Shown: positions 1 to 64,000 of the stretch, in pieces
Layout: the number at the start of each line of letters is the position of its first letter
Numbering within the stretch: the first letter of the stretch is position 1
Assembly: GCA_041663185.1 (NCBI GenBank)
Contig: JBAZQY010000001.1
Span: 117,298-181,297, forward strand
DNA length: 64,000 nt
Direction of reading: 5' to 3'
Source: Minisyncoccota bacterium
GTDB lineage: Bacteria > Patescibacteriota > Minisyncoccia > Phycocordibacterales > UBA9973
Program-made: the position numbers and the translations under genes
The notes under the pieces: model-generated
Database searches by the model: none
The model's input: the letters and a program-made list of their open reading frames with translations, nothing else
Told to the model about the DNA's origin: nothing

Positions 1-338
1 GCTTTCTGAGGCACAAATGAAAGTAATGTCCCTGCCTCACAATCTTTTGGATCAAGATATCCGGTGCCGGGGACTTCGCCCCCACCTTCGACACAGACAT
101 AATTAGTTCCCATGCGAATAGAACGAGTCATGCTTTCCATTGTAAAATTAATATTATCCATGGCGGTTCTCAACCCTCGAGCTTTCCTAGCTGAATCCAT
201 AGTGATAAGTAAGGCCCCCATTGAAGCCAACATAATCGCTGTGAAAATAAAAGTCGCCACCATTAATTCTACTAGCGTGAATCCATTATTTTGCTTTTTA
301 TTTTTAATATTCATTTTAGGTAACACTAATTTGCCCAT
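1..338 (-). CDS. Type IV pilin-like protein with prepilin N-terminus, partial (runs off the left edge of the window)
   Basis: Minus-strand translation from the ATG at 338 gives MGKLVLPKMNIKNKKQNNG|FTLVELMVATFIF, a prepilin leader plus hydrophobic helix. An alternative start (MNIKN) is at 314. The + ORF 112..363 is its antisense. Confidence 0.55.
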   Translation of the reverse strand, partial: MGKLVLPKMNIKNKKQNNGFTLVELMVATFIFTAIMLASMGALLITMDSARKARGLRTAMDNINFTMESMTRSIRMGTNYVCVEGGGEVPGTGYLDPKDCEAGTLLSFVPQK

Positions 339-1059
339 TATTCCAAATAGTTATAATTTTTAATACATTCGGATCACTGATATTTGAGATTTCTATTTTG
401 ATATAATAAATAACATCTTTTTGGTCACATCCTGGTGGAATTGGAGGGAGATCATCGGGTAGAGCAGTAGTATCGTTAGCGGATGATGTATTTTTTTTAT
501 AACAAAAAATTGGCTCCGGATTGGGACGATTAAAAAATATTTCAACCAGATCATTCTTATCAATCGCCTTTTCATTATCTTTACTATAACCTAGATAAAT
601 ATTTGATATTACGTCGGCACTGGTGATCTTGAGAGCTTCTAGGCATTCATTCTCGGCTGTCGGCTTTCCGCATTCATTCGACTTGTCGTAATCATAAGTC
701 ATATTATTATTAATGTTGGCAAAAATAAGAAATAATTTATTTGAGCCAAAATAATTTTTTGTTACCGAATTTAAGCTGAAATGTACACCATAACCAAAAT
801 CAAACGCACTACTTGAGCCACGAACTCCGATCGCATAACTTTGAGCTTTACGGACAGACAAAGCGATATCGTCCGCTAGATTTTGAATAGAAGTGGCTGA
901 ACGAAATTGTCCGTAATTAAAAAGCACAATCAAAGACATGACTAAAAATATGGAGATGACAACAATGAGCTCGATTAGAGTCACCCCGCCTTCGTTTCCT
1001 TGAGACTTCGGTGAGGCAAGCCCAGAATTAGATTTATTTTTGTAAAAATTTTTTAACAT
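316..1059 (-). CDS. Pilin-like / pseudopilin protein with prepilin N-terminus
   Basis: N-terminus ...GNEGG|VTLIELIVVISIFLV is a class III signal-peptide motif followed by a TM helix. It sits immediately downstream of pilD in a pilus operon. Confidence 0.6.
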   Translation of the reverse strand: MLKNFYKNKSNSGLASPKSQGNEGGVTLIELIVVISIFLVMSLIVLFNYGQFRSATSIQNLADDIALSVRKAQSYAIGVRGSSSAFDFGYGVHFSLNSVTKNYFGSNKLFLIFANINNNMTYDYDKSNECGKPTAENECLEALKITSADVISNIYLGYSKDNEKAIDKNDLVEIFFNRPNPEPIFCYKKNTSSANDTTALPDDLPPIPPGCDQKDVIYYIKIEISNISDPNVLKIITIWNNGQISVT

Positions 1060-1068
1060 TTTTTAATA

Positions 1069-1920
1069 TTATTTAATATTAAATATATTCACTAAAGAAA
1101 AAAGATTTAAGTTGAATAAAAAAGTAATGAGAGCACTGATGGCCAAAAATGGACCAAAAGGGATCTCTGTTTTCATATTAATTTTACGCTTAGAGGCTCC
1201 CATCAATAACAAACTCACAATCGTGCCTATCCAAAACGATAAGATAACCGCGCAAAGACCAGCAATTAACCCCAACATCCAGCCAATACCGAGAATTAAC
1301 TTGCCGTCACCAAGCCCCATCAAACGCCCCTTAGAAAAAAACCAGAGAAGGACAAAAGGTAAAGAAAGAAGTGGCCCCGCTAATAAATTAGACAAAGTTG
1401 GTAAAGTGAAAAATGAACCTACTGGAGAGAAATTTATAAAAATGGACAAAAAGGATAGGACGATAAAAATAATGACTAATTTATCGGGAATAATTTTATG
1501 CCGAATATCGTAAACTGAAATGACAATCAGTAATGAGAAAATAAAAACAAAAAACACAACAAAAAAGATATAGGACCAATAAGACATATAAAGAATAGGT
1601 AGGAACTTATAAGCAATAAGCGCAAAAATCAAACCAGTCCCGAATTCGACAAGTGGATATTGATGAGAGATGTGGCTAGCACAACGACGACATTTGCCTG
1701 ATTGAATCAGAAAACTAAGAACGGGAATAAGCTCATACCATCTCAAATTGTTATTACAAGTCATACAAATAGACCTTCCTCTGGTAATCTTCCGCCCTGT
1801 ATTAAATCGAAAAATGACAACATTCAAAAAACTTCCAATAATAGTTCCTAATAAAAAAATGAAGACAAATATAAGTAAACTCATGTTTTTATTATAACAT
1901 CCACCCCAACAAAAAACCAC
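1069..1920 (-). CDS. pilD: Prepilin peptidase (A24 family, PilD-like)
   Basis: Polytopic membrane protein with a CxxC...CxxC region (CMTCNNNL...CRRCASHIS) typical of prepilin peptidases. It is adjacent to the pilin genes. Confidence 0.75.
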   Translation of the reverse strand: MVFCWGGCYNKNMSLLIFVFIFLLGTIIGSFLNVVIFRFNTGRKITRGRSICMTCNNNLRWYELIPVLSFLIQSGKCRRCASHISHQYPLVEFGTGLIFALIAYKFLPILYMSYWSYIFFVVFFVFIFSLLIVISVYDIRHKIIPDKLVIIFIVLSFLSIFINFSPVGSFFTLPTLSNLLAGPLLSLPFVLLWFFSKGRLMGLGDGKLILGIGWMLGLIAGLCAVILSFWIGTIVSLLLMGASKRKINMKTEIPFGPFLAISALITFLFNLNLFSLVNIFNIK

Positions 1921-1930
1921 CTAATCCTAG
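1901..1930. terminator. Intrinsic terminator hairpin downstream of the pilin-1 gene
   Basis: aaaaaaccacc-taatcctag-ggtggtttttt: a GC stem flanked by A/T tracts, usable in both directions. Confidence 0.55.
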
Positions 1931-1988
1931 GTGGTTTTTTAACTACAAAATACTCTTGCTCATTTACATAACCCCTGTAAAATTTTTA

Positions 1989-2498
1989 CTAGTCACAATC
2001 ATACTCAGATGCACTTATTGGAACACTAGTGATGATTGCCTTACCTGTACTGTCAACACAAAACATTTTAGGGATTGCTGAAGTACTATCAGATAATGGT
2101 GCTTCAACAGCATAGGCTGTGGTTGTACCACCAACAGCATGACATGTTACTTTATTATAAGTGCCTGCGGTTATATTCGAAGTAACAGGAGCACCTGCAC
2201 CACCATCAACCCCTGAGGCATCAGCTATTGACTTGAGTAATCCAGGACCAGTGGCTCCCCCTAATCCTTTATTAACAACTGTGGCTGTACATAACCCTGA
2301 ATATATATTAGTCGGACTTTGTGAATAATAATATAATTCAGATTGTTTTTTTATTTGATCCATTTGACCTTTTACAGCTCCATCCTTTCCTTTATTACGA
2401 GCATCTCCTAATGAACTTAAAACGATAGCTGCTAAAATACCAATGATTGCGATAACGACCAACAATTCGATTAACGTAAAACCTTTATTTTTTTGCAT
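1989..2498 (-). CDS. Type IV major pilin, paralogue 1
   Basis: The true start is at MQKNKG|FTLIELLVVIAIIGILA, a canonical prepilin. The C-terminus has two Cys (FCVDSTG...YDCD). The listed ORF 1989..2819 is an upstream extension into the neighbouring gene. Confidence 0.8.
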   Translation of the reverse strand: MQKNKGFTLIELLVVIAIIGILAAIVLSSLGDARNKGKDGAVKGQMDQIKKQSELYYYSQSPTNIYSGLCTATVVNKGLGGATGPGLLKSIADASGVDGGAGAPVTSNITAGTYNKVTCHAVGGTTTAYAVEAPLSDSTSAIPKMFCVDSTGKAIITSVPISASEYDCD

Positions 2499-2560
2499 AA
2501 TATTTTCCGCTTTATGCGGGTCCGCACTTGGCGGAAATTTTAATAATTTTTTAATAAAAA
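2499..2560 (-). promoter_or_regulatory. Conserved pilin 5'UTR, copy 1 (duplicated with 3175..3235)
   Basis: Nearly identical to the region upstream of pilin 2 (cataatattttccgctttatgcgggtccgcac(t/a)tggcggaaatttt). It contains two small hairpins, ccgc-ttta-tgcgg and ccgc-ac(t/a)tg-gcgg. Confidence 0.5.
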
Positions 2561-2656
2561 CGACCTTAGCGAATAATATTTGGAAATTTGGAAATTGATT
2601 CTTATCTCTCTCCATCAAAATTATAACATATAACAAAATATAATCTAACAAGTTAT

Positions 2657-2694
2657 AAACAGAAAAACCACCCAATGGGTGGTTTTTCTGTTTA
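2657..2694. terminator. Intrinsic terminator downstream of the pilin-2 gene
   Basis: aaacagaaaaaccaccca-at-tgggtggtttttctgttt is an 18-bp perfect inverted repeat followed by a T-run. Confidence 0.6.
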
Positions 2695-2727
2695 TAAAAA
2701 GCAATTTTATAAATTTTTTTAAATAAA

Positions 2728-3174
2728 TTAGGCGTTATCACAAACAACATCAGTGGTTGCAGTAATTTCCGTTCCGGGAGCAACAGTAGAAGTCCCAGCA
2801 AATCCAGTACTATCAACACAGAAATTACCTCCTACTGGCAATGTAATAGCCCATCCCCAAGCTGTTGGAGCAGTAAGTGCAGCTGTATTCTGCGCACAAG
2901 TCGATACAGTTCCACCACCATTAGTTGCAGCTGTAACTAAAGTACCTAAACCTCCATCAGCAGTACTAGTGCAAAGACCATCAAGATAAGTTCCTGCAGT
3001 AGTCATACCAAGTTCAGCTTGAACTCTTGCAGAACTAACAGTAGATTGAACAGCTGCTGCCTTACCCTTATTTCTTGCAGTATTCAAACTTGCCAAAACG
3101 ACTGATGCCAAAATACCAATGATTGCGATAACGACCAACAATTCAATTAACGTAAAACCTTTATTTTTTTGCAT
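2728..3174 (-). CDS. Type IV major pilin, paralogue 2
   Basis: MQKNKG|FTLIELLVVIAIIGILAS... The first ~30 residues are identical to paralogue 1, the C-terminal region is divergent, and the FCVDSTG motif and C-terminal Cys are conserved. Confidence 0.8.
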   Translation of the reverse strand: MQKNKGFTLIELLVVIAIIGILASVVLASLNTARNKGKAAAVQSTVSSARVQAELGMTTAGTYLDGLCTSTADGGLGTLVTAATNGGGTVSTCAQNTAALTAPTAWGWAITLPVGGNFCVDSTGFAGTSTVAPGTEITATTDVVCDNA

Positions 3175-3235
3175 AATATTTTCCGCTTTATGCGGGTCCG
3201 CACATGGCGGAAATTTTATTAATAATTTTTTAATA
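3175..3235 (-). promoter_or_regulatory. Conserved pilin 5'UTR, copy 2
   Basis: Duplicate of 2499..2560. A TATAAT-like -10 (gatataatg on the minus strand) lies about 80 nt upstream of the start codon. Confidence 0.45.
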
Positions 3236-3355
3236 AGAAACACGACCTTATTTTTAATAATACCATTATATCATAAAACTAACTTAAAAATACAATGCGA
3301 TGCGACCTGTGGATAAGTTTGAATCAGTAGCAAGTAGTAAGGAGGATTTAGAGAT

Positions 3356-4564
3356 TTATACTCCACCGGCGATATTGTAAATCGGCATTAAGATTGATGA
3401 TAATAAGATACCAACTCCAAGCCCCAAAATAACAATCATAACTGGTTCAATTAATCCGACAAGAGTATCGACGGCTTCGTTAACTTCCCGAGCATAAAAA
3501 CGCCCGAGAGTTTTTAGAATATTCCCCAGGGACCCCGTCTCCTCCCCCACTCTTATCATCCCTGGCATAATTGGAGGAACTTCTTTGTGTTTAGAAAAAG
3601 CATCCGACAAAGAACTACCGCCTTTGACGGCTTCAGAAACATCTTTTAATATTCCTTCAAAAACCCGATTGCCAACCACCGCACTCGTCAACTCAATCGA
3701 TCGAACAATCGGGATACCCGATGAAAGCATAGTGTCCATATTGTCCGAAATTCTTGAAAGATAAAGTTTGGTGTAAATACTTTTGAAAACTGGGGTGTTA
3801 ATTTTTAATCGGTCAAAATATAATCGTCCAGCTGGAGATTTGGAATAGTGAATAATATAAACAACAAAGATAACTACTGCAATTAAAATGAAAACTCCGT
3901 AACGGACAAAAAGGTCACTCAACGACATAATAAGTCGAGTGAAAAATGGTATTTCAGCACTTGATTCTCGAATAATAAGCGCTAGTTTTGGAATAATAAA
4001 GACAAACATCATACACATCACGAGGATGAAAACACCGACAACAAAGGCTGGGTAGATCAGAGCATTTTTAGTTTTCGAAGTAAGTTGATATTGACGATCG
4101 AGATAATCGGCCAAATAAGAAAATGTTTGGGTAAGTTTACCCGTCTCTTCTCCAGCCCGAATCATATTGACATAAAAATCAGAGAAAACTACTTTGTGCT
4201 TCGCTAAAGCTCCGGAAATCGAAACTCCTGATCGAATATCTTCTGCAACTTCATTCAAAACTGCCACCAAAGCTTGATTTTCACTATTCTCAGCGAGCAG
4301 AGTGAAAGCTTTCAGGGCTGAAACTTGTGATTCAAAGAGCGTCGACATTTGTCGTGACATGATGACGATGTCTTTCATTTTTATTTTTGATTGCCCAAAG
4401 AAGGAAATATTAAACATCCCCTTTTTGGCTTTTTCTTCATCAATCGATGAGATGAAAAATCCGCGACGCTGAAGAGCAACAATCGCCAAGTCTTTCGAAC
4501 TTGCATCAATTGTCCCAACTTTATTCTCACCAGTACTGGTGATGGCTTTGTAATTGAATAACAT
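3356..4564 (-). CDS. pilC: Type IV pilus inner-membrane platform protein (PilC/GspF family)
   Basis: 402 aa with a duplicated T2SS-F-like architecture and 3 TM segments. It is adjacent to the pilT/pilB ATPases. Confidence 0.8.
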   Translation of the reverse strand: MLFNYKAITSTGENKVGTIDASSKDLAIVALQRRGFFISSIDEEKAKKGMFNISFFGQSKIKMKDIVIMSRQMSTLFESQVSALKAFTLLAENSENQALVAVLNEVAEDIRSGVSISGALAKHKVVFSDFYVNMIRAGEETGKLTQTFSYLADYLDRQYQLTSKTKNALIYPAFVVGVFILVMCMMFVFIIPKLALIIRESSAEIPFFTRLIMSLSDLFVRYGVFILIAVVIFVVYIIHYSKSPAGRLYFDRLKINTPVFKSIYTKLYLSRISDNMDTMLSSGIPIVRSIELTSAVVGNRVFEGILKDVSEAVKGGSSLSDAFSKHKEVPPIMPGMIRVGEETGSLGNILKTLGRFYAREVNEAVDTLVGLIEPVMIVILGLGVGILLSSILMPIYNIAGGV

Positions 4565-4566
4565 AA

Positions 4567-5649
4567 TTAAAACATTTGCTCTAATGATTTAGGATTAATA
4601 GAAAATTCATAAGCACTCTCGAGACTTATTTCTCCCCTCTGCACAAGATCAATCAGACATCGGTTCATATCAACCATCCCTTCATGGGACGAAGTTTCAA
4701 TGACGACATCGATCTCATGGGTTCTTTTTTCACGAATTAAATTGGCAATCGCTTTGTTATTGATCAAAAGTTCATAAGCGGGAATACGCCCACCGGCAAT
4801 CCGCGGAATTAAACGTTGCGAGAATATTCCAAGCAAACTTGAAGCGAGCTGTAAACGAATCTGGCCTTGTTGTTCGGCGGGGAATGAGTCGATAATACGA
4901 TCAATAGTTTGTGAAGCATTGTTGGTATGCAGAGTTGAAAGGACCAAGTGCCCCGTCTCAGCAGCTGTCACCGCAGCGGCGATGGTTGATGGATCACGCA
5001 TTTCTCCAATTAAAATAACATTGGCATCTTCACGGAAAGTTGACTTCAGAGCTTTCAAAAAATCATCCGTATCAATACCAATTTCACGTTGATTGATGAT
5101 TGATTTGTCGGGCTGATAGATGAATTCAATAGGATCTTCGATCGTCATAATGTGTGCTGCGGTTTGTGTATTGATCATATTAATCATCGTAGAGAGGGTT
5201 GTTGATTTACCTTGTCCGACTGGCCCAACAACAAGAAAGAATCCTTGTTTTTTCATAGTGAAATCTTTAAGGATCATCGGTAAATTTAATTCTTCAAATG
5301 ATTTAGCTTTAGGAATTAGCCGGATAGCGATGCAGACGAGCCCACGCTGAAAGAAAGCATTGCCTCGGAGTTGAACTTGACCATCTTTCAAATTACTCGA
5401 GAAATCAACATCCTTGTTTTCGATAAATTTCTTGACTCTTTCGCTGCCAATCAATTCCTCTAAAAGACCAAGCACATCATCTTCAGTCATAACTTTATGG
5501 TTAACCAAAGAGATAAGTTGGCCATTTACTCGGATGTATGGTTTGCGCCCGATACCAAGATGCAAATCTGAGCCATCTTCATTGATCAGGTTTTCAATTA
5601 ATTCATTGAGTAATTTTTTATATTCCATATTAGTTTTTGTGTGCGTCAC
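4567..5649 (-). CDS. pilT: Twitching-motility retraction ATPase PilT
   Basis: Walker A GPVGQGKST. The PilT-type motifs IEDPIE and ...GGRIPAYELLINN... are present. Confidence 0.8.
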   Translation of the reverse strand: MTHTKTNMEYKKLLNELIENLINEDGSDLHLGIGRKPYIRVNGQLISLVNHKVMTEDDVLGLLEELIGSERVKKFIENKDVDFSSNLKDGQVQLRGNAFFQRGLVCIAIRLIPKAKSFEELNLPMILKDFTMKKQGFFLVVGPVGQGKSTTLSTMINMINTQTAAHIMTIEDPIEFIYQPDKSIINQREIGIDTDDFLKALKSTFREDANVILIGEMRDPSTIAAAVTAAETGHLVLSTLHTNNASQTIDRIIDSFPAEQQGQIRLQLASSLLGIFSQRLIPRIAGGRIPAYELLINNKAIANLIREKRTHEIDVVIETSSHEGMVDMNRCLIDLVQRGEISLESAYEFSINPKSLEQMF

Positions 5650-6025
5650 TTATTATTTTAACAACTTTCTCGACTACTTCACTCGGCGTACTCGAAGCTT
5701 TGACAATATAGCCGGAGGCACCCATCGCTTCGGCGCGAGTAATATCTGTTTGTTGTCCACGATTAGAAAGAAAGACAATAATGGAATTCGGAGCAATTTT
5801 TTCTTTTCTAATTTTCTCAAGTAATTCAAACCCATCCATAACGGGCATCATAATATCTAAAATAATGAGATCCGGAGAAAGTCCTTGCTGAAGTTTCTCG
5901 AGAGCTAACTCCGGGCCTAAAGCAGTCGAAACATTAAAATTTGATTTACTAAATTTCAATGCATACATATCAAGAAGAAAGCTATCATCGTCGACAATCA
6001 GAATCTTTTTAAGTTCTTTATCCAT
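5630..6025 (-). CDS. Standalone response-regulator receiver domain (CheY/PilH-like)
   Basis: KILIVDDD...DIMMPVMDGFELL...K receiver signature, with no output domain. It is embedded in the pilus operon. Confidence 0.75.
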   Translation of the reverse strand: MDKELKKILIVDDDSFLLDMYALKFSKSNFNVSTALGPELALEKLQQGLSPDLIILDIMMPVMDGFELLEKIRKEKIAPNSIIVFLSNRGQQTDITRAEAMGASGYIVKASSTPSEVVEKVVKIISDAHKN

Positions 6026-6056
6026 ACATTTATATTATAATATAATTGTCAATATT

Positions 6057-7793
6057 TTAAAAGTTATAAACTTCTTGAAGTGGTATATCTCCTCGAATAC
6101 TTTTGACGATTGCATCTTCACGAATTGTCAGCATTCCACGTGAGCGAGCGAGCTTATAGATATCTTGCTCAACTGGATGTTTGAGGATTATCGCTTGCAT
6201 CTCCTTATCAATTTTAAACATTTCAAATAGTGATATACGGCCTTTTAGTCCGGAGGCGCATTCGGCCGACGGCACCGCTTCATAAATAGTGTTGCCGATA
6301 TTTAATTTCGATTTAAATTCTTCTGGCAAATCAGCAAATTGTTTATCAAACATTAATTTGGTCGCTTCATCAATCGGAATTTCGTGTTTAGAATTTGGAT
6401 GAATTCTGCGAGCTAGACGTTGAGCCATACAGAGAATCAAAGTTGGAGCAATTAGATATGGGTCTATTCCCATATCAATCAAACGTGGAATTGCCCCGAC
6501 AGAATTATTGGTGTGAAGTGTTGAAAGAACCAAGTGCCCGGTCAGGGCTGCTTGAATAGCAAGCTCGGCAGTTTCTTTATCACGAATTTCTCCGACTAAT
6601 ATAATATTGGGGTCTTGACGTAGAATTGACCTGAGTCCTGAAGCAAAAGTGTATCCAATCTCGGGCATAATCTGAGATTGATTAACTCCATCAATTTTAT
6701 ATTCAACTGGATCTTCTAGGGAAACAATATTCTTATCTTCCTTATCGAGTTCATTCAACATTGAGTAGAGAGTAGTTGTTTTACCACTTCCAGTTGGACC
6801 AGTAATAAGAAGTAATCCATATGGGCGAGACAATGAATCTCGAATAAGGACTAAATTCTCTTTTGACAATCCCAGGTCGTCGAGTTTCTGAATCCCTCTT
6901 TGAGAATCCAAAATACGCATCACAATCTTTTCTCCATAATAAGCCGGCATAGTCGAGACACGGAAATCAATTTTTCGGCCTTCAATTTTGGCTGAGAAGC
7001 CACCATCTTGTGGTTTACGTTTTTCATCGAGTCGTAATCGCGCCAAAATTTTAATACGCGCAACGACGCCATTATAGACAGAAAGTGGTAAAGTCAAAGA
7101 AGTATGTAAAATACCATCAACACGAAAACGCACTTTGACTCTATCCCCTGTATTTTCTATATGGATATCCGAAGCTAAACCTTCGGTGGCATTACGGAGA
7201 ATAACGGCGACAATCTTGACTATCGGCGCTTCTTCAACTATTTTCTCATCACCTGCTTTCTGAGTATCTGGTGATTTAATATTTGTTTCAATAATAACTC
7301 CACTGTCATTATAATCTGCAAACTCAGAATCAAGCTCACTGAGAGCTTGGTCAACTTCGGTACCACTTGTCCCTTCATACATTTCTATTAATTTATTGTA
7401 GACAGAAGTTGCAATCAAAAATAATTTAAATGGTTTATTTAATTTGGAGGTAATGAAAGTCAGCGCATCTATGGCTTGAATATTCTCTGGATCAACAATC
7501 CCAACTTCTAGAAAATTATCTGTTAAATTAATTGGAATAAAATGATAGATTTTAGCTGCATCAACTGGAATTAATCTTAGGATGGTCGGATCAACACTTC
7601 TCGGGTCAACTTTTTTAATTGGCACACCAAAAATATCTCCTTTGACTTCAAGAATTTTTTCTTCATCTAAATCGAAAACAACAAGTGCCTGGTCAATACT
7701 GCCCTCATATTTTTCATTAGCAATTTTGACGATTTCAGGTATTTGGTCTTCTTTTATAATTTCACGTTTTACAAGTTCTTCTAAAAGTATCAT
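6057..7793 (-). CDS. pilB: Type IV pilus assembly ATPase PilB (GspE family)
   Basis: N-terminal GSPII_E_N-like domain. Walker A LLITGPTGSGKTTTLYS and the T2SS-E secretion-ATPase core are present. Confidence 0.85.
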   Translation of the reverse strand: MILLEELVKREIIKEDQIPEIVKIANEKYEGSIDQALVVFDLDEEKILEVKGDIFGVPIKKVDPRSVDPTILRLIPVDAAKIYHFIPINLTDNFLEVGIVDPENIQAIDALTFITSKLNKPFKLFLIATSVYNKLIEMYEGTSGTEVDQALSELDSEFADYNDSGVIIETNIKSPDTQKAGDEKIVEEAPIVKIVAVILRNATEGLASDIHIENTGDRVKVRFRVDGILHTSLTLPLSVYNGVVARIKILARLRLDEKRKPQDGGFSAKIEGRKIDFRVSTMPAYYGEKIVMRILDSQRGIQKLDDLGLSKENLVLIRDSLSRPYGLLLITGPTGSGKTTTLYSMLNELDKEDKNIVSLEDPVEYKIDGVNQSQIMPEIGYTFASGLRSILRQDPNIILVGEIRDKETAELAIQAALTGHLVLSTLHTNNSVGAIPRLIDMGIDPYLIAPTLILCMAQRLARRIHPNSKHEIPIDEATKLMFDKQFADLPEEFKSKLNIGNTIYEAVPSAECASGLKGRISLFEMFKIDKEMQAIILKHPVEQDIYKLARSRGMLTIREDAIVKSIRGDIPLQEVYNF

Positions 7794-7796
7794 GAA

Positions 7797-8441
7797 TTAT
7801 TTAGTCGTAAAAGAAACTATTTCTCCACAAAGCTCAGCATTATTAACTTTGGCGCAGGCTTTAAAGAAATAAGTTGTCCTAGGATTTAGTCCTAAAACAT
7901 TTTTAATAAATGTCCCAACAAGCGATTGTTCTACTTTAGTTGTTACGAGACCCAAATTCTCTGTCGTCCCGTATTTAAAATAAGTATCGGTCACCCCATT
8001 TGTAATATTCATTGTTCCATTTAAAACAGCAGTTTTATCAGTAATCTGAGTCGCTGATTCAGTAATAATACTAGAACCTTGAGGTATACTATTACCATTA
8101 CTATCGACTGGAGCAAAAGGATTCGGACGGCCAGGAACAACTGGCTCTATTTTGACAGTATTGTCTATAAGTAAATTAAAAGATTTATTTGAAAATAAAG
8201 TTGTATCAATACTGATAGTTTTCAAAGCAACTAAAGTTGAAAGAAAAGAAATATCGGAAGTAATATCACTTCCAAGTGGTGAAGTCGCAGATTCCCCTTC
8301 TGTCGAAGATGCCAACGAACTACCAAAAGCAACCGGAATTAGACTTTCTGATTTTAAATCTCGTGAAGAATATAAATAAAAACCACCAATAAGTAGAAAG
8401 AGTGTTGAGACGATTAAAAATTTGTTGTACTTTGTTTTCAT
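7797..8441 (-). CDS. Pilus-associated hypothetical protein (N-terminal TM, PilP-like Pro-rich motif, C-terminal FN3-like domain)
   Basis: N-terminal TM helix, then PGRPNPFAP. The C-terminus has an ...LNPRTTYFFKACAKVN... fibronectin-III-like signature. It lies between pilO and pilB. Confidence 0.4.
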   Translation of the reverse strand: MKTKYNKFLIVSTLFLLIGGFYLYSSRDLKSESLIPVAFGSSLASSTEGESATSPLGSDITSDISFLSTLVALKTISIDTTLFSNKSFNLLIDNTVKIEPVVPGRPNPFAPVDSNGNSIPQGSSIITESATQITDKTAVLNGTMNITNGVTDTYFKYGTTENLGLVTTKVEQSLVGTFIKNVLGLNPRTTYFFKACAKVNNAELCGEIVSFTTK

Positions 8442-8442
8442 A

Positions 8443-9054
8443 TTATTTAAGCCAATAGGTATTGACTTCTAATTTATAACTATAGATATTTGGATTTGTT
8501 GTATCGGTTGGGTTAGCACTTGGTACTGGAACAGTGAAAGAAACTGACTTAATATCGACTAAACGAAGATTATGTTCCAAATCATTCAAAAAAACCAGGA
8601 AGGAGTCGTATTTGCCCTCAATAACAAAATTCATAGTAAAGACTCCATATGGAAGATAATCGGATGGGTCTTCTTCGGCGGCGACGACCATTTCTTCACT
8701 AGCTGCTGAACTCTCACTCTTCTTCTCTGTATTCTTAGTATCGAATGAAATATTTTTTATTGGCAAACCATGTAAATTAGCAATTTTTTCAATTTCGAGA
8801 ATTAATTCAATATTATTAATAGTACTAGGCAAGAAATGACTTAAGCGATCACGATCTTCTTTTTTGATATTTTTATATATTTCAACCAGTGAATCGCGAG
8901 TCTGTTGTAATTCAGTAGAATTACTGAGCGCTGTATTATAAGTCGCCACATCAGTTCTCAACACCTTTACATCACTATAAATCGGATTAACCGCCACGAA
9001 AAACAGAGCTACGGCCACAACAATAAATGTAATTGAAAGAATTAATCTCATCAT
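8443..9054 (-). CDS. pilO: PilO-like pilus biogenesis protein
   Basis: Single N-terminal TM plus a coiled-coil region. It occupies the expected position after pilN. Confidence 0.5.
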   Translation of the reverse strand: MMRLILSITFIVVAVALFFVAVNPIYSDVKVLRTDVATYNTALSNSTELQQTRDSLVEIYKNIKKEDRDRLSHFLPSTINNIELILEIEKIANLHGLPIKNISFDTKNTEKKSESSAASEEMVVAAEEDPSDYLPYGVFTMNFVIEGKYDSFLVFLNDLEHNLRLVDIKSVSFTVPVPSANPTDTTNPNIYSYKLEVNTYWLK

Positions 9055-9058
9055 AAAA

Positions 9059-9718
9059 TTATGGAGTGTTATTTTCTAAACTAGGTGATAATGGCATCGA
9101 GACAGGATCGGGAATTACTGGATTTTGTATTTTTTCAATTAAACTATTTTTCTCATAAGAAAGCAGAGTTGGGTCGACACTGAATTCAACCTTGAAACTA
9201 ATTTTATTACTTTTATCTTTAACAATCTCAGAAAAAATTACATCTTTAAAAACTTGACCCTTTGGTGTATTAAAAGCATCGGCTTGCAGAGCAATTGATC
9301 GATAATCCCGAGCTAGCCCGTCAATCCGAACCACAAAACCTTTATCAGTAGTCATATGACTAAAACTTGTATATTGCACTGAGGGAATTGTAATTTCTCC
9401 GAGTCGGGTAAAAAGTGGAGTTAAAACAATATGATTATTTAAAATTTGCTTAGCGGTTTCTGTGCGTTTATTAAACAAACTTAATTCATCAACTGTTTCC
9501 TTTTCAAAAGTATCTCGGACCACAGCCAAAGATGATGAAAGTGATTCTTTGTGTTTAGTTAAATAATTTTTATAAACAAATAACCCAAGCGACCCGAGAG
9601 CAGAGACAACTAATAAGAAAATAGCAATAATCAATAAAAGACTTCTCGGTGCCTTATCTGACACAGCTGAGGTGATAGGCTTCTTGGGGATAAAAGATGT
9701 TTGAAATGAATTTTCCAT
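9059..9718 (-). CDS. pilN: PilN-like pilus biogenesis protein
   Basis: Bitopic protein with an N-terminal cytoplasmic tail and TM helix, immediately downstream of pilM. Confidence 0.5.
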   Translation of the reverse strand: MENSFQTSFIPKKPITSAVSDKAPRSLLLIIAIFLLVVSALGSLGLFVYKNYLTKHKESLSSSLAVVRDTFEKETVDELSLFNKRTETAKQILNNHIVLTPLFTRLGEITIPSVQYTSFSHMTTDKGFVVRIDGLARDYRSIALQADAFNTPKGQVFKDVIFSEIVKDKSNKISFKVEFSVDPTLLSYEKNSLIEKIQNPVIPDPVSMPLSPSLENNTP

Positions 9719-9727
9719 GTTATATAT

Positions 9728-10864
9728 TTATGACAATTGACGAAGGGCCAATCCTACCGCAACCGTAAACTCAGGGCCACTCGTTTCTAAAATTGGTTCT
9801 AGGAAGGCAGGAGCTTCTGTTTTTGCAAAAGGATTACCGTAAACAACTTCTGTATGAAAATTTTCCTTTGCCCGATCTAGTAAACCTTTTAATAAAGAAC
9901 CTCCTCCAACTAAAACAACTTTACTTATATTCTTATTATACTTCTTCTCATAAGCAAGCACAACACTATTCACATCAGAAAAAATATAGTCGATTGATAA
10001 ACGAGCAATATTCTCGACTCGTGCATCAATTTTGGCATCCAGCCCAACGGCGCGTTTTAATTTCTCAGCTTCTTCAAAAGTAACACTCAATGATTGAGAG
10101 ATGTTTCGACTGATATCTTGTGAACCTCGATTAATAACGTGGAAAACTCGGACAACTCCAGCTTCAACGATTGAAGCTTTGGTTTTCGAAGCTCCAAAAT
10201 CAAGGAGTAGGACTGGAGCCAAATCGCGATTAAATGATGAACGAATATTGCTGAAAATTTCCATTTCAAAAGAATCGGACTGTAATCCGGTCTTTTTTAA
10301 AATATCTTGATACTTTGATAATGTATCATTATGAATTGCAACGACCAAAATTTCTATCTTGGTTTGAACATTATTCTGATTAGTTTCATCGCTTTCAACT
10401 GATTCGACTTCTTGAGGAATTAAGAACCAATCGAGAGTAACTTCAGAAATTGGCACAGGAATATATTTACGCGCCTCAATCGGTACAATTTTTGATAATT
10501 GACTTTCTTCAACTTTACTAGGAAGCGAGATAGTAAAAATTAAACTCGAAAGTGATGGAATCGAGATGACTGCTTGCTTGGTGGTAACATTGGCTTCTTT
10601 GATGACATCAAGTAAAGCTTTAGAGATATCTTCGGTTGGTAAATTTGTGACTGTCCCTACATCAGTTTTCCCATAAGGACCCAAGGAAAGAATGCCATAC
10701 GTCTCAAGCACCGCTTTACCGTTTTTCTTTTTTAGTTGCACAACTTTTATGGCTGAGGATCCAATGTCTATACCAAGTATTTCTTTGTTGGATTTATCAG
10801 AATTAAAAACATTCGATAAACTAGCAAACCCTTCAGAAATTATTTTTTTTAGTGAATTATCCAT
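9728..10864 (-). CDS. pilM: PilM, actin-like ATPase of the type IV pilus
   Basis: ILGIDIGSSAIKVVQL... and an FtsA/actin fold signature. It is the first gene of the operon. Confidence 0.8.
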   Translation of the reverse strand: MDNSLKKIISEGFASLSNVFNSDKSNKEILGIDIGSSAIKVVQLKKKNGKAVLETYGILSLGPYGKTDVGTVTNLPTEDISKALLDVIKEANVTTKQAVISIPSLSSLIFTISLPSKVEESQLSKIVPIEARKYIPVPISEVTLDWFLIPQEVESVESDETNQNNVQTKIEILVVAIHNDTLSKYQDILKKTGLQSDSFEMEIFSNIRSSFNRDLAPVLLLDFGASKTKASIVEAGVVRVFHVINRGSQDISRNISQSLSVTFEEAEKLKRAVGLDAKIDARVENIARLSIDYIFSDVNSVVLAYEKKYNKNISKVVLVGGGSLLKGLLDRAKENFHTEVVYGNPFAKTEAPAFLEPILETSGPEFTVAVGLALRQLS

Positions 10865-10918
10865 ATTAAATCCTTTTAATCAGTATTCATTATAACATAT
10901 ATATTGTAAAATAAAGAA

Positions 10919-11590
10919 ATGAAATCATTCCCATACCTCAAATCAATTAAAAAATTTCTATTGGATATTTTATTTCCAGCAAAATGTACAGGTTGCCGGA
11001 CAAAAAATGAAATTCTGTGTGATAATTGCATATTAAAAATACGCCCAGCCGAGAGAGAAACAGAAAGAGATATCATCGCTGTCTTTGATTATAGAGACCC
11101 AGTGATCAAAAAGGCTATCTGGGAATTAAAATACTATCATAAGCGTTATTTGGGAGAAAAAATGGGGCAATTATTGTATGAATCTTTAATTGAAGAGATT
11201 GCCGATTTAAAAACTGAAGTCGCGGGCCGATCTATCTATGTTGTCCCTGTACCTATTTCAAAAAAGAAAACACATGCTCGAGGATATAATCAAGCCCTTA
11301 TCATTGCCCGGGGATTTTGTCATTTCGGAGAACCTGGAGTTTTAGAATTAAAAAATAATCTGGTTATTAAAAAAATCGAAACCACCCCGCAAGCAAAAAT
11401 TACAAATAGGAAAAGACGCTTGCAGAATGTTCGAGGAGTTTTTGAAACGATAAATCCTGATTTAATTCGTGGCCGAACTATCATCATTATTGATGATGTC
11501 ACAACCACCGGAGGAACAATATCTGAGATTATAAAAATTCTTAAAAAGGCTGGAGCCAAAAAAGTTATCGGCTTCACTGTGGCGCATTAG
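10919..11590 (+). CDS. comFC: ComF family phosphoribosyltransferase (competence protein ComFC-like)
   Basis: N-terminal Cys4 region (CTGCRTKNEILCDNC) and a PRTase motif IIIIDDVTTTGGT. It is divergent from the pilus operon. Confidence 0.75.
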   Translation: MKSFPYLKSIKKFLLDILFPAKCTGCRTKNEILCDNCILKIRPAERETERDIIAVFDYRDPVIKKAIWELKYYHKRYLGEKMGQLLYESLIEEIADLKTEVAGRSIYVVPVPISKKKTHARGYNQALIIARGFCHFGEPGVLELKNNLVIKKIETTPQAKITNRKRRLQNVRGVFETINPDLIRGRTIIIIDDVTTTGGTISEIIKILKKAGAKKVIGFTVAH

Positions 11591-11597
11591 GGTCAGG

Positions 11598-11629
11598 GCA
11601 TGAAAATTTTTAATTAAAAATTTTCATGC
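11598..11629. promoter_or_regulatory. 32-nt perfect AT-rich palindrome (candidate operator or terminator)
   Basis: gcatgaaaatttttaa|ttaaaaattttcatgc lies between the comFC stop and the ATP-grasp gene start. tattatac follows it. Confidence 0.4.
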
Positions 11630-11641
11630 TATTATACATAT

Positions 11642-12832
11642 ATGAAAAAAAATAAAAACTATTGTCCAGATTGCGGGGGAGCTCAAACTATTCATTTTGT
11701 CGCTTATGTCTCTGTGTTGCTAGGTGCATTATTCGAACCTTGGACAAATTGGATAGGTAAAGTTATTCCTGAATCATCTTTCGATTGGTTGGGACCAACT
11801 TTGACAAAAATTTTAACTTTTTTAAAACTCGGTAAAATAACTTATGAACCAAAAGAAGATGATAGTGGCCGAACTCGAGTTCTTTGGGAAGAAGCCATTA
11901 AAAGAGGTATCAAAATGTATGAGTTTCGTTTATTTGGAATTGGCCACGATATTTTTGTTTCAGAATACAAAGGACATAAAAGATTTTTTGATGTTTTACC
12001 CCGTCCAGATAAATACAATCCCAAGGGTTTGGAATGGATGGATGATAAAGGTAAGATGAAAAAACATTTCAAAAAAGCAGGAATTAAAGTTGCAAATGGT
12101 AGAGTTGTCCACTCTGTCCGAAAGGCTTTAAAAGTTTTTAACTCTCTAGAAAAACCAGTCATTACTAAGCCAAATTTGGGTTCAAGGAGTCGCCATACTA
12201 CAACTCACATAAGTGATAAAAAAGAATTTATTATTGCTTTCAAGAAAGCTCGCCAACTTTCCCCTTGGGTGATGATTGAAGAGGAACTTTCTGGGTATGT
12301 TTTCAGGGGGACATTAATTGGTGGGAAATTAATCGCCGTTCTGCGTCGTGAGCCAGCTTATGTGATCGGTGATGGAATTCATAATGTAAAAGAATTAATT
12401 GAAATTGAAAATAAAAATCCCCTACGCACTGGTCCAATTTTCCATCAATTAAAATTAGACAGTGAAGCAATCAAAGAATTAACTCACTTTGGTCACACGG
12501 AAAATACAATCCCTAAAAAAGATGAAATCATAACTCTCGGACAAAAGACCAGCCGATCTGTCGGCGGAGGAATTACTGACATGACCGATATCGTCCACCC
12601 CGATAATAAAATATTATTGGAAAAAGTCGCAAAAGTTCTCGATGACCCACTGATCGGTGTAGATTTTATCATGGATGATGTCGCTATCTCTTGGCGTGAC
12701 CAACCAAAATGTGGAGTTATCGAATGCAACAGCGCTCCGTTCATTGACCTACACAGCTTCCCTCTTGTCGGCCGTCCTCACAACGTCGCAAGCGCCCTTT
12801 GGGATATTGTTTACCCAGATTCAAAAACGTAA
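11642..12832 (+). CDS. ATP-grasp domain ligase (RimK / cyanophycin-synthetase-like) with an N-terminal Cys motif
   Basis: CPDCGG at the N-terminus. The central and C-terminal regions resemble an ATP-grasp fold (…GKLIAVLRREPAYVIGDG…, …VGGGITDMTDI…). Confidence 0.5.
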   Translation: MKKNKNYCPDCGGAQTIHFVAYVSVLLGALFEPWTNWIGKVIPESSFDWLGPTLTKILTFLKLGKITYEPKEDDSGRTRVLWEEAIKRGIKMYEFRLFGIGHDIFVSEYKGHKRFFDVLPRPDKYNPKGLEWMDDKGKMKKHFKKAGIKVANGRVVHSVRKALKVFNSLEKPVITKPNLGSRSRHTTTHISDKKEFIIAFKKARQLSPWVMIEEELSGYVFRGTLIGGKLIAVLRREPAYVIGDGIHNVKELIEIENKNPLRTGPIFHQLKLDSEAIKELTHFGHTENTIPKKDEIITLGQKTSRSVGGGITDMTDIVHPDNKILLEKVAKVLDDPLIGVDFIMDDVAISWRDQPKCGVIECNSAPFIDLHSFPLVGRPHNVASALWDIVYPDSKT

Positions 12833-12838
12833 AAATAA

Positions 12839-12929
12839 CCAGCATATATAAAAATTTATGAGTAGGTGTGGGCGCGCCGGAGCCCGAAGGGCGTAGAGGG
12901 ATAAGCGAATAAATTTTTATATATACTGG
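12839..12929. repeat. Palindromic repeat element with conserved GC-rich core, copy 1 of 3
   Basis: ccagc-atatataaaaatttat-GAGTAGGTGTGGGCGCGCC...GGGATAAGCGAAT-ataaatttttatatat-actgg. Related copies are at 21805..21905 and 31511..31608. Confidence 0.8.
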
Positions 12930-12960
12930 CTATTTTTTGATTACCAAGAATTATTTTTAT

Positions 12961-13494
12961 TTATTTTTTACTCTGGTCAATAGTAATTTCCGAATCGGGA
13001 GCGATGTTCACGTCTGGTCTCAAATGTGAAATATGTTTACGTTGGACGATATAATCACCTAAAAATTTCTTAAAATCATCTATCCGAGCCTGTTCATCCA
13101 TTTCAGTAAAATGAGCAAGCGGTTTACTCTCAGGAGTATATTCATAATGCCCCCTTATTTCTCCATCTCGAAAAACTCGAATGTGGTATTGGTAATCAAA
13201 ATTTTCTAATTTACGCCAAGAGAGAACTTGTGATTTATCTGTCCAAGCCACGAAGTGGTTTCCAAAATTCCATTCATTATGTAAATGCTTTTCTAAATCT
13301 TTTAAATTTTTTCCAGGAGCAAGCCAGCCAATATGATAAGGCTGACGGCCCTTTTCATGCCAAGCTAAGTGCCATTTTAAAAAATGTTTTTGCAACCATG
13401 GAAACACTGGGTAAATATGCCGCCAGATACTTTTCTTAATTCTTTGGTTGAGTGTTAGTTTGATTATTTTATTCATAATAAATACTTTTTTCAA
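12961..13494 (-). CDS. Hypothetical protein
   Basis: 177-aa ORF with no recognisable motif. The likely start is the internal ATG (MNKIIKL). Confidence 0.4.
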   Translation of the reverse strand: MKKVFIMNKIIKLTLNQRIKKSIWRHIYPVFPWLQKHFLKWHLAWHEKGRQPYHIGWLAPGKNLKDLEKHLHNEWNFGNHFVAWTDKSQVLSWRKLENFDYQYHIRVFRDGEIRGHYEYTPESKPLAHFTEMDEQARIDDFKKFLGDYIVQRKHISHLRPDVNIAPDSEITIDQSKK

Positions 13495-13656
13495 TAATAC
13501 TTTTCGCTACGTAGCTTTCTAATTTATTCGACATTACCGTAAAAATTAATATATTGACGACAATACATACTGCGACAAACATCCAATATTTATTAAAAGT
13601 AAACTTCATGCTCTATATAATAACATTAAAAAAGAAAATTATTAAATAAAAAAATG

Positions 13657-13684
13657 TCGCCTCCTGGTGGGCGACATTAAATCT
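13657..13684. terminator. Terminator hairpin downstream of the DksA/TraR-like gene
   Basis: atgtcgcc-tcctggtg-ggcgacat is an 8-bp stem in an A/T context. Confidence 0.5.
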
Positions 13685-13707
13685 TAAAATCTTATTAACA
13701 TCCAGTT

Positions 13708-14130
13708 TCACTTCTGGTTAAGCTTGGCTTCAACGCTAAGCGTGGCATGCGGTACACTCTTCAGCCTTTCCTTGCAGATCAGCTTCCCGGTTACCCTGCA
13801 AATGCCATAGGTTTTATTCTCTATGCGCAATAAAGCGTTCCCGAGATTGTTGATGAACTTCTGCTGGCGTCCAGCCAGACGGCTGTTCTCTTCTTTGGAC
13901 ATGACCTGGTATCCCTCTTCAAGGATCTTGAATGTTGGCGAAGTGTCATTGGTTCCATGCTCTCCGCCGGGATCTTGGTATGCCTCCATCAGCAATTTCA
14001 GATCTTCATTGGCTGTTTCAAGTTTGCTCATAATAAGCTCCTTGAATTCCTCGAGTTCCTCGTCTGAGTACCTTGTTTTTGTTCTTGGCTCCTCTGCTGT
14101 GGCCACGCTGTGACCATTTAATTTTCCCAT
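13708..14130 (-). CDS. DksA/TraR-family C4-type zinc-finger protein (degenerate finger)
   Basis: Coiled-coil N-terminus and ...GICRVTGKLICKERLKSVPHATLS..., which resembles the DksA/TraR C-terminus. The gene sits in a ~50% GC island that contrasts with its ~30% GC surroundings. Confidence 0.55.
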   Translation of the reverse strand: MGKLNGHSVATAEEPRTKTRYSDEELEEFKELIMSKLETANEDLKLLMEAYQDPGGEHGTNDTSPTFKILEEGYQVMSKEENSRLAGRQQKFINNLGNALLRIENKTYGICRVTGKLICKERLKSVPHATLSVEAKLNQK

Positions 14131-14381
14131 TCTGTCTTGTGTTTTAAAGGTTAGTTATTTCAGTTCGTTTCTGGGGGGAAATTAAAAAAAAATATAATTA
14201 ATAATGAACTTTGGGCTTTTACTTTTGTGGTTATTATACACAAGAGATGATAATTGTCAATGCGGAGGCACTTGTGTTAGGACTTATCACCGACAAGCCC
14301 TGTGATGTTTTTTTTAATAATTCCATATTATCATAACGACGTATCTCGTGCGAATTTCAAAATTGTAAGAAAACAAAAAAT

Positions 14382-15239
14382 ATGTATAATTCAAGTATGA
14401 TAATATTGTCCTATATATTTTATTTTCTTGTAGCAACAATCGCTCCAATTCAACGTCGTTGGCTTTCAGTAAAAAATGAAGGTGGAAATAAAATCGATCT
14501 TTCTTTTAAGGTTACTCTCGTTTCTTCTTTATTAATTCTAATTCTTCCTTTATTTTCTCCTTTCGAATTACATGGTTCATGGTTAAAAATAACATTACTT
14601 TTAATTGCTTCCAGCGTTGGTGGAATGGGTTACTATATAAGCTATTTTACAGCACAAAGACACGTTGAAGCTGGAGTAACTTCTGTTCTTGGTAATACTT
14701 ATGTCCCTATTACTATTTTATTAAGTACTGTGTTTCTTGGAGAAGGACTTAAGGGATTGCAAATAATTGGGGTATTGCTTCTAATTACTGCAATGGTTAT
14801 TGTTTCAAAAAAACACAAGATAGGAAAAATGAAATATGATAAATATTTTTGGTTAATGATATTTAGCGGAATTTCACTATCAATACTTTTGGTCGCCAGT
14901 CGTGAATTAATGAAAATTACAGGATTTACAGCATCTCTTATACTAAGTTGGTGGGCTATATGTATAGGGCTTGGAATTCTTGCTTTCTTTTCAAAAGGAA
15001 AAACTACTTATACTAAAAAAGATCTGGTTATTACTGGATTTTTAAAATTTATTCAAGATCTTTCTTGGGGGATGCTTACTTTTTTCGTAGCCAATTTAAG
15101 TTTAGTCTCATCAATAACAACATTTAAAGTAGTTATCATGTTTATAGTTGCTGCAATTTTCTTAAAAGAGAAAGATGGAATTTGGAGAAAAATTTTTGGA
15201 AGTTTAATAGCCGTAATTGGTTTACTTTTGATGAGATAA
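14382..15239 (+). CDS. DMT-superfamily (EamA-like) permease
   Basis: 285 aa with ~10 predicted TM helices in a duplicated EamA-like arrangement. Confidence 0.6.
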   Translation: MYNSSMIILSYIFYFLVATIAPIQRRWLSVKNEGGNKIDLSFKVTLVSSLLILILPLFSPFELHGSWLKITLLLIASSVGGMGYYISYFTAQRHVEAGVTSVLGNTYVPITILLSTVFLGEGLKGLQIIGVLLLITAMVIVSKKHKIGKMKYDKYFWLMIFSGISLSILLVASRELMKITGFTASLILSWWAICIGLGILAFFSKGKTTYTKKDLVITGFLKFIQDLSWGMLTFFVANLSLVSSITTFKVVIMFIVAAIFLKEKDGIWRKIFGSLIAVIGLLLMR

Positions 15240-15258
15240 TTTAAATTTTTATTAATTG

Positions 15259-15345
15259 CGGATGGGGTGAGATTCGAACTCACGGAACCGGTTAGGGTTC
15301 GGCGGTTTAGTAAACCGCTGCCTTAAGCCTCTCGGCCACCCATCC
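15259..15345 (-). tRNA. Class II tRNA (Ser-like, long variable arm) with an apparent anticodon ACU (non-canonical)
   Basis: Cloverleaf on the minus strand: acceptor GGATGGG/CCCATCC, T-arm GTGAG-TTCGAAT-CTCAC, a ~19-nt variable arm, and anticodon arm GCGGT-TTACTAA-ACCGC. Confidence 0.6.
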
Positions 15346-15364
15346 CTAACTAGCTCATGTTACT

Positions 15365-16384
15365 TTAAATTTTAAATTTTTCCAAGTGTTTTGGGTTATT
15401 TGTTCCAACAATACTTAAATATCTTTTTACCTGCGTTTTAGAATTTATTCTAACATCCACCCCCTTAGTCAAAACACATTTTATATTAAGATCTTTTAAA
15501 GTATCCAAAACAAATTGCAGGAGAGGTATTGATCTATTGGTAAACGCAATTTTTTTATAAAAATATTTTTTTTTATTTACAGAATAAATATTTTTATAAA
15601 AACAACCATCTGTATCAATGAGTCCTCTTAAACAGGCAATTCTATATTTCTTATTATTGAGAATCCATTGTGGCACTTCAATTTGATTTTTAACTTTATT
15701 TCCAACTATCAAGCCGAGAGCCTTTAAATAATCAACTAGTTCTACCCTAGATACTTGGATTACTGCAACTGATTTTCTTATTGGGTCATTCAAATATGTA
15801 TAAATTGATGGTTTAATTTTAAATAATTGACATATTAAATCTGAAACAAATTTAATATATTTTTTATCTGTATTTCTATTTAAAGTTATTTTAACCATAT
15901 ACTTTGACAATCCACCATCTCCAAGCATTATTCCGATGAATTCCGCAAGATTCTTCGATTTCTTTATTTTGTATATAGACTTTCGAACATTTATAATTGG
16001 ATGACTACCAAAACGCCCTTTTGAATTCCACCACTTCTCCCAAGCAATTTTCCTTTTTTCTAAATTACCTCCTACAGTAGAGTTTTTTAAGACATTATTT
16101 CTTCCACCCTTACTACTAATAATTTTTAAATGTTCATTAAAAGATACAATTTTTTCTATTTCGGGAATTCTAACTTTGTATTGATGACTCAATCCCTTAA
16201 CTGTTTCAAAGGGTAATCGTGTTACTCCGCTTCTCCAATCACGCAAAGTTCTAGATGAAACACTTAATAATTTTGCAAAATCATCAAATTCTTTTTTAGA
16301 TTTATATATTAAATTTTGAACAAATTCAGTCTGTTCTTTTTTATTTTTAAAAACTATTCTTTTATATATAAACCTCTTATCCAT
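15365..16384 (-). mobile_element. Free-standing LAGLIDADG-family homing endonuclease-like ORF with an N-terminal HTH
   Basis: Two LAGLIDADG-like motifs are present (LAEFIGIMLGDGGL and LRGLIDTDGCF). The N-terminus ...LLSVSSRTLRDWRSG... is HTH-like. The ORF sits between two divergent tRNA genes. Confidence 0.65.
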
Positions 16385-16444
16385 TCTTCCATTATATACT
16401 TATGCTAGAAAAATCTCAATAATAATGATAGATTACAGATATAG

Positions 16445-16531
16445 GGAGCCGTGTCAGAGTGGTCTAACGTACCTCTTTGCTAAAGAGGCAGGGTGTAAAA
16501 GCCCTCACAGGTTCGAATCCTGTCGGCTCCG
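16445..16531 (+). tRNA. tRNA-Ser (anticodon GCU)
   Basis: Acceptor GGAGCCG/CGGCTCC, anticodon arm CCTCT-TTGCTAA-AGAGG, a long variable arm, and T-loop TTCGAAT. Confidence 0.8.
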
Positions 16532-16557
16532 CAATTGTTTATGCTATAATACACTAC

Positions 16558-17298
16558 ATGGATGAAATAGAAAAATTAAAAAAGGAAGTTGAGCGAGTAA
16601 AAAAAATCAGTGAAACAAAATCGGATATTATATCTATTACTGCTCATCAACTCCGCACATCACTATCGGCTCTTAAATGGATTTTAAAAATGTTTATCGA
16701 TGAAGATGTCGGTAAACTCAATAATGAACAAAATGAATTAATAAAAAAAGCATATAACAGTAACGAAAGAATGCTTCTGCTTGTGAATGATTTACTAACT
16801 CTCAATCATAGTGAAGATGCTTCCATTCCTTATAAATTTAAAAAGATAGATATCATTTATCTTATAGAGCAAACTCTATTTGAATTCTCCGGTGAAACAA
16901 ATAAGAAAGAAATTGAATTAATCTTTCTTAAGCCAGATATGCAAATACCACTCATTAACTGTGATGAGCAAATGATTCGTGTTGTTTTCCAAAATTTAAT
17001 TGAAAATGCTATTAAGTATAGTAATAAAGATGGGAAAATTTTCATCTCCGTCGGGCAAAAGGACAACAATGTTCAAATTTCTGTTCATGACACAGGTATT
17101 GGAATTAAAAATGAAGATAAGGAAAATATTTTCAAAAAATTCTTTAGATCACCAAATGCTATTGAGAAAGATGCAATCGGTTCAGGATTGGGATTATTCA
17201 CAACCAAAAATATTATTGAGAAGCATAATGGTAAAATCTGGTTTGAAAACGGCGAAGGAGGAGGAACAACATTTTTTGTTGTATTGCCTATTACTTAA
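16558..17298 (+). CDS. Sensor histidine kinase, cytoplasmic (HisKA + HATPase_c, no TM)
   Basis: H-box ITAHQLRTSLSAL. N, G1 and G2 boxes are present (NLIENAIKYS, HDTGIGI, GSGLGL). The listed ORF start at 16477 overlaps the tRNA, so the start was moved to MDEIEKL. Confidence 0.75.
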   Translation: MDEIEKLKKEVERVKKISETKSDIISITAHQLRTSLSALKWILKMFIDEDVGKLNNEQNELIKKAYNSNERMLLLVNDLLTLNHSEDASIPYKFKKIDIIYLIEQTLFEFSGETNKKEIELIFLKPDMQIPLINCDEQMIRVVFQNLIENAIKYSNKDGKIFISVGQKDNNVQISVHDTGIGIKNEDKENIFKKFFRSPNAIEKDAIGSGLGLFTTKNIIEKHNGKIWFENGEGGGTTFFVVLPIT

Positions 17299-17321
17299 CT
17301 AATATAGTATAATATCCTCGT

Positions 17322-17687
17322 ATGAAAAAAGTACTTATAATCGAAGACGACAGTTTCCTGCAAGGACTTGAGGCTGGCAAATTAAAAAAGGAAGGCTATG
17401 AGATAGTGACAGCTTCGACCGGTGAAGAAGCCATGAAGAAAATTACCGACCCTGAGATAAATATAATTCTCTTGGATTTAATTCTTCCGGGAATTGATGG
17501 CTTTGAAGTCCTTCAGAAAATCAGATCGACTGAGGCGTCAAAAAATATTCCAGTCATTGTCTTTTCAAACTTGTCTGAAGAAAAAGATATCAAAAAATCC
17601 AAAGAACTCGGAGCAACTGATTTTATGGTCAAATCAAATTTCACTCTAGATGAGCTCGTCGAACACGTCAAAAAAACTCTAAAATAA
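17322..17687 (+). CDS. Standalone response-regulator receiver domain
   Basis: KVLIIEDD...DLILPGIDGFEVL...K receiver signature, directly downstream of the kinase. Confidence 0.75.
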   Translation: MKKVLIIEDDSFLQGLEAGKLKKEGYEIVTASTGEEAMKKITDPEINIILLDLILPGIDGFEVLQKIRSTEASKNIPVIVFSNLSEEKDIKKSKELGATDFMVKSNFTLDELVEHVKKTLK

Positions 17688-17688
17688 A

Positions 17689-17712
17689 ATCCGCCTGATG
17701 GCGGTTTTTTAT
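17689..17712 (+). terminator. Intrinsic terminator
   Basis: ccgcc-tgat-ggcgg followed by tttttt. Confidence 0.6.
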
Positions 17713-17851
17713 TATATGTTATAATTTAAGAGTATGAAAAAAGAACTCAGCAAAAAACATGCGATAATTCTTCTTATTATTTTTATTGCTATTGGTGGAC
17801 TTATTTTATACAAAGAAGATCCCAGTCATAATAATTTTTCTCCCTTAGATT

Positions 17852-20035
17852 ATGTATTTAAACGATAATATCGAATCTCATTTTCGAATTGATATAAATC
17901 AAAAAAAAGCCCTCGCCAGACTTAGAATAATTACAATCCGCGATTTATTATATTATTTCCCTTCTCGTTATACAGATATTAGTGAATTTCGTCATATCAA
18001 TACACTCAAGGATGGTGAACTGGCCACAGTCATTGGACAAATTTCAAATTTAAAAACAAAAAAAGGATTCAAAAGCAAAATCCCAATGGGCCAAGCAGTG
18101 ATAACTGATCTAACAGGAAAAATAAATATTATTTGGTTCCATCAGCCATACCTGGCAAAAATGTTACGTGAAGGGACAACTGTCCGAGTAACTGGTAAAA
18201 TATCTGAGAGTAAAAATTATGGATTAACTTTAACTAATCCAGAAATCAGCAAAGAAGATATCTTGCCGATTGATTTACACGATTCTCTTTTTCAAAAAAA
18301 GGAATCCGGGGAACAATATGGGTTTCCTGTTTATCCTGAGTCAAAAGGAATTACTTCTAAGTGGATGTATCACGCAATTGGGAAAATATTAAAAAATGAT
18401 TGCGTTAAAAATATTCCCGATTACCTTGATAAGAAAACTTTAGAAAAATATAAATTGCCTAGCTTACACACTGCCCTTGTTTGGATACATACACCACAGA
18501 AAAAAGAGCACGCCGAGATTGCCAGAAAAAGATTTGCTTTTGAAGAAGTATTTTTTATTCAACTGGCCCGCCAACAAGAGCGAAAAAGATACGAAGAATT
18601 ATTTTCATATAAAATGGTGGTTCATGATAAAGATATAAAAGATTTTATTTCCAGATTTCCGTTTAAACCAACTCATTCACAAGAAAATGCAATCAAAATT
18701 ATTTTAGATGATTTAAAGAAAGATAAACCGATGTCGCGACTCATCGAAGGTGATGTCGGTAGTGGGAAAACATTCGTCGCCGCAACCGTCGCTTATGCAG
18801 TTATAAAAAATAGACCGGTTGGGGTTGATTTTGGAAATTTACAGGTTGCATACATGGCTCCAACGGAAGTACTGGCCGTCCAACTTTTTGAGAATTTTAT
18901 CAAATATTTTGAACACACTGGTATCTCTATTGCTCTTATGACCTCTTCTGGATGTCGTAAATTCCCTAGTAAATCGGCTAGTTGGGAAAATGGTAAGCAA
19001 ATAAAAACTTGGACATCTATTGCTAGGAATCAACTTCTTAAATGGATTAAAAATGGTGAAATCCCGATAGTTATCGGAACCCATTCCCTAATCTCGACAA
19101 AAGTTGAGTTTGAGGACTTAGGTCTTGTGATTATTGACGAACAACATCGTTTTGGAACAAACCAGAGAATGAAGTTAGCCAAAAAAGAAGGTCACTCGCC
19201 TCATTATCTTTCAATGACCGCGACACCTATACCTCGAACTTTAGCACTGACAATATACGGCGATTTGGATCTTTCAATAATTGATGAAATGCCAGCCGGA
19301 CGCAAGCAAGTAATAACCGAAATTGTGACTGAAAATAAAAGAGCTGTTGCCTATGAAAAAATTAAAAAAGAATTAGAGAGTGGCAGGCAAGTTTATGTTA
19401 TTTGTCCAAAGATTGATGAGAGCGACGATGAAGAAAAAATAAAATTAGATGTGAAAAATGTCACGGGCGAAGCCAAGCGACTCAAAAAAGAAATTTTTCA
19501 AGATTATCGGATTGAAATAATGCACAGCAAAATGACAAAAATCAAAAAAGAGAAAGTTATGAGTGATTTTTCTAAACACTTGATTGATATTCTTGTTTCA
19601 ACTTCAGTGATCGAGGTTGGAGTTAATATCCCAAATGCAACTGTCATTGTCATTGAGGGAGCTGAACGTTTTGGCCTGGCTCAACTCCACCAACTTCGCG
19701 GACGAGTTATTCGTTCAACATATCAATCTTATTGCTATCTTTTTGCTGACGCTAAAACAGAAAAAACAATAGAAAGGTTAAAGGCTCTAACAAAAGCCTC
19801 AAACGGCTTTGAGCTAGCTGAACTTGATTTGTCCCTCCGAGGCGCCGGACTTTTATCGGGAGATAAGCAATGGGGTATTACTGACCTTGGAATGGAGGCT
19901 ATGAAAAATATTAAAATGGTGGAAGCCGCCAGAACCGAAGCAATTAGTTTGATTGAAAAAGATATCGATTTGAAATCCTATCCCCTCCTTGCTGAAACTC
20001 TAAAACAAAAAAACATTAAATTGCATTTTGAATAA
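17852..20035 (+). CDS. recG: ATP-dependent DNA helicase RecG
   Basis: N-terminal wedge/OB region. SF2 helicase motifs are present (GDVGSGKT, DEQHRFG, ...QLHQLRGRV...). Confidence 0.8.
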   Translation: MYLNDNIESHFRIDINQKKALARLRIITIRDLLYYFPSRYTDISEFRHINTLKDGELATVIGQISNLKTKKGFKSKIPMGQAVITDLTGKINIIWFHQPYLAKMLREGTTVRVTGKISESKNYGLTLTNPEISKEDILPIDLHDSLFQKKESGEQYGFPVYPESKGITSKWMYHAIGKILKNDCVKNIPDYLDKKTLEKYKLPSLHTALVWIHTPQKKEHAEIARKRFAFEEVFFIQLARQQERKRYEELFSYKMVVHDKDIKDFISRFPFKPTHSQENAIKIILDDLKKDKPMSRLIEGDVGSGKTFVAATVAYAVIKNRPVGVDFGNLQVAYMAPTEVLAVQLFENFIKYFEHTGISIALMTSSGCRKFPSKSASWENGKQIKTWTSIARNQLLKWIKNGEIPIVIGTHSLISTKVEFEDLGLVIIDEQHRFGTNQRMKLAKKEGHSPHYLSMTATPIPRTLALTIYGDLDLSIIDEMPAGRKQVITEIVTENKRAVAYEKIKKELESGRQVYVICPKIDESDDEEKIKLDVKNVTGEAKRLKKEIFQDYRIEIMHSKMTKIKKEKVMSDFSKHLIDILVSTSVIEVGVNIPNATVIVIEGAERFGLAQLHQLRGRVIRSTYQSYCYLFADAKTEKTIERLKALTKASNGFELAELDLSLRGAGLLSGDKQWGITDLGMEAMKNIKMVEAARTEAISLIEKDIDLKSYPLLAETLKQKNIKLHFE

Positions 20036-20064
20036 AAAAACACCTTAATGTAAGGTGTTTTTTT
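20034..20064. terminator. Bidirectional intrinsic terminator
   Basis: aaaaaaa-cacctta-atg-taaggtg-ttttttt. Confidence 0.6.
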
Positions 20065-20079
20065 ATTATTTCAAAACAA

Positions 20080-20640
20080 TTAAGCCGTTTGCGTTTTTTG
20101 TCCCATTAATTTTTTTACTTTTTTAACTTCATTTATTCCTTCTCTCACTAGATGAATAGTACCAGCTATCCCTACTGCAACTACCCCCTCAAGAACAATT
20201 TTACAGATAGCATCTAGTTGTTGAACTTTAGCAGGTATTTCTTCTACATGTGTTATAGGGGCCAAAGCTTCTAGAGCTGTTAGATTACTATTTTGCATAA
20301 TATTACGAAGATTATCAGCATAATTCAAATCGTGAAGCGTGACACCCTCAAAAAGATAGCGACTAGCAAGAGCAGAAAGAAAAGCTACAGTTAATAATAC
20401 ACCTCCAGCTATTAGGTTTTCTTTTCGAGTTTTTTTAGCTTCCTCCTGCATCTTATCTAATTCATATTGAGACATTCCCCTAACAGCAGTTTGTATTCCT
20501 TTTTCTTGTCCAACCTCATTATATAATTTTTCAACTTCATTAAGTTTATTTTCAATTCCTTCAATCCTTATCTCTGGAGATTTTGATTTTAATTCTTGGG
20601 ATTCTGGAATATTTTGTTTTATATTTTTTTGTTTTTCCAT
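20080..20640 (-). CDS. Hypothetical membrane protein with coiled-coil N-terminus
   Basis: One TM helix (LIAGGVLLTVAFLSALASRYLF). A sigma70-like promoter (TTGACA-16-TAGAAT) lies at ~20846-20878 on the minus strand. Confidence 0.4.
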   Translation of the reverse strand: MEKQKNIKQNIPESQELKSKSPEIRIEGIENKLNEVEKLYNEVGQEKGIQTAVRGMSQYELDKMQEEAKKTRKENLIAGGVLLTVAFLSALASRYLFEGVTLHDLNYADNLRNIMQNSNLTALEALAPITHVEEIPAKVQQLDAICKIVLEGVVAVGIAGTIHLVREGINEVKKVKKLMGQKTQTA

Positions 20641-20990
20641 ATTAAAATACTAGACTTTTAATTTTGTTTCGACTGTTTTTCTTTTACGGCTTCTAATAGA
20701 ATTTTCATAGCATCTAAGGAAGCATCGAGGGCTATAAGCAAAGAATTTTTTTCTTCTTCTGTCGCTTCGCCTCTTTTTATTTTATCCAAAAGCTCTTTAT
20801 ATTCATCCATAATTTTAATGAATTAGTTTTATAATATCCATATTCTACACCCCCAACGGGGATTGTCAAACTTTGATTGAAAATCCTAACATAGAAATTG
20901 ACACCAAAAATAAATTCCTGTCATTGCTCAAAATTTTAGTGGTCCTGTCTTTTTTATCAAAAAACTTCAAACCGTATTTTGAATAAAAAA

Positions 20991-21653
20991 TTAAATTTCC
21001 TTATATATTTCAAGTTTTTGTTTTATTGATTTTATAACTTGATTAAGAAACTCCCACCGCTTAGGATCAACATCTTCTCCTGGTGCATTCTTTAATTCAT
21101 ATCCTAAAATTTTTGCCATGTATTCCGCAGCTTCGTTTACATTTATTATAAATTGTTTATTCGAAGGTAATTGCTTAACTTGTTCATTTGTTCCAACCTG
21201 TGATTTCCATATATCATCATTAAATAATTTCTGTTGTTCTTCATTAAGCAAATTGTCATAAAGATATTCCGGTAATACTTGATTCAGATATTCCATCATT
21301 TTTTTTATTTCAGGAATATCATAACCCCTTTTGGAATCTTCCGTCTTTCCTTTTATTAACCAAGATCCTCTGTTACCAAAAAATGGGTACCATTCTCCCC
21401 CAACCTTACCACTTGTTCCTCTACTACTTTGATAAAAAGGCACTTTTATACTATTTATATCTGCAATAACAGCTATTCTTGTGCCGGGTTGAACAATATA
21501 TCTCTTTCCTTCTGCGTTTTCATATAAAACTTTGTTTTTAAATAATTCATCTATCCTTTCCTTAAAAGGTAATCTCTTTTCTATTTGCGATAAATCGAGT
21601 TTCTTTTCTTTGTCAAAAAAATCGTCTTCAATTTTAGGTTGGTTAAAATTCAT
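20991..21653 (-). CDS. Hypothetical protein
   Basis: 220-aa ORF co-oriented with, and immediately downstream of, tRNA-Ile. No recognised motif. Confidence 0.4.
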   Translation of the reverse strand: MNFNQPKIEDDFFDKEKKLDLSQIEKRLPFKERIDELFKNKVLYENAEGKRYIVQPGTRIAVIADINSIKVPFYQSSRGTSGKVGGEWYPFFGNRGSWLIKGKTEDSKRGYDIPEIKKMMEYLNQVLPEYLYDNLLNEEQQKLFNDDIWKSQVGTNEQVKQLPSNKQFIINVNEAAEYMAKILGYELKNAPGEDVDPKRWEFLNQVIKSIKQKLEIYKEI

Positions 21654-21657
21654 ATTG

Positions 21658-21731
21658 TCCGCCTGCTACGATTCGAACGTAGGACCCTCGAGGTATAAGC
21701 TCGATGCTCTAACCAACTGAGCTACAGGCGG
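21658..21731 (-). tRNA. tRNA-Ile with anticodon UAU (AUA decoder)
   Basis: Acceptor CCGCCTG/CAGGCGG, D-arm GCTCAGTTGGTTAGAGC, anticodon arm TCGAG-CTTATAC-CTCGA, and T-arm CTACG-TTCGAAT-CGTAG. Confidence 0.75.
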
Positions 21732-21779
21732 ATTGGTTATAGAAATATATTACAGAAAAAACACTATATTTGCAAACTG

Positions 21780-21796
21780 CCCCGCCGAAGGCGGGG
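21780..21796. terminator. GC hairpin (terminator-like)
   Basis: ccccgcc-gaag-gcgggg followed by cagtttt. Confidence 0.5.
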
Positions 21797-21804
21797 CAGT
21801 TTTA

Positions 21805-21905
21805 GAAAACCGAGAATATTGAAAAATAAATGAGTGGGTGTGGGCGCGCGCCGAGCGAAGCGAGGTAGGGATAAGCGAGTTTATTTTTTAATATTCTCGG
21901 TTTTC
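21805..21905. repeat. Palindromic repeat element with conserved GC-rich core, copy 2 of 3
   Basis: gaaaaccgagaat-attgaaaaataaa-TGAGTGGGTGTGGGCGCGCGCCGAGCGAAGCGAGGTAGGGATAAGCGAGT-ttattttttaat-attctcggttttc. It is immediately 3' of ftsH. Confidence 0.8.
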
Positions 21906-21906
21906 T

Positions 21907-23823
21907 TTATATTGTGTCTTTAACTTTCGGAACTATCCCATTTGCAATGATAAGATCGTTGTATTCTTTTTGCTCCAGAGTTTCTACTTCAATTAATTTC
22001 TTTGCAATTACATCGAGAATATTTTTCTTCTCTAAGAGAATTCTTTTTGCTTCGGCAAGTGAATTATTCATTATTTTTGCAACTTCAGCATCAATGACTG
22101 AACTCATCTTCTCAGAATACTCTTTGTCGTCTACTCCTTGACCAAACATAACTCGTCCACCATCCCCTTCAAGAGCAATCGGGCCAATTTCATCACTCAT
22201 TCCCCAGCGAGTAACCATTGCACGAGCAAGATTTGTCGCCACCTGTAAATCATTCGATGGGCCTGTTGTAATATCTCCGAAAATCATCTCTTCGGCCACG
22301 TATCCGCCGAGCGACATGGTAATGTCATCAATAAATTCTTTTTTACTTTGTAATCGTCGCTCTTCAAGTGGAAGTTTGAGGGTATACCCGCCAGCCCTTC
22401 CGCGAGAAACAATTGAGACCTTGTGTACTGGATCTGCATATGGAAGCATCGAGGCAAGCAATGCATGCCCTGCTTCATGATAAGCTGTAATTTCTTTTTC
22501 TTTTTTGGAAAGTAAATGACTTTTTCGCTCTGGGCCCATCATCACTTTTTCAATCGAACGAATAAGGTCAAATTGAGCAACTTTTTTTCTATCTTCACGA
22601 GCGGCAAGTATTGCTCCTTCATTCATCAGTGAATACAAATCCGCACCCGAAAATCCTGGTGTGCGCTCAGCGATAACTTTCAAATCCACATCCTCAGCAA
22701 ACGGCTTTTTTCTAGAATGAATTCCGAGTATCTCTTCGCGATCTTTTCTATCTGGTAATTCAAGGACTACCCGGCGATCAAATCGTCCCGGGCGAAGAAG
22801 TGCTGGGTCAAGAACGTCTGACCTATTTGTTGCCGCCATAACAATAACTTTCTCATTCGGTTCAAAACCATCCATTTCAACTAGAATTTGGTTTAATGTT
22901 TGTTCACGCTCATCATTACCTCCTCCGACTCCAGTTCCTCGCACTCGACCGACAGCATCTATCTCATCAATAAAGACGATAGACGGCGCGGCTTTTTTAG
23001 CCATTTTGAATAAATCGCGGACGCGTGATGCCCCAACTCCGACAAACATTTCGACGAATTCACTTCCGGACAAATGGAAAAATGGCACACTGGCTTCCCC
23101 AGCAACAGCCCTGGCTAGTAATGTCTTCCCTGTCCCTGGCGCGCCAGTGAGTAACACTCCTTTGGGAATTCGTGCTCCGATATCCAAAAACTTTTTAGGG
23201 TTACGAAGGAAATCTACAATTTCTTTTAATTCTTCTTTGGCTTCTTTACTTCCGGCTACATCTTTGAAAGTAACTTTGTTATTTTTATCGTTAGGGTCAG
23301 TAATACGTGCTTTTGATTGACCAAAAGTAAATGCTTGCATGCCCTGACCTTTGACTTGGCGAGTTAGCATCCAGATAAAGAAAACAATTAACAAGACGGG
23401 AATTAGAAATGGCAAAATATTTAGTAACCAATATCCAAAACCAGATTCCGTTTTGATTTCAATCGGAGTTGCTGAGAGTTCCTCGGGGGTTACTCCATAA
23501 TTAAAAAGTGTTTCCGAAAGAGAACTCTCTACTTCCTTCTTGGCTTTACCTTTTGTCTCATCTTTGAAAATTACATTAACATCACTACCAGAGACTTCTA
23601 TGCTTGTAAGCGTCTCAGTTTTGATAGCATTGGCAACATCAGAAATAGTTATACTTTTGATATCTTCTGGTGATTTAGTTAGGAAGGTGTACAGCAAAGT
23701 AATCCCCATAAAGATAAATATCGCGATAGTGATCTGATTTATAATGTTTGGCTTCTTGGGCATTTGGGGTAAGCCTGATTTATTTTTCATTTTTGGATTT
23801 ATTTGGTTCATTGGATTTTTCAT
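21907..23823 (-). CDS. ftsH: ATP-dependent zinc metalloprotease FtsH
   Basis: N-terminal TM helices. AAA Walker A GAPGTGKT, the second region of homology, and the zinc motif HEAGHAL are present. Confidence 0.9.
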
Positions 23824-23907
23824 AGTGCATTAGATTATACACGTAAAATGGATAAAAATAAAGGTCGTATTTTTGATATTATTGCTATTTGCTGATAACA
23901 TATAAGG

Positions 23908-24354
23908 ATGGCCGTATATATAGACAACAGAAAAGCTCACTTTAATTACAGCATCGAGGATACTTACGAGGCTGGTATTGAATTACTCGGGCATGAAGTC
24001 AAATCAATCAAGAGTGGAAGCGGGAATATTAACTCGGCTTTTTGTATCGTCCGTGGTGGTGAAGCGTATATCATAAATATGAAAATTCCTCCTTACCAAC
24101 CACACAATATGGATCTTGGATACGACCCTGAAAGGACCCGTCGCTTATTATTATCAAAAAAAGAAATAAAGAAGTTAGCGGATCAAGATGATAAAAAAGG
24201 ATTGACTCTCATCCCTATTTCATTATATAGTAAGGGTCCTTATATAAAAGTCTCTATCGCTGTGGCTCGCGGGAAAAAAGAATTCGACAAAAGAGAAACA
24301 ATCAAAAAACGCGAAACAGATAGAGAGATAAGGAGAACTTTGAAAACAGGGTAG
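23908..24354 (+). CDS. smpB: SsrA-binding protein SmpB
   Basis: 148 aa with a conserved SmpB core (…NRKAHFNY…GIELLGHEVKSIK…) and a basic C-terminal tail. It lies immediately upstream of tmRNA. Confidence 0.85.
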   Translation: MAVYIDNRKAHFNYSIEDTYEAGIELLGHEVKSIKSGSGNINSAFCIVRGGEAYIINMKIPPYQPHNMDLGYDPERTRRLLLSKKEIKKLADQDDKKGLTLIPISLYSKGPYIKVSIAVARGKKEFDKRETIKKRETDREIRRTLKTG

Positions 24355-24422
24355 GAAGTAGCAAGTAGTATGTAGTAAGGAATTAATTTCCCTTTCTACT
24401 TTCTACTTACTACCTACTACTT
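24355..24422. repeat. GTAG-heptad imperfect hairpin (REP-like repeat family member)
   Basis: Left arm gaaGTAGcaaGTAGtatGTAGtaagg and right arm cctttCTACtttCTACttaCTACctaCTACtt, built from 7-nt units GTAGNAA/TTNCTAC. Confidence 0.6.
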
Positions 24423-24428
24423 AATACT

Positions 24429-24819
24429 GGGGATGATCGGCTTCGACAAAATGAATCCTCTTATATATGCATGTAAAGTACCCAGGAATCTTTTAAAACT
24501 TCTTGGAAAAGACTAAGTGCAAACAAAGTCGCTTCAGTTCTTTCACCTTACTCTTTTGGGTTAGGTCAAAGAGCTCTTGCTTACGCCTAAACGGCTCCGG
24601 CAAGTGTTCATTCTTTTGACATCCGATATAAAGAGTGGGCATAATTTATCGGGTTACGATTTTACAAATGTCCGATGTAGAATTCGACAATTTAGGACTC
24701 GGTGTTTATCTTTCCTGTATGTCCTCTAGGATAAACATTTAAACCCAAGTGGACATAACAAACATGTAGAATTATCTAAGAGTTCCTTTTGCACGCGGGT
24801 TCGATTCCCGCCATCTCCA
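24429..24819 (+). ncRNA. ssrA: tmRNA (ssrA)
   Basis: 5' end GGGGATGATCGGCTTCGAC. The 3' T-arm GCGGGTTCGATTCCCGC plus acceptor CATCTCC pairs with the 5' end. An internal reading frame gca aac aaa ... gct ctt gct tac gcc taa encodes a tag ending ...RALAYA. Confidence 0.8.
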
Positions 24820-24865
24820 CAATTAAAAAACGTCCAGCAATGGGCGTTTTTTAATTGTGGAGATG
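24812..24865. terminator. 21-nt perfect inverted repeat incorporating the tmRNA 3' terminus
   Basis: catctccacaattaaaaaacg-tccagcaatggg-cgttttttaattgtggagatg. Confidence 0.55.
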
Positions 24866-25227
24866 AGAAAGCCAACTGCTTGGCTTTCGGCGGGAAGCGA
24901 AAGACTTTTCGTTATTTGCGAAGCAAATCGAAAAGTACCTGGCGATGTAATCGCCGATAAGTGTACTCACGGTCCCGCTATTTCTTGCGTGGAAATCAAA
25001 AGGTATACTGTCCTCGTAGAGGAAGATACTCAGACATCTCCACAACATTTTAAACCTTATTTTGTAAGGGTTATTTTACTTGACTTTTTTGTCAATCTAT
25101 GCTATCATTCTACTGGGTCAGTTCTTTGATATTTGGTTTTAAATTAAATTTGTTGGATTGTCTTTGCTCCCCTTTCTATGGAATAAAGACAATTCAATAA
25201 ATTTTTAAACACAAAAAACCAGAAAAA

Positions 25228-25725
25228 ATGAAAAAAATAATATTAACTTCAGAAACGGGATTAGAAATAATCAATGCCCTAAATAAAATTACTCAAAATC
25301 ATTATTTCACGATTGAGAAATGGTATTCAAATGAAAATCTTCCTTTATCTGATGATGATGTTAGTAATATTAAATGGGGGGAACAAAAAGATACTCTCAA
25401 AAATATCACCGTGAAAGCAGGATACACATCCGGAAAAGGTTACAATAGTGATTATGGTTGTATCGTTATGTCGCTATCACCCCTAGCTTTTGCGACACAT
25501 TTCGAAACAGGTTCTATTTTTTATATTTTTGATGATGAAATAGTTGTTGGAATATTAAATGGAAAAAATCAATTCCTATACAGGCGATATTCCATTGAAA
25601 AAGATAGCCCCGAAACTAAGAATCGCGAATACTGCAATCAGTCCGAAGCTGACAACTACAGGATGCATTTGGGTGAAAAGTGGGAAAATGACAACATGTT
25701 TGGAGTATCGGAAGAAGAGGATTAG
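25228..25725 (+). CDS. Hypothetical protein
   Basis: 165-aa ORF followed by a hairpin and T-tract at ~25726-25790. Confidence 0.4.
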   Translation: MKKIILTSETGLEIINALNKITQNHYFTIEKWYSNENLPLSDDDVSNIKWGEQKDTLKNITVKAGYTSGKGYNSDYGCIVMSLSPLAFATHFETGSIFYIFDDEIVVGILNGKNQFLYRRYSIEKDSPETKNREYCNQSEADNYRMHLGEKWENDNMFGVSEEED

Positions 25726-26116
25726 GCAATCCGCTTTTGCAGAAAAGGAAAATCCCTTTTCATTATGCAGAGCGGATTTTTCTTTTTATTCAATTCTCGT
25801 TGTAATACTAATAAGAAATTAACAAGAAATCACCTTTTTTGCTCTATTTTAGGAGTTTATTTAGATTAATGGTAAAATTACAAAAAATACTAAAACTATG
25901 AAAATACTAAAATATCTTTATTATTTTTGTGAACTTGGAAAAGATCCGTCGATATTGCGCACCAAATGACTGTCCTCATTTATTATGTCGAAAACGAAAA
26001 AATATTCATAAAAATGAAGAATGGTAAATACTTATAAAAAAGGGAGTTGGCATTAGTCAATCTCCCTTTTAAATTTTCTCATAAATTATTTATATCTTTA
26101 ACTTTTTCGTTTTTAT

Positions 26117-26416
26117 ATGCTACTCTTAAAGAAACTTAAAAAAATGGGAACACTGGAACCACTTAGTAGACGCACTCGCCTACTCTGGATGTATAATACT
26201 CTTATTCATCCACACCGTATCAAAATAATAATCGTATGTTTTGATTCTCGTGATAAAGCACTATATCCCTGTCATTTATCTCGTGACCAGGATGTTGAGA
26301 AAAAAATAAACAATATTTCAATCGAAACTCCAAATGTAATCATCATTGAGGTTATTGATTTGGATAAAGAACCGTTTGATGTATTCGATATGTTCGAGCT
26401 TGAAAATTTTTACTAG
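26117..26416 (+). CDS. Hypothetical protein
   Basis: 99-aa ORF followed by a bidirectional hairpin at ~26443-26480. Confidence 0.35.
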   Translation: MLLLKKLKKMGTLEPLSRRTRLLWMYNTLIHPHRIKIIIVCFDSRDKALYPCHLSRDQDVEKKINNISIETPNVIIIEVIDLDKEPFDVFDMFELENFY

Positions 26417-26510
26417 TAAAAATTTTCAAGCTCTTTTTTTATTACCAAAATTAAAAATTCCCACACCGAGTGTAGGAATTTTTAATTAAATAAATCTTTG
26501 TATTAAACAA

Positions 26511-26756
26511 TTACATAGGATTACTTGTTGGGGCACTTGTAGGCATTGCTTTAGCTTCACAGTGCTTACAATCTTTGCAGTGAGTAGCAACCAAAAAGAT
26601 TGCGGACAAACCAACTAGAATGTAAATGATTTTAGAGATTAGAGCATCTTGTCCTCCAAAAATCATTCCTACATCCCAACCAAAGAGACCCACAAGAAGC
26701 CAATTAAGACCTCCGATGATAACTAGAACAAATGCGATACCATGTATAACTTTCAT
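26511..26756 (-). CDS. DUF378-family small membrane protein
   Basis: GGLNWLLVGLFGWD motif and two TM helices, typical of DUF378. Confidence 0.55.
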   Translation of the reverse strand: MKVIHGIAFVLVIIGGLNWLLVGLFGWDVGMIFGGQDALISKIIYILVGLSAIFLVATHCKDCKHCEAKAMPTSAPTSNPM

Positions 26757-26864
26757 TTTTTTATTGTTAATTAAAAATTAATAATTCGACTCTTAGAACT
26801 TATATGCAGATATTATACCAAATATAAAAATCTTGGATAGCAATTTTTATGCTAAAATGGCATT

Positions 26865-28310
26865 ATGACACCACAACCAAAACTTACAGTTTCAGGATAT
26901 CGCGGGATTTGGGGAGAGAGTTTAACTCCTTTGATTATAGAGAATTATGTTTCTGCTTTTATTCAATTTGTGAAAGAAGATATAAATGATAAGCCGACAA
27001 TTCTTCTCGGGCGTGATGGTCGCGAAAGTGGCCCAGATATTAAAAAAATAGTGACAAGAACACTCCAGAAACTCGGTGTGAATTTCATTGATGGGGATAT
27101 TCTCCCAACTCCGACCGTTCTTTTCGCCGTCCGAAAACACAAATACGATAGCGCAATAATCATTACCGCTAGTCACAATCCGAGAGAATATAATGGACTA
27201 AAATTTGTAACCAACAAAGCACTTTTCACGGACGAAAAAGAAGTGGCAAAAATAAAAGAAAATTATGAAAAAATCACCAATAAAAATAAACTCCAACAGA
27301 ATATTCTTTCTGAAAGCACACATAAAACCCTACTGGGTTTTTGCTCTGCTCGGCCCGTCGGCCTGCGCAAGTCTTTCATAAAGAACATTCTGTCTTCGTT
27401 TATTAAAAAAATCAATTTCCCCAAAGAACACGCGGACCAAATTTTAAAACATATCAACGTAGAAAAAATTCGAGCTCATAAATTCAAAGTGGCTGTCGAT
27501 ATGATAAACGCTTCGGCTTGTGTCCTTGATCCATATTTATTTGAGCAACTTGGAGTCGAACTTATTCCTCTTAATAATATTCCTGATGGTAAATTTGCCC
27601 ATAAGCCAGAACCACTCCGAGAGAATTTAGGAGATATCGCGCAACTTGTAAAAGAAAAAAATTGCAACCTTGGCTTTGCTCACGACCCCGATGCTGACCG
27701 TCTGATTGTTATAAATGAAAAAGGTGAGGCCATTTCAGAAGAATATACTCTTGCCCTCGGGGTTGAAGCAATTCTTTCTAAAAACCATAACAATATCGCT
27801 GTTGTAAATATGTCCACCTCTCAAATGAATAGAGATATTGCCGAAAAATATGGTGGCAAATGTATCCGGACAAAAGTCGGTGAAGCAAACGTCGTTGCTG
27901 GTATTTTAGAGAACAATGCAATAATTGGTGGTGAAGGTGGTGGAGGAATTATTTACCCCACTATTAATATGGCTCGCGATAGTTTTGTTAGTTTGGCTTT
28001 AATTTTGGAATTATTGGCAGAAAGAGATCAAACTGTCACCGAATGTTTAGAAACACTTCCAAAATATGAAATGTGCAAAGACAAAGTGTCTGTTGTGGGT
28101 AGTTTAGAAGAAATGTATCTGAAGATGAAAAATCATTTCAAAAACGGAACTATAAATGAGCTTGATGGCCTTCGCCTCGACTTCCCTGATAACTCTTGGA
28201 TTCACTTACGACCCTCAAATACTGAGCCAATAGTTCGTCTTTATGGCGAAGCCCAGACAAAAGAAAGAATTACCGAATTATTCAAAGAAGCCCATGCTGT
28301 ACTTGCCTAA
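26865..28310 (+). CDS. Phosphoglucomutase/phosphomannomutase-family enzyme (GlmM/ManB-like)
   Basis: Active-site loop ITASHNP. The metal-binding loop FAHDPDADR is present. An unusual GC-rich in-frame segment lies at ~27316-27400. Confidence 0.75.
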   Translation: MTPQPKLTVSGYRGIWGESLTPLIIENYVSAFIQFVKEDINDKPTILLGRDGRESGPDIKKIVTRTLQKLGVNFIDGDILPTPTVLFAVRKHKYDSAIIITASHNPREYNGLKFVTNKALFTDEKEVAKIKENYEKITNKNKLQQNILSESTHKTLLGFCSARPVGLRKSFIKNILSSFIKKINFPKEHADQILKHINVEKIRAHKFKVAVDMINASACVLDPYLFEQLGVELIPLNNIPDGKFAHKPEPLRENLGDIAQLVKEKNCNLGFAHDPDADRLIVINEKGEAISEEYTLALGVEAILSKNHNNIAVVNMSTSQMNRDIAEKYGGKCIRTKVGEANVVAGILENNAIIGGEGGGGIIYPTINMARDSFVSLALILELLAERDQTVTECLETLPKYEMCKDKVSVVGSLEEMYLKMKNHFKNGTINELDGLRLDFPDNSWIHLRPSNTEPIVRLYGEAQTKERITELFKEAHAVLA

Positions 28311-28373
28311 AGATAGTCTTTATGCTAATATTCCCATTAGGTAGGTAATCTATTTTTCTATCGGACAATAAAA

Positions 28374-28877
28374 TTGAGAGAAAGAATAAACAATCAAATA
28401 CGAGCTTCTGAGGTTCGAGTAATCTCAAACGAAGGAGTTAATCTTGGTGTTTTAAGTATAAAAGAGGCCCAAGCACAAGCTGATTCGCAAGGACTTGATT
28501 TGATTGAAATTTCTCCCAATACTAATCCACCGATAGTCAAAATAGCAAATTTTGGTAAGTATCAATACGAACAAAATAAGAAACAGAAAAAAGCTAAAGC
28601 TGGAGCAAAAACAACCGAAACCAAAGCTGTTCAAATAAAAATCGGCACCGGCGACAATGACCTGGCTCTCAAGGCTAGAAAAGCATCAGAATGGCTCAAA
28701 GAAGGACATCGTATAAAAGTGGAATTATTTTTGTCAGGACGTTCCAAATATATGCCAGATGCATTCTTAAAAGAGCGGTTAGATCGTATTCTTCATCTTA
28801 TTACCGAAAATTATAAAATTGCCGAAAATTATAAAAAAGGTCCAAAAGGTCCAACAATTACAATTGAGAAGCAGTAG
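28374..28877 (+). CDS. infC: Translation initiation factor IF-3
   Basis: Conserved IF3 N- and C-domains (…INNQIRASEVRVI…, …LFLSGRSKYM…). The track uses a TTG start; an in-frame ATA at 28368 is an alternative, since IF3 genes typically use atypical start codons. Confidence 0.8.
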   Translation: MRERINNQIRASEVRVISNEGVNLGVLSIKEAQAQADSQGLDLIEISPNTNPPIVKIANFGKYQYEQNKKQKKAKAGAKTTETKAVQIKIGTGDNDLALKARKASEWLKEGHRIKVELFLSGRSKYMPDAFLKERLDRILHLITENYKIAENYKKGPKGPTITIEKQ

Positions 28878-28953
28878 AAAATAGCAAGCAGTAAGTAGAA
28901 AGGAAATTAAAAAAATAAATACCTTACTACATACTACCTACTACATACTACTT
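28871..28953. repeat. GTAG-heptad imperfect hairpin (REP-like family) between infC and rpmI
   Basis: Left arm gcaGTAGaaaaTAGcaagcaGTAAGTAGaaagg and right arm ccttaCTACataCTACctaCTACataCTACtt. Confidence 0.6.
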
Positions 28954-28960
28954 ATTATAT

Positions 28961-29158
28961 ATGTCTATTAAAACAAATAAATCTTTAACAAAGCGTTTAA
29001 AAATTACTAAAAATGGTAAGATATTGTCTCGTGCACCAGGATTCAATCATTTTAATGCGAAACAATCTAGAAAAAAACAATTAGGCGGTAAAAAAACAGC
29101 AAATTTTGCTATTTCAAATAGAAACCGACGTACATATCTGGCTACGTCAAAAATATAA
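28961..29158 (+). CDS. rpmI: 50S ribosomal protein L35
   Basis: 65 aa, basic, in the infC-rpmI-rplT arrangement. Confidence 0.8.
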   Translation: MSIKTNKSLTKRLKITKNGKILSRAPGFNHFNAKQSRKKQLGGKKTANFAISNRNRRTYLATSKI

Positions 29159-29185
29159 AAATTAATAATTTAATAATTAATCAAC

Positions 29186-29530
29186 ATGACAAGAGTTAAA
29201 AGAGGAACAATGAAAAATAAGCGCCGAAAGAATATCCTTGCCCAAACAAAAGGATTCCGTTTCGGACGCAGTACAAAAAAGATACAAGCTAAAGATGCAT
29301 TATTACACGCAGGGAATTATTCTTTTGCCCATCGCAAAGACAAAAAAGCAGATGCGAGAAGTTTGTGGACTACTAGAATTAACGCCGCAATCAGACCATT
29401 TGGAATGTCATACAGTAAATTCATTGATGGTTTAAAAAAGAAAAATATTATGGTTGACCGTAAAATTTTATCTGATATTGCTCAAAATAACCCAGAAGTG
29501 TTCGAAAGAATTGTAAAAAATATCGCATAA
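29186..29530 (+). CDS. rplT: 50S ribosomal protein L20
   Basis: MTRVKRG...KRRKNILAQTKGFRFGRS... conserved L20 N-terminus. Confidence 0.85.
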   Translation: MTRVKRGTMKNKRRKNILAQTKGFRFGRSTKKIQAKDALLHAGNYSFAHRKDKKADARSLWTTRINAAIRPFGMSYSKFIDGLKKKNIMVDRKILSDIAQNNPEVFERIVKNIA

Positions 29531-29558
29531 AAAAACCCTCCTCTCGGAGGGTTTTTTT
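29529..29558. terminator. Bidirectional intrinsic terminator
   Basis: aaaaaaa-ccctcc-tctc-ggaggg-ttttttt. Confidence 0.65.
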
Positions 29559-29561
29559 ATT

Positions 29562-30938
29562 TTAGCATTTTAGGATAACTGTCTCATTGTTTGTTGGGGT
29601 ATAAGCATCAACCCCAAGATTATCTTTCAACTTCTGAGCCAGAAACATTGCCGATTTCGGTTCTCCCATTACAACAAAAACTTTTTTTAAGGTATGAGCT
29701 GTATTTTCTACAAATTCAACTAAATGATCAGAGTCTTTGTGCCCCGAGTAGCCACTAATCATCTCTACGTGGGCGCGAACGATAGTCTCTTCACCAAAAA
29801 TGTGGACTTTTTTAGCTCCATCATAAATAAGTCGCCCGAGTGTCCCAATCGACTGATAACCAATCAATAGGATAGTATTATTCTTATCAGGTAGATAATT
29901 CTTTTCATGGTGCATTATACGACCACCTTTTGACATACCACTACCAGCAATAATTATTTTAGGTGGGGGTACTTTTAAAATTGCTTTCGATTCTTCTGTC
30001 TCCATTGTTTCTATTAAGCCTGGAAAATCAAAAAGTTTATCACCTGTTGCAATTATATCGCGGGCTGTTTTATTAAAATACTTATCATATTTCAAATAAA
30101 TATCTGTGAGTTTTATTGAAAGTGGTGAATCAAGAAATATCGGCAATTTAGACATTTCATCATTCTCATTAATAAAAGAATTCATTTCATAAAGTAATTC
30201 TTGTGTTCGCTCAAGGGAAAAAGTCGGTATCATAAGTACTCCCTTGCGAGTGTAATTTTCTCTTATTATTTCTTCAAGCTTCTTTTTACGCAAATCACGA
30301 TGTTCGTGATTGCGGTCTCCATAACATGATTCCATTATTAAATAATCCACGTTCTCAATTGGTTCATTATCCGGTAATAATGGCGATGGAGAATTACCAA
30401 GGTCCCCTGTGAAAACTATTTTCTTACCATTATAAATTATTTCCAGCATTCCAGAGCCAAGAATATGCCCAGAATTTTTGAAAGAAAATTGGAAGCCGTG
30501 GTCAATATTTATCTTCTGCCCATACTCAAATGTCTCCCATAGGTCCATAGCTTTCTTAATATTCTCTGGTGAATAAATTTTTGCCAAATCATATTCTGTA
30601 TCTTTCGATAAAATGTGGGCCGTGTCGGCCAACATCACTTCCGTAATTTCTTTTGTTGGAACAACTGAAATTATTCGCCCATTAAAACCTTCACTGATAA
30701 GCTTTGGAATACGCCCAATATGATCGACATGTCCATGGGTTATAAAAAGAATATCAATAGTCGAAGCATCATATGGAAACTTGTCCCAGTTTAGGTCGTC
30801 GGCGATTTTTTCTCCCTGAATTAATCCACAATCAATCAAAAATTTCTTGTCATTTCCCTCCAATAAAAAATTTGCTCCGGTAACAGTCCCTGCTCCAGAA
30901 CAAAAAGTCACTTTTAGATTTGTCTCATTTGTCATCAA
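29562..30938 (-). CDS. MBL-fold beta-CASP family ribonuclease-like hydrolase
   Basis: HxHxDH metallo-beta-lactamase motif (THGHVDHIG) plus a C-terminal beta-CASP-like region with conserved His. Confidence 0.65.
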   Translation of the reverse strand: MMTNETNLKVTFCSGAGTVTGANFLLEGNDKKFLIDCGLIQGEKIADDLNWDKFPYDASTIDILFITHGHVDHIGRIPKLISEGFNGRIISVVPTKEITEVMLADTAHILSKDTEYDLAKIYSPENIKKAMDLWETFEYGQKINIDHGFQFSFKNSGHILGSGMLEIIYNGKKIVFTGDLGNSPSPLLPDNEPIENVDYLIMESCYGDRNHEHRDLRKKKLEEIIRENYTRKGVLMIPTFSLERTQELLYEMNSFINENDEMSKLPIFLDSPLSIKLTDIYLKYDKYFNKTARDIIATGDKLFDFPGLIETMETEESKAILKVPPPKIIIAGSGMSKGGRIMHHEKNYLPDKNNTILLIGYQSIGTLGRLIYDGAKKVHIFGEETIVRAHVEMISGYSGHKDSDHLVEFVENTAHTLKKVFVVMGEPKSAMFLAQKLKDNLGVDAYTPTNNETVILKC

Positions 30939-30960
30939 ATCAATTATACCTTATATAGTT

Positions 30961-31075
30961 GAAAAATGGAATTTAAATAGCTCTTCTCGAAATACGCACA
31001 TAAAATTCTGCTGAATTTTTGCTATGCTCGGGCCGTCGCCCTGCGCAATGTATTTCTCAAAGACTATTTTAATTC
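30961..31075 (+). other. Diverged copy (about 80% nt identity) of an internal phosphomutase-gene segment (27301-27400); pseudogene fragment or mobile in-frame element
   Basis: Nucleotide alignment includes a GC-rich hairpin with a compensatory change (gggc...gccc versus ggcc...ggcc). The same-frame translation LNFCYARAVALRNVF resembles LGFCSARPVGLRKSF and is preceded by a stop. Confidence 0.5.
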
Positions 31076-31084
31076 CATTTTTCA

Positions 31085-31206
31085 ATAATCTTATAAAAAG
31101 ATAAACAAAATAGTCTTATCAGAGGGGCTTTTGAGCGCGACGGCGTGAAAACTGATCAAATTTCTAGTAAGAAATTTGATGTACCCTCTGGGAAGAGCTA
31201 TTTTGT
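31085..31206. repeat. ~120-nt nested imperfect palindrome
   Basis: Outer perfect 19-bp arms aaaaagataaacaaaatag/ctattttgtttatcttttt. Inner stems are cagaggg/ccctctg and atcaaatttc-tagtaa-gaaatttgat, with an asymmetric GC-rich bulge. Confidence 0.55.
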
Positions 31207-31510
31207 TTATCTTTTTTGTTTTCCTAATAAAAAATCCTCCCAAAAATGGAAGAATTTCTTATTAGGACTATCGAAGTTGTATTACCGTAGCACTAAGACT
31301 AGGTGGGATTACGGATAATAGGGATTTGTTAACGTAAAATTGTTTACAGTTCCTTATTAAAACTCTATATCCCCTAAAAAATTGTTCTAGGTAACACATT
31401 TCAAATAATCCTATCTTGAGTATACCCTCCGAAAATAATTACACAAGCGTTTTTACAAAAATAACACACTTTTGACAGCCCTTCAAATTGAGTTTTGAAT
31501 AAAGATATCG

Positions 31511-31608
31511 AAAAAACCCAATATAAAAATTTTATGAGTAGGTGTGGGCGCGCGCCGAGCGAAGCGAGGTAGGGATAAGCGAATAAAATTTTTATATTGG
31601 GCTTTTTT
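31511..31608. repeat. Palindromic repeat element with conserved GC-rich core, copy 3 of 3
   Basis: aaaaaaccca-atataaaaattttat-GAGTAGGTGTGGGCGCGCGCCGAGCGAAGCGAGGTAGGGATAAGCGAAT-aaaatttttatat-tgggctttttt. It is 3' of the CYTH gene. Confidence 0.8.
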
Positions 31609-31622
31609 ATAAGAAAAACTAT

Positions 31623-32180
31623 CTAAAAATCTTCCATTCCGTATTTTTCAAAAAGCATAATGTCATATTTACTACCAGCCAGATGATCCTCTTTTGAAAC
31701 TCCTAAATCCGAGAGGAAATTAAGCAATTCTTCTTGAATTTTTTGTCTAGATTCTGCATTTTCTTCAGAAACAATCCTTTCAACTTCAATAAATTCACCC
31801 AAATTCTCAACAACATCAATAACTATTTCCATCCCCTGTAGTTTTGTCTTAATTCTTTTCTTGTTTACAACTGGAACTTTTTTATAGTTAATAAGATGCA
31901 TAATTTCTAGCATTTTTTCTCCATCTGATATCTCGAGTTCGTGCTCAATGCAGTCCTGTCTATTGGATTGGGAAATTTTCATAGTGAAAATATTTTTATC
32001 GTTTTGCTTCCTGACTCTTAAAACAGGAACATTATAGGGTGGAGGAAAAACCATCTCTTTTGGAATAAAAATGTGGTCAATCTGGTGTAATTCTTCACCA
32101 AAAGAACAGCCCATATCCTCGAGTTTTTTAATTATTTCATCTTTATTTTTTAACCTTGCTTTTACTTCAACTTCGTACAT
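31623..32180 (-). CDS. CYTH-domain protein (class IV adenylate cyclase / triphosphate tunnel metalloenzyme family)
   Basis: N-terminus MYEVEVKARL and alternating charged beta-strand motifs typical of CYTH. About 185 aa. Confidence 0.5.
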   Translation of the reverse strand: MYEVEVKARLKNKDEIIKKLEDMGCSFGEELHQIDHIFIPKEMVFPPPYNVPVLRVRKQNDKNIFTMKISQSNRQDCIEHELEISDGEKMLEIMHLINYKKVPVVNKKRIKTKLQGMEIVIDVVENLGEFIEVERIVSEENAESRQKIQEELLNFLSDLGVSKEDHLAGSKYDIMLFEKYGMEDF

Positions 32181-32191
32181 ATTTGTATCAT

Positions 32192-32222
32192 ATCACAAAA
32201 TCCCCTTACGGGGATTTTGTGA
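32192..32222. terminator. Bidirectional terminator between ndk and the CYTH gene
   Basis: aaaatcccc-ttac-ggggatttt. Confidence 0.6.
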
Positions 32223-32226
32223 TTTA

Positions 32227-32742
32227 TTATTTCTTTTTTGCTTGTGTAAACTTTTCATGAACTGTTTCATAAGAGAACAGCTCTGCTTCAGAAAACCAGT
32301 GCGCTATCTCCTGCTCTGCATCAGAAGCATCGCCTGAGGCATGTATTATATTTGGAATACCTAAATCATTAGCATCGGCATGTCCAAAACTCATGTGTGA
32401 ATAATCCCCTCTAATAGTTCCAGGAAGAGCTGCTTTGGGTTCTGTTGCCCCAACCATTTTACGGATAAGAGATATTGCCTCAACACCCTCCATAACAAAA
32501 GCAATAACAGGGCCCTCGTTCATCATAGATAATGTGACATCAAAAGCTTTTTGCCCACGACGAGAAATCATTTTTCCAATATTTTCATAGTGATGAAAAT
32601 AATGATCATAACCTGGTTGAATCATTTTTGCTCCAACAATTTTTAATCCAATTTTCTCAAAACGGGCCAAAATTTCTCCAACAATTCCACGTTGAACTGC
32701 GTCTGGTTTAAAAATAATTAATGAACGTTCTATAGTTACCAT
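32227..32742 (-). CDS. ndk: Nucleoside diphosphate kinase
   Basis: MVTIERSLIIFKPD...NIIHASGDASDAEQEI signature. The listed ORF start at 32793 is an upstream extension. Confidence 0.85.
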   Translation of the reverse strand: MVTIERSLIIFKPDAVQRGIVGEILARFEKIGLKIVGAKMIQPGYDHYFHHYENIGKMISRRGQKAFDVTLSMMNEGPVIAFVMEGVEAISLIRKMVGATEPKAALPGTIRGDYSHMSFGHADANDLGIPNIIHASGDASDAEQEIAHWFSEAELFSYETVHEKFTQAKKK

Positions 32743-32815
32743 AATATAAATTCTATTAATAAATAATAATGTGATTCTAGCACAAAAAAACACTAAATCA
32801 AAATCATTTTTATTA

Positions 32816-35554
32816 TTACTCGCGACGATACTTGGCCATTATTTCCTCTTCAATTTCTTCGCGAGGACGACCATACTTAAGATATGATAATTCTTTTATT
32901 TTTTCAACTATTTCGGTATTGCCTTTTGGTGTTAAGCTCCAATGTGAAGTCATACTGAAAGGTTTTGTTGGTGTCCCATTCACAAGCATACTGACATAAG
33001 AATTAAAGTTATCTAGTTTCATAATATCTGAAGCGGTAAATGTCGGCTTGAATTTCTGCTCAACAAAATTTGCATCTTCGGTACTGATACGATAGACCGC
33101 CATAGATCCAACGTTTCCAAAAACTGCATTCTTAATATTTTCTTCAAGTTGTGAGATGTACTGGTGAGCAATAGTCAAAGACAAGCGATATTTGCGGGCT
33201 TCTGAAAGAATTGAGGCGATAGAATCGGTTGTGACATTTTGGAATTCATCGATGTAAAGATAAAAATCATTCATTTTCTGGCCATACATATCAACACGAG
33301 AAAGGGCGGCCATTTGAATTTTACCAACTAACAACAAACCAATAAGGTTAGCGTTAACTTCTCCAAGTCTTCCTTTTGAAAGATTAACTAGTAAAATCTT
33401 TTTATTGTCCATTATTTCACGGAAATTAAATACTGATTTTTCTTGTAGGACAACTGGGCGCATGATATCGTTCGAAATAAAGTTATCGAACTTGGAAGTA
33501 ATATAGGGGACAAAGTTTGCAATAGATTGATCACCGGTAGTTTTTTCGGCATTTTTCCAAAACTCCACAACGATTGGATTTTTACATTTTGCCATCAGCG
33601 CATGACGATATTCATCATTACCCAAAATACGACTAATTTCAAGAAGAGTCGCCGGATGATCAGGATCATCCATCGCAAGGAAAGCACTATTTTTGAAATA
33701 CTGATCAAACATAGGGCCTCCAGTGGCTTTCATGTCAAAAAGTTTATTGAAAATCGCCATCAGTTCGTTGACCACAAATGTCTTCTGCTCAGGATATTTT
33801 GGATCATATTCAAGCATGTTGAGGCCCATTGGGCGTGCAGTATATGCTGGGTCAAAATAAATAACATCATCAATACGTTCTCTTGGAATATAACTTAAAA
33901 TATCTTGAATATCACTGCCGTGTGGATCAATAAAACAACAACCGTCACCATTTTTAATATCTTGGGCAATCATGTTCTTCAAAATTGTCGTCTTACCAGT
34001 TCCTGTCTGTCCGATGACGTACATGTGGCGCAACCTATCTTCACGAGTCATACGAACTTCAGTGTCTTTGCCATGATAACTATTTATACCAAGCAAAATA
34101 CCCTGGTCTCCCATTTCCATTGGAGCTGGAGCAATACCCGCCTTTGCTTGTTTAAGTTGTGGAGAAACAATCCCATATGGAAAATGGAAAATTGTCGCTA
34201 ATTCTTTAAGGTTAAGGGGCATTCCATATTCATTTGAGAATGTTCGATAAGAAAAATCATGGACTAGTTGTGTTAACTCCTTTCCTTCGGGATGTCTAAA
34301 ATTAAATCCATTGCGATCTGCTTCTGTGAATTGGTTAAATGTCGATTCGACGTCTGCAAGAATTTGTTTTGCCCGCGACTCACTTTCAGCTGAAGCAACG
34401 ATACGGATATTTACCGCCATGATAGTGCTTTTCATCTTTTCGGTAATATTTTCTACCGCCTTATCATTCACCTTTTTTTCTTCTTTCTTTTTTGATGAAC
34501 CTAAAAATAAATCTCCAGCCAATGATTTAAATTCTTTGGTTATCTGGCGAGTTAAACTTCCAGCTGTTCGAACCGACATTCCTTCTTTGACATCAGCTAG
34601 CATAATATGAAACTTCTTCATTATTTCATCATCTTCAGGGCAAATTGTAAACTGAATAGATGCTCCTTCTCCACTTTTTTTAAGTTTGGTAAAAAGATTT
34701 AAAATAATATTTAGTGGATCATGATCAATCGCATCGTATAATTTTATTGGGTAAACATCATGGTGGGCAAGCTTGGCATATGAACCAACAACAGATGCAT
34801 TTTCAGAAAAAATATTATAATCATCTGGAATCTCAACAATTTTAGCATTAGAATGAACTCCAAATAACTGTTTTTCAAATAAATCTGCTTTGTTACTTGG
34901 GACAGAAGCATAAAAAACAAAATTATCACTACCTTCAGCAAGAGCAATCTCTAAAGTAAAATGATTTCGACTATAATTCTGCCGTCCCTCGCCGACTGAG
35001 TGCATACCTGCGTAAAATTGCTCCATTGCACTCAATAATTCTTTCAATCCTTTTTTATTACCTGTCTCATCATCAATATCAGGAAGAGTTATTTCAAAAA
35101 GTCGCATATCAAGTGATTTGAAAAGTGGCGTTCCTTCTTTCAGTCCTGGAACTTTGTGGGTACTGTATAAATATTGAACAAGAAAACGGTGGAAGTCATC
35201 ATCAATGTGTGGATTATTCATTTTTTCGACAACAGAAAGTGCATTTGAAATCCCCTTATCAAGTAAAATGCCGAGTAATTCTTCCATTTTGTTATCGTGA
35301 GTTTCTGGTTTTAATCTTAAAACTAATTCTTCGATAACATTCTGTTTGACAACAGCACTTTTGTGCATGACTTCTTCCGGCTCATATTTTTTATATTCAT
35401 TTATCACATTGTGAGCAAGTTGCTCTTTGTTCACTTCTTGACCTTGTCCACTAATGGCTTTCTCTCGTTCAGCAATATGTGCCCGCAAAAATTCCAATTC
35501 TTCTTGTGGAGTTTTGAATTTGGGTGCGTTGTTTAAGTTTAATCCTTCCAACAT
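32816..35554 (-). CDS. Large P-loop ATPase with a TraD/VirD4/TraG-like (DUF87/AAA_10) C-terminal domain and a ~480-aa N-terminal domain of unknown function
   Basis: Walker A VIGQTGTGKTT followed by CCFIDPHGS. Walker B/DExx-like LYIDEFQN and a C-terminal ...TIAHQYISQL... are present. No TM helices were found. Confidence 0.5.
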   Translation of the reverse strand: MLEGLNLNNAPKFKTPQEELEFLRAHIAEREKAISGQGQEVNKEQLAHNVINEYKKYEPEEVMHKSAVVKQNVIEELVLRLKPETHDNKMEELLGILLDKGISNALSVVEKMNNPHIDDDFHRFLVQYLYSTHKVPGLKEGTPLFKSLDMRLFEITLPDIDDETGNKKGLKELLSAMEQFYAGMHSVGEGRQNYSRNHFTLEIALAEGSDNFVFYASVPSNKADLFEKQLFGVHSNAKIVEIPDDYNIFSENASVVGSYAKLAHHDVYPIKLYDAIDHDPLNIILNLFTKLKKSGEGASIQFTICPEDDEIMKKFHIMLADVKEGMSVRTAGSLTRQITKEFKSLAGDLFLGSSKKKEEKKVNDKAVENITEKMKSTIMAVNIRIVASAESESRAKQILADVESTFNQFTEADRNGFNFRHPEGKELTQLVHDFSYRTFSNEYGMPLNLKELATIFHFPYGIVSPQLKQAKAGIAPAPMEMGDQGILLGINSYHGKDTEVRMTREDRLRHMYVIGQTGTGKTTILKNMIAQDIKNGDGCCFIDPHGSDIQDILSYIPRERIDDVIYFDPAYTARPMGLNMLEYDPKYPEQKTFVVNELMAIFNKLFDMKATGGPMFDQYFKNSAFLAMDDPDHPATLLEISRILGNDEYRHALMAKCKNPIVVEFWKNAEKTTGDQSIANFVPYITSKFDNFISNDIMRPVVLQEKSVFNFREIMDNKKILLVNLSKGRLGEVNANLIGLLLVGKIQMAALSRVDMYGQKMNDFYLYIDEFQNVTTDSIASILSEARKYRLSLTIAHQYISQLEENIKNAVFGNVGSMAVYRISTEDANFVEQKFKPTFTASDIMKLDNFNSYVSMLVNGTPTKPFSMTSHWSLTPKGNTEIVEKIKELSYLKYGRPREEIEEEIMAKYRRE

Positions 35555-35690
35555 ATGAGATTATTATAGCACAATCGATACACAATGAGGATAATTTTAG
35601 TCGATTTTTGTCTTTGACTTATCTTAGAAAGTTTAATATAATACCAAAAGTCGGTAATTATATTAAATTTAATCAAAAAAAGAAAAATAT

Positions 35691-36275
35691 ATGTACGGAA
35701 AAGAAAAGCCATTATTAGTGAACAAATATGAAGAAAAGCCATCATCCACTACAGTAGAAAAAAAAGAAGGTGTATCTCAGCAAAGTCAAGATTTTGCAAA
35801 CAAAACTGCACAACAAATCGAAGGTGAAATGGGCACAATCCCTGACGCTTCTGTAGAATTAGCTCGAGAAGGTGCAAAAGTAGGAGATACACTAGGAACC
35901 AAAGAAGACGCCTTCAGTAAAAATGAGATGTTGCAACAACAGATGTTAGATTTTATTGATAAACAAGAAAAACATGCCAAAGAATTAATGAGTGTTCGAC
36001 AAAAAATAGCAGATTCTTTGGGACAAGTTTTTTTGGGGAAATCTTCTGTGGGAAATTTTTTCGCAACAGCCAAAGAAAAGATCCCCGTTTGGGCAATAAA
36101 GCCAGATTTTGAAGTTACTATGAAGGATTTGGAAAATATTATGGCTGAAGCTTCAAAAGATAATTATCTGGGTTCGTTATCTGGGAAAAAAGATGAAAAG
36201 GGAATGTACCACGCATTTTATCAACCAGAAAAAAATACCAATTGGAATGTTGAAAAAACTGGGCTTACAAACTAA
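35691..36275 (+). CDS. Hypothetical protein
   Basis: 194-aa hydrophilic ORF followed by the terminator at 36289..36316. Confidence 0.4.
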   Translation: MYGKEKPLLVNKYEEKPSSTTVEKKEGVSQQSQDFANKTAQQIEGEMGTIPDASVELAREGAKVGDTLGTKEDAFSKNEMLQQQMLDFIDKQEKHAKELMSVRQKIADSLGQVFLGKSSVGNFFATAKEKIPVWAIKPDFEVTMKDLENIMAEASKDNYLGSLSGKKDEKGMYHAFYQPEKNTNWNVEKTGLTN

Positions 36276-36288
36276 ATTGCAACATAAT

Positions 36289-36316
36289 AAAAAATCCCCC
36301 GCTCGGGGGATTTTTT
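36289..36316. terminator. Bidirectional intrinsic terminator
   Basis: aaaaaatccccc-gctc-gggggattttttg. Confidence 0.65.
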
Positions 36317-36319
36317 GTT

Positions 36320-37087
36320 TTAAAGTTGAGTTAAAATTTCCGCCTCTCCTTCAGTTATTAAAATTGTATGTTCAAAGTGTGCTGATCGCGAACCGTCAGC
36401 TGTTTTTATTGTATATCCATCAGAACCATTTACAATATTATCCTTGCCGATATTTAGCATTGGTTCAATCGCGACAACCATCCCTGGAATTAATTTTTGC
36501 CCCTTTCCTGCCTTTCCATAATTCGGAATATAAGGATCCTCGTGGACTGCTTTCCCGACTCCATGCCCTGCAAGCTCTCTTACTATCCCATAACGCCCAT
36601 GGACGAATGATTCTATTGCATGCCCTATATCACCCACGGTCGCTCCACCACGAGCCGCCCAGATACCGATTTCAAGCGCCTTTTTTGTGTCATCGATAAG
36701 AGCTTGGTCTTTTTTTGAAATTTTCCCAACAGGCACCGTGACAGCATGGTCAGTGAAAAGACCTTTGTGATTTATCCCAAGGTCTAAAGAAACAATATCT
36801 CCCTCTTTTAAGATTTTATTTTTACCCGGAACACAATGAACTATCTCATTGTTGACTGAAGTGCAAAGAGTTGCCGGATAGCCACTTACTGCTCCCTCTG
36901 GTTTATAATCCAAAAAAGCTGGAACATCTCCTCCGTCTTTTATAAGTTTATAAGCAAATTGATCAAGCTCGTAAGTAGAAATACCAGGCTTAACTTGTTT
37001 AACAGTTTCTGCCAAAACAAAAGCCAACCTCTTCCCTCCTTCACGAATTATCTCTATTTCTTCTAGTGTTTTGATAATGACTGACAT
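36320..37087 (-). CDS. map: Methionine aminopeptidase, type I
   Basis: Pita-bread fold metal ligands in conserved context (…DIVSLD…, …HGVG…, …EPM…). Confidence 0.85.
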   Translation of the reverse strand: MSVIIKTLEEIEIIREGGKRLAFVLAETVKQVKPGISTYELDQFAYKLIKDGGDVPAFLDYKPEGAVSGYPATLCTSVNNEIVHCVPGKNKILKEGDIVSLDLGINHKGLFTDHAVTVPVGKISKKDQALIDDTKKALEIGIWAARGGATVGDIGHAIESFVHGRYGIVRELAGHGVGKAVHEDPYIPNYGKAGKGQKLIPGMVVAIEPMLNIGKDNIVNGSDGYTIKTADGSRSAHFEHTILITEGEAEILTQL

Positions 37088-37125
37088 ATAAATTCTATAC
37101 TAGATGAATTTTGCTAAATAAGCAA

Positions 37126-38831
37126 TTAAAAATATTCCTTTTTATAACATTCTTTACAGTAAATAATAGGGGCTTCTTTTTGATGATAATTAGTTTTAAA
37201 AACATTTCTACATTTATTACATTTTCTTTCTATTAAAGACATCTGTTGCGCCCATCTTTTTATCTTATTTTCAATTCTACAAAAAGGACAACGACGTGGA
37301 AGTGGAAGATTGTGTTGTCTTAAAAATTGAAGTTCTTGATTTGTTATTTTGTATCCTCGAGGACAAGTTGCACATTTAATTGATTCATTTAATATATCAT
37401 CTTTTATGTCTCTGATATTATCAGGTAAATCAATAAAATTCATTGTTATTAAATGTTCGCTGATAGGAATGTCTGCCCAAGATAGTTCTTTTAATATAAC
37501 TTCTTTTTTGGATAAAGGATTAAATAAATAGGCAAAGGTATCGTTATAATCATGTGGAGAAAACTCCATTGGAAAAAATCACCGTATTTATATATTATCC
37601 CATTTTTATTTTCATATGGATTTCTTTCCATATCGAATATAATTTTTTTTCTAAGCTCATCAAAAGTTTTTGGGTCGTATTTTTTATTTAAAATATAATA
37701 TTCTTTATTTCGTATCCCTGAACAACCAAATAGAAACGCTCCCCCCATACAACTTTTTGAATATTCTATATGGTGACCATTGTGTATATCCTGACTAAAT
37801 CGTACATCAGAAACTTTGTTTCCAACTGTAATACATTCATATATTCTTTCTGCCCCTTCTCCCCAATCAATATAATCATAACTATCTTTAACACTCGGTG
37901 TTTTAATAAGCATCATATATTTACAATCTTCACAATACCCTGAGTCGTAACATTCTTTACAATTTTTAGAATAAAACACATAGTTGCCAGTACAATCTTT
38001 ATTAAACATATAGTCATAACATGGATTTGGAATCGAGTTCTTCCAAATTTCTTCTGCTTTAATTTTTATTTCTTGATATGTTTTGTAAGAGCCAAGGTCT
38101 ATACTTTTTATTTGTTCTTTATAATTTTCTTTGGTAAGTTGTTCATTAAAGAAAACATATTTCTTATTATATAAATTAGAAGATCCAAAACAATATTGTG
38201 AATTTTTTGCATCACGAATAAAAAAACAATCAAGTGATGTATGGACATTGCCCCTAGATCCGTGGACTCTGTTATTTCGAAATCCATTTAATCCATCATA
38301 GCATTGCTCACATTCCCAATAGACACTACAATCAAGAACTGATTTGTCTCGAGTTAGATAAAAACCGTGTTGACAATCTTCATCATAATCGGAATAGAAA
38401 ATTAAGTAACAATTCTTAGAATGATCACAATGATTAGTATATGGCGATAATTCTGATGTACTTTTAGTAACAGCAATTCCCCTAATAGGGACACGATGTA
38501 GATGCTCATTTAATTGTTCAAAAAATGAACGAGAGGGATTATAATCCATGGCATATTTTTCAGGATTCCATTTATCACTCCACCAACAATCAGAACAATA
38601 AATCGTATAAGGTGAATCGGGTGGATACATTGATATTTTTTCTTCTCCACACAAATCACATTTTCTCTTATATAAACGAAATCCTTTTAACCAAATTAAA
38701 CGTCTCTGTTTCCTACACTCCGGACAAAAAGTCGGCGGAGGAACTTTAATTTTCTCATAAAAAGAAAAATCATCAGGCTCGATTATAAAGTCATTTTTGC
38801 AGTTCTGACAAACCCTAGTTTCTTCTTTCAT
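37126..38831 (-). CDS. Cysteine-rich protein with N- and C-terminal CxxC...CPxCR zinc-ribbon-like modules, interrupted by a frameshift at an A6/T6 run (37573-37578)
   Basis: Track ORFs 37491..38831 and 37126..37569 overlap in different frames. Adding one T (T6 to T7) on the coding strand gives a continuous ~568-aa product (...KYGDFFPMEFSPHDY...). Both termini carry CxxC-(14-17)-CPxCR modules. Confidence 0.5.
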
Positions 38832-38873
38832 AATCTTAATTATACTAAATAATACTAAAATATATAATATCCT

Positions 38874-38912
38874 TTATAACCTGTTGTGACGATCGTCTGA
38901 ATAGGTTATAAT
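38874..38912. promoter_or_regulatory. 39-nt palindromic operator-like element, copy 1
   Basis: ttataacct-gttgt-GACGATCGTC-tgaat-aggttataat. The TATAAT at its 3' end lies 9 nt before the regulator ATG. It sits in the divergent intergenic region shared with the Cys-rich gene. Confidence 0.5.
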
Positions 38913-38921
38913 AAGCAGATT

Positions 38922-39404
38922 ATGAATATGATAAAAGAAACATTACACGCAATAAGCAATTACCCTGGTGGATATGGGGCAATATATGATTTAATCTATC
39001 CAAATGAAAGCAACCCAAAAGATAACAGCCAGGTGCTTAGGAACAGATTATCAAAATTGAAGAAAGGGGGGTTACTCTCTAACGAAAAAGGAATTTGGAA
39101 AATTACCCCAGAAGGAAAAATATTTTTGAAAAAAGAAAAATCAACATTAATTAAATTTACTAGTTTTAAAAATATAAAACTAAATCCACAAAAAACAATG
39201 CTGGTAATTTTTGATATCCCGGAGAAAAAAAGATTATATAGAAATTGGCTTCGTAATGAACTCGTTGGTTTTGGGTTTACTCTTATTCAGAAAAGCGTCT
39301 GGTTCGGTCCAACTCTTCCTAAGGAATTTATAACATATTTATCAGACCGTAAAATTCTTGAATATATAAAATTTTTCAAAGCCACTGAAAAAGATTTAAT
39401 ATAA
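38922..39404 (+). CDS. PaaX-like transcriptional regulator (winged helix N-terminus, Cas2-like PaaX_C C-terminus)
   Basis: N-terminus ...YPGGYGAIYDLIYP...LRNRLSKLKKGGLL...W.ITPEG... is wHTH-like. C-terminus LVIFDIPEKKRLYRNWLRNELVGFGFTLIQKSVWFGP matches the PaaX_C/Cas2-like motif (…GFG.L..SVW..P). Confidence 0.45.
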   Translation: MNMIKETLHAISNYPGGYGAIYDLIYPNESNPKDNSQVLRNRLSKLKKGGLLSNEKGIWKITPEGKIFLKKEKSTLIKFTSFKNIKLNPQKTMLVIFDIPEKKRLYRNWLRNELVGFGFTLIQKSVWFGPTLPKEFITYLSDRKILEYIKFFKATEKDLI

Positions 39405-39417
39405 TTCTTAAAAAACA

Positions 39418-39456
39418 TTATAACCTATTTAGACGATCGTCTAGTTTGGTTATAAT
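39418..39456. promoter_or_regulatory. 39-nt palindromic operator-like element, copy 2
   Basis: ttataacct-attta-GACGATCGTC-tagtt-tggttataat, with a perfect 14-bp core tagacgatcgtcta. It is a direct repeat of copy 1 at the convergent 3' ends of the regulator gene and pyrH. Confidence 0.5.
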
Positions 39457-39478
39457 GTATTTTATATTTAAATATTAA

Positions 39479-40165
39479 TTATTTAATTACTGTCCCAATA
39501 AAAGATTCTCCGTCGAGATAGGCCCTTAGATTGTCTATTTTTTTACCATTTAGGATTATAACTTCATAACCAAGTTTTTCGGCTTCATAGGCGGCAATTG
39601 GATCAAATGGGGCATTAATTCCTGGTTTCCAATCTTTTGGAAAAAGTAATCGGAAATCTACCCATGATATTTTATCGATTGATTTAGCATCGGGATTAAA
39701 TTTGGGGTCTTTGTCATAAACGAAATCAATATTGGAAAGATTTATAATTTTTGTTGCTCCGACACTTGTCGCCGAGCGAACTGCAGCCAAGTCACTACTA
39801 TTCCCTGGTCTCCACCCCCCTCCAACAATAATTGGTTTGTCAGTTGTAGGAATATTTTCTGGATCGAGTACAACTTTTTCGTAAGCTAAATCTTCAAAAC
39901 AAATTCTAACAAGTTCAGCATTAACTCTTGTGATCGAGATCCCAAGCCAATCAAGATCCTCAATTGAAGGGTCTGTGATTTTTTTTAATGAATCATTATA
40001 TTTACGACAAAGTTTTCCGCCTCCGGTGATAATTAAAAAGGTAAACCCACGAGAAACGTATTCTTTAATTGTTGTTACAAATAATTTCAAAAAGTCTGCA
40101 TCAACTTCATCTTGAACGATAAGCGAACCACCAAGAGAAATTATAATTTGTTTCTTTTTATCCAT
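39479..40165 (-). CDS. pyrH: Amino-acid-kinase-family UMP kinase (archaeal-type PyrH-like)
   Basis: IIISLGGS...IITGGG... and ...IIVGGGW.PG.SSD.AA... carbamate-kinase-fold motifs. 228 aa. Confidence 0.55.
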   Translation of the reverse strand: MDKKKQIIISLGGSLIVQDEVDADFLKLFVTTIKEYVSRGFTFLIITGGGKLCRKYNDSLKKITDPSIEDLDWLGISITRVNAELVRICFEDLAYEKVVLDPENIPTTDKPIIVGGGWRPGNSSDLAAVRSATSVGATKIINLSNIDFVYDKDPKFNPDAKSIDKISWVDFRLLFPKDWKPGINAPFDPIAAYEAEKLGYEVIILNGKKIDNLRAYLDGESFIGTVIK

Positions 40166-40170
40166 ATATT

Positions 40171-40773
40171 TTATAATCCAAGGGAATTAATAATTTCTTT
40201 ATGAACATCTTCCTTGCTTTGATCGCCATTTATGGTGTAAATTGTATAATTTTCTTTTCCTTTAAAATAATTCATCGATGGAATCACATTATTAACATAT
40301 TCGTCGAAACGCTTGCTAATCCCATCATCCGTATCATCTGCTCTTCCTCGCAGTTTCATTCTTTTCACCGCTTCTTCTTTGCTTAATTCAATATACACAA
40401 TTTTTATATCTTCACGATTATAAAATTCCATCATATGAGCAAAAGATTCCGATTGCTCAATTGTACGAGGAAAACCATCCGCGATAAGACACGTTTCTTC
40501 TTTCATGTTCGTCGTTAAAATATTTGTGAATAAACTGATTGTTAAAAAATCAGGCTGAAGAAAACCTTTTTCTAAACTTGTTTTTACTTTTGATCCCGTA
40601 TAACTTCCACTTTCAATTAATTTTCTATATTCTACTCCTGTCGAAGTGTATAAAATATCATTAGCAATATTTTTTTCTTTTAAGTATTGTTGTAAAAATT
40701 CTACTTGAGTCCCTTTCCCTGACCCAACTATTCCAAAAAACATAAATGTACACGGTTTTTTTTGCATATTCAT
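40171..40773 (-). CDS. adk: Adenylate kinase
   Basis: P-loop GIVGSGKGTQ, ...DGFPRT.EQ... and the RxDD LID motifs (RGRADDTDD). It is downstream of secY. Confidence 0.75.
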   Translation of the reverse strand: MNMQKKPCTFMFFGIVGSGKGTQVEFLQQYLKEKNIANDILYTSTGVEYRKLIESGSYTGSKVKTSLEKGFLQPDFLTISLFTNILTTNMKEETCLIADGFPRTIEQSESFAHMMEFYNREDIKIVYIELSKEEAVKRMKLRGRADDTDDGISKRFDEYVNNVIPSMNYFKGKENYTIYTINGDQSKEDVHKEIINSLGL

Positions 40774-40826
40774 GTATTATACTAAAAACTTGACCATTAA
40801 AAAAGACCCATGATTGTGGGTCTTTT

Positions 40827-42098
40827 TTAATATTCTCTCATTGATAATTGCGCCTCTGTTTTCTTAATTAAATCAAGAACAACTGAAACAACAATCAAGA
40901 GAGCTGTTCCGCCAATAGCAAAAGCACTTATGCCAGTGACTGCTCGAATAATAAGTGGAAGCACAGCAATGACACCAAGAAAGACTGCTCCCATTGTGGT
41001 TGTGCGAATTAGAATTTTAGAAATATATTCTTTGGTAGCTTGACCTGGACGAATACCTGGAACAAAAGCTCCATTCTTCTGCAGGTTTGTAGATAATTGT
41101 TCTGGATCAAAAGTAACAGCTGTATAAAAGTAGGTAAATAGGAAAACAAATATGAAATAGAAAATGGCATACAACCAAGTATTCTGCACAAACCAAAGCA
41201 TTGCTCGAGAAATTGCCAAAAGTGTTGGGCTTTCCATTCCCGCAAAGAAATTTCCTATCAACTGAGGGAAAAGCAAAATAGACAGAGCAAAAATTATTGG
41301 AATAACTCCCGCTTGATTGATACGAATTGGTAGATATGTCTGTGTTCCTCCGGCCACATGATCACCCCTGACTTGTTTAGCATAAGTCACTGGCACTGGA
41401 CGCTCAGCTTCTGAAACAACCACAACTCCTGCCACGATTAATAAGCCAACAGCTAAGAATAGGATGTAAACTGGCAAATTGGACATATCAAAAGTAAAGA
41501 AAAATCTGGAAATCTCGGTCGGAATACTGGCGACAATCCCAGCAAAAATTATGAGTGAGACACCATTACCAATTCCAAACTCAGAAACAAGTTCACCAAT
41601 CCACATAATGAGCATTGAGCCCGCCACGATAACTGAAAGGTTAGTGAATGTTCCAAATAGTGATGCATCAATCATGATTCCTTGTTTGCGTAGTAAAACT
41701 AATAACGCCAAACCTTGAACAATCGCAAGTGGAATAGTAAGCATTCTACTAAATTGAGTAAATTTCTTGCGTCCAATCTCACCATCTTCTTGATACATAG
41801 CCTTCAAACGAGGAGACATGATAGTCAAAAGTTGCATGATAATCGAAGATGTAATGTATGGACCAACACCAAGCATGATAATTGATAAAGTCGAAAGTCC
41901 ACCACCAGAGAAAATATTTAAAACCCCAACAAATTGATTATTGGTTATAAAATTTTGAAGTTTGATAGCATCAACTCCTGGAATTGGAATAGCGGAAAGA
42001 AGTCGGAAAACAACAAGAGCTCCGAGCACAAATAAAACACGATTTCTCAATGTTTTATCTGTAAATATTGCTTTTATTTTATTGAAAACAATTTCCAT
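40827..42098 (-). CDS. secY: Preprotein translocase subunit SecY
   Basis: 423 aa, 10 TM helices, and the conserved SecY plug/TM2-TM7 regions. Confidence 0.9.
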   Translation of the reverse strand: MEIVFNKIKAIFTDKTLRNRVLFVLGALVVFRLLSAIPIPGVDAIKLQNFITNNQFVGVLNIFSGGGLSTLSIIMLGVGPYITSSIIMQLLTIMSPRLKAMYQEDGEIGRKKFTQFSRMLTIPLAIVQGLALLVLLRKQGIMIDASLFGTFTNLSVIVAGSMLIMWIGELVSEFGIGNGVSLIIFAGIVASIPTEISRFFFTFDMSNLPVYILFLAVGLLIVAGVVVVSEAERPVPVTYAKQVRGDHVAGGTQTYLPIRINQAGVIPIIFALSILLFPQLIGNFFAGMESPTLLAISRAMLWFVQNTWLYAIFYFIFVFLFTYFYTAVTFDPEQLSTNLQKNGAFVPGIRPGQATKEYISKILIRTTTMGAVFLGVIAVLPLIIRAVTGISAFAIGGTALLIVVSVVLDLIKKTEAQLSMREY

Positions 42099-42100
42099 AA

Positions 42101-42529
42101 TTATTTTATAGTTCCTCCAGCTTTTTCAATCTTGAGGCGAGCACTAGTTGAAACTTTGCAACCTGTAATTGTGAGTTTCTTACTAATTTCTCCCGTTCCA
42201 AGAATTTTAACATTTGGAAGTGACCCCCTGACACGACGAACAAGATTTTTGGTAAATAGTATTTCTGGATTAATGACTGTCTCCGCGTCAAAAACATTCA
42301 AAGCTCCAACATTGACTGGTGAAAACTTAACGGCAAAAGATTTAAAGCGATACCCTCTTTGTTTAGGTAACTTTTTAATTATATCACGCATTTGTGGACG
42401 ACGCTTATTTCCGGCACGAGCAGTCTGCCCCTTTCCTCCACGACCAGATGTTTTACCTCGAGTTCCTCCACGACCAACTTGTCTGGATTTTTTATTTGGA
42501 TGTTCTCTTTTTAGTGTGTGTAATTGCAT
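42101..42529 (-). CDS. rplO: 50S ribosomal protein L15
   Basis: GRGGTRGKTSGRGGKG Gly/Arg-rich L15 N-terminus. It directly follows rpsE with no rpmD (L30) between them. Confidence 0.85.
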   Translation of the reverse strand: MQLHTLKREHPNKKSRQVGRGGTRGKTSGRGGKGQTARAGNKRRPQMRDIIKKLPKQRGYRFKSFAVKFSPVNVGALNVFDAETVINPEILFTKNLVRRVRGSLPNVKILGTGEISKKLTITGCKVSTSARLKIEKAGGTIK

Positions 42530-42534
42530 AAAAT

Positions 42535-43152
42535 TTATTTAACTTCTTCTTTAACTTGTTCATCAATAAAAGCAGGGGCTACTTTAGCAACTCCTCCAGT
42601 TTTATCGCGAAGTTGATAAAGTGTCTTATAAGCAACTCGAGCATTGTTCAATTTATTTTTACTTCCAGAATGTAATTTGGCAGTAACATTTTTAATACCA
42701 GCTAAAGTGAGCATATCGCGAACAGTACTTCCTGAAACTAACCCTTTCCCTCGGTTTGGCATTATAGTTAATTTGGAGCTTGCAAACTTTCCTGAAACTT
42801 CATGAGGAATAGACATTTCTTTGGTTGTTTTAATCTTAAACATATTTTTCTTTGCCTGACGAAGAGCTTTGGCAATCGCCACAGCTGTATCTCCCCCCTT
42901 ACCAGTTCCTAGACCTACTGAGCCTTTTTTATCGCCAATCGCTATAGCCACAGCAAATGTCATTCGGCGACCACCAGCAACCACACGAGTAACTCGACGA
43001 ATCGAAACCATTTTTTGATCAAATTCTGGCTTTGGTCTCTCAAAAGATGGTCGTGAACGACGATTATCTCCTTCTCCTTTCTTATTTGAAAAGACTGGTT
43101 TATTTGAACCGCGGTTATTGTTTGTATTTTGTTTTGGCTTTGTTGTATCCAT
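42535..43152 (-). CDS. rpsE: 30S ribosomal protein S5 (with basic N-terminal extension)
   Basis: ...IRRVTRVVAGGRRMTFAVAIAIGDKKGSVGLGTGKG... S5 dsRBD-like core. Confidence 0.85.
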   Translation of the reverse strand: MDTTKPKQNTNNNRGSNKPVFSNKKGEGDNRRSRPSFERPKPEFDQKMVSIRRVTRVVAGGRRMTFAVAIAIGDKKGSVGLGTGKGGDTAVAIAKALRQAKKNMFKIKTTKEMSIPHEVSGKFASSKLTIMPNRGKGLVSGSTVRDMLTLAGIKNVTAKLHSGSKNKLNNARVAYKTLYQLRDKTGGVAKVAPAFIDEQVKEEVK

Positions 43153-43178
43153 ATGTTTATTATATCAATTATGAAAAA

Positions 43179-43523
43179 TTAAAACTTGAGACCTCCAGTT
43201 CGAGCTCCATCAGCTAGAGCTTTTATTCGGCCAGTATATTTAAATCCATTGCGATCAAAAACACATGTCTTAATTCCTTTTTCAATCGCTTTTTTGGCAA
43301 CTTCTTCTCCAATATTTTTTGCTCGTTCAGTCTTTGTTCCTTTTTTTAAATTCATATCCGAAGAAGCAATAAGTGTATTGTGATTCAAGTCATCAATGAC
43401 TTGCGCGTAAATATAATTATTGGAACGAAAAACAGAAAGACGTGGACATTTTGTTGTACCAAAAATTTTAGTCCTTATTTTCTTCTTCAATCTTATTCTT
43501 TTTTCTATTTTCTTGTTTTTCAT
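43179..43523 (-). CDS. rplR: 50S ribosomal protein L18
   Basis: Assigned by size, basic N-terminus, position in the spc-cluster order and the ...RLSVFRSN.YIYAQVIDD... motif. Confidence 0.85.
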   Translation of the reverse strand: MKNKKIEKRIRLKKKIRTKIFGTTKCPRLSVFRSNNYIYAQVIDDLNHNTLIASSDMNLKKGTKTERAKNIGEEVAKKAIEKGIKTCVFDRNGFKYTGRIKALADGARTGGLKF

Positions 43524-43552
43524 TGCATTTTTTTGAATTTATAATTCGTATT

Positions 43553-43587
43553 TTAATTCTTAATTCGTAATTATTAATTCTTAATTA
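43553..43587. repeat. 35-nt conserved AT-rich intergenic motif, copy A (rplF/rplR junction)
   Basis: ttaattcttaattcgtaattattaattcttaatta is identical to the copy at 44143..44177 and related to 47541..47573. Confidence 0.7.
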
Positions 43588-43588
43588 T

Positions 43589-44125
43589 CTACGCTGCTTT
43601 CTTACCTTGCTTACGACGAATAACTTCATCAGAATAACGGAATCCTTTCCCTTTATAAGGTTCTGGTTTTTTCATGGCACGAACCGAGGCCGTAAATAAA
43701 CCAACTAACTCTTTATCAATACCCGAAACAGTAATATTATTCTTTTCAGCAGTTACAGTAATGCCAGCGGGAATTGTAACTTTAACTGGATGAGAAAAAC
43801 CTAAAGCTAGATTAAGAGTTTGCCCGGCAACTTCAGATTTGAAACCAACTCCTTCTAAAATAAGTTTCTTGGTGTAACCTTCATTGACTCCATCTACCAT
43901 ATTCTTAACATGCGAAGCATATGCACCCCATAGAGCATTAATACTTCGATCTCCTTCTTTATTAGGAGTAAAAGTTATTTCATTACCATTGATATGGATA
44001 GTTACTTCGCCAGGGAAATCACGAACAAGAGTCCCTTTTGGGCCCTTCACAGAAAAAGTAGTTCCAGAGAGTTTAACTTCTGTACCGGCGGGAACTATAA
44101 CTGTTTGTTTTCCGATTCTACTCAT
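43589..44125 (-). CDS. rplF: 50S ribosomal protein L6
   Basis: MSRIGKQTV.VP.GV.V conserved L6 N-terminus and two-domain length. Confidence 0.85.
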   Translation of the reverse strand: MSRIGKQTVIVPAGTEVKLSGTTFSVKGPKGTLVRDFPGEVTIHINGNEITFTPNKEGDRSINALWGAYASHVKNMVDGVNEGYTKKLILEGVGFKSEVAGQTLNLALGFSHPVKVTIPAGITVTAEKNNITVSGIDKELVGLFTASVRAMKKPEPYKGKGFRYSDEVIRRKQGKKAA

Positions 44126-44142
44126 AAATTTTAATATCTCGT

Positions 44143-44177
44143 TTAATTCTTAATTCGTAATTATTAATTCTTAATTA
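44143..44177. repeat. 35-nt conserved AT-rich intergenic motif, copy B (rpsH/rplF junction)
   Basis: Identical 35-mer to copy A. Confidence 0.7.
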
Positions 44178-44184
44178 ATAATGA

Positions 44185-44565
44185 TTACCATAGTCTAAAT
44201 AATACTTCTCCTCCGACCATTTCTTTTCTAGCTTCTTTATCAGTCAAAATACCCTTGGGGGTAGAAAGAACTGTTAATCCATGACTTCTCTTTATATCTT
44301 TTACTCCTTTATAAACACGACAAGATGATTTGGAAATGCGATCAACGTCGGTTACTCTTGGGGCTCCATCTTCTACATAAGCCAATTCCAATTCGATAGT
44401 CGGAAACCCTTTTTTAGTTTTCTTGGTAACTCCCTTCAAATAACCTTCTTTAACTAGGCATTCAGCAATAGAAAATTTGAGTTTTGAATGAGGAACAACA
44501 ACAAACTCGTGGTGAGCTCGCCCTGCATTTTTTATCATATTCATCATGTTTGCTATTTGATCCAT
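44185..44565 (-). CDS. rpsH: 30S ribosomal protein S8
   Basis: MDQIANMMNMIKNA... conserved S8 N-terminus. Confidence 0.85.
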   Translation of the reverse strand: MDQIANMMNMIKNAGRAHHEFVVVPHSKLKFSIAECLVKEGYLKGVTKKTKKGFPTIELELAYVEDGAPRVTDVDRISKSSCRVYKGVKDIKRSHGLTVLSTPKGILTDKEARKEMVGGEVLFRLW

Positions 44566-44635
44566 AATTTTAATTTTGAGTGTTAGGTTTTGCCTTTATT
44601 GAGCCCAAGGCAATTCCTAGCGCACTTTATTTATA

Positions 44636-44821
44636 TTACCAACTTGATTTTCTTACTCCTGGAAGCATGCCTTCGTTAGCAAGTTCACGGAAACAAATAC
44701 GGCATAGTCCGAAATCTCTCATATAAGCATGTCCACGGCCACAACGAAAACAACGATTTGTTTCTCGTGTGCTAAATTTTGATTTCTTTATGTGTCTTGC
44801 AATAACTGATTTTTTTGCCAT
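44636..44821 (-). CDS. rpsZ: 30S ribosomal protein S14, zinc-binding type Z
   Basis: 61 aa with CxxC...CxxC (CFRCGR...CRIC). Confidence 0.85.
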
Positions 44822-45078
44822 CCCAGTACTAAAATTTTAATATTAATATATATTTTATTTAACCTTTAACCCTTGTACTATGTTTTTTGACGATATCAAA
44901 TAATCAAAAATTTAGTACGGGACAAGTAAAAAAATATTTCGGGCACTACCCCTCATAAGTGTGATATCTCGTTTATTTTCTTAATGGTATTGATTTCTCA
45001 AGGCCATCAAGGAGACAAACGGATCCAAAACCTATGTGCTCCTATACTAGCAAATAGAGGAGAGAGTGTCAAATAAAA

Positions 45079-45110
45079 AAAACCCCGCGATTGTGCGGGG
45101 TCTTTAAGTA
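45079..45110. terminator. Intrinsic terminator downstream of the inserted gene 45129..45749
   Basis: aaaaaaaa-ccccgc-gattgt-gcgggg-tcttt. A minus-strand extended -10 (TGcTAGTAT) for the rpsZ operon follows at ~45040-45060. Confidence 0.6.
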
Positions 45111-45128
45111 TTGGCAAGACAAGAAGGG

Positions 45129-45749
45129 TTACTCTTTGTATTTATAACCCTCTTCATAATCCTTGAAACCAAGATTCATATTTCTCCAGTTAAACGCTGG
45201 ATAGTAGTCGAGGAGGTTAGGATCTTCCGTACTGGCCAGGTTTTCAAGTCGGTAATCAATCAACCGGCCGGCTTTTTCAGTAAAATCATCAGCATTCCGG
45301 AATTCACGGTACTTGGGAAGATGTGCGCCGGAGGCCCCTTCATAATCAGCAAATACAAACTGGTGCATTATTATCTTAGTTGAATCATTGCTAAGATAGA
45401 AAAAAATGTTTTGGGTTAATTCACCATCGGAATAATAATCATTATCTACATCATACTCATAAGCGAGTCCACTTGTTGTTTGATGACCTCCAAGTTCAAG
45501 CTCGAGTAAATTCCATTCAGTGAATCGGCGATGGATATCGCGAACGTTTATTACTTCTGTCGAGTCCGCAACATAATAATTACTATCATAAAGGACCTGT
45601 GCCCTGGAGATGATTTCTTCCATGGCATTAGCCAACTCTTTTTTACTGGATTGTGGGTTGTTTCCGAACATAATCCACCAGAACAATAATCCGGCTACAA
45701 TACAGGCTACAATACAAGCAATTAATCCTACAAATGTTGTTGTTTTCAT
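45129..45749 (-). CDS. Hypothetical membrane-anchored protein inserted within the ribosomal-protein cluster
   Basis: N-terminal TM (TTFVGLIACIVACIVAGLLFWWIMF). It has its own promoter and leader at 45750..45915 and its own terminator. Confidence 0.5.
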   Translation of the reverse strand: MKTTTFVGLIACIVACIVAGLLFWWIMFGNNPQSSKKELANAMEEIISRAQVLYDSNYYVADSTEVINVRDIHRRFTEWNLLELELGGHQTTSGLAYEYDVDNDYYSDGELTQNIFFYLSNDSTKIIMHQFVFADYEGASGAHLPKYREFRNADDFTEKAGRLIDYRLENLASTEDPNLLDYYPAFNWRNMNLGFKDYEEGYKYKE

Positions 45750-45915
45750 AGTGTTTTGTTTTTTAAAATGAGTGAATAGTGAATTACCTTAAGCTACTAA
45801 ATGTCTAATAATTCAAGGCAATTCACTATTTCTCCTCAAAACAAAAATTATGAAAATTTTCAAAGAACTAAACACTCCTTATAGTATAGCATAATTGGGT
45901 AAAAAAGTCAAGAGA
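45750..45915 (-). promoter_or_regulatory. Conserved promoter + ~130-nt structured 5' leader, copy 1
   Basis: Minus strand: TTGACT-N17-TATACT, then a leader with hairpin gaaatagtgaattgcc...ggtaattcactattc. It is 85-90% identical to 46529..46700. Confidence 0.6.
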
Positions 45916-46003
45916 TTTAACCTGACAAAATAAGGACTTTTTGCAATAAAAAAGACCTGCCAGAAATTCTGACAGGCCTTGAAGTTTGGGATTATTTGCA
46001 ATA

Positions 46004-46528
46004 TTATTTATCCCACCATGGCAAATATTCGAAAAAAATCGTTTGATATCCTCTTCTTCCTTCGACTTTTACGATAATGTCACCAACCGACCATTGATTA
46101 TTTTTAAAACAAATATACGGTGTTGTTTTTTCGCCAGAGTCATAGTCGATACCCAAAAATTGGTCATAATTATAACCGATAATCCGGTTGTAATCGAGGA
46201 AAAGCGACCTATGTTTCATGGCTATAAGTGATTTCAGATCGCTTTTCTTGGGCAAGGTGTAGTTCATATACTCAGCAAATTTTAATACCAACCTTTGGCT
46301 GGTATGCTTTTTGAATGAGTATATTATACAGGTCCTGAACGTTCCACCTTGACCAATATTTGGTGTAATCTCCGATATACTATCTCCGGAAAGGAAAACG
46401 GGTTTTTCCCAGTAAAAATGTCGGTTGAATTTACGTTCAATCCGTGTCTGCTGAGCGCTGGCTGATGATGTGGCAACAATCATCATGATGATGATTGCAA
46501 AGAATGAGAATAATCTAACATTTTTCAT
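46004..46528 (-). CDS. Hypothetical secreted protein inserted within the ribosomal-protein cluster
   Basis: Start at MKNVRLFSFFAIIIMMIVATSSASA (signal peptide). The listed ORF start at 46642 extends into the conserved leader. No similarity to the neighbouring inserted protein. Confidence 0.5.
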   Translation of the reverse strand: MKNVRLFSFFAIIIMMIVATSSASAQQTRIERKFNRHFYWEKPVFLSGDSISEITPNIGQGGTFRTCIIYSFKKHTSQRLVLKFAEYMNYTLPKKSDLKSLIAMKHRSLFLDYNRIIGYNYDQFLGIDYDSGEKTTPYICFKNNQWSVGDIIVKVEGRRGYQTIFFEYLPWWDK

Positions 46529-46700
46529 AATAATATTTGTTTTTAAATTGTGAGTGAATAGTGAATTACCTTGAGCTATTAAATGTCTAATAATCCAGGG
46601 CAATTCACTATTCTTTAAAACAAATATTATGAAAATTTTCAAAGAACTACATACTACTTATAGTATAGCATGATTAGGTGTAAAAGTCAATAGATAAAAC
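46529..46700 (-). promoter_or_regulatory. Conserved promoter + structured 5' leader, copy 2
   Basis: Minus strand: TTGACT-N17-TATACT with a near-identical leader hairpin to 45750..45915. Confidence 0.6.
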
Positions 46701-46727
46701 CCTTTAATTGCAAGCTTATTAATGAAA

Positions 46728-46765
46728 TAGCCCCGCCGACAGCTGTCGGCGGGGCTATTTCATTT
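46728..46765. terminator. Strong intrinsic terminator downstream of rplE
   Basis: aaatagccccgccgacagc|tgtcggcggggctattt is a 17-bp GC-rich stem followed by T-runs. Confidence 0.7.
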
Positions 46766-47305
46766 TTATTTTTTAAATGGAACACCTATCATTTGGAAAA
46801 AATCAGTCGCTTCGTCTTTTGTTTTGGCAGTTGTAACAATTGTCACCGCAAGACCAAAGACATCTTTCAGTTCTTCATCTCCTGTTTCAGGGAAAATTGT
46901 GTGCTCTTTAATACTCATTGTTAAGTTTCCGATATTATCAACAATTTTTTTATCAATTCCACGAAAATCTTTCGTACGAGGAATAGCAACATTGATTAGT
47001 TTATCTAAAAATCCATACATCCGAGCTCCACGAAGAGTAACCATTACTCCAACCGGGTCTCCAAGACGAATCTTAAAACTAGCAATCGATTTCTTGGCAC
47101 TCTTGGTTGCGGGCTTTTGTCCAGTAATCTTTGTAAGGCGATCAATAACAAGATTATTATAATCTTTATTGCGCTTAATTCCCGAACCTGTTCCACTCGA
47201 AATCACCACCTTCACAAGTCGAGGTGAAGCCATAACATTTTTGTATCCATATTTGGCTTTAAGCGAACTATATGATTTTTTTTCTTTTTGTCTAATTGTT
47301 TCCAT
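46766..47305 (-). CDS. rplE: 50S ribosomal protein L5
   Basis: ...ASPRLVKVVISSGTGSG... conserved L5 core. Confidence 0.85.
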   Translation of the reverse strand: METIRQKEKKSYSSLKAKYGYKNVMASPRLVKVVISSGTGSGIKRNKDYNNLVIDRLTKITGQKPATKSAKKSIASFKIRLGDPVGVMVTLRGARMYGFLDKLINVAIPRTKDFRGIDKKIVDNIGNLTMSIKEHTIFPETGDEELKDVFGLAVTIVTTAKTKDEATDFFQMIGVPFKK

Positions 47306-47313
47306 AAATAATT

Positions 47314-47532
47314 TTAATCAACTTTTTTAACATTTGATACGTGAATAGGCATCGCTATCTCAAGAATCTGACTTGGGTCACCTTTCTTTTTTGAACGATG
47401 AGCCTTTTTTCGAACATTGACTCCTTCAACAACAACTTTATTCATAGTCGGAATTGATTTTAAAACCTTTCCCTTCTTTCCCTTGTTGCTTCCAGATATA
47501 ACTATTACATTGTCTCCTTTCTTAATCTTCAT
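47314..47532 (-). CDS. rplX: 50S ribosomal protein L24
   Basis: MKIKKGDNVIVISG..KGK.GKV KOW motif. Confidence 0.85.
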   Translation of the reverse strand: MKIKKGDNVIVISGSNKGKKGKVLKSIPTMNKVVVEGVNVRKKAHRSKKKGDPSQILEIAMPIHVSNVKKVD

Positions 47533-47540
47533 TGTATTTA

Positions 47541-47573
47541 AATTCGTAATTGTTAATTATTAATTCTTAATTA
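47541..47573. repeat. Conserved AT-rich intergenic motif, copy C (rplN/rplX junction)
   Basis: aattcgtaattgttaattattaattcttaatta is a related variant of the 35-mer. Confidence 0.6.
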
Positions 47574-47574
47574 T

Positions 47575-47946
47575 TTATATAACTTCTTGGGCTAATGAAA
47601 TAATCTTTTGGTAACCGCGCTCAGCTAATTCTCTTGGAATTGGTCCGAAGACACGTCCACCCTTTGGATCAAGTTTATCCTTTTCTAAAATCACGACAGC
47701 ATTGTCATCAAAGCTAATATAAGAACCGTCTTTTCTTCTGAAGGTTTTTACTGTTCGAACAACAACGGCTTGGCAGACATCTTTTTTCTTGATTATTTTT
47801 CTTGGTTCAGCAATTTTTACTGAAATAATTACCTTGTCACCAATCGAAGCATAGCGACGCTTCGAAGAACCAAGTATTTTGAAAACCTTGCCAACCTTAC
47901 CGCCGGCATTGTCTGTGATATTTACTATTGTTCCGTCTTGAATCAT
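47575..47946 (-). CDS. rplN: 50S ribosomal protein L14
   Basis: MIQDGTIVNI.DN.G.K conserved L14 N-terminus. Confidence 0.9.
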   Translation of the reverse strand: MIQDGTIVNITDNAGGKVGKVFKILGSSKRRYASIGDKVIISVKIAEPRKIIKKKDVCQAVVVRTVKTFRRKDGSYISFDDNAVVILEKDKLDPKGGRVFGPIPRELAERGYQKIISLAQEVI

Positions 47947-47950
47947 ATAT

Positions 47951-48208
47951 TTAAATTACTTTAAAATGCTTATCTTTCGATATTGGCTTTGTTTCTTCTA
48001 TTTCGACGACATCTCCAATTTTTTTAATATTACCTTCATCATGAGCCTTGTATTTCTTTGTCTTTTTTATGCGTTTACCATATTTCTTGTGCTCAACAAA
48101 GCGGGAAACTTTAACAACCACAGTTTTATCCATTTTGTCTGAGACAACTACTCCTTTTAGAACTTTATTTGTTTTTTTGTTTTGTTTTTCCATAATTTTA
48201 TCGAGCAA
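47951..48208 (-). CDS. rpsQ: 30S ribosomal protein S17
   Basis: ...[21 protein letters not shown]... S17 OB-fold. It directly follows rplP with no rpmC (L29) between. Confidence 0.85.
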
Positions 48209-48614
48209 CCACCCGAGTAGTAACTGGTAATTTTGTTCCGGCTTTTCTTAGTGCTTCTTTGGCTGTTACTTCTGGAACTCCATCGACTTCAAATATTATC
48301 CTCCCTGGTCGAATATCTAAACAATATCCTTGTGGGTCTCCTTTACCTTTTCCCATTCCAACCTCAGCTGGTTTTGCAGTAAAAGGTCTATCAGGGAAAA
48401 TTCGAATCCACATCCTGCCAGTCTTACCAAGAGTTCGGGAAGTAACTTTACGGGCTGATTCTATCTGATTTGAACGAATTCGTCCACCAGAAGTTGCTTT
48501 CAATCCAAATGCCCCAAATGAAATTGTTGTTCCACGTGTATCAGGAGTCACCTTTGTCATATCGGTGCGTCCTGTTTGCCATTTTCTAAATTTTACTTTT
48601 TTGGGTACTAACAT
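48198..48614 (-). CDS. rplP: 50S ribosomal protein L16
   Basis: [14 protein letters not shown]... conserved L16 N-terminus. Confidence 0.9.
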
Positions 48615-48619
48615 AAAAA

Positions 48620-49315
48620 TTATTTATTAAACTTTTCATTTCTGCCCGAAGCAGATCCGACTTGATCAGAAAAAATTTCTCCACGATATATCCAAACTTT
48701 AATTCCAATATCTCCATAACTCATGTGAGCTTTCTCACGAGCAAAATCAACATCAGCACGGAATGTTTGAAGTGGAATTGAGCCACGCTTTATCTGCTCA
48801 CTGCGGGCAATCTCAGCCCCAGCCAAACGTCCACCCAAATATATACGAGCTCCTTTGACTCCACGAGCTGACATTACTTTCTCTATTGCTTGCTTCATAA
48901 CTCGGCGAAATGGAAGACGCTTCTCTAGTCCTTCAGCAATAGAACAAGCAACGATTGTGGCATCAGCATCTGGATTTGTAACTTCGACAATATCAAGCTT
49001 GAAATCTTCAGGAATAGCGACATCTTTTTTATTAAGAGCTTTCACTAATTCACTCTTTAATTTGTTTACCCCATCTCCTCCTCGGCCAATAATCATACCT
49101 GGACGTGAAGTGTGAATCATAATTTTTGTAGCTTTGGCATTACGCTCAATCTCAACTCGAGAAATATAAAAACCGCGAAGCTTCCTTGTTAGAAATTCAC
49201 GAATAACTACATCACTTTTTAAAAGAGTTTTGTATTTTTTATCAGCAAACCAACGTGATTTCCAATCGCGGAGAGTTACTAATCTATGAGCATATGGGTG
49301 AACAACTTTTGACAT
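48620..49315 (-). CDS. rpsC: 30S ribosomal protein S3
   Basis: KH domain plus S3-C domain (...GIKVWIYRGE...). Confidence 0.9.
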   Translation of the reverse strand: MSKVVHPYAHRLVTLRDWKSRWFADKKYKTLLKSDVVIREFLTRKLRGFYISRVEIERNAKATKIMIHTSRPGMIIGRGGDGVNKLKSELVKALNKKDVAIPEDFKLDIVEVTNPDADATIVACSIAEGLEKRLPFRRVMKQAIEKVMSARGVKGARIYLGGRLAGAEIARSEQIKRGSIPLQTFRADVDFAREKAHMSYGDIGIKVWIYRGEIFSDQVGSASGRNEKFNK

Positions 49316-49324
49316 ATATAAATA

Positions 49325-49735
49325 TTAATCTTTAGATTCTAATTTTTTAACTGGCTTTGTTTTCTTTCCTCGACCCGCCGTAACCTTGGCGGAGGTAGCC
49401 TTCTTGGCTAATACTTTTTCGATCAAAGTTAGCATAACATGACTGGTGCGTTTATTAATACGGGAAGCACTTCCACGAGCTCGTGGCATTGAACGCTTTA
49501 GAACAATCCCTTTATTAACTGTAACATTTTCAACAAAAAGGTCATCCTCTTTGATTCCAGCTTGTTTGGCATTTGAAATAGCTGAAGCAAGTAACTTCAT
49601 AACAGGTAGAGATGCTCTTTTAGGCAAAGTATCCAATATTAAAATTGCCTCAGCAACCCTTTTGCTTTTGATGAGTTCCGCTACAAGGCGAACCTTGCGG
49701 GGGGACTGTCTGTAATTTTTTAAAAATGCTTTCAT
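49325..49735 (-). CDS. rplV: 50S ribosomal protein L22
   Basis: MKAFLKNYRQSPRKVRLVA... conserved L22 N-terminus. Confidence 0.9.
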   Translation of the reverse strand: MKAFLKNYRQSPRKVRLVAELIKSKRVAEAILILDTLPKRASLPVMKLLASAISNAKQAGIKEDDLFVENVTVNKGIVLKRSMPRARGSASRINKRTSHVMLTLIEKVLAKKATSAKVTAGRGKKTKPVKKLESKD

Positions 49736-50018
49736 TGTTGTGTATTTAACTATTTTTCTTCTATCTTGCTCGTTGAGACTATAACTAATTTTTTAAAAAT
49801 GCTTTCATGGCTGATTTTTAAGGAGTGAAGCGACTTTATAAATCGTCACCCCGTGAAATAACATTTGCAAACTATTTTATAATTATTCTACCTTTTTAAT
49901 ATGCTTACCTCCATAATATTCCCTACCCTTGTGCCACCTTTTTGCAAATGTTCTTTTGTAAACAAAAGATTTCACAGGGGTAAGGAAAATCATATTCGCT
50001 CTGCTCATTGATTTTCAC
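49736..50018 (-). promoter_or_regulatory. Atypical 283-nt spacer between rpsS and rplV with a long-range hairpin and a duplicated rplV start region (7-codon uORF)
   Basis: A 23-nt direct repeat taattttttaaaaatgctttcat occurs at 49713..49735 and 49786..49808. A long-range pairing joins ccccgtgaaat...aacatttgcaaa (49847-49870) with tttgcaaatgtt...atttcacagggg (49937-49979). Confidence 0.5.
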
Positions 50019-50360
50019 TTATTTCTTCGATTCGGTAGCAGCTTTGGCTGACTTGGCTGCGGATACTTCGGCTTCTTTTTTCTTCATCTCAAGTTCTTTC
50101 TGCATTTTACCTCCGTGTCTGACGAACTTGCGGGTTAGTGAGAATTCTCCCAATCTGTGCCCAACCATATCTTCACTTATTAAAACTTCAACATGGGTTT
50201 TACCATTATGAACACCAAAAACAAATCCTACCATTTCTGGAGAAATCTGACATGCTCGTGACCAGGTTTTAATCATCCCTGTTTCTAGGGGCTTTTTCCC
50301 AGCTATCTTTTTCAAAAGACGAGCATCGACGTATGGACCTTTTTTGAGTGATCTTGTCAT
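50019..50360 (-). CDS. rpsS: 30S ribosomal protein S19 (with Lys/Ala-rich C-terminal extension)
   Basis: [14 protein letters not shown].....G... conserved S19 core. Confidence 0.9.
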
Positions 50361-50548
50361 CCCGTTAGAGATAGGAAGTCCTTAGACTTCCGTGTATTGT
50401 TAAGTATGGTTGATAATATAAAACTTATATTTGATTATTAACTCCGTGAGAATATAACATGCATATCTCTAACGGGATCATAACAATATAAATAAGCTCA
50501 ACTGAGCTCGTTCGTCCATACTATCAAATATAAATATAAAGTCAATGT

Positions 50549-50941
50549 TTATAAAAATCCAATTATTTTGGGTAAAAAAATTATAAGCCCTATAAAAGCA
50601 GCTGTAGCGGCAGAAATTAAAACCGCTCCTGACGCAACATCTTTTGTATCGCGAGCATACGGATGATAATTGGGGCTTGTTAGATCAATATCAATTTCAA
50701 TAGCGGTATTAAGCGCTTCGGTTATTAATACAAGCCCAATAGCTAAAATGAGAAAAAGCCATTCTATAAGTGACACTTTTAATATAAAACCAAATAAGAT
50801 AACAAATATGGTAATGATGAGATGGACCCACAAGTTATGAGTACTTTTTACCAATATACCAATTCCACGAAATGCATGATTAAAACTTTTAGCACGAGCC
50901 ACAATTGAAAATCTTTTTTTCTCTGATAGTTTTTGTTCCAT
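50549..50941 (-). CDS. dgkA: Diacylglycerol kinase / undecaprenol kinase family (DgkA-like) membrane protein, inserted between rpsS and rplB
   Basis: Start at MEQKLSEKKRFSIVARAKSFNHAFRGI.... There are three TM helices and a conserved EALNTAIE motif. Confidence 0.6.
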   Translation of the reverse strand: MEQKLSEKKRFSIVARAKSFNHAFRGIGILVKSTHNLWVHLIITIFVILFGFILKVSLIEWLFLILAIGLVLITEALNTAIEIDIDLTSPNYHPYARDTKDVASGAVLISAATAAFIGLIIFLPKIIGFL

Positions 50942-50976
50942 TTTCTTATTATACATCAAAAAATGGTTCCCTGTAT

Positions 50977-51018
50977 ATGTGTAACACTTGCAGACGGCCG
51001 TCTGCAAGTGTTACACAT
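50977..51018. promoter_or_regulatory. 42-nt perfect GC-containing palindrome upstream of dgkA
   Basis: atgtgtaacacttgcagacgg|ccgtctgcaagtgttacacat (symmetric about 50997/50998), 36 nt upstream of the dgkA ATG. Confidence 0.6.
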
Positions 51019-51039
51019 TAGATTTTATCTATATTAATA

Positions 51040-51075
51040 AAAAACAAAACCACCCAAATATCGGGTGGTTTTGTT
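51040..51075. terminator. Bidirectional intrinsic terminator downstream of rplB
   Basis: aaaacaaaaccaccc-aaatatc-gggtggttttgtttttt. Confidence 0.65.
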
Positions 51076-51077
51076 TT

Positions 51078-51929
51078 TTATTTTGCGTTTTTGTTTTTAC
51101 CTACTTTTCTACGAGTGACAATCCACATATTTGAATATTTCTTTGGTGTTCGTGTCTTCTGTCCTTTACCAGTTGGTTTACCCCACATACTTTTCGCTCG
51201 TCTGATTCCACGGCCTTGTCGTCCTTCACCTCCACCGTGTGGATGATCAACTGGGTTCATGGCAGTTCCACGGACAGTTGGTCTTATTCCCTTCCAGCGA
51301 CTTCGTCCTGCTTTACCAAAATTTTGAAGTTTATATTCACTATTTGAAACTTCACCAATACAAGCATAACAATTTTCAGAAACTTTTCGTATTTCAGTAG
51401 AAGGCATTTTAATGTTTGTATATCCAAGGTCGTTTGCCACTACCTGCCCAAAAACTCCAGCAGAACGTGCGAGCTTGGCCCCATTGCCTGGTTTAATTTC
51501 TATATTATAAACAAATGTTCCGATTGGAATGATTTTAAGAGGTAATCTGTTTCCAACTGAAAGTGAAGCTTTATCTCCTATTATAAAACTATCTCCGACT
51601 TTCATTGATTTAGGAACTACAACATATCTCTTTTCTCCGTCAGCGTAACAAACCAAACTTATGAACGCATTGCGATTTGGGTCGTATTCAATTGAGGTTA
51701 TCTTGGCAGGAATATCACGCTTGTTGTACATAAAATCAATCTCGCGATAGAGACGTTTATGTCCACCTCCTTTATGGCGAGTTGTGATGCGTCCTTGATT
51801 ATTTCTTCCAACCGAACGTTTGAAGCCACGAGTTAAAGATTTTTCAGGGCTTCCCTTGGTTAACACACCACGGTATGAAACTGTAGTGTGGTGACGTTTT
51901 GATGGAGTTGTAGGTCTATATGTTTTCAT
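51078..51929 (-). CDS. rplB: 50S ribosomal protein L2
   Basis: 283 aa with ...HPHGGGEG... L2 signature. Confidence 0.9.
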   Translation of the reverse strand: MKTYRPTTPSKRHHTTVSYRGVLTKGSPEKSLTRGFKRSVGRNNQGRITTRHKGGGHKRLYREIDFMYNKRDIPAKITSIEYDPNRNAFISLVCYADGEKRYVVVPKSMKVGDSFIIGDKASLSVGNRLPLKIIPIGTFVYNIEIKPGNGAKLARSAGVFGQVVANDLGYTNIKMPSTEIRKVSENCYACIGEVSNSEYKLQNFGKAGRSRWKGIRPTVRGTAMNPVDHPHGGGEGRQGRGIRRAKSMWGKPTGKGQKTRTPKKYSNMWIVTRRKVGKNKNAK

Positions 51930-51931
51930 AA

Positions 51932-52264
51932 CTATGTAAATATTATTTTATCTCCCTTTTTCAAATGAACGACCGCTTTTTTCCCTCCTTGTTTTACACT
52001 TACAATTCCACGGCGAGTAACCGTCTTTTTTGCAATCTGAGTCATTGAAACTCTTACTGGCATCACGTTGTAAACTAATTTAATAGCTTTTTTAATTTCA
52101 TTTTTATTAGCATTCGAAGAGACATTGAAAGTATAAACGCCGCGCTCAGCTAGAATTGCTGACTTTTCTGTTACTCGAGCTCCTTTTAGAAGTGGGTGAG
52201 TTTTCTCTTTTTTATTATCCACGACTTCGTCTTTTTTATTCTTTTTTGTTTTTTTTGTGTCCAT
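51932..52264 (-). CDS. rplW: 50S ribosomal protein L23
   Basis: 110 aa. Assigned by position between rplD and rplB and the L23 core (...EKS...FNVS..ANK.EIK.A....V.V..V...). Confidence 0.8.
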   Translation of the reverse strand: MDTKKTKKNKKDEVVDNKKEKTHPLLKGARVTEKSAILAERGVYTFNVSSNANKNEIKKAIKLVYNVMPVRVSMTQIAKKTVTRRGIVSVKQGGKKAVVHLKKGDKIIFT

Positions 52265-52276
52265 ATTTTTTTCTTA

Positions 52277-53062
52277 CTACTTACTACTTACTACTTTTTC
52301 AATCTTCCCACCCAAAAAAGCAATGCTTTCCTTGGGTTGTGAAATTATAATGTATCGGAATGCGAGTAAATCAACAGGATTAATATTGCGAATTTCATCT
52401 ATCTCAACTGTTTTTATATTTGCAAAACTTTTCTTAATAGTATCTGTTTTTGCAGGAATTGTGATGTAGGTATTTGGATTTTTCCCTCCAACCATCCTCT
52501 CAAAACCCTTGATGGTACTCAATTCCTTGATAACATTTACAGCATCTTTTGTTTTGATATTTTTCAAAGTTAGTTCTTCTAAGAAAAGAACTTGCCCTTT
52601 TCGAAACTTTTCTGACAAAACACTAAAGAGCGCTCCGACTTTCATTTTTTTGTTTATTTTTTGTTCATAGCTCTTCTCATTTCGTGGACCATGAGTTACA
52701 CCTCCACCTTTCCAGATAGGAGAACGTGTCGACCCATGACGAGCACGTCCAGTTCCTTTTTGACGCCATGGTTTTTTACCTCCCCCACGAACCTCTCCGC
52801 GTGTTCTTGTGTGTGCAACTGGAGTTCGAGCATTTGCTTGCATCGCAGTCACAACTTGGTGAACCAAGTCACCATTCCATTTAAGTCCAAAAATTGATTC
52901 AGGAAGAGAAAGCTTCCCGACAGATTTTCCTTTTTGGTTGTAAACTTCTGTCTCTATCCCGGCAGGAATTGCTTTTGGGGCTTTTTCTTTGGGTGTTGCT
53001 GTGGTCTTTTTTGTCGCCGTCACTGTAGTTTTATTCTTTTTTTGTGTGTTATCTTTTTCCAT
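52277..53062 (-). CDS. rplD: 50S ribosomal protein L4 (Lys/Thr-rich N-terminal extension)
   Basis: ...RGEVRGGGKKPWRQKGTGRAR.GS.RSP.W.GGG... conserved L4 loop. The last 5 codons (VVSSK) are encoded by a (CTTACTA)3 heptad array at 52273..52293. Confidence 0.85.
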   Translation of the reverse strand: MEKDNTQKKNKTTVTATKKTTATPKEKAPKAIPAGIETEVYNQKGKSVGKLSLPESIFGLKWNGDLVHQVVTAMQANARTPVAHTRTRGEVRGGGKKPWRQKGTGRARHGSTRSPIWKGGGVTHGPRNEKSYEQKINKKMKVGALFSVLSEKFRKGQVLFLEELTLKNIKTKDAVNVIKELSTIKGFERMVGGKNPNTYITIPAKTDTIKKSFANIKTVEIDEIRNINPVDLLAFRYIIISQPKESIAFLGGKIEKVVSSK

Positions 53063-53104
53063 AAAATTTAGCCCTATACGTAGTCGGGCGATCAATATAT
53101 TGAT

Positions 53105-53725
53105 TTAGCCGATAATTTCTACAAGCGTTCCGCGACGACCTGGAATCGCACCTTTAATAATTAATTCATTATTTTCTGTATCAACACCAATAACTTCTAA
53201 ATTTTTGATTGTAATACGATCACCACCCATACGGCCGGCCATGCGCATTCCCTTTGGAACTTTATTACGAAGACCTCCTCCAATCGAACCTGGTTCACGT
53301 TCAGAATGTTTTTGGCCGTGACTTCGTGGCCCTCCATGGAATCCGTGACGTTTAACAACACCCTGAAAACCTTTACTTTTTGAAATACCTGAAACGGTTA
53401 TCACATCTCCTGTATTGAAAACTGAAACTGTTATTTTGTCTCCCTCTTTTATATCTTCAATATCACGGAATTCACGAAGATGTTTATAAGCTCCCCCCTC
53501 CTTTTCAGTTTGTGATGCTAAAACGTGGCCAAGGTGTGCCTTTGTTGCTCGGTTTGTTTTTTGTTCATCATACGCAACTTGAACTGCTGTATATCCATCT
53601 ACGTCAGGACTTTTTACTTGTGTCACAACAAGAGGACCAGCGGAAATTACTGTTGCGGGAACTGCGGTACCATCTTCTAGAAAGCACTGCATCATATGCT
53701 GTTTTTTACCAAGAATGAATTTCAT
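53105..53725 (-). CDS. rplC: 50S ribosomal protein L3
   Basis: MKFILGKK..M.Q.F...G...P.TVI conserved L3 N-terminus. Confidence 0.9.
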   Translation of the reverse strand: MKFILGKKQHMMQCFLEDGTAVPATVISAGPLVVTQVKSPDVDGYTAVQVAYDEQKTNRATKAHLGHVLASQTEKEGGAYKHLREFRDIEDIKEGDKITVSVFNTGDVITVSGISKSKGFQGVVKRHGFHGGPRSHGQKHSEREPGSIGGGLRNKVPKGMRMAGRMGGDRITIKNLEVIGVDTENNELIIKGAIPGRRGTLVEIIG

Positions 53726-53729
53726 AAAT

Positions 53730-54083
53730 TTACATCATTTTCACATCAATATCGACACCGGATGGCAGAGATAGATTTGTGAGTGCTTCGATAGTTTTTG
53801 GATTTGGATTCAAAATATCGATAACACGTTTATGGATTCTTATTTCAAATTGTTCTCGAGCATTTTTAAACACAAACGATGCTCGGTTTACTGTATACTT
53901 TTTTATTTCTGTTGGAAGTGGAATTGGCCCAACGATTTTTGCATCATAGCGAAGAGCGGTATCAATAATCTGCTTGACGGATGCGTCAAGAATCTTATTC
54001 TCGTAAGCTCTTACTCGAATACGAAGTTGGACAACGACATCCTCCTTTCCTTTTTTTGATTTAACCACTTTCTTTGTTGTCAT
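53730..54083 (-). CDS. rpsJ: 30S ribosomal protein S10
   Basis: ...LRIRVRAYENKILD.S...I.....GPIPLPT... conserved S10 core. Confidence 0.9.
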   Translation of the reverse strand: MTTKKVVKSKKGKEDVVVQLRIRVRAYENKILDASVKQIIDTALRYDAKIVGPIPLPTEIKKYTVNRASFVFKNAREQFEIRIHKRVIDILNPNPKTIEALTNLSLPSGVDIDVKMM

Positions 54084-54116
54084 AGTTTGTAATTAAAAGA
54101 ACGGAATAAATTTACC

Positions 54117-55316
54117 TTACTTGATGATTTTTGTTACAACTCCTGCACCGACGGTCTTTCCTCCTTCACGGATTGCAAAGTGCATTTGATCTTCAAGAGC
54201 AACTGGAGTAACAAGTTTAACAGTAAGTTTGACTGTGTCTCCTGGCATAACCATTTCTACTCCAGCAGGTAGTGCAGCTTCTCCGGTCACATCTGTCGTA
54301 CGAATGTAGAATTGAGGTTTGTATCCAGTAAAGAATGGAGTATGACGTCCACCTTCTTCTTTTTTCAAAATGTAAACTTCACACTCAAACTCTGAGTGAG
54401 GAGTCACAGTTCCTGGCTTTACAAGAACTTGTCCACGAGTGACATCTTCTTTCTTAATACCACGGATAAGGATTCCAGCGTTGTCGCCGGCCATACCTTC
54501 TTTCAAGTTTTTATTAAACATTTCAATGCCAGTGACTGTTGTTTTTGCTGTGTCCTTAATACCAACAATTTCTACGTCTTCACCAACTTTCACAATTCCA
54601 CGTTCGATCTTACCAGTCACGACTGTTCCACGACCTTCAATAGAGAAGATGTCTTCAATCGGCATTAAGAATGGCTTTGTAATATCGCGTTCTGGAACTG
54701 GAATATAAGTATCAAGAGCATTCACTAGGTCAAGAATTCCTTTTGCATATGGGTCATCATTACTTGTAGATTCAAGTGCCTTGAGAGCTGATCCACGAAT
54801 AACTGGAGCATTTGCACCATCGAAACCTTGCTTAGTAAGAAGTTCACGAACTTCTTCTTCCACCAAATCAAGCATGTCGGCATCATCTACCATGTCACAC
54901 TTGTTTAGGAAAACAATAATTTTAGGAACGTTCACTTGCTTTGCAAGCAAGATGTGCTCACGTGTTTGTGGCATCACTCCATCTGTCGCTGCAACAACGA
55001 TAACTGCACCGTCCATTTGGGCAGCACCAGTAATCATGTTCTTAATATAGTCAGCGTGTCCTGGAGCATCGATGTGCGCATAGTGACGTGTTGGTGTCCA
55101 GTATTCATTGTGAGAAAGAGCGATCGTGATACCACGAGCTTTTTCTTCTGGAGCTGAGTCGATTTGATCAACTCCCTTAATCTTAGCTCCATATTCACCT
55201 CCTTGACGAGCCAAAATACTTAAAATAGCCGCGGTCAATGTAGTTTTCCCGTGGTCAACGTGACCAATAGTTCCCACATTTACGTGTGGCTTGTCTCTGT
55301 TAAATTCTTCTGCCAT
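54117..55316 (-). CDS. tuf: Elongation factor Tu
   Basis: [29 protein letters not shown]-motifs. 399 aa. Confidence 0.95.
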
Positions 55317-55513
55317 ATATTTTTTTATTGGTTGATAAAAAGAATAAAATATACGAGAACCTTACTTTATTCAAACTATCAACATAAATTATTAATAATA
55401 TTTACCTCGCCTCAAAGCGAGGTTACCGCCTCTAGGCGATAATTGATGACTCTCATACTAGCAAATCTAAAAATAAAGTCAACACTGCAAAAATTTAGAT
55501 TGACAATGGGCAC

Positions 55514-55541
55514 AAAAAATCCCCTCGCGAGGGGATTTTTT
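55514..55541. terminator. Bidirectional intrinsic terminator downstream of the giant surface-protein gene
   Basis: aaaaaatcccctc-gcga-ggggattttttg. Confidence 0.65.
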
Positions 55542-55553
55542 GTGCTACTTATT

Positions 55554-58500
55554 TTAGTTCTCAATTATTATTGGATTAATAACTGTGATTTTTTGAGTAT
55601 CCTGAGCCTGAGCTAATGATCCTCCATCTGTACAAGTAATCGTATAAGTCGTCGTTGTTAATGGGAAAACTGTCGTACTTCCAGAAGTTGCTCCACCGGT
55701 TTCAAATACATCACCAGTACAAGATGTTGCTCCGGTTGAAGTCCAGACAAGATCTGATGATTTACCTTTGAAGATAATTGGCTTAGTTGCCGAAAGATCG
55801 ACAGTCACCGCTCCTCCACCACCAGAACATGCTTGTGTATTACATATTTGAGTCATTTCAGCTGGAGGAGGACAATCTGCTCCTCCATTTTGAGGTACTG
55901 GATTTGTACATGTTCTTATACATGTTTGAGTGCCTCCACCACAAGGAACACTACAAGCACTCCAATCTCCTGCACCACAAATACTCCAACCACCATCAAT
56001 TGGTATCACTGCACATTTTGCTCCATCCCAATCTGTCCCCAAAACACACGCTGTAGTTACATTCGTTTGTGCTAATAGAATCTCACTATTATAAAGGAAG
56101 AAATTAACACCCAAATCATTATGAGGTACAGTAAATGATTGAGAACCATTATTTCCATTGACTGGACTTGGAATACCTGTAGGACTAGTAACGGCAGATG
56201 TCCCAATAGGGTTTATCGTTGTCCAGGTTAGAGTTTGAGTACAGCTAGTACCATTCAAAGGAATAAAACAAGTAGGGTTAAAAGGCAGAAGTGTTCCAGA
56301 CATATCATTACTTACTGTTATTGTCGTCCACTCACCACTACAATTGTTTAATTCATTTGATTCTGGAATATCTCCAGTATCTATTTGTGAACTCTTGTCA
56401 GCACACACTCGCATATAATATGTCCCCACATTAAATGTAAATGCTCGCGAAGTAGTAGCTGATGCTCCTTGAGCAAGAGCATTCATTTCGGGAATAACTG
56501 GATAATCTGTCACTATTCCATTGCCATTAGGTAATGTTGATAATTGAAATAGATTAGTAAATTTATTCACAGTTGAAGCATTACCTTGATTAGTAATAGT
56601 TGAAGAAAATAATGTAGATACCCCAGGAGATACTGTTGTAGGAGTAGGAGAAGAGGCGATCAGGTCTGGTCCTGACATAGTTCCAGGGACTGTAATCATT
56701 GTCCATTCTCCACAGTTATTACTTTCGCTTGATTCCCCTACAACCCCATAATTAGATGCTGAGTCTTTATCGGCACATACACGCATATAATATATTCCTG
56801 CTTGAGTGAATTTATAATTTTTAGTCAAGACACGTGTCTCTCCACTTGCAAGTGCAATTGTCGCAATTACCCCTACGTCATCAGGGGCATTAAATCCACT
56901 TGGACTATTAGTCATTTGAACTAAGTTTTTAAAACCTATAACTGTTCCTGCTGTTCCAATATTTGATATCGTCACACTAAATGGAGTGTCAACTCCAACT
57001 AGCGCTGTTGTTGGTGTAATAGACGAAGTAATAAGATCAGGTAATGAACCCCCTACCGTGATAGATGTCCAGCCACTACAATTATTTCCTTCATTTGATT
57101 CAATTGTAATAGTTCCAGGATTATTAGGAGGCATGTCTGCACAAGCCTGGATGTCATAGGTTCCTGCTAGAGAGAAAGTAATAGCACGTGATGTAACAGC
57201 TGTTGCTCCTGGACCAAGAGGTGACATTGGAGCACCTAAAACTGGGTAATCAACTACTACTCCAATACTATTTCTTGTCTGAAATTTATTTGCAAAACTT
57301 CCTCCAGTTGAAGCAATACCCCGATTTGTAATAGTTGAATAAAACGTTGTGGAAACTCCTGTTTGGGCGACAGTTGGAATAGGCGTAGAGGCAATAAGAT
57401 CTGGTTGTCCTCCAAATAACGCAACGGTAATGGCAGTCCAAGGACTACAATTATTATTTTCATTATATTCGTTAGTAATAGTTCCAGGATTATCTGGTGG
57501 AAGGTCAGCACATACTCGCATATAATATGTACCAGCAGTATTAAATGTAATTGATTTTGAAGTAGGAGTTGAAGATCCCGGACCAAGAGCAGACATTAGG
57601 GGACTTACATTCACCGGATAATTAATCAAACCAAGAGGATTATTGTCACCATCAAATCCCGTTGCTGTCTGGAACAAATTACTAAATCCCGAACCAGTAG
57701 ATCCACCACCTTGATTAGTAATAGTTGATGAATAAGTTTTTGCTATATTAGGAAGCGCCATTGTTGGAGAGGGAGCAGAAGCAACAAGATCTGGAGGACC
57801 AACTGGAGAAGTTACTGTGATCATTATCCATGGACTACTACAATTATTTCCTTCATTTGATTCTGGCTCTGAGCCATTCATTGACATATTTTTATCAGCA
57901 CAAACACGCATATAATATGCCCCGGCTGAAAAGTTAATAGATCTTTGGGTAGTTGTTGATGCTCCTGAAGCAAGAATTGATGTTGAAGAAGTCACATAAT
58001 TTACTACTCCTTCAGGACCATTATCACCAATACTTGTAGCTGTTTGAAATACATTTGTAAAAGTTGACAAAGTAGAAGCATTCCCTTGATTAGTGATGGT
58101 TGAATAAAACGTCGTGGTTCCTGGGCTTGCAGTTGTAGGAGTGGGAGTTGAAGCAATCAAATCTGGTAATGAACCAGATGCGACTGTGATTGTTGTCCAA
58201 CTACTACAATTATTTCCTTCGTCTGATTCATTATCAATAGTTCCAGGACTAACAGGAGGGAGATCGGCACAGACTCGCATACCATATTCTCCTGCTGTAT
58301 TAAATTTTATTGATTTTGAGGTTGCATTCGATTCTCCTCCAAGCAAGATATCCATATTAGGAGAAACGGCATAATCTGTTATAGTTCCTTCTCCGTTTGG
58401 TAATGTTGAAGTCTGGAATTTATTTGCAAATGATCTCTCAGTTGAGCCTTGTCCCTGGTTAGTAATCACAGCTGAGAAAGTTTTATACACTCCCGGAACA

Positions 58501-59717
58501 GCCGTTGTTGGATTTGGGGCAGAAGCGATAAGATCAGCGACGGTTGCAGTACATTTTGCTCCATCCCAACTACTCCCCGTAGCACAATTCAAAGTAATCG
58601 TCTGACTTGCAAGATCATTCGAGGCATAAGTTGGATTGTTTAGTGTATTATTTTGTCCATCAACTCTATTTTTAGAAATTAAAGTTCCTGTTCCGCTAGT
58701 TGCTCCTAGTGGAATTACACCAATTCCAGAAAGAGTTACGAGACTAGAGTTTCCTGAGGTTCCAACAGTACTATTATTACCGTTCCAAACAAAAGTATTG
58801 TAATTATCTTTCGGACTAGTTGTTGTCCAATTCATAGAAATCTGACAACTATTGCCATTAGCTGGAATTATACAAGAAGATGATCCAGCCGGAACCAGAG
58901 TTCCAGATTGTCCTTGAACATTTTCTGTGGAACTTGAAAAAATAGGATTTGATATATCAGGACCACATTTTAATTGGAAAAGGTTTGTATCGTTCTGGTT
59001 TAGAACATCTATATTTTGATTAAAAACAAAAGACGAAAAAGGAAGAAGGGCTTCCGTTGCACCTGAAGGAAGCACTTTAAATGCTGTAGTTCCACTATTT
59101 TTCAATACACAACTATCTCCTGTAGGGAAATCCCATGCAGTAACAGTCAAATATGCTGTCCCTATACCAGAGGTGTTAGAATCATTCTTCTTTACTATAT
59201 TTTTAATTCGAGTTTGATCTTTTGAAAGAGAAACTGCTGCTACCAAAACCGTAGCTTCTCCAGAAATTGAGCCGTTGGAGCCAGTACAAACTATAGGGTA
59301 AGAAGTGTGTTCTGTAGGGCTCACAGAAATACTTCCTCCTGTCGCAGTAGAACCGAGTACTCCCGTATCACAACTATCAGCACCAACTGATGACCAAGTA
59401 ATAGTTGAATTTTGTCCAGGATATATATATGCCGGGTTTGCAGTAACATTAATATCCATTCCTTCACCCCCGCCACCATTATTATCACCTATCCATTGGC
59501 ACCATGTTGCTTTGTTTAAATGGTAATATGGGTCTTGGTCACATTCAATGTCTGTATGGCGATTTGTGCAATGTTCATTTTCCTGATGAAATGGTTCCGT
59601 GTCTGGAACAGTATAATCAACAGTACAATATCCTTCTGCATTAACAATCGAACTTGAACTCAAAAAAATAGTAAAAATAAAGACAAACAATAAAAGAGAA
59701 TATTTAAATAGTTTCAT
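55554..59717 (-). CDS. Giant (1387 aa) secreted/surface protein with ~6 tandem CARDB-like repeats and a thrombospondin-type-1-like (TSP1) Cys module
   Basis: Signal peptide MKLFKYSLLLFVFIFTIFLSSSSIVNA. The ~110-aa repeats each have PDLIAS.P.PT...G....F...ITN.G.A and MRVCAD....E.NE.NNCS.WT.ITV. The segment WSICGAGDWSACSVPCGGGTQTCIRTC matches the TSP1 pattern. Confidence 0.6.
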   Translation of the reverse strand: MKLFKYSLLLFVFIFTIFLSSSSIVNAEGYCTVDYTVPDTEPFHQENEHCTNRHTDIECDQDPYYHLNKATWCQWIGDNNGGGGEGMDINVTANPAYIYPGQNSTITWSSVGADSCDTGVLGSTATGGSISVSPTEHTSYPIVCTGSNGSISGEATVLVAAVSLSKDQTRIKNIVKKNDSNTSGIGTAYLTVTAWDFPTGDSCVLKNSGTTAFKVLPSGATEALLPFSSFVFNQNIDVLNQNDTNLFQLKCGPDISNPIFSSSTENVQGQSGTLVPAGSSSCIIPANGNSCQISMNWTTTSPKDNYNTFVWNGNNSTVGTSGNSSLVTLSGIGVIPLGATSGTGTLISKNRVDGQNNTLNNPTYASNDLASQTITLNCATGSSWDGAKCTATVADLIASAPNPTTAVPGVYKTFSAVITNQGQGSTERSFANKFQTSTLPNGEGTITDYAVSPNMDILLGGESNATSKSIKFNTAGEYGMRVCADLPPVSPGTIDNESDEGNNCSSWTTITVASGSLPDLIASTPTPTTASPGTTTFYSTITNQGNASTLSTFTNVFQTATSIGDNGPEGVVNYVTSSTSILASGASTTTQRSINFSAGAYYMRVCADKNMSMNGSEPESNEGNNCSSPWIMITVTSPVGPPDLVASAPSPTMALPNIAKTYSSTITNQGGGSTGSGFSNLFQTATGFDGDNNPLGLINYPVNVSPLMSALGPGSSTPTSKSITFNTAGTYYMRVCADLPPDNPGTITNEYNENNNCSPWTAITVALFGGQPDLIASTPIPTVAQTGVSTTFYSTITNRGIASTGGSFANKFQTRNSIGVVVDYPVLGAPMSPLGPGATAVTSRAITFSLAGTYDIQACADMPPNNPGTITIESNEGNNCSGWTSITVGGSLPDLITSSITPTTALVGVDTPFSVTISNIGTAGTVIGFKNLVQMTNSPSGFNAPDDVGVIATIALASGETRVLTKNYKFTQAGIYYMRVCADKDSASNYGVVGESSESNNCGEWTMITVPGTMSGPDLIASSPTPTTVSPGVSTLFSSTITNQGNASTVNKFTNLFQLSTLPNGNGIVTDYPVIPEMNALAQGASATTSRAFTFNVGTYYMRVCADKSSQIDTGDIPESNELNNCSGEWTTITVSNDMSGTLLPFNPTCFIPLNGTSCTQTLTWTTINPIGTSAVTSPTGIPSPVNGNNGSQSFTVPHNDLGVNFFLYNSEILLAQTNVTTACVLGTDWDGAKCAVIPIDGGWSICGAGDWSACSVPCGGGTQTCIRTCTNPVPQNGGADCPPPAEMTQICNTQACSGGGGAVTVDLSATKPIIFKGKSSDLVWTSTGATSCTGDVFETGGATSGSTTVFPLTTTTYTITCTDGGSLAQAQDTQKITVINPIIIEN

Positions 59718-59900
59718 ACTTATCTAGCCATAGCTATTTGCGTAGGCGAATTAATTTAATAATGATGTCAAAAACTAAATTTATTTAGTTATGTAAATTA
59801 TACCATAAAATGTAATACAAAAATATAAAGAGTAGTTATCCACAAATAAAAAAGAGGCTACTTTATAAAAGCAGCCTCAAAGTTACTAACAAAAATCTAT

Positions 59901-60863
59901 CTAATTATGGATACGTATAAATGTTTCCCTTGTCATCAGTTGAGCCCCCAGCGGATGATATTGCCAGACCAAAGTATCTGAAGAAAGAGAAACAATTTCA
60001 CGAGTATCAATGTTACCATTGTTACTAAGAATCAATGTGTTTCCTTCTAAAGACCAATTGAATTCGGCCATTGTGGGTTCAGTACCACATTTAATTTCTC
60101 CAAAATTCGCTATCATTCTTGAATCCGGACAATATGTAGTTGTGTCATCAGAAAAACAAAGTCTCGGTTCTCCAGGCACCCATTCGTTCCCAGGAGGAAC
60201 CTCGAAATATATTGCCGATATTCCTCCCCATGAGCCCATTTTGGAAGAGATAGTATCAGCTCTTGTTGGAGCATTAACTGTGATGGAAACACTACATCTC
60301 CCTTCTTCAACACCATTATTATAACCAATGGCATCATAGGTTTTGGAAGCATCCAAAAGTGGTGTCTCAATGGTATCACTGGAAGAACTGTTCCAGTTCC
60401 AACCCTCTATGTTGGTCCAAATGGAGTCACAACCATAACTTTCGATTGTGATTGAAGTAGCTGTCCGCCAGGGAATCTGAGTACTTGAAGCACTCATCTT
60501 AAGTGGCAGGTGGCCAAACACGTAGCATATTTTTTCTACACTTATCGGGATACGTTCGTCCCAATAAAATGTAATCGTGACGGAGCTCATACCCTCTTCT
60601 GCCATAATGACAGTGGTGGTATCTTGTAACGGGTCTTTGTCGAATATTGTATCTCCGGTGGGGAATACAACGCTCACCCTGTCAGCACCGTTTGATGAGA
60701 ATGGGATACTAATCACTTTTCCTACCATTCCATGCACCTGGCTGGGAACGTTAGTGATTTTATATTTTTGTGTATCTTCATTCGGAGGACTTTCTTTCTC
60801 GCATCCTGTTAAAAACCACAGGGAAAGAGAAAAGACGATTATCAGAAAAGTCTTGGTCTTCAT
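59901..60863 (-). CDS. Hypothetical lipoprotein
   Basis: Lipobox ...LWFLTGC at residues 17-21. GC appears higher (low-to-mid 40s %) than the surroundings. Confidence 0.5.
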   Translation of the reverse strand: MKTKTFLIIVFSLSLWFLTGCEKESPPNEDTQKYKITNVPSQVHGMVGKVISIPFSSNGADRVSVVFPTGDTIFDKDPLQDTTTVIMAEEGMSSVTITFYWDERIPISVEKICYVFGHLPLKMSASSTQIPWRTATSITIESYGCDSIWTNIEGWNWNSSSSDTIETPLLDASKTYDAIGYNNGVEEGRCSVSITVNAPTRADTISSKMGSWGGISAIYFEVPPGNEWVPGEPRLCFSDDTTTYCPDSRMIANFGEIKCGTEPTMAEFNWSLEGNTLILSNNGNIDTREIVSLSSDTLVWQYHPLGAQLMTRETFIRIHN

Positions 60864-61031
60864 ATTGTTCAGTTTTTTGTTTTTTTGTGAATAGGTTAAT
60901 TTATATTTATCCCGACAAACCCTTATTTCTCAAGATAAATATAAATTAACCCGAACAAAGTACTTACCCATATTATCCTACTTTACTAGAGGTTTTGTCA
61001 AGGAGTTATCCCCATTTTATCCCCACCCACA

Positions 61032-61058
61032 ATATAGCGAAGTCCGACTTCACTATAT
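61032..61058. repeat. REP-like palindrome immediately 3' of the RAYT-like gene
   Basis: atatagcGAAGTC-c-GACTTCactatat. Confidence 0.6.
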
Positions 61059-61790
61059 CTATTCCATATCTAAAATAACCTCTTGTGGTAAATTTTCATT
61101 ATTTTTTAAATTAAATGATTCAATCCAATTTAAAATTTCCTTTTTCTGTTTTTCTTCACCCCCTAATCTATGTAATAAAAAATCTTTTTTAATTATCGAT
61201 GGAAAATTTTTTTGACCAACATAGTCCAAATAACTGCTCCATCTGTATTTATTCAAAAAATCAATAGCTTTTTCGAGATCATTAATTTTTCCCTCTCTCC
61301 ACTCTTTAAATTTATAATCAAGCGGATTTAAGTGGATATATATCGGTAAATACATCAAATGTGAATCTTTTTTTAGATTGACTGATTTAAATTTCCCCTG
61401 AAAAAGTGCCCCAGTTCTTTCATATTTTTTATTAAAATAATTTGTATATCCAGTTCCTAATTTCCGCATGAATTCTGTAATTCCATTTTCTGTCTTTTGT
61501 CTAACCATCAAATGAAAATGATTATCCATCAAACAATAAGCCAAAATCTCCACCAATACTTCCCTAGGTTTTCTCGTAATATTAGGAAGTCCGACTTCCT
61601 TAAGTTTATTATTTTTTGACTTGAGGTATAAAGCTAAGTTAATTGTTGGGTTCTTATCATTAAACTCAAATAAATCGTGAACGAAGCGAAATCTATCATC
61701 GTCATCCATGAAAATATTGCGTTTATCTACACCTCTATTATAAATATGATAGATTTCTCCAAAAACTAAATGTGTTTTTCTTAATGACAT
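61059..61790 (-). mobile_element. RAYT-like Y1/HUH transposase-like protein (REP-associated tyrosine transposase family)
   Basis: YHIYNRG, DDDDRFRF, HUH motif YCLMDNHFHLMV, then ...GTGYTNYFNKKYERTGALFQGKFKS...IYIHLNP, matching the family signature. An internal REP-like palindrome lies at 61582..61603. Confidence 0.6.
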
Positions 61791-61816
61791 AATTGTATTA
61801 TATCACCAAAAACAAA

Positions 61817-61841
61817 CTATAGGAAGTCGGACTTCCTATAG
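61817..61841. repeat. REP-like perfect palindrome immediately 5' of the RAYT-like gene
   Basis: ctataGGAAGTC-g-GACTTCCtatag. Confidence 0.65.
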
Positions 61842-61887
61842 TTTTAAATTTGACCGCGAAGACACTTTATAGTAGTATTTATTTTGT

Positions 61888-61910
61888 AAGTCCGTTCTCG
61901 AACCGGACTT
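61888..61910. repeat. REP-like hairpin followed by a T-tract
   Basis: AAGTCCG-ttctcgaac-CGGACTT followed by ttatttttat. agtagtat lies just upstream. Confidence 0.5.
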
Positions 61911-62026
61911 TTATTTTTATCAGCCCTCGCACAGAGCCACGGCTAGATGAAAGGAAAATTATAATTTAATAAAAAGGTATTCGGATTTTAGCTAGCACCT
62001 AGAAACTGGAACCTAGAAACTAATCT

Positions 62027-63211
62027 ATGTTAGATTTAAAAACAATGAAGTCGGCCCTCGAGCAACTCGAGCAGGAAAGAAAAATTCCTCGCGAAAAAAT
62101 AATCGACGCTATCGAACAAGCTCTGGCTGCCGCCTATAAAAAAGATTACGGGAAAAAAGGTCAAATCATTCGCGCCAAGATAGATATTGAAACTGGCGTG
62201 ATGGAATTTTATCAAATCAAAATTGTTGTCGACGATACACTAGTTCGGATGACTGAAGAAGACGAGGAAGAAGAAATCGCTGAAGACGATGAGAGAGTTC
62301 GTTTCAACGAGGAACATCATATCCTGATCGAAGATGCAAAAAAAATAAAAAAGAATGTTGTACCTGGAGAAGAATTAGTCTTCCCTCTTGAAAATAAAGA
62401 TGATTACGGCCGTATCGCTGCTCAAACCGCCAAACAAGTTATTATTCAAAAAATTCGCGAAGCAGAACGTGGAGCGATTATTGATGAATATGGAAATAAA
62501 GAAGGAGAAATAATAAATGGCTTCGTTTCAAAAGTAGAAAGGGGAATTGTTTATATTGATTTCAATCGGGCAACAGGAATTATTTTACCTGAAGAACAAA
62601 TCCCTGGCGAATTCTATCGCCGTGGCGATAGAATTCGCGCCTATTTATATTCCGTCGAAGAAACTCCCCGTGGCGTAAATCTTAAACTTTCACGAACTCA
62701 TCCTGAACTTATTGATGGATTATTCGCCATGGAAGCCCCAGAAATTGCTTCGGGTGTTGTCGAAATAAAATCAATCGCCCGTGAAGCTGGAAGTCGTTCA
62801 AAGATCGCAGTTTTCTCAAATGATGAGCATGTTGACCCTGTCGGTTCATGTGTCGGACAAAAAGGTGTTCGCGTCACAACTGTCATGAGTGAATTAAATG
62901 GTGAAAAAATAGATATTATTCCTTGGTCCGCCGACCCAGAAAGTTATATTGCAAGTGCTATTTCTCCAGCCAATGTTCTTTCTATTGATGTAAATGAAAA
63001 TGAACACAAGGCCGTAATTGAAGTTGCAAATGATCAACTCTCTCTTGCCATCGGAAAGGGTGGACAAAATGTCCGCCTAGCTGCCAAACTTACTGGTTGG
63101 AGAATAGATATAAAAAGTACAGAAGGAAAAATTGAAACCTCTGGAGAAATTGCCGATAGTGATGTTATACTAGATGATGGTATTGTTGATGATGGTACTG
63201 ATGATAAGTAA
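62027..63211 (+). CDS. nusA: Transcription termination/antitermination factor NusA
   Basis: N-terminal RNAP-binding domain, an S1 domain, tandem KH domains (...IGKGGQNVRLA...) and an acidic C-terminus. Confidence 0.9.
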   Translation: MLDLKTMKSALEQLEQERKIPREKIIDAIEQALAAAYKKDYGKKGQIIRAKIDIETGVMEFYQIKIVVDDTLVRMTEEDEEEEIAEDDERVRFNEEHHILIEDAKKIKKNVVPGEELVFPLENKDDYGRIAAQTAKQVIIQKIREAERGAIIDEYGNKEGEIINGFVSKVERGIVYIDFNRATGIILPEEQIPGEFYRRGDRIRAYLYSVEETPRGVNLKLSRTHPELIDGLFAMEAPEIASGVVEIKSIAREAGSRSKIAVFSNDEHVDPVGSCVGQKGVRVTTVMSELNGEKIDIIPWSADPESYIASAISPANVLSIDVNENEHKAVIEVANDQLSLAIGKGGQNVRLAAKLTGWRIDIKSTEGKIETSGEIADSDVILDDGIVDDGTDDK

Positions 63212-63295
63212 TTAGTAGTAGGTAGAAAGTAGCAGGTAGTAAGAAAAAGAATTTGGAATTTCCCTTACTACTTACTACATATTACTTGCTACATT
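63212..63295. repeat. GTAG-heptad imperfect hairpin (REP-like family) downstream of nusA
   Basis: Left arm ttaGTAGtagGTAGaaaGTAGcagGTAGtaag and right arm cccttaCTACttaCTACatattaCTtgCTACatt. Confidence 0.6.
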
Positions 63296-63365
63296 ATTAA
63301 AAAGGTCAAATTATTATAAATAAAAAATTCTAGTAGCTAATATTTAGTTACTAAAAGCTAATCAG

Positions 63366-64000
63366 ATGAATCCTTTCATTATATTCGCATTAGTTTCCTC
63401 AGTTATCGCAATTGTTTACGGTTTGTTTTTAATTAGAGTCGTCATGAAAAAGGGCACAGGTGATGCCAAAATGCAAAGTATTGCTCTTGCAATTCAGCAA
63501 GGAGCCAAAGCATATTTGAATCGCCAATACAAAACAATCGGCATCATTGCTGTTGTTTTATTCTTAATTATCGGTTTCGTCCCAATGCTTGGCTGGATGA
63601 TGGCCATTAGCTTCTTGGTTGGAGCAATACTCTCTGCACTGGCTGGATACATCGGTATGAATGTTTCCGTCCGTGCAAATGTTCGTACAACTGAAGAAGC
63701 AAAGAAGGGATTAAAAGAAGCTCTTGGTCTTGCCTTCAAAGGTGGAACTGTCACTGGACTTCTCGTTGTTGGACTTGCACTTCTCGGAGTTACTTTATTT
63801 TATATAATCGCTGACAAATTTGTCGGAGCTGGAGCTGTCCGCTCTCTTATCGGACTTTCATTCGGTGCCAGTTTGATTTCGGTTTTCGCTCGACTTGGTG
63901 GAGGAATATTTACCAAGGCCGCTGATGTCGGAGCTGACCTTGTCGGAAAAGTTGAAGCTGGAATTCCTGAAGATGATCCTCGTAATCCTGCTGTCATTGC
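63366..64000 (+). CDS. hppA: Membrane-bound proton/sodium-translocating pyrophosphatase (HppA), N-terminal part; continues past the window end
   Basis: [20 protein letters not shown]..., multiple TM helices, and ...[35 protein letters not shown], a conserved M-PPase motif. No stop before 64000. Confidence 0.75.

Follow-up and report, generated by a model that had tools for sequence, protein, structure and literature searches.

A structured element behind the tmRNA gene belongs to a widespread, uncatalogued family found 3' of tRNA and tmRNA genes in Paceibacteria

Described systems at tRNA and tmRNA genes

tRNA-like modules that act in processing or identity include MALAT1 mascRNA, the gammaherpesvirus tRNA-miRNA transcripts, the plant viral 3' tRNA-like structures and RNase P external guide sequences. 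The element described here lies directly 3' of the tmRNA gene (ssrA) in a 64,000-nt stretch of a Minisyncoccota genome, which is referred to as the window and to which all positions refer. It resembles the tRNA-like modules in that a discriminator-like base comes after an acceptor-like stem stacked on a T-stem-like one, and in adjoining another RNA at a place where, by analogy, tRNA end-processing enzymes could act. It is unlike them in that its stems are copied from, or complementary to, the 3' end of the neighboring gene and vary with the host, in that a large conserved junction takes the place of the T-loop, and in that there is no CCA; with a tmRNA host, the G3.U70 identity pair is also lost (A3-U70).

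Genomic islands are known to duplicate tRNA and tmRNA 3' ends as attL and attR ('traffic at the tmRNA gene'). The element shares with these duplications a repeat of the host 3' end downstream of an intact gene and a patchy occurrence among relatives, but it has no integrase or cargo, its interior covaries and is common to at least 24 tRNA isoacceptors, and it adds an inverted complement that carries a hairpin. Miniature inverted-repeat or palindromic elements such as MITEs, Correia and REP elements are likewise short, do not code for protein, have inverted repeats at their ends (11 bp in the element) and fold strongly on both strands. In contrast to these, the element is not dispersed and sits behind tRNA and tmRNA genes, its terminal repeats are host-derived, and its interior is a multi-helix junction with conserved loops instead of one long hairpin.

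GOLLD and ROOL are large structured RNAs of unknown function that are often found next to tRNA genes. Complex conserved folds associated with tRNA genes are common to these classes and the element, which differs in being far smaller (~120-190 nt per unit), chromosomal rather than phage-borne and without an Rfam match, and in having the host-matched arms that GOLLD and ROOL lack. The permuted tmRNA family RF04321 has the same order of T-arm, acceptor 3' strand, hairpin and acceptor-5'-like strand, and gives a match of 31.3 bits (E = 2e-4). However, the upstream tmRNA is already in one piece, no tag frame or pseudoknots follow, and the same layout is found behind tRNAs. We know of no precedent for a complement and a copy of the 3' end of a neighboring tRNA placed around a conserved core, and no description of the element was found in a full-text search of papers outside subscription journals. 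The family is thus apparently undescribed.

The tmRNA gene and the element that follows it

The host gene is located on the + strand at 24429-24820 according to ARAGORN and at 24429-24822 according to Rfam, where the tmRNA family RF00023 scores 119.9 bits against a gathering score of 47. The Rfam alignment shows a complete one-piece gene without interruption, and the tag predicted by ARAGORN is ANKVASVLSPYSFGLGQRALAYA*. The SmpB gene (23908-24354) lies just 5' of the tmRNA gene, and the neighboring genes recognized by Pfam are FtsH, SmpB, phosphoglucomutase, IF3, L20 and an RNase J-like protein. Pfam searches of the flanking genes identified no integrase or island cargo near the element, and no recombinase, transposase or replication gene; the downstream ORFs at 25228-25725 and 26117-26416 had no Pfam match.

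[quoted passage not shown] A terminator-type hairpin, TTAAAAAACGTCCA-GCAA-TGGGCGTTTTTTAA (24823..24854, +), with the center A6CG...CGT6, follows and is itself followed by X' (TTGTGGAGATG; 24855..24865, +), the exact Watson-Crick complement of X. The original prediction had placed the tmRNA 3' end within a perfect 21-nt inverted repeat, and this was confirmed (24812-24832 / 24845-24865). The arms in fact extend to 25 nt (24812-24836 / 24841-24865) with 96% complementarity and a 4-nt loop, and together with X and X' the hairpin has a 25-bp stem, which includes one T.G wobble that pairs solely on the + strand. When X' is the partner of the acceptor strand, the tmRNA pair G3.U70 becomes A3-U70.

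The direct repeat that had been reported at 25035-25045 is an exact 11-mer of the tmRNA 3' end (X2; CATCTCCACAA; 25035..25045, +), and its attribution to the ssrA 3' end was correct, as it copies the acceptor 3' strand, the discriminator and CAA. This sequence has exactly three sites in the 64 kb: 24812 (+), 24855 (as the complement) and 25035 (+). The concern that a repeat of this length could be due to chance does not hold, because the three exact copies lie within 234 nt and the layout is conserved across genomes; in relatives, the direct repeats of the host 3' end are 16-20 nt, compared with the 11 exact nucleotides in the window. Overlooked in the original prediction was the fact that 24855-24865 and 25035-25045 form an 11-bp inverted repeat that closes the block. 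X' therefore has two possible partners, X (24812-22) or X2 (25035-45), and the pairing of X' with X2 forms a helix, P1, that closes the whole element.

Between X' and X2, the interior begins with P2 (24867..24888, +), a host-independent 9-bp hairpin with a CTGC loop, followed by GGCGGGAAGCGAA (24889..24901, +), which is complementary at 12 of 13 positions to the tmRNA T-stem 3' strand and T-loop (TTCGATTCCCGCC). That the left boundary of the block is complementary to the acceptor strand, T-stem and T-loop of tmRNA had gone unnoticed in the original prediction, and the single sequence could not have shown that the whole family shares this design. The P3 5' strand GCGGGA (24890-24895, +) lies within this stretch, and its 3' strand, TCCCGC (24973..24978, +), repeats the T-stem 3' strand of tmRNA and closes the first module. 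Enclosed by P3 are P4 (24904..24936, +), in which ACTTTTCG and CGAAAAGT pair around the small hairpin ATTTGC-GAA-GCAAAT and which corresponds to helix 3 of the family; P5 (GGCGAT-GTA-ATCGCC; 24941..24955, +), with a 6-bp stem and an invariant GTA loop; and the J5/6 linker GATAA, P6 (GTG-TACT-CAC) and GGT (24956..24973, +), which include invariant alignment columns and are the most conserved part of the family. The invariant motifs are CGAA, GUACUGA, GUA, GAUAAG and UACU, and the tRNA-Glu copy of locus L098 is an example of a complete unit. A remnant of a second module follows at 24979..25034 (+) and comprises a small hairpin, AAAAGGTATACTG, a P5-like hairpin (TCCTC-GTA-GAGGA, 25011-25023) and AGATA; 31 nt of this remnant are 93.5% identical to the module at 3041-3071 in locus L009, which is also a covariance-model match.

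The block is GC-richer than its surroundings, as had been noted by eye (46% in 24855-25045 versus 35.8% for the whole window), and all of the small hairpins named in the original prediction are present in the minimum-energy fold. The + strand folds with -74.9 kcal/mol (z = -6.1; none of 200 shuffles folded as well), and the - strand with -72.3 kcal/mol (z = -7.2). Two overlapping ORFs are indeed found here. The suspicion that the + strand ORF (24857-25129) is spurious was borne out, and a coding role for it was rejected, as the frame is broken in relatives, 13 of 15 homologous copies having a stop after 5-45 codons.

A sigma-70-like promoter (TTGACT-17-TATCAT, with TG; 25080..25108, +) that serves the ORF at 25228-25725 marks the boundary outside the element, and no promoter belonging to the element itself was found in the window. 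TTGAC motifs like that of the window were also seen by eye 3' of the element in several relatives. A 5' UTR riboswitch was rejected because the promoter-like site comes after the element and the downstream genes vary among relatives.

The family in Paceibacteria and its host-matched arms

Homologous blocks were found 3' of tmRNA in related Paceibacteria MAGs at SmpB-anchored loci, with up to 82% identity to the window over 115 nt, and the same architecture is found 3' of tRNA-Ile genes with arms that match tRNA-Ile. Metagenomes were scanned with a pattern of the host-independent body, and more than 119 stretches were among the matches listed. A same-strand tRNA or tmRNA gene ends within ~400 nt upstream in 83 of the 123 instances listed, and those listed without an adjacent tRNA or tmRNA gene are mostly at contig edges. 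The hosts among the matches listed include at least 24 tRNA isoacceptors and tmRNA, and more than 140 copies were seen in all. A covariance model of the family gave 20 matches in the CPR loci fetched via SmpB and none in the non-CPR loci L046-L080. Independent relatives scored 40-136 bits; the window scored 96.6 bits (24859-24986), its sequence having been in the seed. The window copy has the features by which the family is proposed to be recognized, that is, X' at 11/11, P2 with its CTGC loop, the 12/13 T-arm complement, and P3 to P6. The block at 24855-25045 is one copy from a family of structured elements, widespread in Paceibacteria but uncatalogued, that lie immediately 3' of tRNA and tmRNA genes and in the orientation of these genes.

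A comparison of the region behind ssrA in relatives had been proposed as a check, and the block proved to be present in some and absent in others, with about half of the fetched CPR tmRNA loci lacking it. In terms of similarity, copies behind the same host tRNA in different metagenomes are more alike than two copies within one genome, as would follow from mostly vertical descent. On one contig, two copies differ in their P2 and P4 subtype, and recent spread within a genome was rejected, as such same-contig copies differ while those behind the same tRNA elsewhere match.

The arms of the element follow the host gene. The 5' arm complements, in Watson-Crick pairs, the trailer of the host gene together with its acceptor 3' strand, its T-stem 3' strand and its T-loop. 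This arm is interrupted by P2, which is host-independent, so that the order in the copies is the host terminator hairpin, X', P2, the T-stem/T-loop complement and then one or more modules (P4-P5-P6 in the window), each of which has its closing helix, P3, completed by a repeat of the host T-stem 3' strand. The 3' arm repeats the host T-stem and, in some copies, also the acceptor 3' strand (P1). Since this acceptor copy is perfect in just 22 of 81 copies (about a quarter, including the window), P1 is not a universal feature. In 44 copies, a 7-mer in the arm and the host T-loop are exact reverse complements, with TTCGATT answered by AATCGAA 32 times, TTCGAAT by ATTCGAA 12 times, and no cross-cases. 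At positions where the host 5' strand deviates from the complement of the acceptor 3' strand, X' follows the complement (46 of 51). Overall, X' has a 91% Watson-Crick match to the host strand versus 52% to the element's own copy, and its mismatches to the host have no wobble bias (9 G-U and 10 A-C). The palindromes formed by the host 3' end and X' have a mean length of 64 nt and a mean energy of -36.8 kcal/mol. Minimum-energy folding of 48 whole transcripts, each with a tRNA and its element, gave 41 folds in which X' displaces the host 5' strand as the partner of the acceptor 3' strand, and P1 was formed in none of the 48.

The interior of the element covaries. In 22 copies, 91.7% of the cells pair, compared with 70.8% after shuffling and at most 47% when the partners are slid. 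In 118 distinct model-aligned copies, in which counts are biased toward the model's own structure, 95.7% pair versus 68.9%, compensatory changes are present in 28 of the 29 modelled pairs, and the covariation score is 0.565 versus 0.136; pairs that had been left free by the search pattern covary too. RNAalifold recovers P2, P3, P5 and P6. All nine pairs of P2 have compensatory changes, and in the 13 tmRNA-linked copies the CTGC loop of this hairpin is invariant and the stems vary. P5 is 94-99% Watson-Crick with 3-5 pair types per position, and the middle pair of P6 is CG in 75 copies, UA in 28, UG in 3 and CA in 4. For 89 of 96 modules, the host strand gives the better fold of the two (p = 2e-15). 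There are 65 G-U pairs versus 38 A-C pairs (p = 0.01), and the host-to-X' hairpins have 48 G-U pairs on the + strand versus 25 on the - strand. The G-U share is ~2% of paired cells in the element and 6.6% in host acceptor stems.

An Rfam/Infernal search of the region had also been suggested, and it returned no known family: no Rfam 15 family reached the gathering score for 24855-25045 or in 15 relatives, no match had E <= 0.05, and permissive thresholds gave solely hairpin-type noise and the sub-threshold permuted-tmRNA match. That match was rejected as an identity (31.3 bits versus 47, model positions 36-99 of 213). A tRNA or tRNA pseudogene was rejected because ARAGORN and the Rfam tRNA model were empty over 24823-25100 on both strands; the tRNA-like parts are limited to the acceptor-like and T-stem-like helices. 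A second or permuted tmRNA, or a tRNA, on the minus strand was considered because that strand reads TTCGCTTCCCGCC-hairpin-TCATCTCCACAA, and it was rejected on negative ARAGORN and Rfam results and on strand tests that favor the + strand. A group I intron in the T-loop (suggested by PMC13011429) does not fit an intact tmRNA with no group I match and a body of ~80-110 nt, which is below group I intron size.

Mobile and guide-like identities were likewise set aside. Two patterns gave no match in IMG/VR and there was none in phage and plasmid collections, which speaks against a prophage, plasmid or viral origin, and no second copy was found in the 64 kb by blastn or the covariance model, contrary to what a dispersed repeat of the MITE or REP type would show. 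A general trait of tRNA terminators in this genome was rejected, given that the window has three further tRNA genes, all of them without the terminator-type hairpin and without the element. The span of the complement from the T-loop to the 3' end had raised the idea of a tRNA-primed retroelement primer-binding site; this was rejected because the pairing is with the genomic trailer (ACAA) and not with CCA, and no reverse transcriptase is nearby. Bridge-RNA, TIGR and H/ACA-like bipartite guides were rejected as a resemblance alone with no associated protein gene.

A pseudo-tRNA reading and its alternatives

The reading that we consider best, and hold with middling confidence, is a structured RNA on the same strand as the host gene, consisting of a pseudo-tRNA shell around a conserved core and produced by run-on transcription from the host gene. 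As modelled, an acceptor-like stem would be stacked on a T-stem-like stem, with P2 occupying the place of the D and anticodon arms and a conserved junction of ~80 nt replacing the T-loop. Of the two readings in the original prediction, that of a structured sRNA next to tmRNA is in essence supported, in that the block is a conserved, covarying multi-helix element. The element would act as an RNA on the tmRNA strand after run-on past the tmRNA terminator; because a strong A-tract/T-tract terminator lies between the tmRNA and the element, such run-on is possibly rare. X' would then have two mutually exclusive partners, the real 3' end of the tmRNA (in the 25-bp hairpin) or X2, and pairing with X2 would close the pseudo-tRNA and free the tmRNA acceptor stem. 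The acceptor/T-stem stack, discriminator and CAA trailer appear to repeat the processing signals of the host, so that tRNA end-maturation enzymes could cut the module out, and RNase P and RNase Z might conceivably excise it as a stable RNA.

A serious rival, although one that we judge unlikely, is that the element works at the DNA level, with its structure used as folded single-stranded or cruciform DNA. The fold could rebuild the T-stem/acceptor duplex of the gene with P2 as a side branch and be a substrate for recombination or replication, or the element could be selfish and palindromic, with intrastrand template switching keeping its arms perfect. Consistent with this, X' is 91% Watson-Crick to the host, replaces host G.U with Watson-Crick pairs and has mismatches without wobble bias, just ~2% of paired cells are G-U, and the two strands of the window element give folds of similar quality. 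With so few G-U pairs and no wobble bias among mismatches, templated DNA copying or structure on both strands fits equally well as selection on RNA. As RNA, the host-to-X' palindromes (64 nt, -36.8 kcal/mol) would unfold the host tRNA. In addition, tRNA 3' ends are real integration sites in these genomes: in locus L186, tRNA-Glu is separated from its element by a 10.8-kb island that carries a large serine recombinase, and the crossover is at the T-stem/acceptor boundary, the very point at which P2 splits the complement arm. However, the asymmetry of folding energy (89/96) and of G-U versus A-C pairs (65 versus 38) favors RNA of the host strand, and the element has a four-way junction with highly conserved unpaired nucleotides in its junction and loops, as is typical of RNA with a tertiary fold. 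Also against action as DNA are the absence of a recombinase, transposase or replication gene near the window element, the lack of anything similar in viral contigs, phages and plasmids, and the closer likeness of orthologous than of same-genome copies, which points to mostly vertical descent.

The element could instead be a 3' device that serves the host in tmRNA or tRNA maturation or in transcription insulation, which seems to us rather improbable. With the complement arm, the terminator would become a long duplex that includes the host 3' end, at which read-through precursors could undergo RNase III-type processing or quality control, and the GC-rich body would be a fail-safe block before the next promoter. 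The closer match of X' to the host than to the element's own copy (91% versus 52%), the dominance of the long hairpin in the predicted folds of read-through transcripts, the + strand G-U bias of that hairpin and the sigma-70-like promoter directly 3' in the window (and, by eye, in several relatives) all agree with such a device. A simple insulator or duplex would have no need of a conserved four-way junction with invariant loops, however; pairing of the T-loop and acceptor strand would misfold the product of the host gene, and the element is dispensable, being absent from the three other window tRNAs and about half of the fetched CPR tmRNA loci. The main idea of the original prediction, that decayed attL and attR sites and debris mark a small element once integrated in the ssrA 3' end, is highly improbable. 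An ssrA 3' end repeat does flank the insert, not all relatives have the block, and islands do use tRNA 3' ends in these genomes, but the integrase and cargo are absent, and the sequence between the repeats is conserved, with 28 of 29 pairs compensatory, and is not decaying. Because the same body with host-matched arms is found at at least 24 isoacceptors, a single attP could not have produced the family; an inverted complement arm with an inserted P2 is no product of site-specific integration, and the genuine island in L186 has unrelated ends. Covariation and host range thus largely refute the scar, and the proposed attachment remnant is left unsupported.

Taking up the pseudo-tRNA reading again, we tentatively suggest as a possible wider view that Paceibacteria have an unrecognized class of modular pseudo-tRNAs tethered to tRNA and tmRNA genes, with arms templated as copy and complement and RNA cores of at least three types, which may be a maturation or surveillance RNA partner or a selfish element that copies the 3' end of its target. 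The candidate phyla radiation accounts for a large share of bacterial diversity, and to our knowledge almost no non-coding RNAs have been characterized experimentally in this phylum; a functional RNA of this kind would add a widespread structured class to these bacteria. Through its design, the element is linked to tRNA and tmRNA genes both physically and in its evolution, making questions of tRNA 3' end handling, read-through control and tRNA mimicry directly testable. tRNA genes are classic integration hot spots, and if the element acts at the DNA level or is selfish, it would represent a new way to colonize them. In terms of annotation, these blocks yield spurious ORFs, such as 24857-25129 here, and could pass for att scars.

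Anatomy of the block behind the tmRNA gene

The window encodes SmpB (23908-24354) upstream of a one-piece tmRNA, which is placed at 24429-24820 by ARAGORN and at 24429-24822 by Rfam (119.9 bits). The final 11 nt of the tmRNA region, CATCTCCACAA (X, 24812-24822), consist of the acceptor 3′ strand, the discriminator A and CAA, and form the foot of a hairpin (24812-24865) with arms of 25 nt each (24812-24836 and 24841-24865), one T·G pair, a 4-nt loop and a terminator-type stem-loop, A6CG...CGT6, at its centre. This hairpin corresponds to the inverted repeat of the original prediction, whose described features were all found in the window, including the direct repeat of the ssrA 3′ end at 25035-25045 and the GC-richer segment (46% GC in the block compared to 35.8% in the window). 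The X 11-mer occurs three times in the 64 kb, always at the block: at 24812 (+), at 24855 as the complement TTGTGGAGATG (X′), and at 25035 (+) as the downstream copy X2. Because X′ is complementary to X2, 24855-24865 and 25035-25045 make up an 11-bp helix (P1) that closes the enclosed block.

The block (24855-25045) folds as a five-way junction; the energies are −74.9 kcal/mol (z = −6.1) and −72.3 kcal/mol (z = −7.2) for the + and − strands, respectively. Within it, 12 of the 13 nt of 24889-24901 (GGCGGGAAGCGAA) are complementary to the T-loop and T-stem 3′ strand of the tmRNA. Like a minority of copies elsewhere, the window element retains a perfect acceptor copy. Between this and the T-stem copy lies what remains of a second module (24979-25034), which is homologous to positions 3041-3071 of the related locus L009.

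The best SmpB relatives (at most 84% identity) belong to Paceibacteria and Nomurabacteria MAGs of the candidate phyla radiation (CPR), and the gene order tRNA-Ile(UAU), SmpB, tmRNA is kept in relatives. The Pfam-annotated neighbours of the block are ordinary housekeeping genes (FtsH, phosphoglucomutase, IF3, L20, an RNase J-like beta-CASP protein and a CYTH protein), with no integrase, transposase or reverse transcriptase among them. A sigma-70-like promoter (TTGACT-17-TATCAT, 25080-25108) comes after the block, and thus the block is not a leader of the next gene. Between this promoter-like site and an ORF start at 25228 lies an inverted repeat (25146-25204, 25-nt arms, 84% complementary) that draws noise matches to microRNA models and may be a 5′ UTR hairpin of an uncharacterised 165-aa gene. 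In the smpB-tmRNA gap (24350-24428), a purine-rich run, GTAGGAAGTAGCAAGTAGTATGTAGTAAGG, stands opposite a pyrimidine-rich partner, CCCTTTCTACTTTCTACTTACTACCTACTAC, together with short direct repeats of CTACTTA(C/A)TAC; this looks like a long imperfect hairpin immediately 5′ of the tmRNA start. Further upstream, a 220-aa ORF without a Pfam match (20991-21653, −) begins 4 nt 3′ of tRNA-Ile(UAU), and no terminator separates the two. ARAGORN also calls a tRNA-Ser with anticodon ACT (15258-15345, −; anticodon loop TTACTAA) near a tRNA-Ser(GCT) at 16445-16532; A34 is unusual in bacterial tRNAs other than tRNA-Arg(ACG).

Related elements behind tmRNA and tRNA genes

Comparison of the region downstream of ssrA in relatives, where the original prediction had envisaged presence or absence of the block, revealed both: homologous blocks follow tmRNA in many Paceibacteria loci and are missing in others (e.g. 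L004, L013, L022 and L025). The shared plan starts at the tmRNA 3′ end, which is followed by a terminator hairpin and then by TGTGGAGATG and AGC. Next come a hairpin whose CTGC loop is invariant and whose stem covaries, GCGT, GCGGGAATCGAA(A/G) and variable hairpins. Often the tmRNA 3′ end is repeated after these over 16-20 nt as (C)GATTCCCGCCATCTCCACA, and some loci add a second terminator with another unit. Two loci, L001 and L002, are ~82% identical to the window over 115 nt. Where the tmRNA carries CACTTCC instead of CATCTCC (L014, L021), the complement arm reads GGAAGTG.

The same architecture was found behind tRNA-Ile in L019, L021, L030 and L037, with arms that match tRNA-Ile; in L019 two identical units stand in tandem. 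Scanning of a metagenome collection with a body-only pattern, TGTAA-N4-7-GAWAAGYGTAHTCRCGGTCC, returned more than 119 stretches. Among the matches listed, a same-strand tRNA or tmRNA gene ends within ~400 nt upstream in 83 of 123 instances, 27 are too near a contig edge to judge, and 13 have no gene upstream within 600 nt. The hosts, that is, the genes in front, comprise at least 24 isoacceptors and tmRNA among these listed matches, with tRNAs for Gln, Glu, Tyr, Lys, several Arg, Val, His, Pro, several Ser, Leu, Ile, Trp, Asn and Gly. The elements are confined to tRNA and tmRNA 3′ flanks in Paceibacteria. Past the host terminator come the complement of the trailer and acceptor 3′ strand, AGC-P2-GCGT (P2 being a host-independent hairpin), the T-stem 5′ strand and A(A/T)TCGAA; the bases 3′ of ...CGGT are the T-stem 3′ strand of the upstream gene in every case, and often its acceptor 3′ strand too.

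The arms match their hosts in detail. The 7-mer 3′ of the T-stem strand is the reverse complement of the host T-loop (AATCGAA for TTCGATT 32 times, ATTCGAA for TTCGAAT 12 times, with no cross-cases), and a variant, AAGCGAA, occurs five times and is present in the window as well. At host acceptor sites with G·U pairs or mismatches, X′ is the Watson-Crick complement of the 3′ strand in 46 of 51, not a copy of the host's real 5′ strand; in tmRNA hosts, G3·U70 becomes A3-U70 in the X′ pairing. Against the host strand X′ is 91% Watson-Crick, compared to 52% against the element's own downstream copy, and its few mismatches to the host lack a wobble bias (G-U 9, A-C 10). The T-stem copy is identical to that of the host in 53 of 81 copies, while the acceptor copy is bimodal, being perfect in 22 of 81 and essentially unrelated to the host in the rest. 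Judged by these sequence matches, the arms appear to be templated on the host gene.

Conserved body and the level at which it works

RNAalifold applied to 22 units from 13 hosts predicted P2, the T-stem-like helix P3, and the body helices P5 and P6, with compensatory changes in 16 of 23 pairs. With P4 added, 91.7% of cells pair, compared to 70.8% in column shuffles and at most 47% with slid partners, and double changes occur in 20 of 29 pairs. Pairs left free by the search pattern still pair: the middle pair of P6 is CG 75, UA 28, UG 3 and CA 4 times, and in P5 each of the six positions pairs by Watson-Crick rules in 94-99% and shows three to five types of pair. A covariance model, R1, scores the window at 96.6 bits, which is not independent because the window is a seed member, and finds no second copy there. 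In CPR loci chosen through SmpB and not through the body pattern it recovered 20 copies; it found none in L046-L080, which are not CPR, and 123 in L081-L180. In 118 distinct model-aligned copies from the latter, 95.7% of cells pair versus 68.9% when shuffled (the alignment is fitted to the model, which somewhat inflates pairing), with compensatory changes in 28 of 29 pairs and a covariation score of 0.565 versus 0.136. The unpaired motifs CGAA, GUACUGA, GUA, GAUAAG, UACU and CGGU are near-invariant.

Two further types of module, the P3-closed body unit, occupy the same slot in relatives. The second, RCGGAG-hairpin-CGAG-NNGGGGTCG-AT-rich hairpin-TGACCGA(TT), has no Rfam match and a GGAG/CGA internal loop that looks kink-turn-like; it occurs behind tmRNA in L009, L010, L015, L017, L021, L027 and L039, and behind tRNA-Ile in L004 and L037. 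The third, GAGAGGGRTCGGGAGAAC...GGTCTCCCGTGGAGGAAGG followed by a hairpin, is found behind tmRNA in L026 and L033 and behind tRNA-Ile in L030, where it lies directly 3′ of the tRNA without a terminator or acceptor-complement arm. L004, a Paceibacterota MAG, also carries two divergent SAM riboswitch aptamers ~110 nt apart (5815-5922, −, and 6035-6130, +; 47.1 and 44.0 bits, gathering score 44.4).

Whether the element acts as RNA on the host strand or its conserved structure works at the DNA level was weighed from strand-specific signals. The host strand gives the better module fold in 89 of 96 cases, G-U exceeds A-C (65 vs 38, p = 0.01), and host-to-X′ hairpins hold 48 G-U pairs on the + strand compared to 25 on the − strand, all of which favor RNA. 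By inspection, several complete units have a second A-tract/hairpin/T-tract downstream, which points the same way. However, G-U accounts for only ~2% of pairs, X′ keeps strictly to Watson-Crick pairing, the element has a strong terminator 5′ of it, and in minimum-energy folds of 48 whole tRNA-plus-element transcripts X′ captures the host acceptor 3′ strand in 41 and P1 never forms. These observations make a DNA-level function a real rival, and on balance we give action as host-strand RNA about an even chance.

If the element does act as RNA, run-on transcription from the tmRNA would produce it, and X′ could switch partner between the tmRNA 3′ end and X2. P1 stacked on P3, followed by the discriminator and CAA, would then present a pseudo-tRNA shell from which RNase P and RNase Z might excise a stable RNA, with the conserved core as its putative working part. 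RNase P RNAs of the CPR are divergent, some two-thirds of them being without the UGG motif that binds CCA (PMC8172020); this would fit the CCA-less ends of the element, though it is no evidence that processing takes place.

Novelty, descent and rearranged loci

No Rfam family matches the element; the sole notable sub-threshold match, to the permuted-tmRNA model (31.3 bits), merely mirrors the order T-arm, acceptor 3′ strand, hairpin and acceptor-5′-like strand, and a permuted tmRNA was rejected. Coding sequence, a dispersed repeat (there is no second copy in the window) and a general tRNA-terminator feature of the source genome were also ruled out, and the element is without match in viral contigs, phages and plasmids. 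To our knowledge, there is no family of structured elements wrapped in a copy and the complement of a neighbour's 3′ end. Full-text searches of papers outside subscription journals found no description of it; the closest paper concerns tRNA genes of Patescibacteria that contain group I introns (PMC13011429), a separate phenomenon.

Copies behind the same tRNA agree across samples while two copies within one genome differ in subtype, which indicates mostly vertical descent; identical P2 sequences behind different tRNAs point to some past copying between loci. Whole units stand in perfect or near-perfect tandem in L019 (1-600, − strand), L124 and L113, with a period of ~170-190 nt including the terminator, and could stem from unequal crossing-over or assembly collapse.

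At least one instance with no tRNA upstream arose by secondary rearrangement: in L186, tRNA-Glu(UUC) and its element are separated by a 10.8-kb island (~1430-12335 in locus coordinates), whose genes include a large serine recombinase (10759-12300) and a PIN-domain protein. A 9-bp repeat, TAGGGTCAC, flanks the island and so places the crossover at the T-stem/acceptor boundary; the displaced 3′ end and element lie between copies of another repeat, CGATTCCAATTTGAAC(T)ACA. In L171, L183, L180 and L087, a short sequence that is not a tRNA stands where the tRNA would be expected, with the motif CAGGGTAA(G/T)GAA common to all four and with the downstream terminator and element the same as in intact loci such as L118 and L089; these sequences may mark where additional insertions join, or belong to an RNA gene that escaped detection.

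Follow-up and report, generated by a model that had tools for sequence, protein, structure and literature searches.

Introduction

Rickettsia palindromic elements (RPEs) and intragenic REPs are known for in-frame insertion into unrelated genes, such as truB and those of the uvr, rec and tRNA synthetase classes. To our knowledge, how RPEs move is still an open question after 25 years. The CGTC-tagged REPs are 20-40 bp in length and carry an unpaired terminal CGTC, a stem of 8-9 bp, a loop of 4-5 nt and a CCA tail, and those published are mostly arranged head-to-head (PMC3733652). Bacterial miniature elements (MITEs) are defined by conserved terminal inverted repeats and target-site duplications. 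Yeast mitochondria possess GC clusters, which are GC-rich palindromic insertions in a very AT-rich genome, some of them located in frame within protein genes. The coding palindromes of nematomorph mitochondria are likewise reported as GC-rich palindromic insertions in a very AT-rich genome, some of them in frame within protein genes (PMC6649704). Here we analyse a window of 64,000 nt and three sequences in it, named c1, c2 and c3, which are members of one family of short dispersed palindromic elements in Parcubacteria/Paceibacterota, resident both in intergenic DNA and in in-frame protein loops.

Copies of the element in the window

The features that concern us are the following:

26865-28310, plus strand: open reading frame of a phosphoglucosamine/phosphomanno-mutase family protein (481 aa) with c1 in frame
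27296-27393, plus strand: c1, copy of the palindromic element in the phosphomutase gene (covariance-model match of 112 bits, E 1e-24)
27324-27341, plus strand: AT-rich inner hairpin of c1, AAAACCC-TACT-GGGTTTT
27352-27363, plus strand: GC inner hairpin of c1, GGCC-CGTC-GGCC
30959-31085, plus strand: c2, intergenic copy (covariance-model match of 85.6 bits at 30974-31072)
31002-31019 and 31030-31041: inner hairpins of c2
31095-31216, minus strand: c3, copy of a diverged subtype (covariance-model match of 72 bits, E 1e-14, at 31105-31204)
31095-31113 and 31198-31216: perfect 19-nt arms of c3
31155-31180: inner AT hairpin of c3

A first-pass annotation, made from the sequence alone, had noticed a GC-rich segment common to the phosphomutase gene and the intergenic region, and this similarity is real. 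Of the 33-nt core motif TTTTTGCTNTGCTCGGNCCGTCGNCCTGCGCAA there are just two occurrences, at 27338-27370 and 31016-31048, and 100 dinucleotide shuffles gave none; the c1 core is indeed GC-rich for the genome (57% G+C vs 36% for the window). The two copies, described earlier as about 80% identical, agree at 93 of 131 positions (71%) over the whole alignment and are far more alike in the core. Two details noted at the same time hold as described: the compensatory change in the small hairpin (GGCC-CGTC-GGCC vs GGGC-CGTC-GCCC), and the frame kept by c2, which reads LNFCYARAVALRNVF with a stop upstream. In c1 the frame reads QNILSESTHKTLLGFCSARPVGLRKSFIKNILS, corresponding to residues ~146-179 of the phosphomutase.

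Structure prediction adds a point that the first-pass annotation did not contain, namely that both shared segments are long hairpins; c1, c2 and c3 have one common Y-shaped predicted fold (z -6 to -9.5). c1 folds with -36 kcal/mol (z -6.1), and its palindrome extends to ~27285-27404 (AATAAAC...GTTTATT) in an extended fold. c2 lies just upstream of the start of an MBL/beta-CASP nuclease gene (30938, minus strand), has outer arms of 22 nt that are 95% complementary, and folds with -46 kcal/mol (z -8.2). The nested palindrome with perfect 19-nt arms, which had been placed at 31085-31206 as a feature of its own, has such arms at the positions listed above and is c3, a diverged inverted copy that stands tail-to-tail with c2, has AAATAGCTCTTC...AAGACTATTTT in common with it, and belongs to a subtype with a syntenic copy in another genome (L005:17830-17927). 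The earlier suggestion of an in-frame insertable element present in two places is thus supported as regards the element and one short in the count. Three copies in 64 kb is a modest density, a point against the reading preferred below. The label "junkyard" for the spacer that holds c2 and c3 is misleading: about 250 nt of it are a conserved and structured non-coding region with a terminator at its end, also found in two other genomes.

Dispersal and genomic context

A pattern scan gave at least 118 stretches, and with a covariance model built from the element's copies the count rose to 154, spread over 90 assemblies of Parcubacteria/Paceibacterota, all of them Patescibacteria. Six loci have no covariance-model match, and all five records titled as bacteria outside the CPR are among them. 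Approximately 107 of the 154 copies are intergenic, and 27, under a definition of "genic" that required an open frame, lie in frame deep within long open reading frames of housekeeping genes. Occupancy varies at a given site: upstream of the MBL gene, one relative (L004) has an empty spacer, another (L005) has one copy there, and the window has two.

No mobility machinery or transposase was found, and viral, phage and plasmid collections gave nothing. Neither conserved terminal inverted repeats across copies nor a consistent direct repeat at the palindrome ends was seen, the ends themselves not being sharply defined; direct repeats of at least 5 nt flank 14 of 145 copies vs ~5 expected, a slight excess. 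It is thus solely from its distribution that we infer the element to be mobile.

Structure and conservation of the element

The element is approximately 100-150 nt long and consists of a long AT-rich stem with a conserved, GC-rich core of ~55 nt at its tip. The core forms two small hairpins, one AT-rich with the loop TRCT and one a 4-bp GC hairpin with the loop CGWC, the latter occurring as GGCC/GGCC, GGGC/GCCC, GCGC/GCGC or GGCT/AGCC around CGTC or CGAC. Across 13 copies, 89.8% of cells are paired, vs 44-60% when the partners are slid; both-sided changes occur in 26 of 28 pairs, and in the helix of the AT inner hairpin, which is 100% paired, six of seven pairs covary. A count over 96 copies gave 2297 cells with Watson-Crick pairs vs 45 G-T and 69 A-C, with next to nothing but Watson-Crick pairs in the inner hairpins. 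Pairing is maintained on both strands at the DNA level, and not as a one-strand RNA.

Core and arms differ in their conservation. Mean identity between copies is 0.54 for arms vs 0.72 for cores, and copies with cores 92-100% identical have arms only 42-85% alike. In 268 copy pairs from different assemblies the cores are at least 95% identical and the arms near background similarity. Copies at one host-gene site have conserved arms even where their core subtypes differ. One subfamily has inner arms in common (AATAGCTCTTC...AAGACTATT). Conserved cores with locus-specific arms are an unusual feature and not what a simple cut-or-copy transposon carrying its arms would predict; the core could instead be under selection because it works as a DNA motif.

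Such selection is the basis of the strongest alternative, that of a host-beneficial structured DNA motif. The core at a hairpin or cruciform tip would be a putative site of binding or processing by a Parcubacteria protein, kept locus by locus for a role in, for example, nucleoid organisation, recombination, replication or DNA uptake, and the arms would need only to pair. Near-identical cores between species and unrelated loci, arms that diverge with compensatory changes, and strict Watson-Crick pairing on both strands are all in line with it, and the conservation of unpaired core nucleotides and loops beside covarying helices is a signature of selection on structure. The arrangement of close copies fits as well: of 10 pairs separated by less than 200 nt, 8 are convergent (P ~4e-4 by our arithmetic, with 0.25 as the expected share). 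We nevertheless regard this alternative as unlikely, because close relatives differ in presence and absence at three syntenic sites, decayed remnants of the element exist, density is low and irregular, and the copies prefer no genomic context; moreover, it is hard to see why a regulatory DNA site should be placed, whichever way round, in the loops of essential enzymes.

The stable, covarying predicted folds might instead belong to a structured RNA family, such as a small RNA, a terminator or attenuator, or an mRNA processing signal, that is incidentally also present inside genes. As RNA, each of the three copies in the window has a somewhat better predicted fold on its complementary strand, and some intergenic copies sit directly behind genes or tRNA genes, with T-runs after them. 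Yet G-U pairs are no commoner than A-C, both being at mismatch level beside the Watson-Crick cells, and genic copies show no bias relative to their host genes (11 in the same orientation, 16 opposite). Intergenic copies are neither enriched after gene 3' ends nor depleted from divergent spacers: the tandem:divergent:convergent proportions, 66:17:14, are the same as the 198:55:41 counted for all spacers 100 nt or longer, and a role as intrinsic terminator was rejected on this comparison. A search of Rfam 15 over c1-c3 gave no match at the gathering threshold, nor any with E as high as 10 except a chance-level one to Ysr155 (E 5.1) on c3. A dedicated RNA is therefore improbable.

Residence in protein-coding genes

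The phosphomutase has all four PGM_PMM Pfam domains and is named phosphoglucosamine mutase / phosphomannomutase in one source. Its residues 10-131 and 183-472 align with PDB 1wqa, and the ~30 extra residues between them fall in a gap of that alignment, between chain residues 129 and 151. The AlphaFold model has just one long stretch of low confidence, residues 144-180 (pLDDT <50; whole-protein mean 84), and the position is one that the fold can accommodate, on the surface or in a linker. Alignment of orthologues, the check once proposed for whether the segment is an insertion, answers that it is: in the same loop of 120 orthologues the element is present forward in 30 and reversed in 38, 16 have other inserts and 36 are empty, so that the presence of the segment in all orthologues, which would have favoured a simple pseudogene fragment, is not what is found. 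These states are scattered almost randomly over the gene tree, with 49 parsimony changes on 120 tips vs a mean of 64 for shuffled states.

The phosphomutase is one of 11 host families identified by Pfam, namely PGM, Fmt, TsaD, PheT, UvrD, RecG, TruB, RsmA, Dus, a class-V aminotransferase (cysteine-desulfurase-like) and RecJ. The RecG site exists in three states among proteins 81-82% identical, being empty in the window and filled in another genome (L006). TsaD in one genome (L081) is the one case seen of a possibly disrupted host gene. No stop codon interrupts the host frame in any gene-internal copy located from the DNA pattern, whereas intergenic copies have only 1.3 of six frames open; from this integrity of the reading frames, the insert is probably translated.

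The same observations bear on the idea that the protein lacks the insert, either because the ribosome skips it or because, as a mini-intron or ribozyme, it is excised from the transcript. The element would make a compact three-way junction with conserved loops, and the translational bypass elements of yeast mitochondria are a formal precedent for a skipped insert. Against it stand the stop-free frames and the whole-codon differences of 63-114 nt that separate filled from empty alleles between conserved anchors at five loci, and the copies use both orientations and several reading frames. There is no match to a known ribozyme, and each of five tightly flanked "intergenic" copies stands between distinct genes, both complete, and not between the halves of a single gene. 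We give this alternative very little credence.

That c2 is a fossil of a duplicated phosphomutase fragment, as the first-pass annotation considered, is refuted despite the ~35 codons over which c2 can be read in the c1 frame, since the similarity of c1 and c2 stops where the element ends, solved homologues have no counterpart segment, the insert is absent or reversed in the orthologues counted above, and at least 10 further, unrelated gene families contain the sequence as well. With the element in at least 11 gene families and ~107 intergenic sites, and with 36 of 120 orthologues empty, the sequence entered the phosphomutase and did not leave it.

Proposed scenario and significance

The preferred reading is thus a dispersed palindromic element that is probably selfish and mobile. 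Copies would land, or be retained, in intergenic DNA and in surface loops of housekeeping proteins, and within proteins only stop-free, in-frame versions would survive. These would be translated as a disordered excursion of ~30 residues, placed in the phosphomutase between domains I and II. Turnover would be fast, by gain, loss, decay and inversion, with the same permissive loops being occupied repeatedly. A more far-reaching possibility, to which we give about one chance in a handful, is that the ~55-nt core alone is the unit that is spread or homogenised while the stem is owned by the locus, or alternatively that the core is a protein-binding site presented on a cruciform throughout Parcubacteria. 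Candidate routes for core-only spread would be insertion into, or replacement of, the tip of a hairpin already in place, directed by its structure and giving nested palindromes, in-situ inversion of whole palindromes, and arm-to-arm template switching that would keep stems perfectly Watson-Crick. If true, core-only spread would be a so far undescribed way of moving or converting DNA.

Genomes of Parcubacteria and other members of the candidate phyla radiation are tiny and usually called streamlined, yet they carry a widespread and fast-turning-over repeat family that decorates essential enzymes such as TsaD, PheRS, formyltransferase, repair helicases and phosphomutase. Rickettsia-style "selfish DNA in protein-coding genes" would thus not be peculiar to one intracellular lineage. 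The elements inflate variation in protein length and make hypervariable loops in marker genes, and they break metagenomic assemblies, since several contigs end within a copy. The contrast of core and arms, together with the re-use of loops in two orientations, provides a concrete data set on element movement.

Comparison with known repeat systems

The organellar GC clusters and nematomorph palindromes are likened to the element by description; they have other sizes and sequences and no two-hairpin core. Like bacterial MITEs (Correia/NEMIS, ERIC, Coxiella QMITE1/2), the element is non-coding, hairpin-forming, multi-copy and non-autonomous in appearance, and MITEs too can overlap open reading frames. 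Unlike them it shows no consistent target-site duplication and no conserved terminal inverted repeats, its arms (42-85% alike) being the variable part beside cores 92-100% identical. REPs, CGTC- and GTAG-tagged palindromic repeats and REPINs are likewise small GC-rich hairpins, often in inverted dimers, and some REPs are intragenic, in replication/repair and RNA-modification genes. The CGTC tetranucleotide is conserved in both systems, but CGTC or CGAC is here the loop of a 4-bp stem inside a larger element, which falls outside the definition of a CGTC-tagged REP. The inverted-dimer arrangement has its counterpart in the 8 of 10 convergent close pairs, with polarity equivalence between the two systems not established.

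By analogy, the closest known systems appear to be the RPEs and the intragenic REPs, and the element may be called RPE-like in kind. All the traits of an RPE-like element were found, namely dispersed palindromes of ~100-150 bp, in-frame genic copies, empty orthologues and a fold-compatible insert site. As with RPE-1 to RPE-10, the genome is small, AT-rich and host-dependent, many copies occupy unrelated housekeeping genes in frame and leave them intact while others are intergenic, the encoded peptide would be tolerated as an addition to the fold, and no transposase is known. Host-gene classes overlap as well (truB, uvr/rec repair genes, tRNA synthetases). The host phylum is Patescibacteria and not Alphaproteobacteria, and the element is therefore at most an analogue of the Rickettsia families proper, alike by description. 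It differs further in that the conserved part is the two-hairpin core at the tip, with locus-specific arms, and in that the same protein loop has been re-used in dozens of species in both orientations.

The shared segment and its three copies

The source genome of the window belongs to Candidatus Paceibacterota (Parcubacteria, candidate phyla radiation), and the gene of interest encodes a 481-aa protein with 100% identity to one named phosphoglucosamine mutase or phosphomannomutase in the sources. As the first-pass annotation had noticed, part of this gene recurs upstream of the MBL/beta-CASP gene; when aligned, the two segments are identical at 93 of 131 positions (71%), with much higher identity at the centre. 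The features concerned are as follows.

26865-28310: phosphomutase ORF, 481 aa, four PGM_PMM domains, all present
27296-27393, plus strand: c1, element copy inside the phosphomutase gene
30959-31085, plus strand: c2, intergenic copy
31095-31216, minus strand: c3, diverged copy beside c2

A 33-nt core motif, three positions of which were left free, has just two sites in the window, c1 and c2, and none in 100 window shuffles. The core is GC-rich for this genome (57% G+C, against 36% in the window), the small hairpin carries the compensatory change already described, and the intergenic copy reads LNFCYARAVALRNVF behind an upstream stop. The palindrome next to c2 does have perfect 19-nt arms, but these lie at 31095-31113 and 31198-31216 rather than at the positions first given. 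An exact look-up with the phosphomutase protein of the window gave no match, and a protein-based locus search of metagenome contigs returned two loci; a chimeric 118-aa peptide query (five matches) and a 34-aa phmmer query against 1.8 billion representatives (one match) were uninformative.

Both c1 and c2 form long hairpins, in which a stem rich in AT, at least about 20 bp long, leads to a three-way junction. From this junction arise an AT hairpin whose loop is TACT or TGCT and a 4-bp GC hairpin whose loop is CGTC; the window copies have fold z-scores between -6 and -9.5. On the minus strand, the neighbouring palindrome shows these parts in unchanged order and shares AAATAGCTCTTC...AAGACTATTTT with c2. 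A covariance model built from c1, c2, c3 and four copies in orthologous phosphomutase genes scores them at 112, 86 and 72 bits, respectively, and the palindrome is a member of the same family. Run with filters off, the model found only generic hairpins and no further credible copy in the 64 kb, and no Rfam family matches the element at either threshold used.

Probably a DNA palindrome rather than an RNA

Covariation supports the helices: of the cells in 13 copies, 89.8% are paired, whereas slid controls reach 44-60%, and double changes are seen in 26 of 28 pairs. In 96 copies we counted 2297 Watson-Crick cells, 45 G-T and 69 A-C, so that the strand-of-function test (G-U against A-C) reveals no asymmetry, and both inner hairpins are essentially without wobble pairs. 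An RNA made from one strand should be expected to have many G-U pairs together with strand asymmetry; the element is better regarded as a DNA palindrome. Copies in genes have no orientation bias, 11 pointing with the host gene and 16 against it.

A coding design is not favored either. Intergenic copies have on average 1.3 of six frames open, compared with 0.9 in shuffles and 1.8 in random 98-mers, which rules out adaptation to openness in all six frames; genic copies have 2.5, and this excess over intergenic ones fits the survival of stop-free variants in genes. A terminator role is rejected because, in context statistics that leave out tRNA genes, copies occupy tandem, divergent and convergent spacers (66:17:14) in proportions like those of all spacers (198:55:41). 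The idea of split genes fails on the five copies squeezed between same-strand ORFs, whose neighbors are different complete genes and not gene halves.

The phosphomutase loop as an insertion hot spot

Aligned with one another, 120 phosphomutase orthologues of 60-100% identity are hypervariable in the stretch that links domains I and II. Site states were called by comparing this stretch with six-frame translations of element copies.

Table. States of the phosphomutase site in 120 orthologues
Element forward (two frames): 30 orthologues
Element reverse: 38 orthologues
Short, empty: 36 orthologues
Other inserts or remnants: 16 orthologues

On a neighbor-joining tree built from the protein without the variable stretch, these states need 49 changes, whereas label shuffles need 64 on average and 53 at minimum; the state of the site therefore shows almost no correlation with phylogeny. 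The DNA of six orthologous loci confirmed that alleles of all three kinds (forward, reverse, empty) exist; compared with the empty allele, the variable segment differs by 63-114 nt, always in whole codons. Among solved homologues the best is a Pyrococcus phospho-sugar mutase (PDB 1wqa), which can be aligned on either side and has about 30 residues fewer at the insert, and in the AlphaFold model (mean pLDDT 84, pTM 0.84) the element-encoded peptide, residues 144-180, is the sole long stretch of low confidence.

The loop also receives other sequences. A different GC-rich multi-hairpin insert, translated ...PLLVEEGAGGGDLK...TPPQRGGE..., is present at L008:10343-10594 (orthologue P0010) and in P0012, P0074, P0106 and P0114, and a further type, ...KFSFSSLF...SPTCAIGPK..., occurs in P0032, P0043, P0054, P0055 and P0071. 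With several insert types at one place, the loop is a hot spot for several element families.

Distribution across Patescibacteria

A 29-nt IUPAC pattern drawn from the core, run on GTDB species genomes, matched at least 118 stretches. Among the matches listed, the covariance model recognized 154 copies in 90 assemblies, all of them Patescibacteria; named groups include Nomura-, Zambryski-, Yonath-, Kaiser- and Adlerbacteria as well as Paceibacteria. Six loci had no model match, among them all five records titled as non-CPR bacteria. Several contigs terminate within a copy, as expected of a repeat that breaks assemblies. Viral contigs, scanned with a pattern, and phage and plasmid collections, searched by blastn, contained no copy.

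Table. Location of full-length copies (n = 146, among the matches listed)
Intergenic: 107
Abutting an ORF start: 12
Deep within long ORFs: 27

Host genes fall into the Pfam families PGM, Fmt, TsaD, PheT, UvrD, RecG, TruB, RsmA, Dus, class-V aminotransferase (two genomes) and RecJ. TsaD carries copies in eight genomes; the gene is intact in seven of these, and there the copy sits between the motifs PGGPxISKLA and LPRPM. PheT carries one in five genomes, at one shared position. The first-pass annotation had proposed either a duplicated phosphomutase fragment or an insertable in-frame element. The observation itself is real and the second reading is right, given that 36 of 120 orthologues are empty and copies occur in many gene families; the pseudogene reading is wrong, as the family is not tied to the phosphomutase gene and 107 of the 146 full-length copies among the matches listed are intergenic.

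In one Parcubacteria assembly, TsaD (L081:905-2057) has two adjacent inverted copies in place of about 50 residues of conserved mid-protein, with an altered reading frame; this is either a pseudogene or between-copy deletion, or else an assembly collapse at the repeat. Some intergenic copies adjoin sequence on the opposite strand that resembles a tRNA 3' end (...GGATCGAACC...; L042:~1003-1047, L037:~2828-2872, L006:~4486-4530 and L060:~3663-3707).

Turnover and the behavior of core and arms

Three syntenic comparisons show that turnover of the element is fast. RecG proteins 81-82% identical to each other exhibit three states, namely a full element (L006), a remnant (L005) and plain ESDDEEKIK (window). 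The remnant, at L005:3960-3990, is a perfect small GC palindrome CCTGCCTGCGCAGGCAGG, translated LPAQAGD, and looks like a decayed reverse-oriented copy. Upstream of the MBL gene, the spacer of L004 contains no copy, that of L005 one c3-type copy, and that of the window both c2 and c3. The spacer between the phosphomutase gene and TruB has a copy in both L003 and L008, in opposite orientations. As to the idea that one arm might be native target sequence, native-looking sequence at the RecG and MBL-upstream sites is limited to the outermost 8-9 bp.

In all but one (L006) of the six related loci L003-L008, TruB separates the phosphomutase gene from infC; it is absent at the corresponding window position, 28311-28373. 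FtsH is called as two ORFs at L006:4639-6527 (Peptidase_M41, 4639-5400; AAA, 5421-6527), unlike the single gene of L003, L005 and the window.

We found no consistent target-site duplication, and the ends are blurred, with an extra complementary run of at least 7 nt in the 25-nt flanks of 41 of 144 copies against 31 of 432 controls. Copies of a single genome can have cores that are 100% identical and arms that are unrelated, as in L061, L099 and L094; across assemblies, 268 pairs with cores at least 95% identical have an arm identity of about 0.61, compared with 0.52-0.54 for pairs with dissimilar cores. At one host site the pattern is reversed, arms being conserved while the core subtype varies: window c1 and its L006 counterpart agree at 40 of 44 arm positions and their cores are only about 60% identical. 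In reverse alleles the asymmetry of the arms flips along with the core, and of the 10 pairs of copies separated by under 200 nt, 8 are convergent (P ~4e-4 at an expected share of 0.25, by our own arithmetic). These patterns, the blurred ends and the lack of a consistent duplication are hard to reconcile with a simple transposon. Candidate processes that might give rise to the patterns are insertion into hairpin tips, in-situ inversion and arm-to-arm template switching, and the unusual behavior of core and arms merits follow-up.

Other repeats and non-coding DNA

The intergenic region that holds c2 and c3, between the MBL and CYTH genes, contains about 250 nt of non-coding sequence conserved in three genomes (window 31225-31470, minus strand; L004:12095-12400; L005:17950-18255) with a long closing helix and, at the end, a hairpin like an intrinsic terminator (AATTCTTCC...GGAAGGATTTTTTATT). 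No Rfam family matches this sequence, which probably represents a small RNA gene that has escaped annotation, with the CYTH or NDK gene upstream on one side and the MBL/beta-CASP gene on the other. Another repeat, at 12831-12937, 21804-21906 and 31509-31609, is designed like the element, having a conserved GC-rich centre (GAGTAGGTGTGGGCGCGCGCCGAGCGAAGCGAGGTAGGGATAAGCGA) and AT-rich arms of 27-29 nt that are 93-96% complementary within a copy and different between copies; the covariance model touches it weakly (E 0.3-0.5). A short repeat rich in TACTAC/GTAGTA (e.g., CTACTTACTACCTACTAC) forms inverted pairs beside tmRNA, in the infC-rpmI interval and at two further sites (24351-24428, 28873-28956, 52252-52306 and 63201-63297).

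Comparison with known systems

Full-text literature on palindromic or repetitive elements of CPR, Parcubacteria or Patescibacteria yielded no description of such elements. CGTC REPs are defined by a terminal, unpaired CGTC and an 8-9-bp stem (PMC3733652), whereas in the Parcubacteria element CGTC is the loop; where MITEs have conserved terminal repeats the element has variable arms, and no consistent target-site duplication was seen of the kind that also defines MITEs. For these reasons, and since Rickettsia palindromic elements (RPE) are likened to it by description only, we claim no membership among RPE, REPs or MITEs. By that description, RPE are the closest elements known, being palindromes of about 100-150 bp that lie in frame in many unrelated genes and for which a transposase is not known. 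Intragenic REPs of the GTAG and CGTC super-families come close as well; they are overrepresented in genes for repair, in those for tRNA synthetases and in truB, often as inverted dimers, and the host-gene classes of our element overlap strikingly with these. The element is a new family, in a phylum for which we found no report, of an already known kind of element.

Follow-up and report, generated by a model that had tools for sequence, protein, structure and literature searches.

Within the 64-kb stretch of DNA analysed here, referred to as the window, a gene for a small putative regulator is enclosed by two copies of a composite palindrome, one upstream (U) and one downstream (D). The neighbours of this unit are a Cys-rich gene, a UMP-kinase-like gene, adk, secY and map. 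The elements of the locus are:

37126..38831, minus strand: divergent Cys-rich gene, split into ORFs of 446 and 147 aa
38874..38912, no strand: U copy of the composite palindrome, with arms TTATAACC/GGTTATAA, N6 spacers and core GACGATCGTC
38907..38912, plus strand: TATAAT, part of the right U arm and 9 nt ahead of the regulator ATG; probable -10 box
38922..39404, plus strand: ORF of the 160-aa mini-PaaX-like protein, between the two copies
39418..39456, no strand: D copy of the same composite palindrome, centred 32 nt past the regulator stop
39479-40165, minus strand: UMP-kinase-like gene, convergent with the regulator and followed by adk, secY and L15

An earlier note on this DNA had reported both palindromes at these positions, and the pattern TTATAACC-N6-GACGATCGTC-N6-GGTTATAAT is indeed present in exactly two copies in the 64 kb. 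The U copy (38874-38912) reads TTATAACC TGTTGT GACGATCGTC TGAATA GGTTATAAT and the D copy (39418-39456) reads TTATAACC TATTTA GACGATCGTC TAGTTT GGTTATAAT; the spacers, given as N5 in that note, are N6 in both. In a pattern search of the window that allowed up to three mismatches, with 100 shuffles as a control, these two sites were the only matches, the shuffles gave none and the chance expectation is zero. Looser arm-only and half-site searches did not bring up a further credible site in the 64 kb, so that the regulon may consist of this locus alone. The genome-wide search for the 39-mer that the note had suggested was run over the 64-kb window, where it returned the two copies only. A metagenome-wide scan with the reduced pattern AACC-N6-GACGATCGTC-N6-GGTT gave 40 matches, located on contigs with a GC content of 0.41-0.71 save for one at 0.38. 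None of them lies beside a homolog of the regulator, and they were discarded as chance matches or unrelated coding sequence.

Each site is about 38-40 bp long and the distance between U and D is ~545 bp. The U copy has its centre between 38892 and 38893; the Cys-rich gene (ATG at 38831, minus strand) and the regulator (ATG at 38922) start on either side of it and diverge. On the D side, the regulator and the UMP-kinase-like gene converge, and the copy lies between their 3' ends. Other parts of the earlier description stand as well: the TATAAT at 38907-38912 precedes the regulator start by 9 nt, the 160-aa ORF (38922-39404) is bracketed by the two copies, and the divergent Cys-rich gene carries a frame change (ORFs 37491-38831 and 37126-37569).

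The 160-aa protein had been proposed to join a winged-helix (wHTH) N-terminus to a PaaX_C domain with a Cas2-like fold. Its C-terminal half is Cas2-like, but the domain is PaaX_M rather than PaaX_C (PF20803, residues 94-157; 51.1 bits against a cut-off of 24, 1.5e-13 in Pfam). PaaX_M is the central, Cas2-like domain of PaaX, and a precomputed match to it is present in nearly all homologs. PaaX_C gave no Pfam match in the 160-aa protein, which ends at residue 160. The comparison with PaaX, Cas2 and wHTH profiles, put forward earlier as a check of the assignment, had a mixed outcome. PaaX_M is matched well above its cut-off, but the Cas2 and winged-helix Pfam matches are sub-threshold, the former by a narrow margin (PF09827, 23.4 against 23.8). 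The Cas2 equivalog TIGR01573 is likewise borderline at 0.2 below its cut-off (24.3 against 24.5 bits), and the PaaX equivalog TIGR02277 reaches 14.3 bits against 264.55, with positions 33-151 of its 279 matched. Judged by these profiles, the protein is neither a true PaaX nor a Cas2, since both equivalog cut-offs are missed and PaaX_C is absent.

In the AlphaFold2 model of the protein (pLDDT 79.5), three helices and a β-hairpin wing at residues 3-71 make up the wHTH (about residues 1-71). A linker of low confidence (about residues 72-92) connects it to the Cas2-like domain (residues 93-160), which has a βαββαβ topology and carries the motif FDIPEKKRLYRNWLR...QKSVW. The N-terminal wHTH is backed by this predicted fold and weakly by the sequence. 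Foldseek retrieved E. coli PaaX (8a39) as the best solved structure, followed by type II-A Cas2 chains and MarR-like wHTH regulators. The Cas2 matches (5zyf, 5xvo, 8pk1, 6jhz) have probabilities of 0.98-1.00, target TM-scores of 0.43-0.61 and identities of 23-29%. Since a direct hhalign comparison with E. coli PaaX was not significant (1.4% probability), the relation to that protein rests on the Pfam PaaX_M match and the fold match.

The protein belongs to a large family. Its homologs form 118 close clusters, mostly of unnamed Paceibacteria/Parcubacteria proteins; the family as a whole occupies more than 532 genomic loci and forms 1845 representative clusters at 50% identity (E<=1e-10), nearly all of them with proteins of 150-230 aa. 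The motif FDIPE..R..R.WLR...Q.SVW is invariant across this mini-PaaX family, and E. coli PaaX apparently has CFEAQ in the place of FDIPE according to a rough alignment of seven sequences. No relatives were found on viral contigs.

The bracketing of the gene by twin palindromes is a trait of the family. Eighty loci with relatives at 28-76% identity were sampled, which together with the window makes 81, and the 220 nt before the start and after the stop of each gene were searched for a pair of similar, self-complementary 44-mers. This strict test was passed by 52 of the 81 loci, the window included, and about ten further loci show the bracket by eye. As a control, 196 other genes from the same loci were subjected to the test; a single one passed, and it is a paralog of the family. 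The site centres lie at a median of 36.5 nt before the start (U) and 35 nt after the stop (D). Counted from the centre, positions 1-4 and 11-17 are complementary in 87-103 of the 104 copies, and the spacer positions 5-10 in 64-82. The site is composite, with a core and outer arms that are paired and spacers that are paired less. Its core is usually CGATCG, with the lineage variants CGGCCG, CGACCG, CTATAG-type, CCATGG and TGATCA. The arms differ widely between lineages; within each locus U and D share both arms and core. Paralogs within one MAG can carry different sites (L001/L002, L027/L029; sampled loci are numbered with an L), and arms and cores also differ between units that share a syntenic slot.

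Both copies appear equally constrained, with 856 complementary pairs in the D copies versus 847 in the U copies, and D is kept in 28 of the 37 loci with a convergent downstream gene. The genes that neighbour the unit are unrelated housekeeping genes across the family (ClpB, LepA, TrxB, DnaB and RecR-like proteins were noticed by eye rather than in a family scan). No partner gene is conserved across the whole family, and neighbour orientation is about 50/50 on both sides. With such unrelated neighbours and a D copy that persists in convergent loci, the bracket belongs to the regulator gene itself and is not specific to the Cys-rich gene. Extra copies of the unit's own site are limited to 3 of the 52 loci; in L033 a third copy is found beyond the next gene. 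The spacing between U and D bears no significant relation to helical phase at 10.0 or 10.5 bp, and a signal at 11.0 bp was set aside because the loci are non-independent and this was one of three periods tried.

Perfect 40-nt palindromes, spacers included, are present in many loci, and at 42-49 positions U and D differ while each copy is still self-complementary. Sorting of the U/D differences gave 42 positions that are paired in both copies but different, 23 with the same asymmetry and 12 with mirrored asymmetry. Perfect palindromes can arise by template-switch correction of quasi-palindromes or by crossover at their centres. The pairing pattern could reflect either process, as it fits both alike and the 42/23/12 sorting does not discriminate between them.

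Some loci hold more than one family gene or site. Second family paralogs lie within a few kb of the first in L008 (7427-7993, minus strand), L028 (735-1103) and L068 (4644-5096, minus strand), and the second paralog of L008 has its own flanking palindrome pair. Three tandem family palindromes, centred at 2456, 2545 and 2643 and thus about 90-100 nt apart, are present in L051 upstream of an apparent RelE-type toxin-antitoxin pair (2729-3378) that directly precedes the PaaX-like cassette. From these tandem copies it appears that the site may also control neighbouring genes in some genomes.

The link between protein and site was examined by co-variation. The arms in the window read TATAAC-N26-GTTATA. 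The operator of E. coli PaaX consists of two inverted repeats, TGATTC-N27-GAATCA, spanning roughly 39 bp (PMC9493321), and the window arms match it in geometry, as inverted repeats of 6-8 bp about 26 bp apart. Between the window and the syntenic locus L121 (68% identity), all four half-sites have changed from TATAACC to TGTAACC, and the spacers have drifted. Mutual information between protein alignment columns and half-site bases was calculated for about 50 sequences, several of them with uncertain start codons. The top pair is residue 104 (FDIPEKK[R]) and core position 4, with z = 10.8: R occurs with A in 20 of 27 sequences, K with G in 16 of 21 and Q/S/A with C in all four. On a neighbour-joining tree, residue 104 and core base 4 change coincidently 7 times versus 2.65 expected (hypergeometric p about 0.005), and 5 of the 7 changes follow the R-A/K-G pairing, being R→K with A→G or K→R with G→A. 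In addition, arm positions 11-15 co-vary with residues 35, 41 and 42, which lie in helix 3, expected to be the recognition helix. These co-variation tests are suggestive and are confounded by shared ancestry; the palindromes behave as putative cognate sites of the 160-aa protein.

In E. coli Cas2, basic residues just after strand 1 contact the prespacer duplex, and residue 104 lies in the equivalent region. Taken together, co-variation and operator geometry would fit a Cas2-like dimer on the core with tethered wHTHs on the arms. If residue 104 reads the core, the substitution R104K is predicted to move the preference from ACGATCGT to GCGATCGC, and R104Q to move it towards CCGATCGG.

The position of the U copy points to a regulatory role. 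The U palindrome resembles a sigma-70 promoter (TTGTGA-17-TATAAT, 38884-38912), as does the D palindrome (TTTAGA-17-TATAAT). Five loci (the window, L001, L121, L122 and L132) have TATAAT or TACAAT as the end of the right U arm, 6-9 nt before the ATG, and no Shine-Dalgarno was seen in any of them. With a -10 box that is also an operator arm, located at this short distance from the ATG and without a Shine-Dalgarno, the transcript would be leaderless or nearly so. From the same overlap we infer that binding should auto-repress. Applied to the whole family, a reading of the arms as -35 or -10 boxes did not yield a consistent result and was abandoned; the -10 reading is limited to the sub-branch of the window.

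The Cys-rich gene is probably a second target of the U site in this sub-branch. It is the immediate divergent neighbour in 7 of the 9 close relatives with DNA (window, L001, L002, L121, L122/L123, L131, L132); in L129 a Cys-rich gene is found within 2 kb and in L130 none is present. The Cys-rich homologs have 561-613 aa and are intact where the whole gene is on the contig (L001, L121, L124, L131). In L124, the closest locus by its UMP kinase (88% identity), the UMP kinase gene is followed by a 65-nt gap and the Cys-rich gene, and the cassette is absent. This gap holds a single palindrome of the family type, AATATAAACAAATCATACGA|TCGTATAAAATGTTTATATT, with its centre 40 nt upstream of the ATG of the Cys-rich gene; this supports control of the gene by the site. 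The solo site is identical at 40 of 48 positions to the D site of the cassette in L122, a locus of the same sample, and the L122 cassette itself faces a Cys-rich paralog. The unit had originally been read as a compact autoregulated switch on the Cys-rich gene, with no role assigned to the D copy. The adjacency in most close relatives and the solo site of L124 agree with this, but the bracket is family-wide and not Cys-rich-specific. The terms switch and autoregulated would both follow from the position of the sites.

The frame change in the Cys-rich gene of the window, at about 37560-37578, is a 1-nt shift at the run GATTTTTTCCAATGG (window 37520-37620, minus strand). An assembly error, a pseudogene or a slippery site could each account for it. 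Related Paceibacteria have the order secY-adk-UMP kinase-map (window 36320-42529 compared with L125, L126 and L127), and in L125, L126 and L127 the UMP kinase gene is directly followed by map. In some lineages, the UMP-kinase-like gene and map are separated by an inserted Cys-rich gene, which is accompanied by the regulator cassette or stands without it.

Among the relatives, the cassette is also found in both orientations at one position. In the slot between genes of cluster 9-5 (glutaredoxin-like and TrxB-like, by reading) and cluster 4-2, four loci have it co-directional (L037, L044, L053, L060) and four have it inverted (L048, L055, L061, L067). The window, L121 and L132 have it in one orientation. 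The P0013 locus, judged from gene calls only, has the cassette turned around relative to the window, with a UMP-kinase-like gene on one side and a 556-aa ORF on the other. Near-identical palindromes are direct and inverted repeats at once, so recombination between them can invert or delete the enclosed gene. Being both palindromic and alike, the two sites would thus be recombination substrates, which would explain inverted and absent cassettes. Owing to the symmetry of the sites, the regulatory layout would survive an inversion.

In this study, we propose that the unit is a regulator gene with two operator sites, which is the best-supported reading of the sequence and in our judgement a fairly probable one. 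The 160-aa protein would be a truncated PaaX-type DNA-binding protein that dimerises via its Cas2-like domain. The Cas2-like dimer would be placed on the CGATCG core of each palindrome, while two wHTHs on flexible linkers would reach the outer arms 11-17 bp from the centre. Binding at U, which contains the regulator's own -10 box and abuts the promoter region of the Cys-rich gene, would result in self-repression together with modulation of the Cys-rich gene. The D site would serve as a conserved second operator that cooperates with U, e.g., by a loop of ~545 bp around the gene. Alternatively, protein bound to D may form a roadblock that insulates the unit from the convergent secY-adk-UMP-kinase operon; looping and roadblock are both conjectural roles. 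The alike palindromic sites would also act as recombination substrates, by which the cassette is inverted, or lost with one site left.

Among the points against this reading are two that concern the sites themselves. Recognition by a symmetric dimer does not require perfectly self-complementary spacers, and the D copy of the window lies between convergent 3' ends, where there is no promoter to control. The latter would favour the view that only U is functional as an operator and that D is a by-product, such as a remnant of a duplication or inversion. Nevertheless, the self-complementarity of D equals that of U, the copy is kept in most convergent arrangements, and it follows the changes of U in arms and core across deep divergence, which leaves this view very unlikely. 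Slightly less so, yet still improbable, is that the palindromes function as nucleic-acid hairpins: as 5' and 3' stem-loops that stabilise or insulate the transcript, as bidirectional terminators, or as a long 5'-3' RNA duplex. As single strands (DNA), both copies fold better than shuffles, with -6 to -10 kcal/mol and z of -4 to -6, and the frequent perfect 40-nt palindromes and the 42-49 compensatory differences between copies would likewise be expected of stems. Against this, mismatches of the G.T and A.C type are balanced (79 versus 77), so no transcribed strand is favoured; the spacer pairs least, and the core, the would-be loop, is the most conserved part. The stems are AT-rich without a T-run, and 0 terminator-like sites are present in 38700-39600, so the motif does not resemble the terminator that the earlier note had considered as the opposing explanation. 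Moreover, no Rfam match was obtained, the -10 box in the right arm would place the U copy of the sub-branch outside the mRNA, and protein residues co-vary with both core and arm bases.

A further alternative, which we regard as unlikely though worth considering, is a mobile or invertible cassette in which the palindromes are recombination sites or a duplicated target, the wHTH provides targeting and the Cas2-like domain, whose Asp is retained, contributes to cleavage or bridging of DNA. The empty state with one palindrome (L124) and the forward and inverted states around the same flanking genes are what such a cassette would produce. The otherwise unrelated contexts, the presence of paralogs in several MAGs and the symmetric position of the gene between its sites (medians of 36.5 nt on the U side and 35 nt on the D side) point in the same direction, as does the FDIPE...QxSVW Cas2 signature, which is invariant in the family and, by the rough 7-sequence alignment, apparently not kept in E. 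coli PaaX. On the other hand, no recombinase, Cas1 or transposase lies beside the unit in the neighbourhoods examined, and the viral contigs yielded no relatives. One syntenic position has been kept while the protein diverged to 66-76% identity, and both copies are constrained and change along with the protein, which would not be expected of a passively duplicated target. The solo site of L124 is of the L122 specificity type and not of the window's, which fits an operator acting in trans, and inversion or deletion between palindromic repeats of 40 bp needs ordinary recombination only. In a variant of this idea, an autonomous element would have a Cas2-like dimer that reads a palindromic repeat of ~38 bp, and integration would duplicate the repeat as in CRISPR spacer integration. 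We consider this variant a long shot; if true, the family would represent either a living relative of the ancestor from which Cas2 recognition of repeats arose or a mobile or invertible cassette of a new, minimal kind.

The reading as a regulator with two operators can be set beside several known systems. The closest is PaaX, a repressor of E. coli and Pseudomonas that responds to phenylacetyl-CoA. It shares the order of an N-terminal winged helix followed by PaaX_M, and the E. coli protein (8a39) ranks first among PDB structures by fold. PaaX acts as a repressor on its own promoter, by occlusion, and as in the window its operator spans roughly 39 bp and pairs two short inverted repeats at a distance of about 26-27 bp (PMC9493321). 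In contrast to PaaX, the 160-aa protein is half-size (PaaX has 316 aa) and lacks PaaX_C. No paa genes lie near the window gene, whose neighbours are housekeeping and Cys-rich genes, and FDIPE is kept where E. coli PaaX appears to have CFEAQ in the rough 7-sequence alignment. The site itself also differs: between the arms lies an additional conserved core, CGATCG, which co-varies with one residue in the Cas2-like domain. A second operator follows the gene.

With type II-A Cas2, the protein has in common the fold and the pattern FD[IM]P...R..YR...L...GF...Q.SV[WY], at the TM-scores (0.43-0.61) and identities (23-29%) given above. Unlike Cas2, it remains just below the Cas2 cut-offs and is fused to a wHTH, and no cas-like neighbours are present at the window locus or in the 80 loci. 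A direct-repeat scan of the 64 kb (22-nt minimum, 12-nt seed, not tuned to CRISPR) showed no CRISPR-like array. As for the repeats, there are two copies here, about 545 bp apart, with the gene between them.

Repressor genes located between their own operators are known from lambda CI with OR and OL and from phage 186 CI with its flanking sites, where looping takes place. By analogy, autoregulation at the promoter-proximal operator would be shared with lambda CI; the protein folds are unrelated, and here there is one site per side instead of triplets. The unit is, furthermore, a chromosomal element of a CPR bacterium with no phage context, in which looping is conjectural. In pdif modules and other cassettes with short palindromic recombination sites at their ends, too, a gene lies between two similar palindromes and can be present in either orientation, or absent with one site left. 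The unit differs from these in that no Xer-type or other recombinase is implicated, by sites of 38-40 bp that co-vary with the enclosed protein and by its long-stable synteny. REP/RAYT systems resemble it in that a single gene is flanked by its own lineage-specific palindromes, but RAYTs are HUH/Y1 transposases with dispersed REPs, whereas only two copies exist here in 64 kb.

A published description of such a mini-PaaX unit with twin operators was not found in the searchable literature. What would be new, in its best-supported form, is a PaaX-like regulator with a PaaX-type operator that is nevertheless truncated and Cas2-like, with a sequence-read core and a gene enclosed by two operators. 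To our knowledge, almost no transcription factor in Paceibacteria/Parcubacteria has a known target. If our reading is true, it would provide a function and a cognate DNA site for a large unannotated family of these bacteria (about 1,850 clusters at E<=1e-10). The pairing of residue 104 with core base 4 would also suggest that the middle of a palindrome can be read in a sequence-specific manner by a Cas2-type domain, which bears on how Cas2 came to act on palindromic CRISPR repeats. The lineage-specific arms and cores would amount to dozens of natural protein/site pairs and thus to candidate orthogonal repressors. In addition, the unit would offer a concrete case of palindromic operator pairs that drive the inversion or loss of the gene that they enclose.

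Several other repeats were observed in the window and in L122. An ORF of 243 aa (61059-61790, minus strand) with an HUH-like NHFHLMV motif looks IS200/RAYT-type. The palindrome GGAAGTCCGACTTCC is located just past its stop (61031-61063) and again inside the ORF (61578-61610), and L122 has two tandem copies of this motif near 3802. Further repeat pairs of the window, at 2419-2560/3095-3236, 45748-45922/46530-46701 and 43536-43587/44126-44177, are 85-92% identical and spaced by 590-780 nt; they could reflect tandem paralogs or lie around small genes. In L122 (1300-1360), the D palindrome is immediately followed by a separate repeated element, CACTAGGGAAATCCCTAGTGATTTCCCTAGTGATATGACTAGGGA, which consists of overlapping palindromes.

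Follow-up and report, generated by a model that had tools for sequence, protein, structure and literature searches.

Between the ribosomal-protein genes rplE and rpsZ, we found two adjacent copies of a promoter-leader unit (units A and B) in front of two unrelated genes, and in both copies a boxA-like motif close to the inferred transcription start is followed directly by a long RNA helix that closes over the start codon. The unit is conserved in sequence, its structure lies on the RNA strand, its design recurs in other contigs and its leaders have been exchanged between genes. Our preferred explanation, to which we give a probability of about one half, is that this module (a promoter, a boxA-type GUUCUUUGAAAA and a helix closing over the AUG) is a modular Nus-factor-type leader. 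By the window we mean the whole stretch of DNA that was analysed (64 kb), which carries the S10-spc ribosomal-protein cluster on its minus strand. The features are as follows.

54091-54102, minus strand: boxA-like GTTCTTTTAATT, 7 nt upstream of the start codon of rpsJ (S10 = NusE)
46766-47305, minus strand: rplE, the gene directly before unit A
46721-46764, minus strand: rplE terminator, a perfect 22+22 palindrome with a GC-rich core
46701-46522, minus strand: unit A (~175 bp), 88% identical to unit B between the -35 box and the start codon
46662-46690, minus strand: unit A promoter, TTGACT-N17-TATACT with a TG extended -10; inferred transcription start near 46655
46636-46647, minus strand: unit A boxA-like GTTCTTTGAAAA, at about +9 to +20
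46522-46635, minus strand: unit A helical domain, from RNA folding, inverted repeats and alignment
46004-46528, minus strand: ORF174, 174 aa, with a signal peptide (ASA/QQ)
45952-45980, minus strand: intrinsic terminator of ORF174, from a terminator scan
45922-45743, minus strand: unit B (~175 bp), 88% identical to unit A between the -35 box and the start codon
45883-45911, minus strand: unit B promoter, TTGACT-N17-TATACT with a TG extended -10
45857-45868, minus strand: unit B boxA-like GTTCTTTGAAAA, invariant with respect to unit A
45743-45856, minus strand: unit B helical domain, whose outer helix includes the start codon (45747-45749)
45129-45749, minus strand: ORF206, 206 aa, with an N-terminal transmembrane helix
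45078-45105, minus strand: intrinsic terminator of ORF206, from a terminator scan
45044-45072, minus strand: third promoter, restarting the operon at rpsZ
44636-44821, minus strand: rpsZ, after the third promoter

Two unrelated genes behind one duplicated unit

The initial annotation had described an operon interrupted after rplE by two transcription units, each with its own terminator, a near-consensus promoter and a leader of about 130 nt that contains a long hairpin, and we found all of these elements in place. The minus-strand order is rplE, terminator, unit A, ORF174, terminator, unit B, ORF206, terminator, third promoter and rpsZ; units A and B are both monocistronic, each with its own promoter and terminator. 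The rplE terminator separates unit A from the upstream ribosomal-protein transcript. Between a point about 10 nt ahead of the -35 box and ATGAAAA the two units share 86-88% identity, and the similarity ends there. Counted from the inferred transcription start, the leader spans about 127 nt up to the ATG. A 22-nt segment common to A and B occurs twice in the 64 kb window, where 0.02 occurrences are expected. When we searched the window with the hairpin arm, this 22-mer and a relaxed boxA, we found no further copies of the unit; a one-mismatch boxA match at 50309-50320 falls within the rpsS coding sequence and was discarded. Two small reading frames, one conserved on the plus strand (MKIFKEL...) and one an ATG-TAG mini-ORF in unit A, were also rejected as by-products of the 88% DNA identity, and neither is conserved in other members of the leader family.

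The proteins encoded behind the two units do not resemble each other, as had been noted before. ORF174 and ORF206 align with a BLASTP E value of 0.68; hhalign gives a probability of 4% for profile against sequence, on the signal peptide only, and of 0.9% for profile against profile, with shallow profiles of 4 sequences each. A Pfam search returned no match for either protein. For ORF174, a word-index homologue search found no match beyond itself and an exhaustive phmmer search found three relatives; its homologues include P0126, P0127 and a protein with 34% identity (E 2e-23) in locus L122. Homologues of ORF206 are P0003-P0005, and a homologue in L004 is 51% identical and has a different leader hairpin and a different genomic context. 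The single-sequence AlphaFold2 model of ORF174 (pLDDT 41) is too poor for structural comparison with ORF206; the ORF206 model reaches pLDDT 66 and, compared with the PDB by Foldseek, gives no match at E <= 0.001, with weak pilin-like noise only.

Locus L122, which we found via the neighbours of close RplE homologues (its RplE is 93% identical), carries a third copy of the window leader after rplE and before its ORF174 homologue, and this copy bears on how the two units arose. The initial annotation had proposed that homology between the two proteins would make the locus a simple tandem gene duplication, and no such homology was found. An ordinary whole-gene tandem duplication with coding parts diverged beyond recognition would account for adjacent units in the same orientation, and proteins do outpace leaders in divergence in this family (in L007 and L057 the leaders are 87.5% identical and the proteins 32%). 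However, the leaders of A and B share 88% identity, more than the 78-80% that either shares with the L122 leader, whereas ORF174 matches the L122 protein and not ORF206; the 51% identical ORF206 homologue is found elsewhere behind another leader; and the terminators of ORF174 and ORF206 are unrelated to each other, all of which makes whole-gene duplication most unlikely. Since the A and B leaders are the closest pair while ORF174 has its match in L122, unit B is a leader-only copy of, or conversion from, unit A and no whole-gene duplicate. The sequences indicate that the module was copied in this genome from the ORF174 gene to its unrelated neighbour ORF206.

An RNA helix over the start codon

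Both units contain the inverted repeat AATAGTGAATTGCC / GGTAATTCACTATT, and on the gene strand the leaders fold with -37.5 and -41.2 kcal/mol (z = -6.0 and -6.5 against dinucleotide shuffles). Each leader forms a single helical domain of ~40 bp that begins right after the boxA-like element. Within it, the inner hairpin has ~24-26 bp (arms at 46588-46613 and 46556-46581 in unit A, and at 45806-45830 and 45775-45799 in unit B), and the quasi-continuous helix of 25-26 bp in A and B is of the size of an RNase III substrate (at least ~20 bp). The outer, AU-rich helix pairs UUUUCAUAAUAUUUGUUUU with AAAACAAAUAUUAUUAUGAAAA and has the start codon inside it (46526-46528 in unit A), so that UUUUCAU is paired with the start codon region AUGAAAA. 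No Shine-Dalgarno sequence is present before ORF174 or ORF206, and nearby ribosomal-protein genes likewise have none. The initial annotation had passed over both this outer helix and the GTTCTTTGAAAA by the transcription start.

To ask on which strand the structure lies, we compared the folding of the gene strand with that of its complement. The gene strand is more stable in 15 of 19 leaders, with a mean of -34.6 as compared to -27.5 kcal/mol (Wilcoxon p ~0.001), which is the expectation if G-U pairs are tolerated and places the structure at the RNA level. In the alignment of A, B and L122, the inner hairpin is 98.6% paired, as compared to 38-50% in slid controls; 7 of 24 pairs vary and 6 of these 7 stay paired, including one compensatory change from C-G to U-A, although covariation among only three sequences comes out as marginal in the shuffle control, where 29-41 of 500 shuffles reach the observed value. 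Compensatory changes are also seen in the leader pairs L004/L086, L023/L077 and L070/L083, and across homologous leader pairs substitutions affect 13% of paired columns and 20% of unpaired ones. These covariation data consist of per-leader folding statistics and pairwise or three-way alignments rather than a family-wide covariance model, because the hairpins share no sequence and allow no reliable alignment. Between the window and L122, nucleotide identity is 78-80% in the leader, 85% in rplE, 64% in the ORF174 coding sequence and 60% in the terminator spacer, and by this measure the leader is better conserved than the gene it serves. Taken together, these data argue for a leader structure that works as RNA and is maintained by selection, as expected for the structured cis-acting RNA that the initial annotation had proposed.

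The same observations bear on a reading at the DNA level, in which the palindrome is an operator for a dimeric repressor. In its favour are the 14-nt inverted arms downstream of a strong promoter and the small palindrome GAAAATTTTC; however, the arms are 31 nt apart, their sequences are wholly different between family members, and substitutions retain G-U pairs on the gene strand only, and we find an operator scarcely credible.

A ligand riboswitch, a terminator-type attenuator or an RNA thermometer would each make use of a long structured leader, and an AU-rich helix closing over the AUG could physically melt. The first two had been suggested in the initial annotation together with an Rfam scan. 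That scan, against Rfam 15, returned no match for the whole window at gathering score, and for the locus at E <= 10 it returned terminator-like and miRNA-like noise, none of it relevant. Across the leader family no loop or junction is conserved, and the members are plain long helices whose sequences are unrelated, in contrast to what a riboswitch would require. No U-tract follows the hairpin, which is therefore not an intrinsic terminator, and a terminator scan found no intrinsic terminators within the leaders, where the AU-rich stem is followed by CACUCACAAUUUAAAAAC. As for a thermometer, the inner helix, with its ~25 bp, is much more stable than melting at physiological temperature would allow. 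We consider this group of mechanisms very improbable; of the earlier interpretation, the structured cis-acting RNA and the modular cassette stood, while the riboswitch and the terminator-type attenuator did not.

Recurrence and exchange of the design

The plan of the window leaders is present in about 20 other leaders, which come from Paceibacteria-like contigs: a strong promoter of the extended -10 type is followed by the boxA-like motif and then by a hairpin of 20-28 bp, and the region around the start codon is rich in A. Our search pattern combined the extended -10 region with the motif and left out the -35 box, and it matched one GTDB genome (L007, a Paceibacterota MAG) and 107 metagenome stretches. 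Viral contigs gave 3 pattern matches, which we assume to be chance. Among 93 unique pattern matches, 40 carry a -35 box that departs from TTGACA at no more than 1 position, and these differ from the rest in structure: z is below -4 over the next 110 nt in 59% of the matches that bear a -35 box as compared to 2% of those that do not (Mann-Whitney p ~1e-7).

In 20 curated leaders, the helix starts at a median of 1.5 nt past the motif, has a median of 36 bp and ends at a median of 3 nt before the ATG, and A makes up 57%, and G 6%, of the last 20 nt ahead of the ATG. Of 21 leaders, 17 have a helix that runs quasi-continuously for 20-28 bp. The sequences of the hairpins are unrelated across the family, whereas their position and length are maintained. 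By a crude hydrophobicity rule, an N-terminal signal or anchor lies downstream of 16 of the 20 leaders. In L004, both the ORF206 homologue and the next gene have the same plan, with a hairpin sequence unrelated to that of the window. Three members (L034, L095 and L112) have the promoter and the motif on a short leader without a hairpin, in which 18-23 nt separate the motif from the ATG, so that a hairpin is not an obligatory part of the design. An origin from Paceibacteria is demonstrable only for L007, for the MAG of the window and for the loci linked to L5 (L116-L118 and L122), the taxonomy of the JGI contigs being unverified.

Leaders and gene families also occur in mismatched combinations. 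The leader of L004 recurs at 77% identity in L086 before an unrelated 303-aa protein, in addition to the pairing of the 88% identical leaders A and B with unrelated proteins and of an ORF206 homologue with another hairpin in L004. These comparisons indicate that leaders are exchanged between gene families and that the cassette serves unrelated genes, which bears out the modular promoter-leader cassette of the initial annotation. The gap between rplE and rpsZ is itself a variable slot among relatives: it holds a 111-aa ORF in L116, a 196-aa gene with a short leader in L117, a promoter with GTCCTTTGATAT, a 28-bp hairpin and a 150-aa gene in L118, and the ORF174 homologue alone in L122.

Such a variable hot spot, the nested inverted repeats within the unit and the same leader before unrelated genes would also suit a mobile or miniature inverted-repeat element with an outward promoter that landed twice, the hairpin being a by-product of its terminal repeats; MITEs and Correia elements are comparable mobile elements. 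However, there are just two copies in 64 kb and they are adjacent, the unit boundaries are the -35 box and the start codon rather than repeat ends, and no target-site duplication is visible. Each lineage has a hairpin sequence of its own at an unchanged position and length, the G-U pairs speak for the RNA strand, and L122 has an orthologous copy at the same locus with an orthologous gene, as vertical inheritance predicts. A mobile element is thus an improbable source of the module.

The boxA-like element and its parallels

The 8-nt core of boxA is recognised by NusB-NusE. In both window copies, the 12-mer GTTCTTTGAAAA is identical, lies between the inferred transcription start and the helix, and sits 14 nt past a near-consensus extended -10 hexamer. 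It agrees at 10 of 11 positions with GYTCTTTAANA, the gammaproteobacterial boxA search consensus of Baniulyte et al. (PMC5725501), having G at position 8 where the consensus has A, and other family members fit at 11 of 11 positions. In most family members the motif was required by the search pattern, so its conservation among pattern-derived matches is circular, and only about 5 examples are independent of the pattern; the core GTYCTTTRA is kept in members that were found without the motif, as GTTCTTTGAGAT in L122, as the L118 element given above and as GTCCTTTAAAAC in L004b.

We also found the motif in settings where boxA is expected. In contig L042, a 16S rRNA gene (3604-5086) has GCTCTTTAAAAA in its leader at 3441-3452, where it directly borders stretches of the leader that are complementary to the 16S trailer, over 16 nt at 94% and over 28 nt at 86%, and the same contig has a promoter with GTTCTTTTAAAA before the gene of a signal-peptide protein; this rRNA-leader comparison comes from a single contig of unverified taxonomy. 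In L079 and L084, a promoter-proximal GTTCTTTGAAAA stands at the 5' end of a ROOL RNA. The boxA-like element before rpsJ in the window is conserved in the relative L117, and rpsJ belongs to a reported class of boxA targets (PMC5725501). A literature search found nothing that links boxA with Patescibacteria. The string GTTCTTTGAAAA also appears in Mollicutes literature on the detection of Mycoplasma and phytoplasma, where we take it to be the boxA region of the 16S-23S spacer.

From these likenesses we infer Nus binding, RNase III cleavage and an effect on expression along the following lines. The strong extended -10 sigma-70 promoter would start a transcript with the boxA-type element at its 5' end, and boxA could load NusB-S10 (NusE) on the polymerase during elongation, in the manner of the suhB leader, of rRNA leaders and of the nut sites of lambda. 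The helical domain, at whose base the sequence next to boxA is paired with the AUG and with an initiation region that is A-rich and lacks a Shine-Dalgarno sequence, would bring boxA beside the start codon and sequester the AUG, and translation initiation would depend on opening or processing of the helix. Being 20-28 bp long, of RNase III substrate size, the helix may offer an RNase III site, and the Nus-modified polymerase would protect the untranslated leader and the gene from premature termination. The net effect could be activation, by antitermination and stabilisation, or repression. Against a role for Nus factors, a monocistronic gene of ~600 nt has no evident need for processive antitermination.

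The main competing explanation is a structured leader that works without Nus factors, in which the hairpin would act in a general way, stabilising the 5' end or throttling the translation of abundant mRNAs for secreted proteins, as in the ompA and aprE leaders, and GTTCTTTGAAAA would be a lineage-specific element near the promoter or early in the transcript (a pausing element, the site of another factor or an A-rich enhancer of translation). The structure, its strand asymmetry and its recurrence need no Nus factors; the motif is unusually near the transcription start; and the short-leader members would suit an element of the initiation region. When we searched the 64 kb window and all retrieved loci by tblastn with approximate E. 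coli queries, we found no nusB, nusG, rho or rnc, while the S10 control was detected in the same search; S10 (NusE) is encoded at 53736-54029 of the window. In contrast, the motif equals the boxA consensus, and it also stands before the 16S leader-trailer helix of L042, before rpsJ and in ROOL RNAs, where boxA would be expected and a translation enhancer would not. We regard a leader of this Nus-free kind as possible, if doubtful.

Gene regulation in CPR bacteria (Patescibacteria) is, to our knowledge, almost unexplored, because few of them have been cultured. A recurrent leader that is more conserved than its genes would be among the first cis-regulatory RNA designs from CPR, and the genes behind it encode small proteins, secreted or in the membrane, that are likely to form the surface through which these episymbionts interact with their hosts. 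Should boxA be functional here as part of a Nus-factor-type leader, Nus-factor control would reach a whole class of mRNAs beyond rRNA, phage, suhB and CRISPR arrays. More tentatively, we suggest that Paceibacteria, and perhaps CPR more widely, may use a dedicated class of exchangeable 'mini pre-rRNA-like' mRNA leaders, in which a helix of RNase III size would fold boxA onto the start codon and which would place a fast-evolving secreted and surface proteome under the control of Nus factors and ribosome biogenesis, the modules being swapped by recombination. The locus gives a concrete example of promoter-leader modules moving between unrelated genes, and the module is a compact, strong expression cassette that could be tried in heterologous hosts.

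Among known systems, the leader of an rRNA operon has boxA followed by the leader-trailer helix, which contains an RNase III site and has 25-40 bp in Enterobacteriaceae (PMC10250234; PMC3177189). The module resembles it in having a boxA-type motif near the 5' end and then the 5' strand of a long helix. In contrast to the rRNA leader, the helix of the module closes on a short loop rather than on a 1.5-kb rRNA, its 3' strand bears the start codon, the product is the mRNA of a small secreted protein, and there is no recognised boxB or boxC. In the lambda N leader, RNase III cleavage of a hairpin relieves the repression of N. This repression is exerted by Nus factors at nutL, which repress N translation across a structured spacer (PMC5725501). 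The lambda pL-nutL-N leader and the module share the succession of promoter, boxA, highly structured leader and start codon; however, the module has no N-like protein and no small boxB-type hairpin with a conserved loop, the genes it serves are cellular and many, and its leader is shorter.

In gammaproteobacteria, boxA has been found in the 5' UTRs of suhB, rpsJ and others, with the element required within 50 nt of the start and few targets expected per genome (Baniulyte et al., 2017; PMC5725501). The module is like the suhB and rpsJ cases in that boxA lies near the translation start, boxA and the AUG standing at the base of one helix; unlike those cases, which involve no long hairpin, the module is found in a CPR bacterium with a helix of ~95 nt and secreted or membrane targets. 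Upstream of CRISPR arrays, boxA shields the transcript from Rho termination across phyla (Stringer et al., 2020; PMC7665894). The module shares with these arrays a use of boxA outside rRNA, but CRISPR transcripts are long and untranslated whereas the mRNAs of the module are short and translated. Correia elements and MITEs are short intergenic units with long inverted repeats; they can bring in a promoter and place a hairpin that is sensitive to RNase III in a 5' UTR. In contrast to these elements, no dispersed identical copies of the module were found in the part of the genome searched, its boundaries are functional, its sequence is lineage-specific and it is inherited vertically with its gene.

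Thus, boxA before protein-coding genes and CRISPR arrays is already known (PMC5725501, PMC7665894), while the combination of boxA with an immediate helix that closes over the start codon, as a modular unit before secreted-protein genes of CPR bacteria, appears to be undescribed. Because the same design stands before many unrelated secreted-protein genes, it looks like a reusable regulatory module.

Leaders and start-codon helices inside the ribosomal-protein operon

Within the ribosomal-protein operon of the window, we found leaders with their own promoters in front of rpsS and rpsZ, and an insertion between rplB and rpsS. Two Paceibacteria relatives, L117 and L118, provided counterparts of the rpsZ leader and of the insertion.

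Window 50352-50545, minus strand: rpsS leader, downstream of the diacylglycerol kinase insertion
Window 44822-45072, minus strand: rpsZ leader; counterparts at L117 11255-11470 and L118 11225-11425
Window 50549-50941, minus strand: insertion at the rplB-rpsS junction; L117 4638-6894 and L118 3147-6924

The rpsS leader has the promoter TTGACT-N16-TAGTAT and contains a perfect inverted repeat of 15 nt (ATCCCGTTAGAGATA / TATCTCTAACGGGAT), and the start codon of rpsS overlaps with the 3' arm of this repeat; the fold of the leader reaches -41.1 kcal/mol (z -5.9). In the rpsZ leader, which starts from TTGACA-N17-TAGTAT, folding predicts a long-range helix that ends at the rpsZ ATG (z -2.1). This leader shares the blocks GGAGACATAGGTTT..GATCCGTTTGTCTCC and TTAAGAAAATAAACGAGATATC with both relatives and has no match in Rfam; it is a candidate autoregulatory leader of a ribosomal protein. 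At the operon's internal promoters, covering the start codon with a helix seems to be a general pattern.

A second slot with variable insertions in this lineage lies at the rplB-rpsS junction. A diacylglycerol kinase gene is always present there (window, L117 and L118), and in the relatives it is accompanied by an ECF-type sigma factor or by several ORFs without a known function.

A repeated intergenic element and a large protein gene

Window 12831-12937, 21804-21906 and 31511-31607: an intergenic element, about 105 nt long, in three copies
L001 1-975 and L117 1-170: gene for a very large protein, just upstream of tuf

Each copy of the intergenic element is closed by an AT-rich stem of 25-29 bp, which varies in sequence from copy to copy and encloses a conserved GC-rich core of 49 nt (ATGAGTAGGTGTGGGCGCGCGCCGAGCGAAGCGAGGTAGGGATAAGCGA). 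None of the three window copies matched Rfam, and the element resembles a family of small structured RNAs or of repeats. The protein encoded upstream of tuf in the compared loci (1387-1635 aa) matches CARDB and thrombospondin type-1 repeats and is probably a surface adhesin.

boxA-like motifs at non-coding RNA genes and rpsJ

L079 5383-5979 and L084 708-1269, both minus strand: ROOL RNA genes (RF03087)
L042 3441-3509 with 5184-5265: leader and trailer of a 16S rRNA gene
Window 54091-54102, minus strand, and L117 1621-1632: boxA-like GTTCTTTTAATT in the short tuf-rpsJ spacer

In L079 and L084, the ROOL RNA genes start directly at a promoter-proximal GTTCTTTGAAAA, so this large non-coding RNA may carry a boxA at its 5' end. 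At the L042 16S rRNA gene, a boxA (GCTCTTTAAAAA) immediately precedes leader segments whose sequence is complementary to that of the trailer. The gene downstream of this 16S codes for a protein instead of a 23S rRNA, which means that the rRNA genes are not linked. The motif GTTCTTTTAATT, kept in two relatives (the window and L117), lies 7-8 nt upstream of the start codon of rpsJ, which encodes S10 (NusE). It may reflect NusE autoregulation, as has been proposed for other bacteria.
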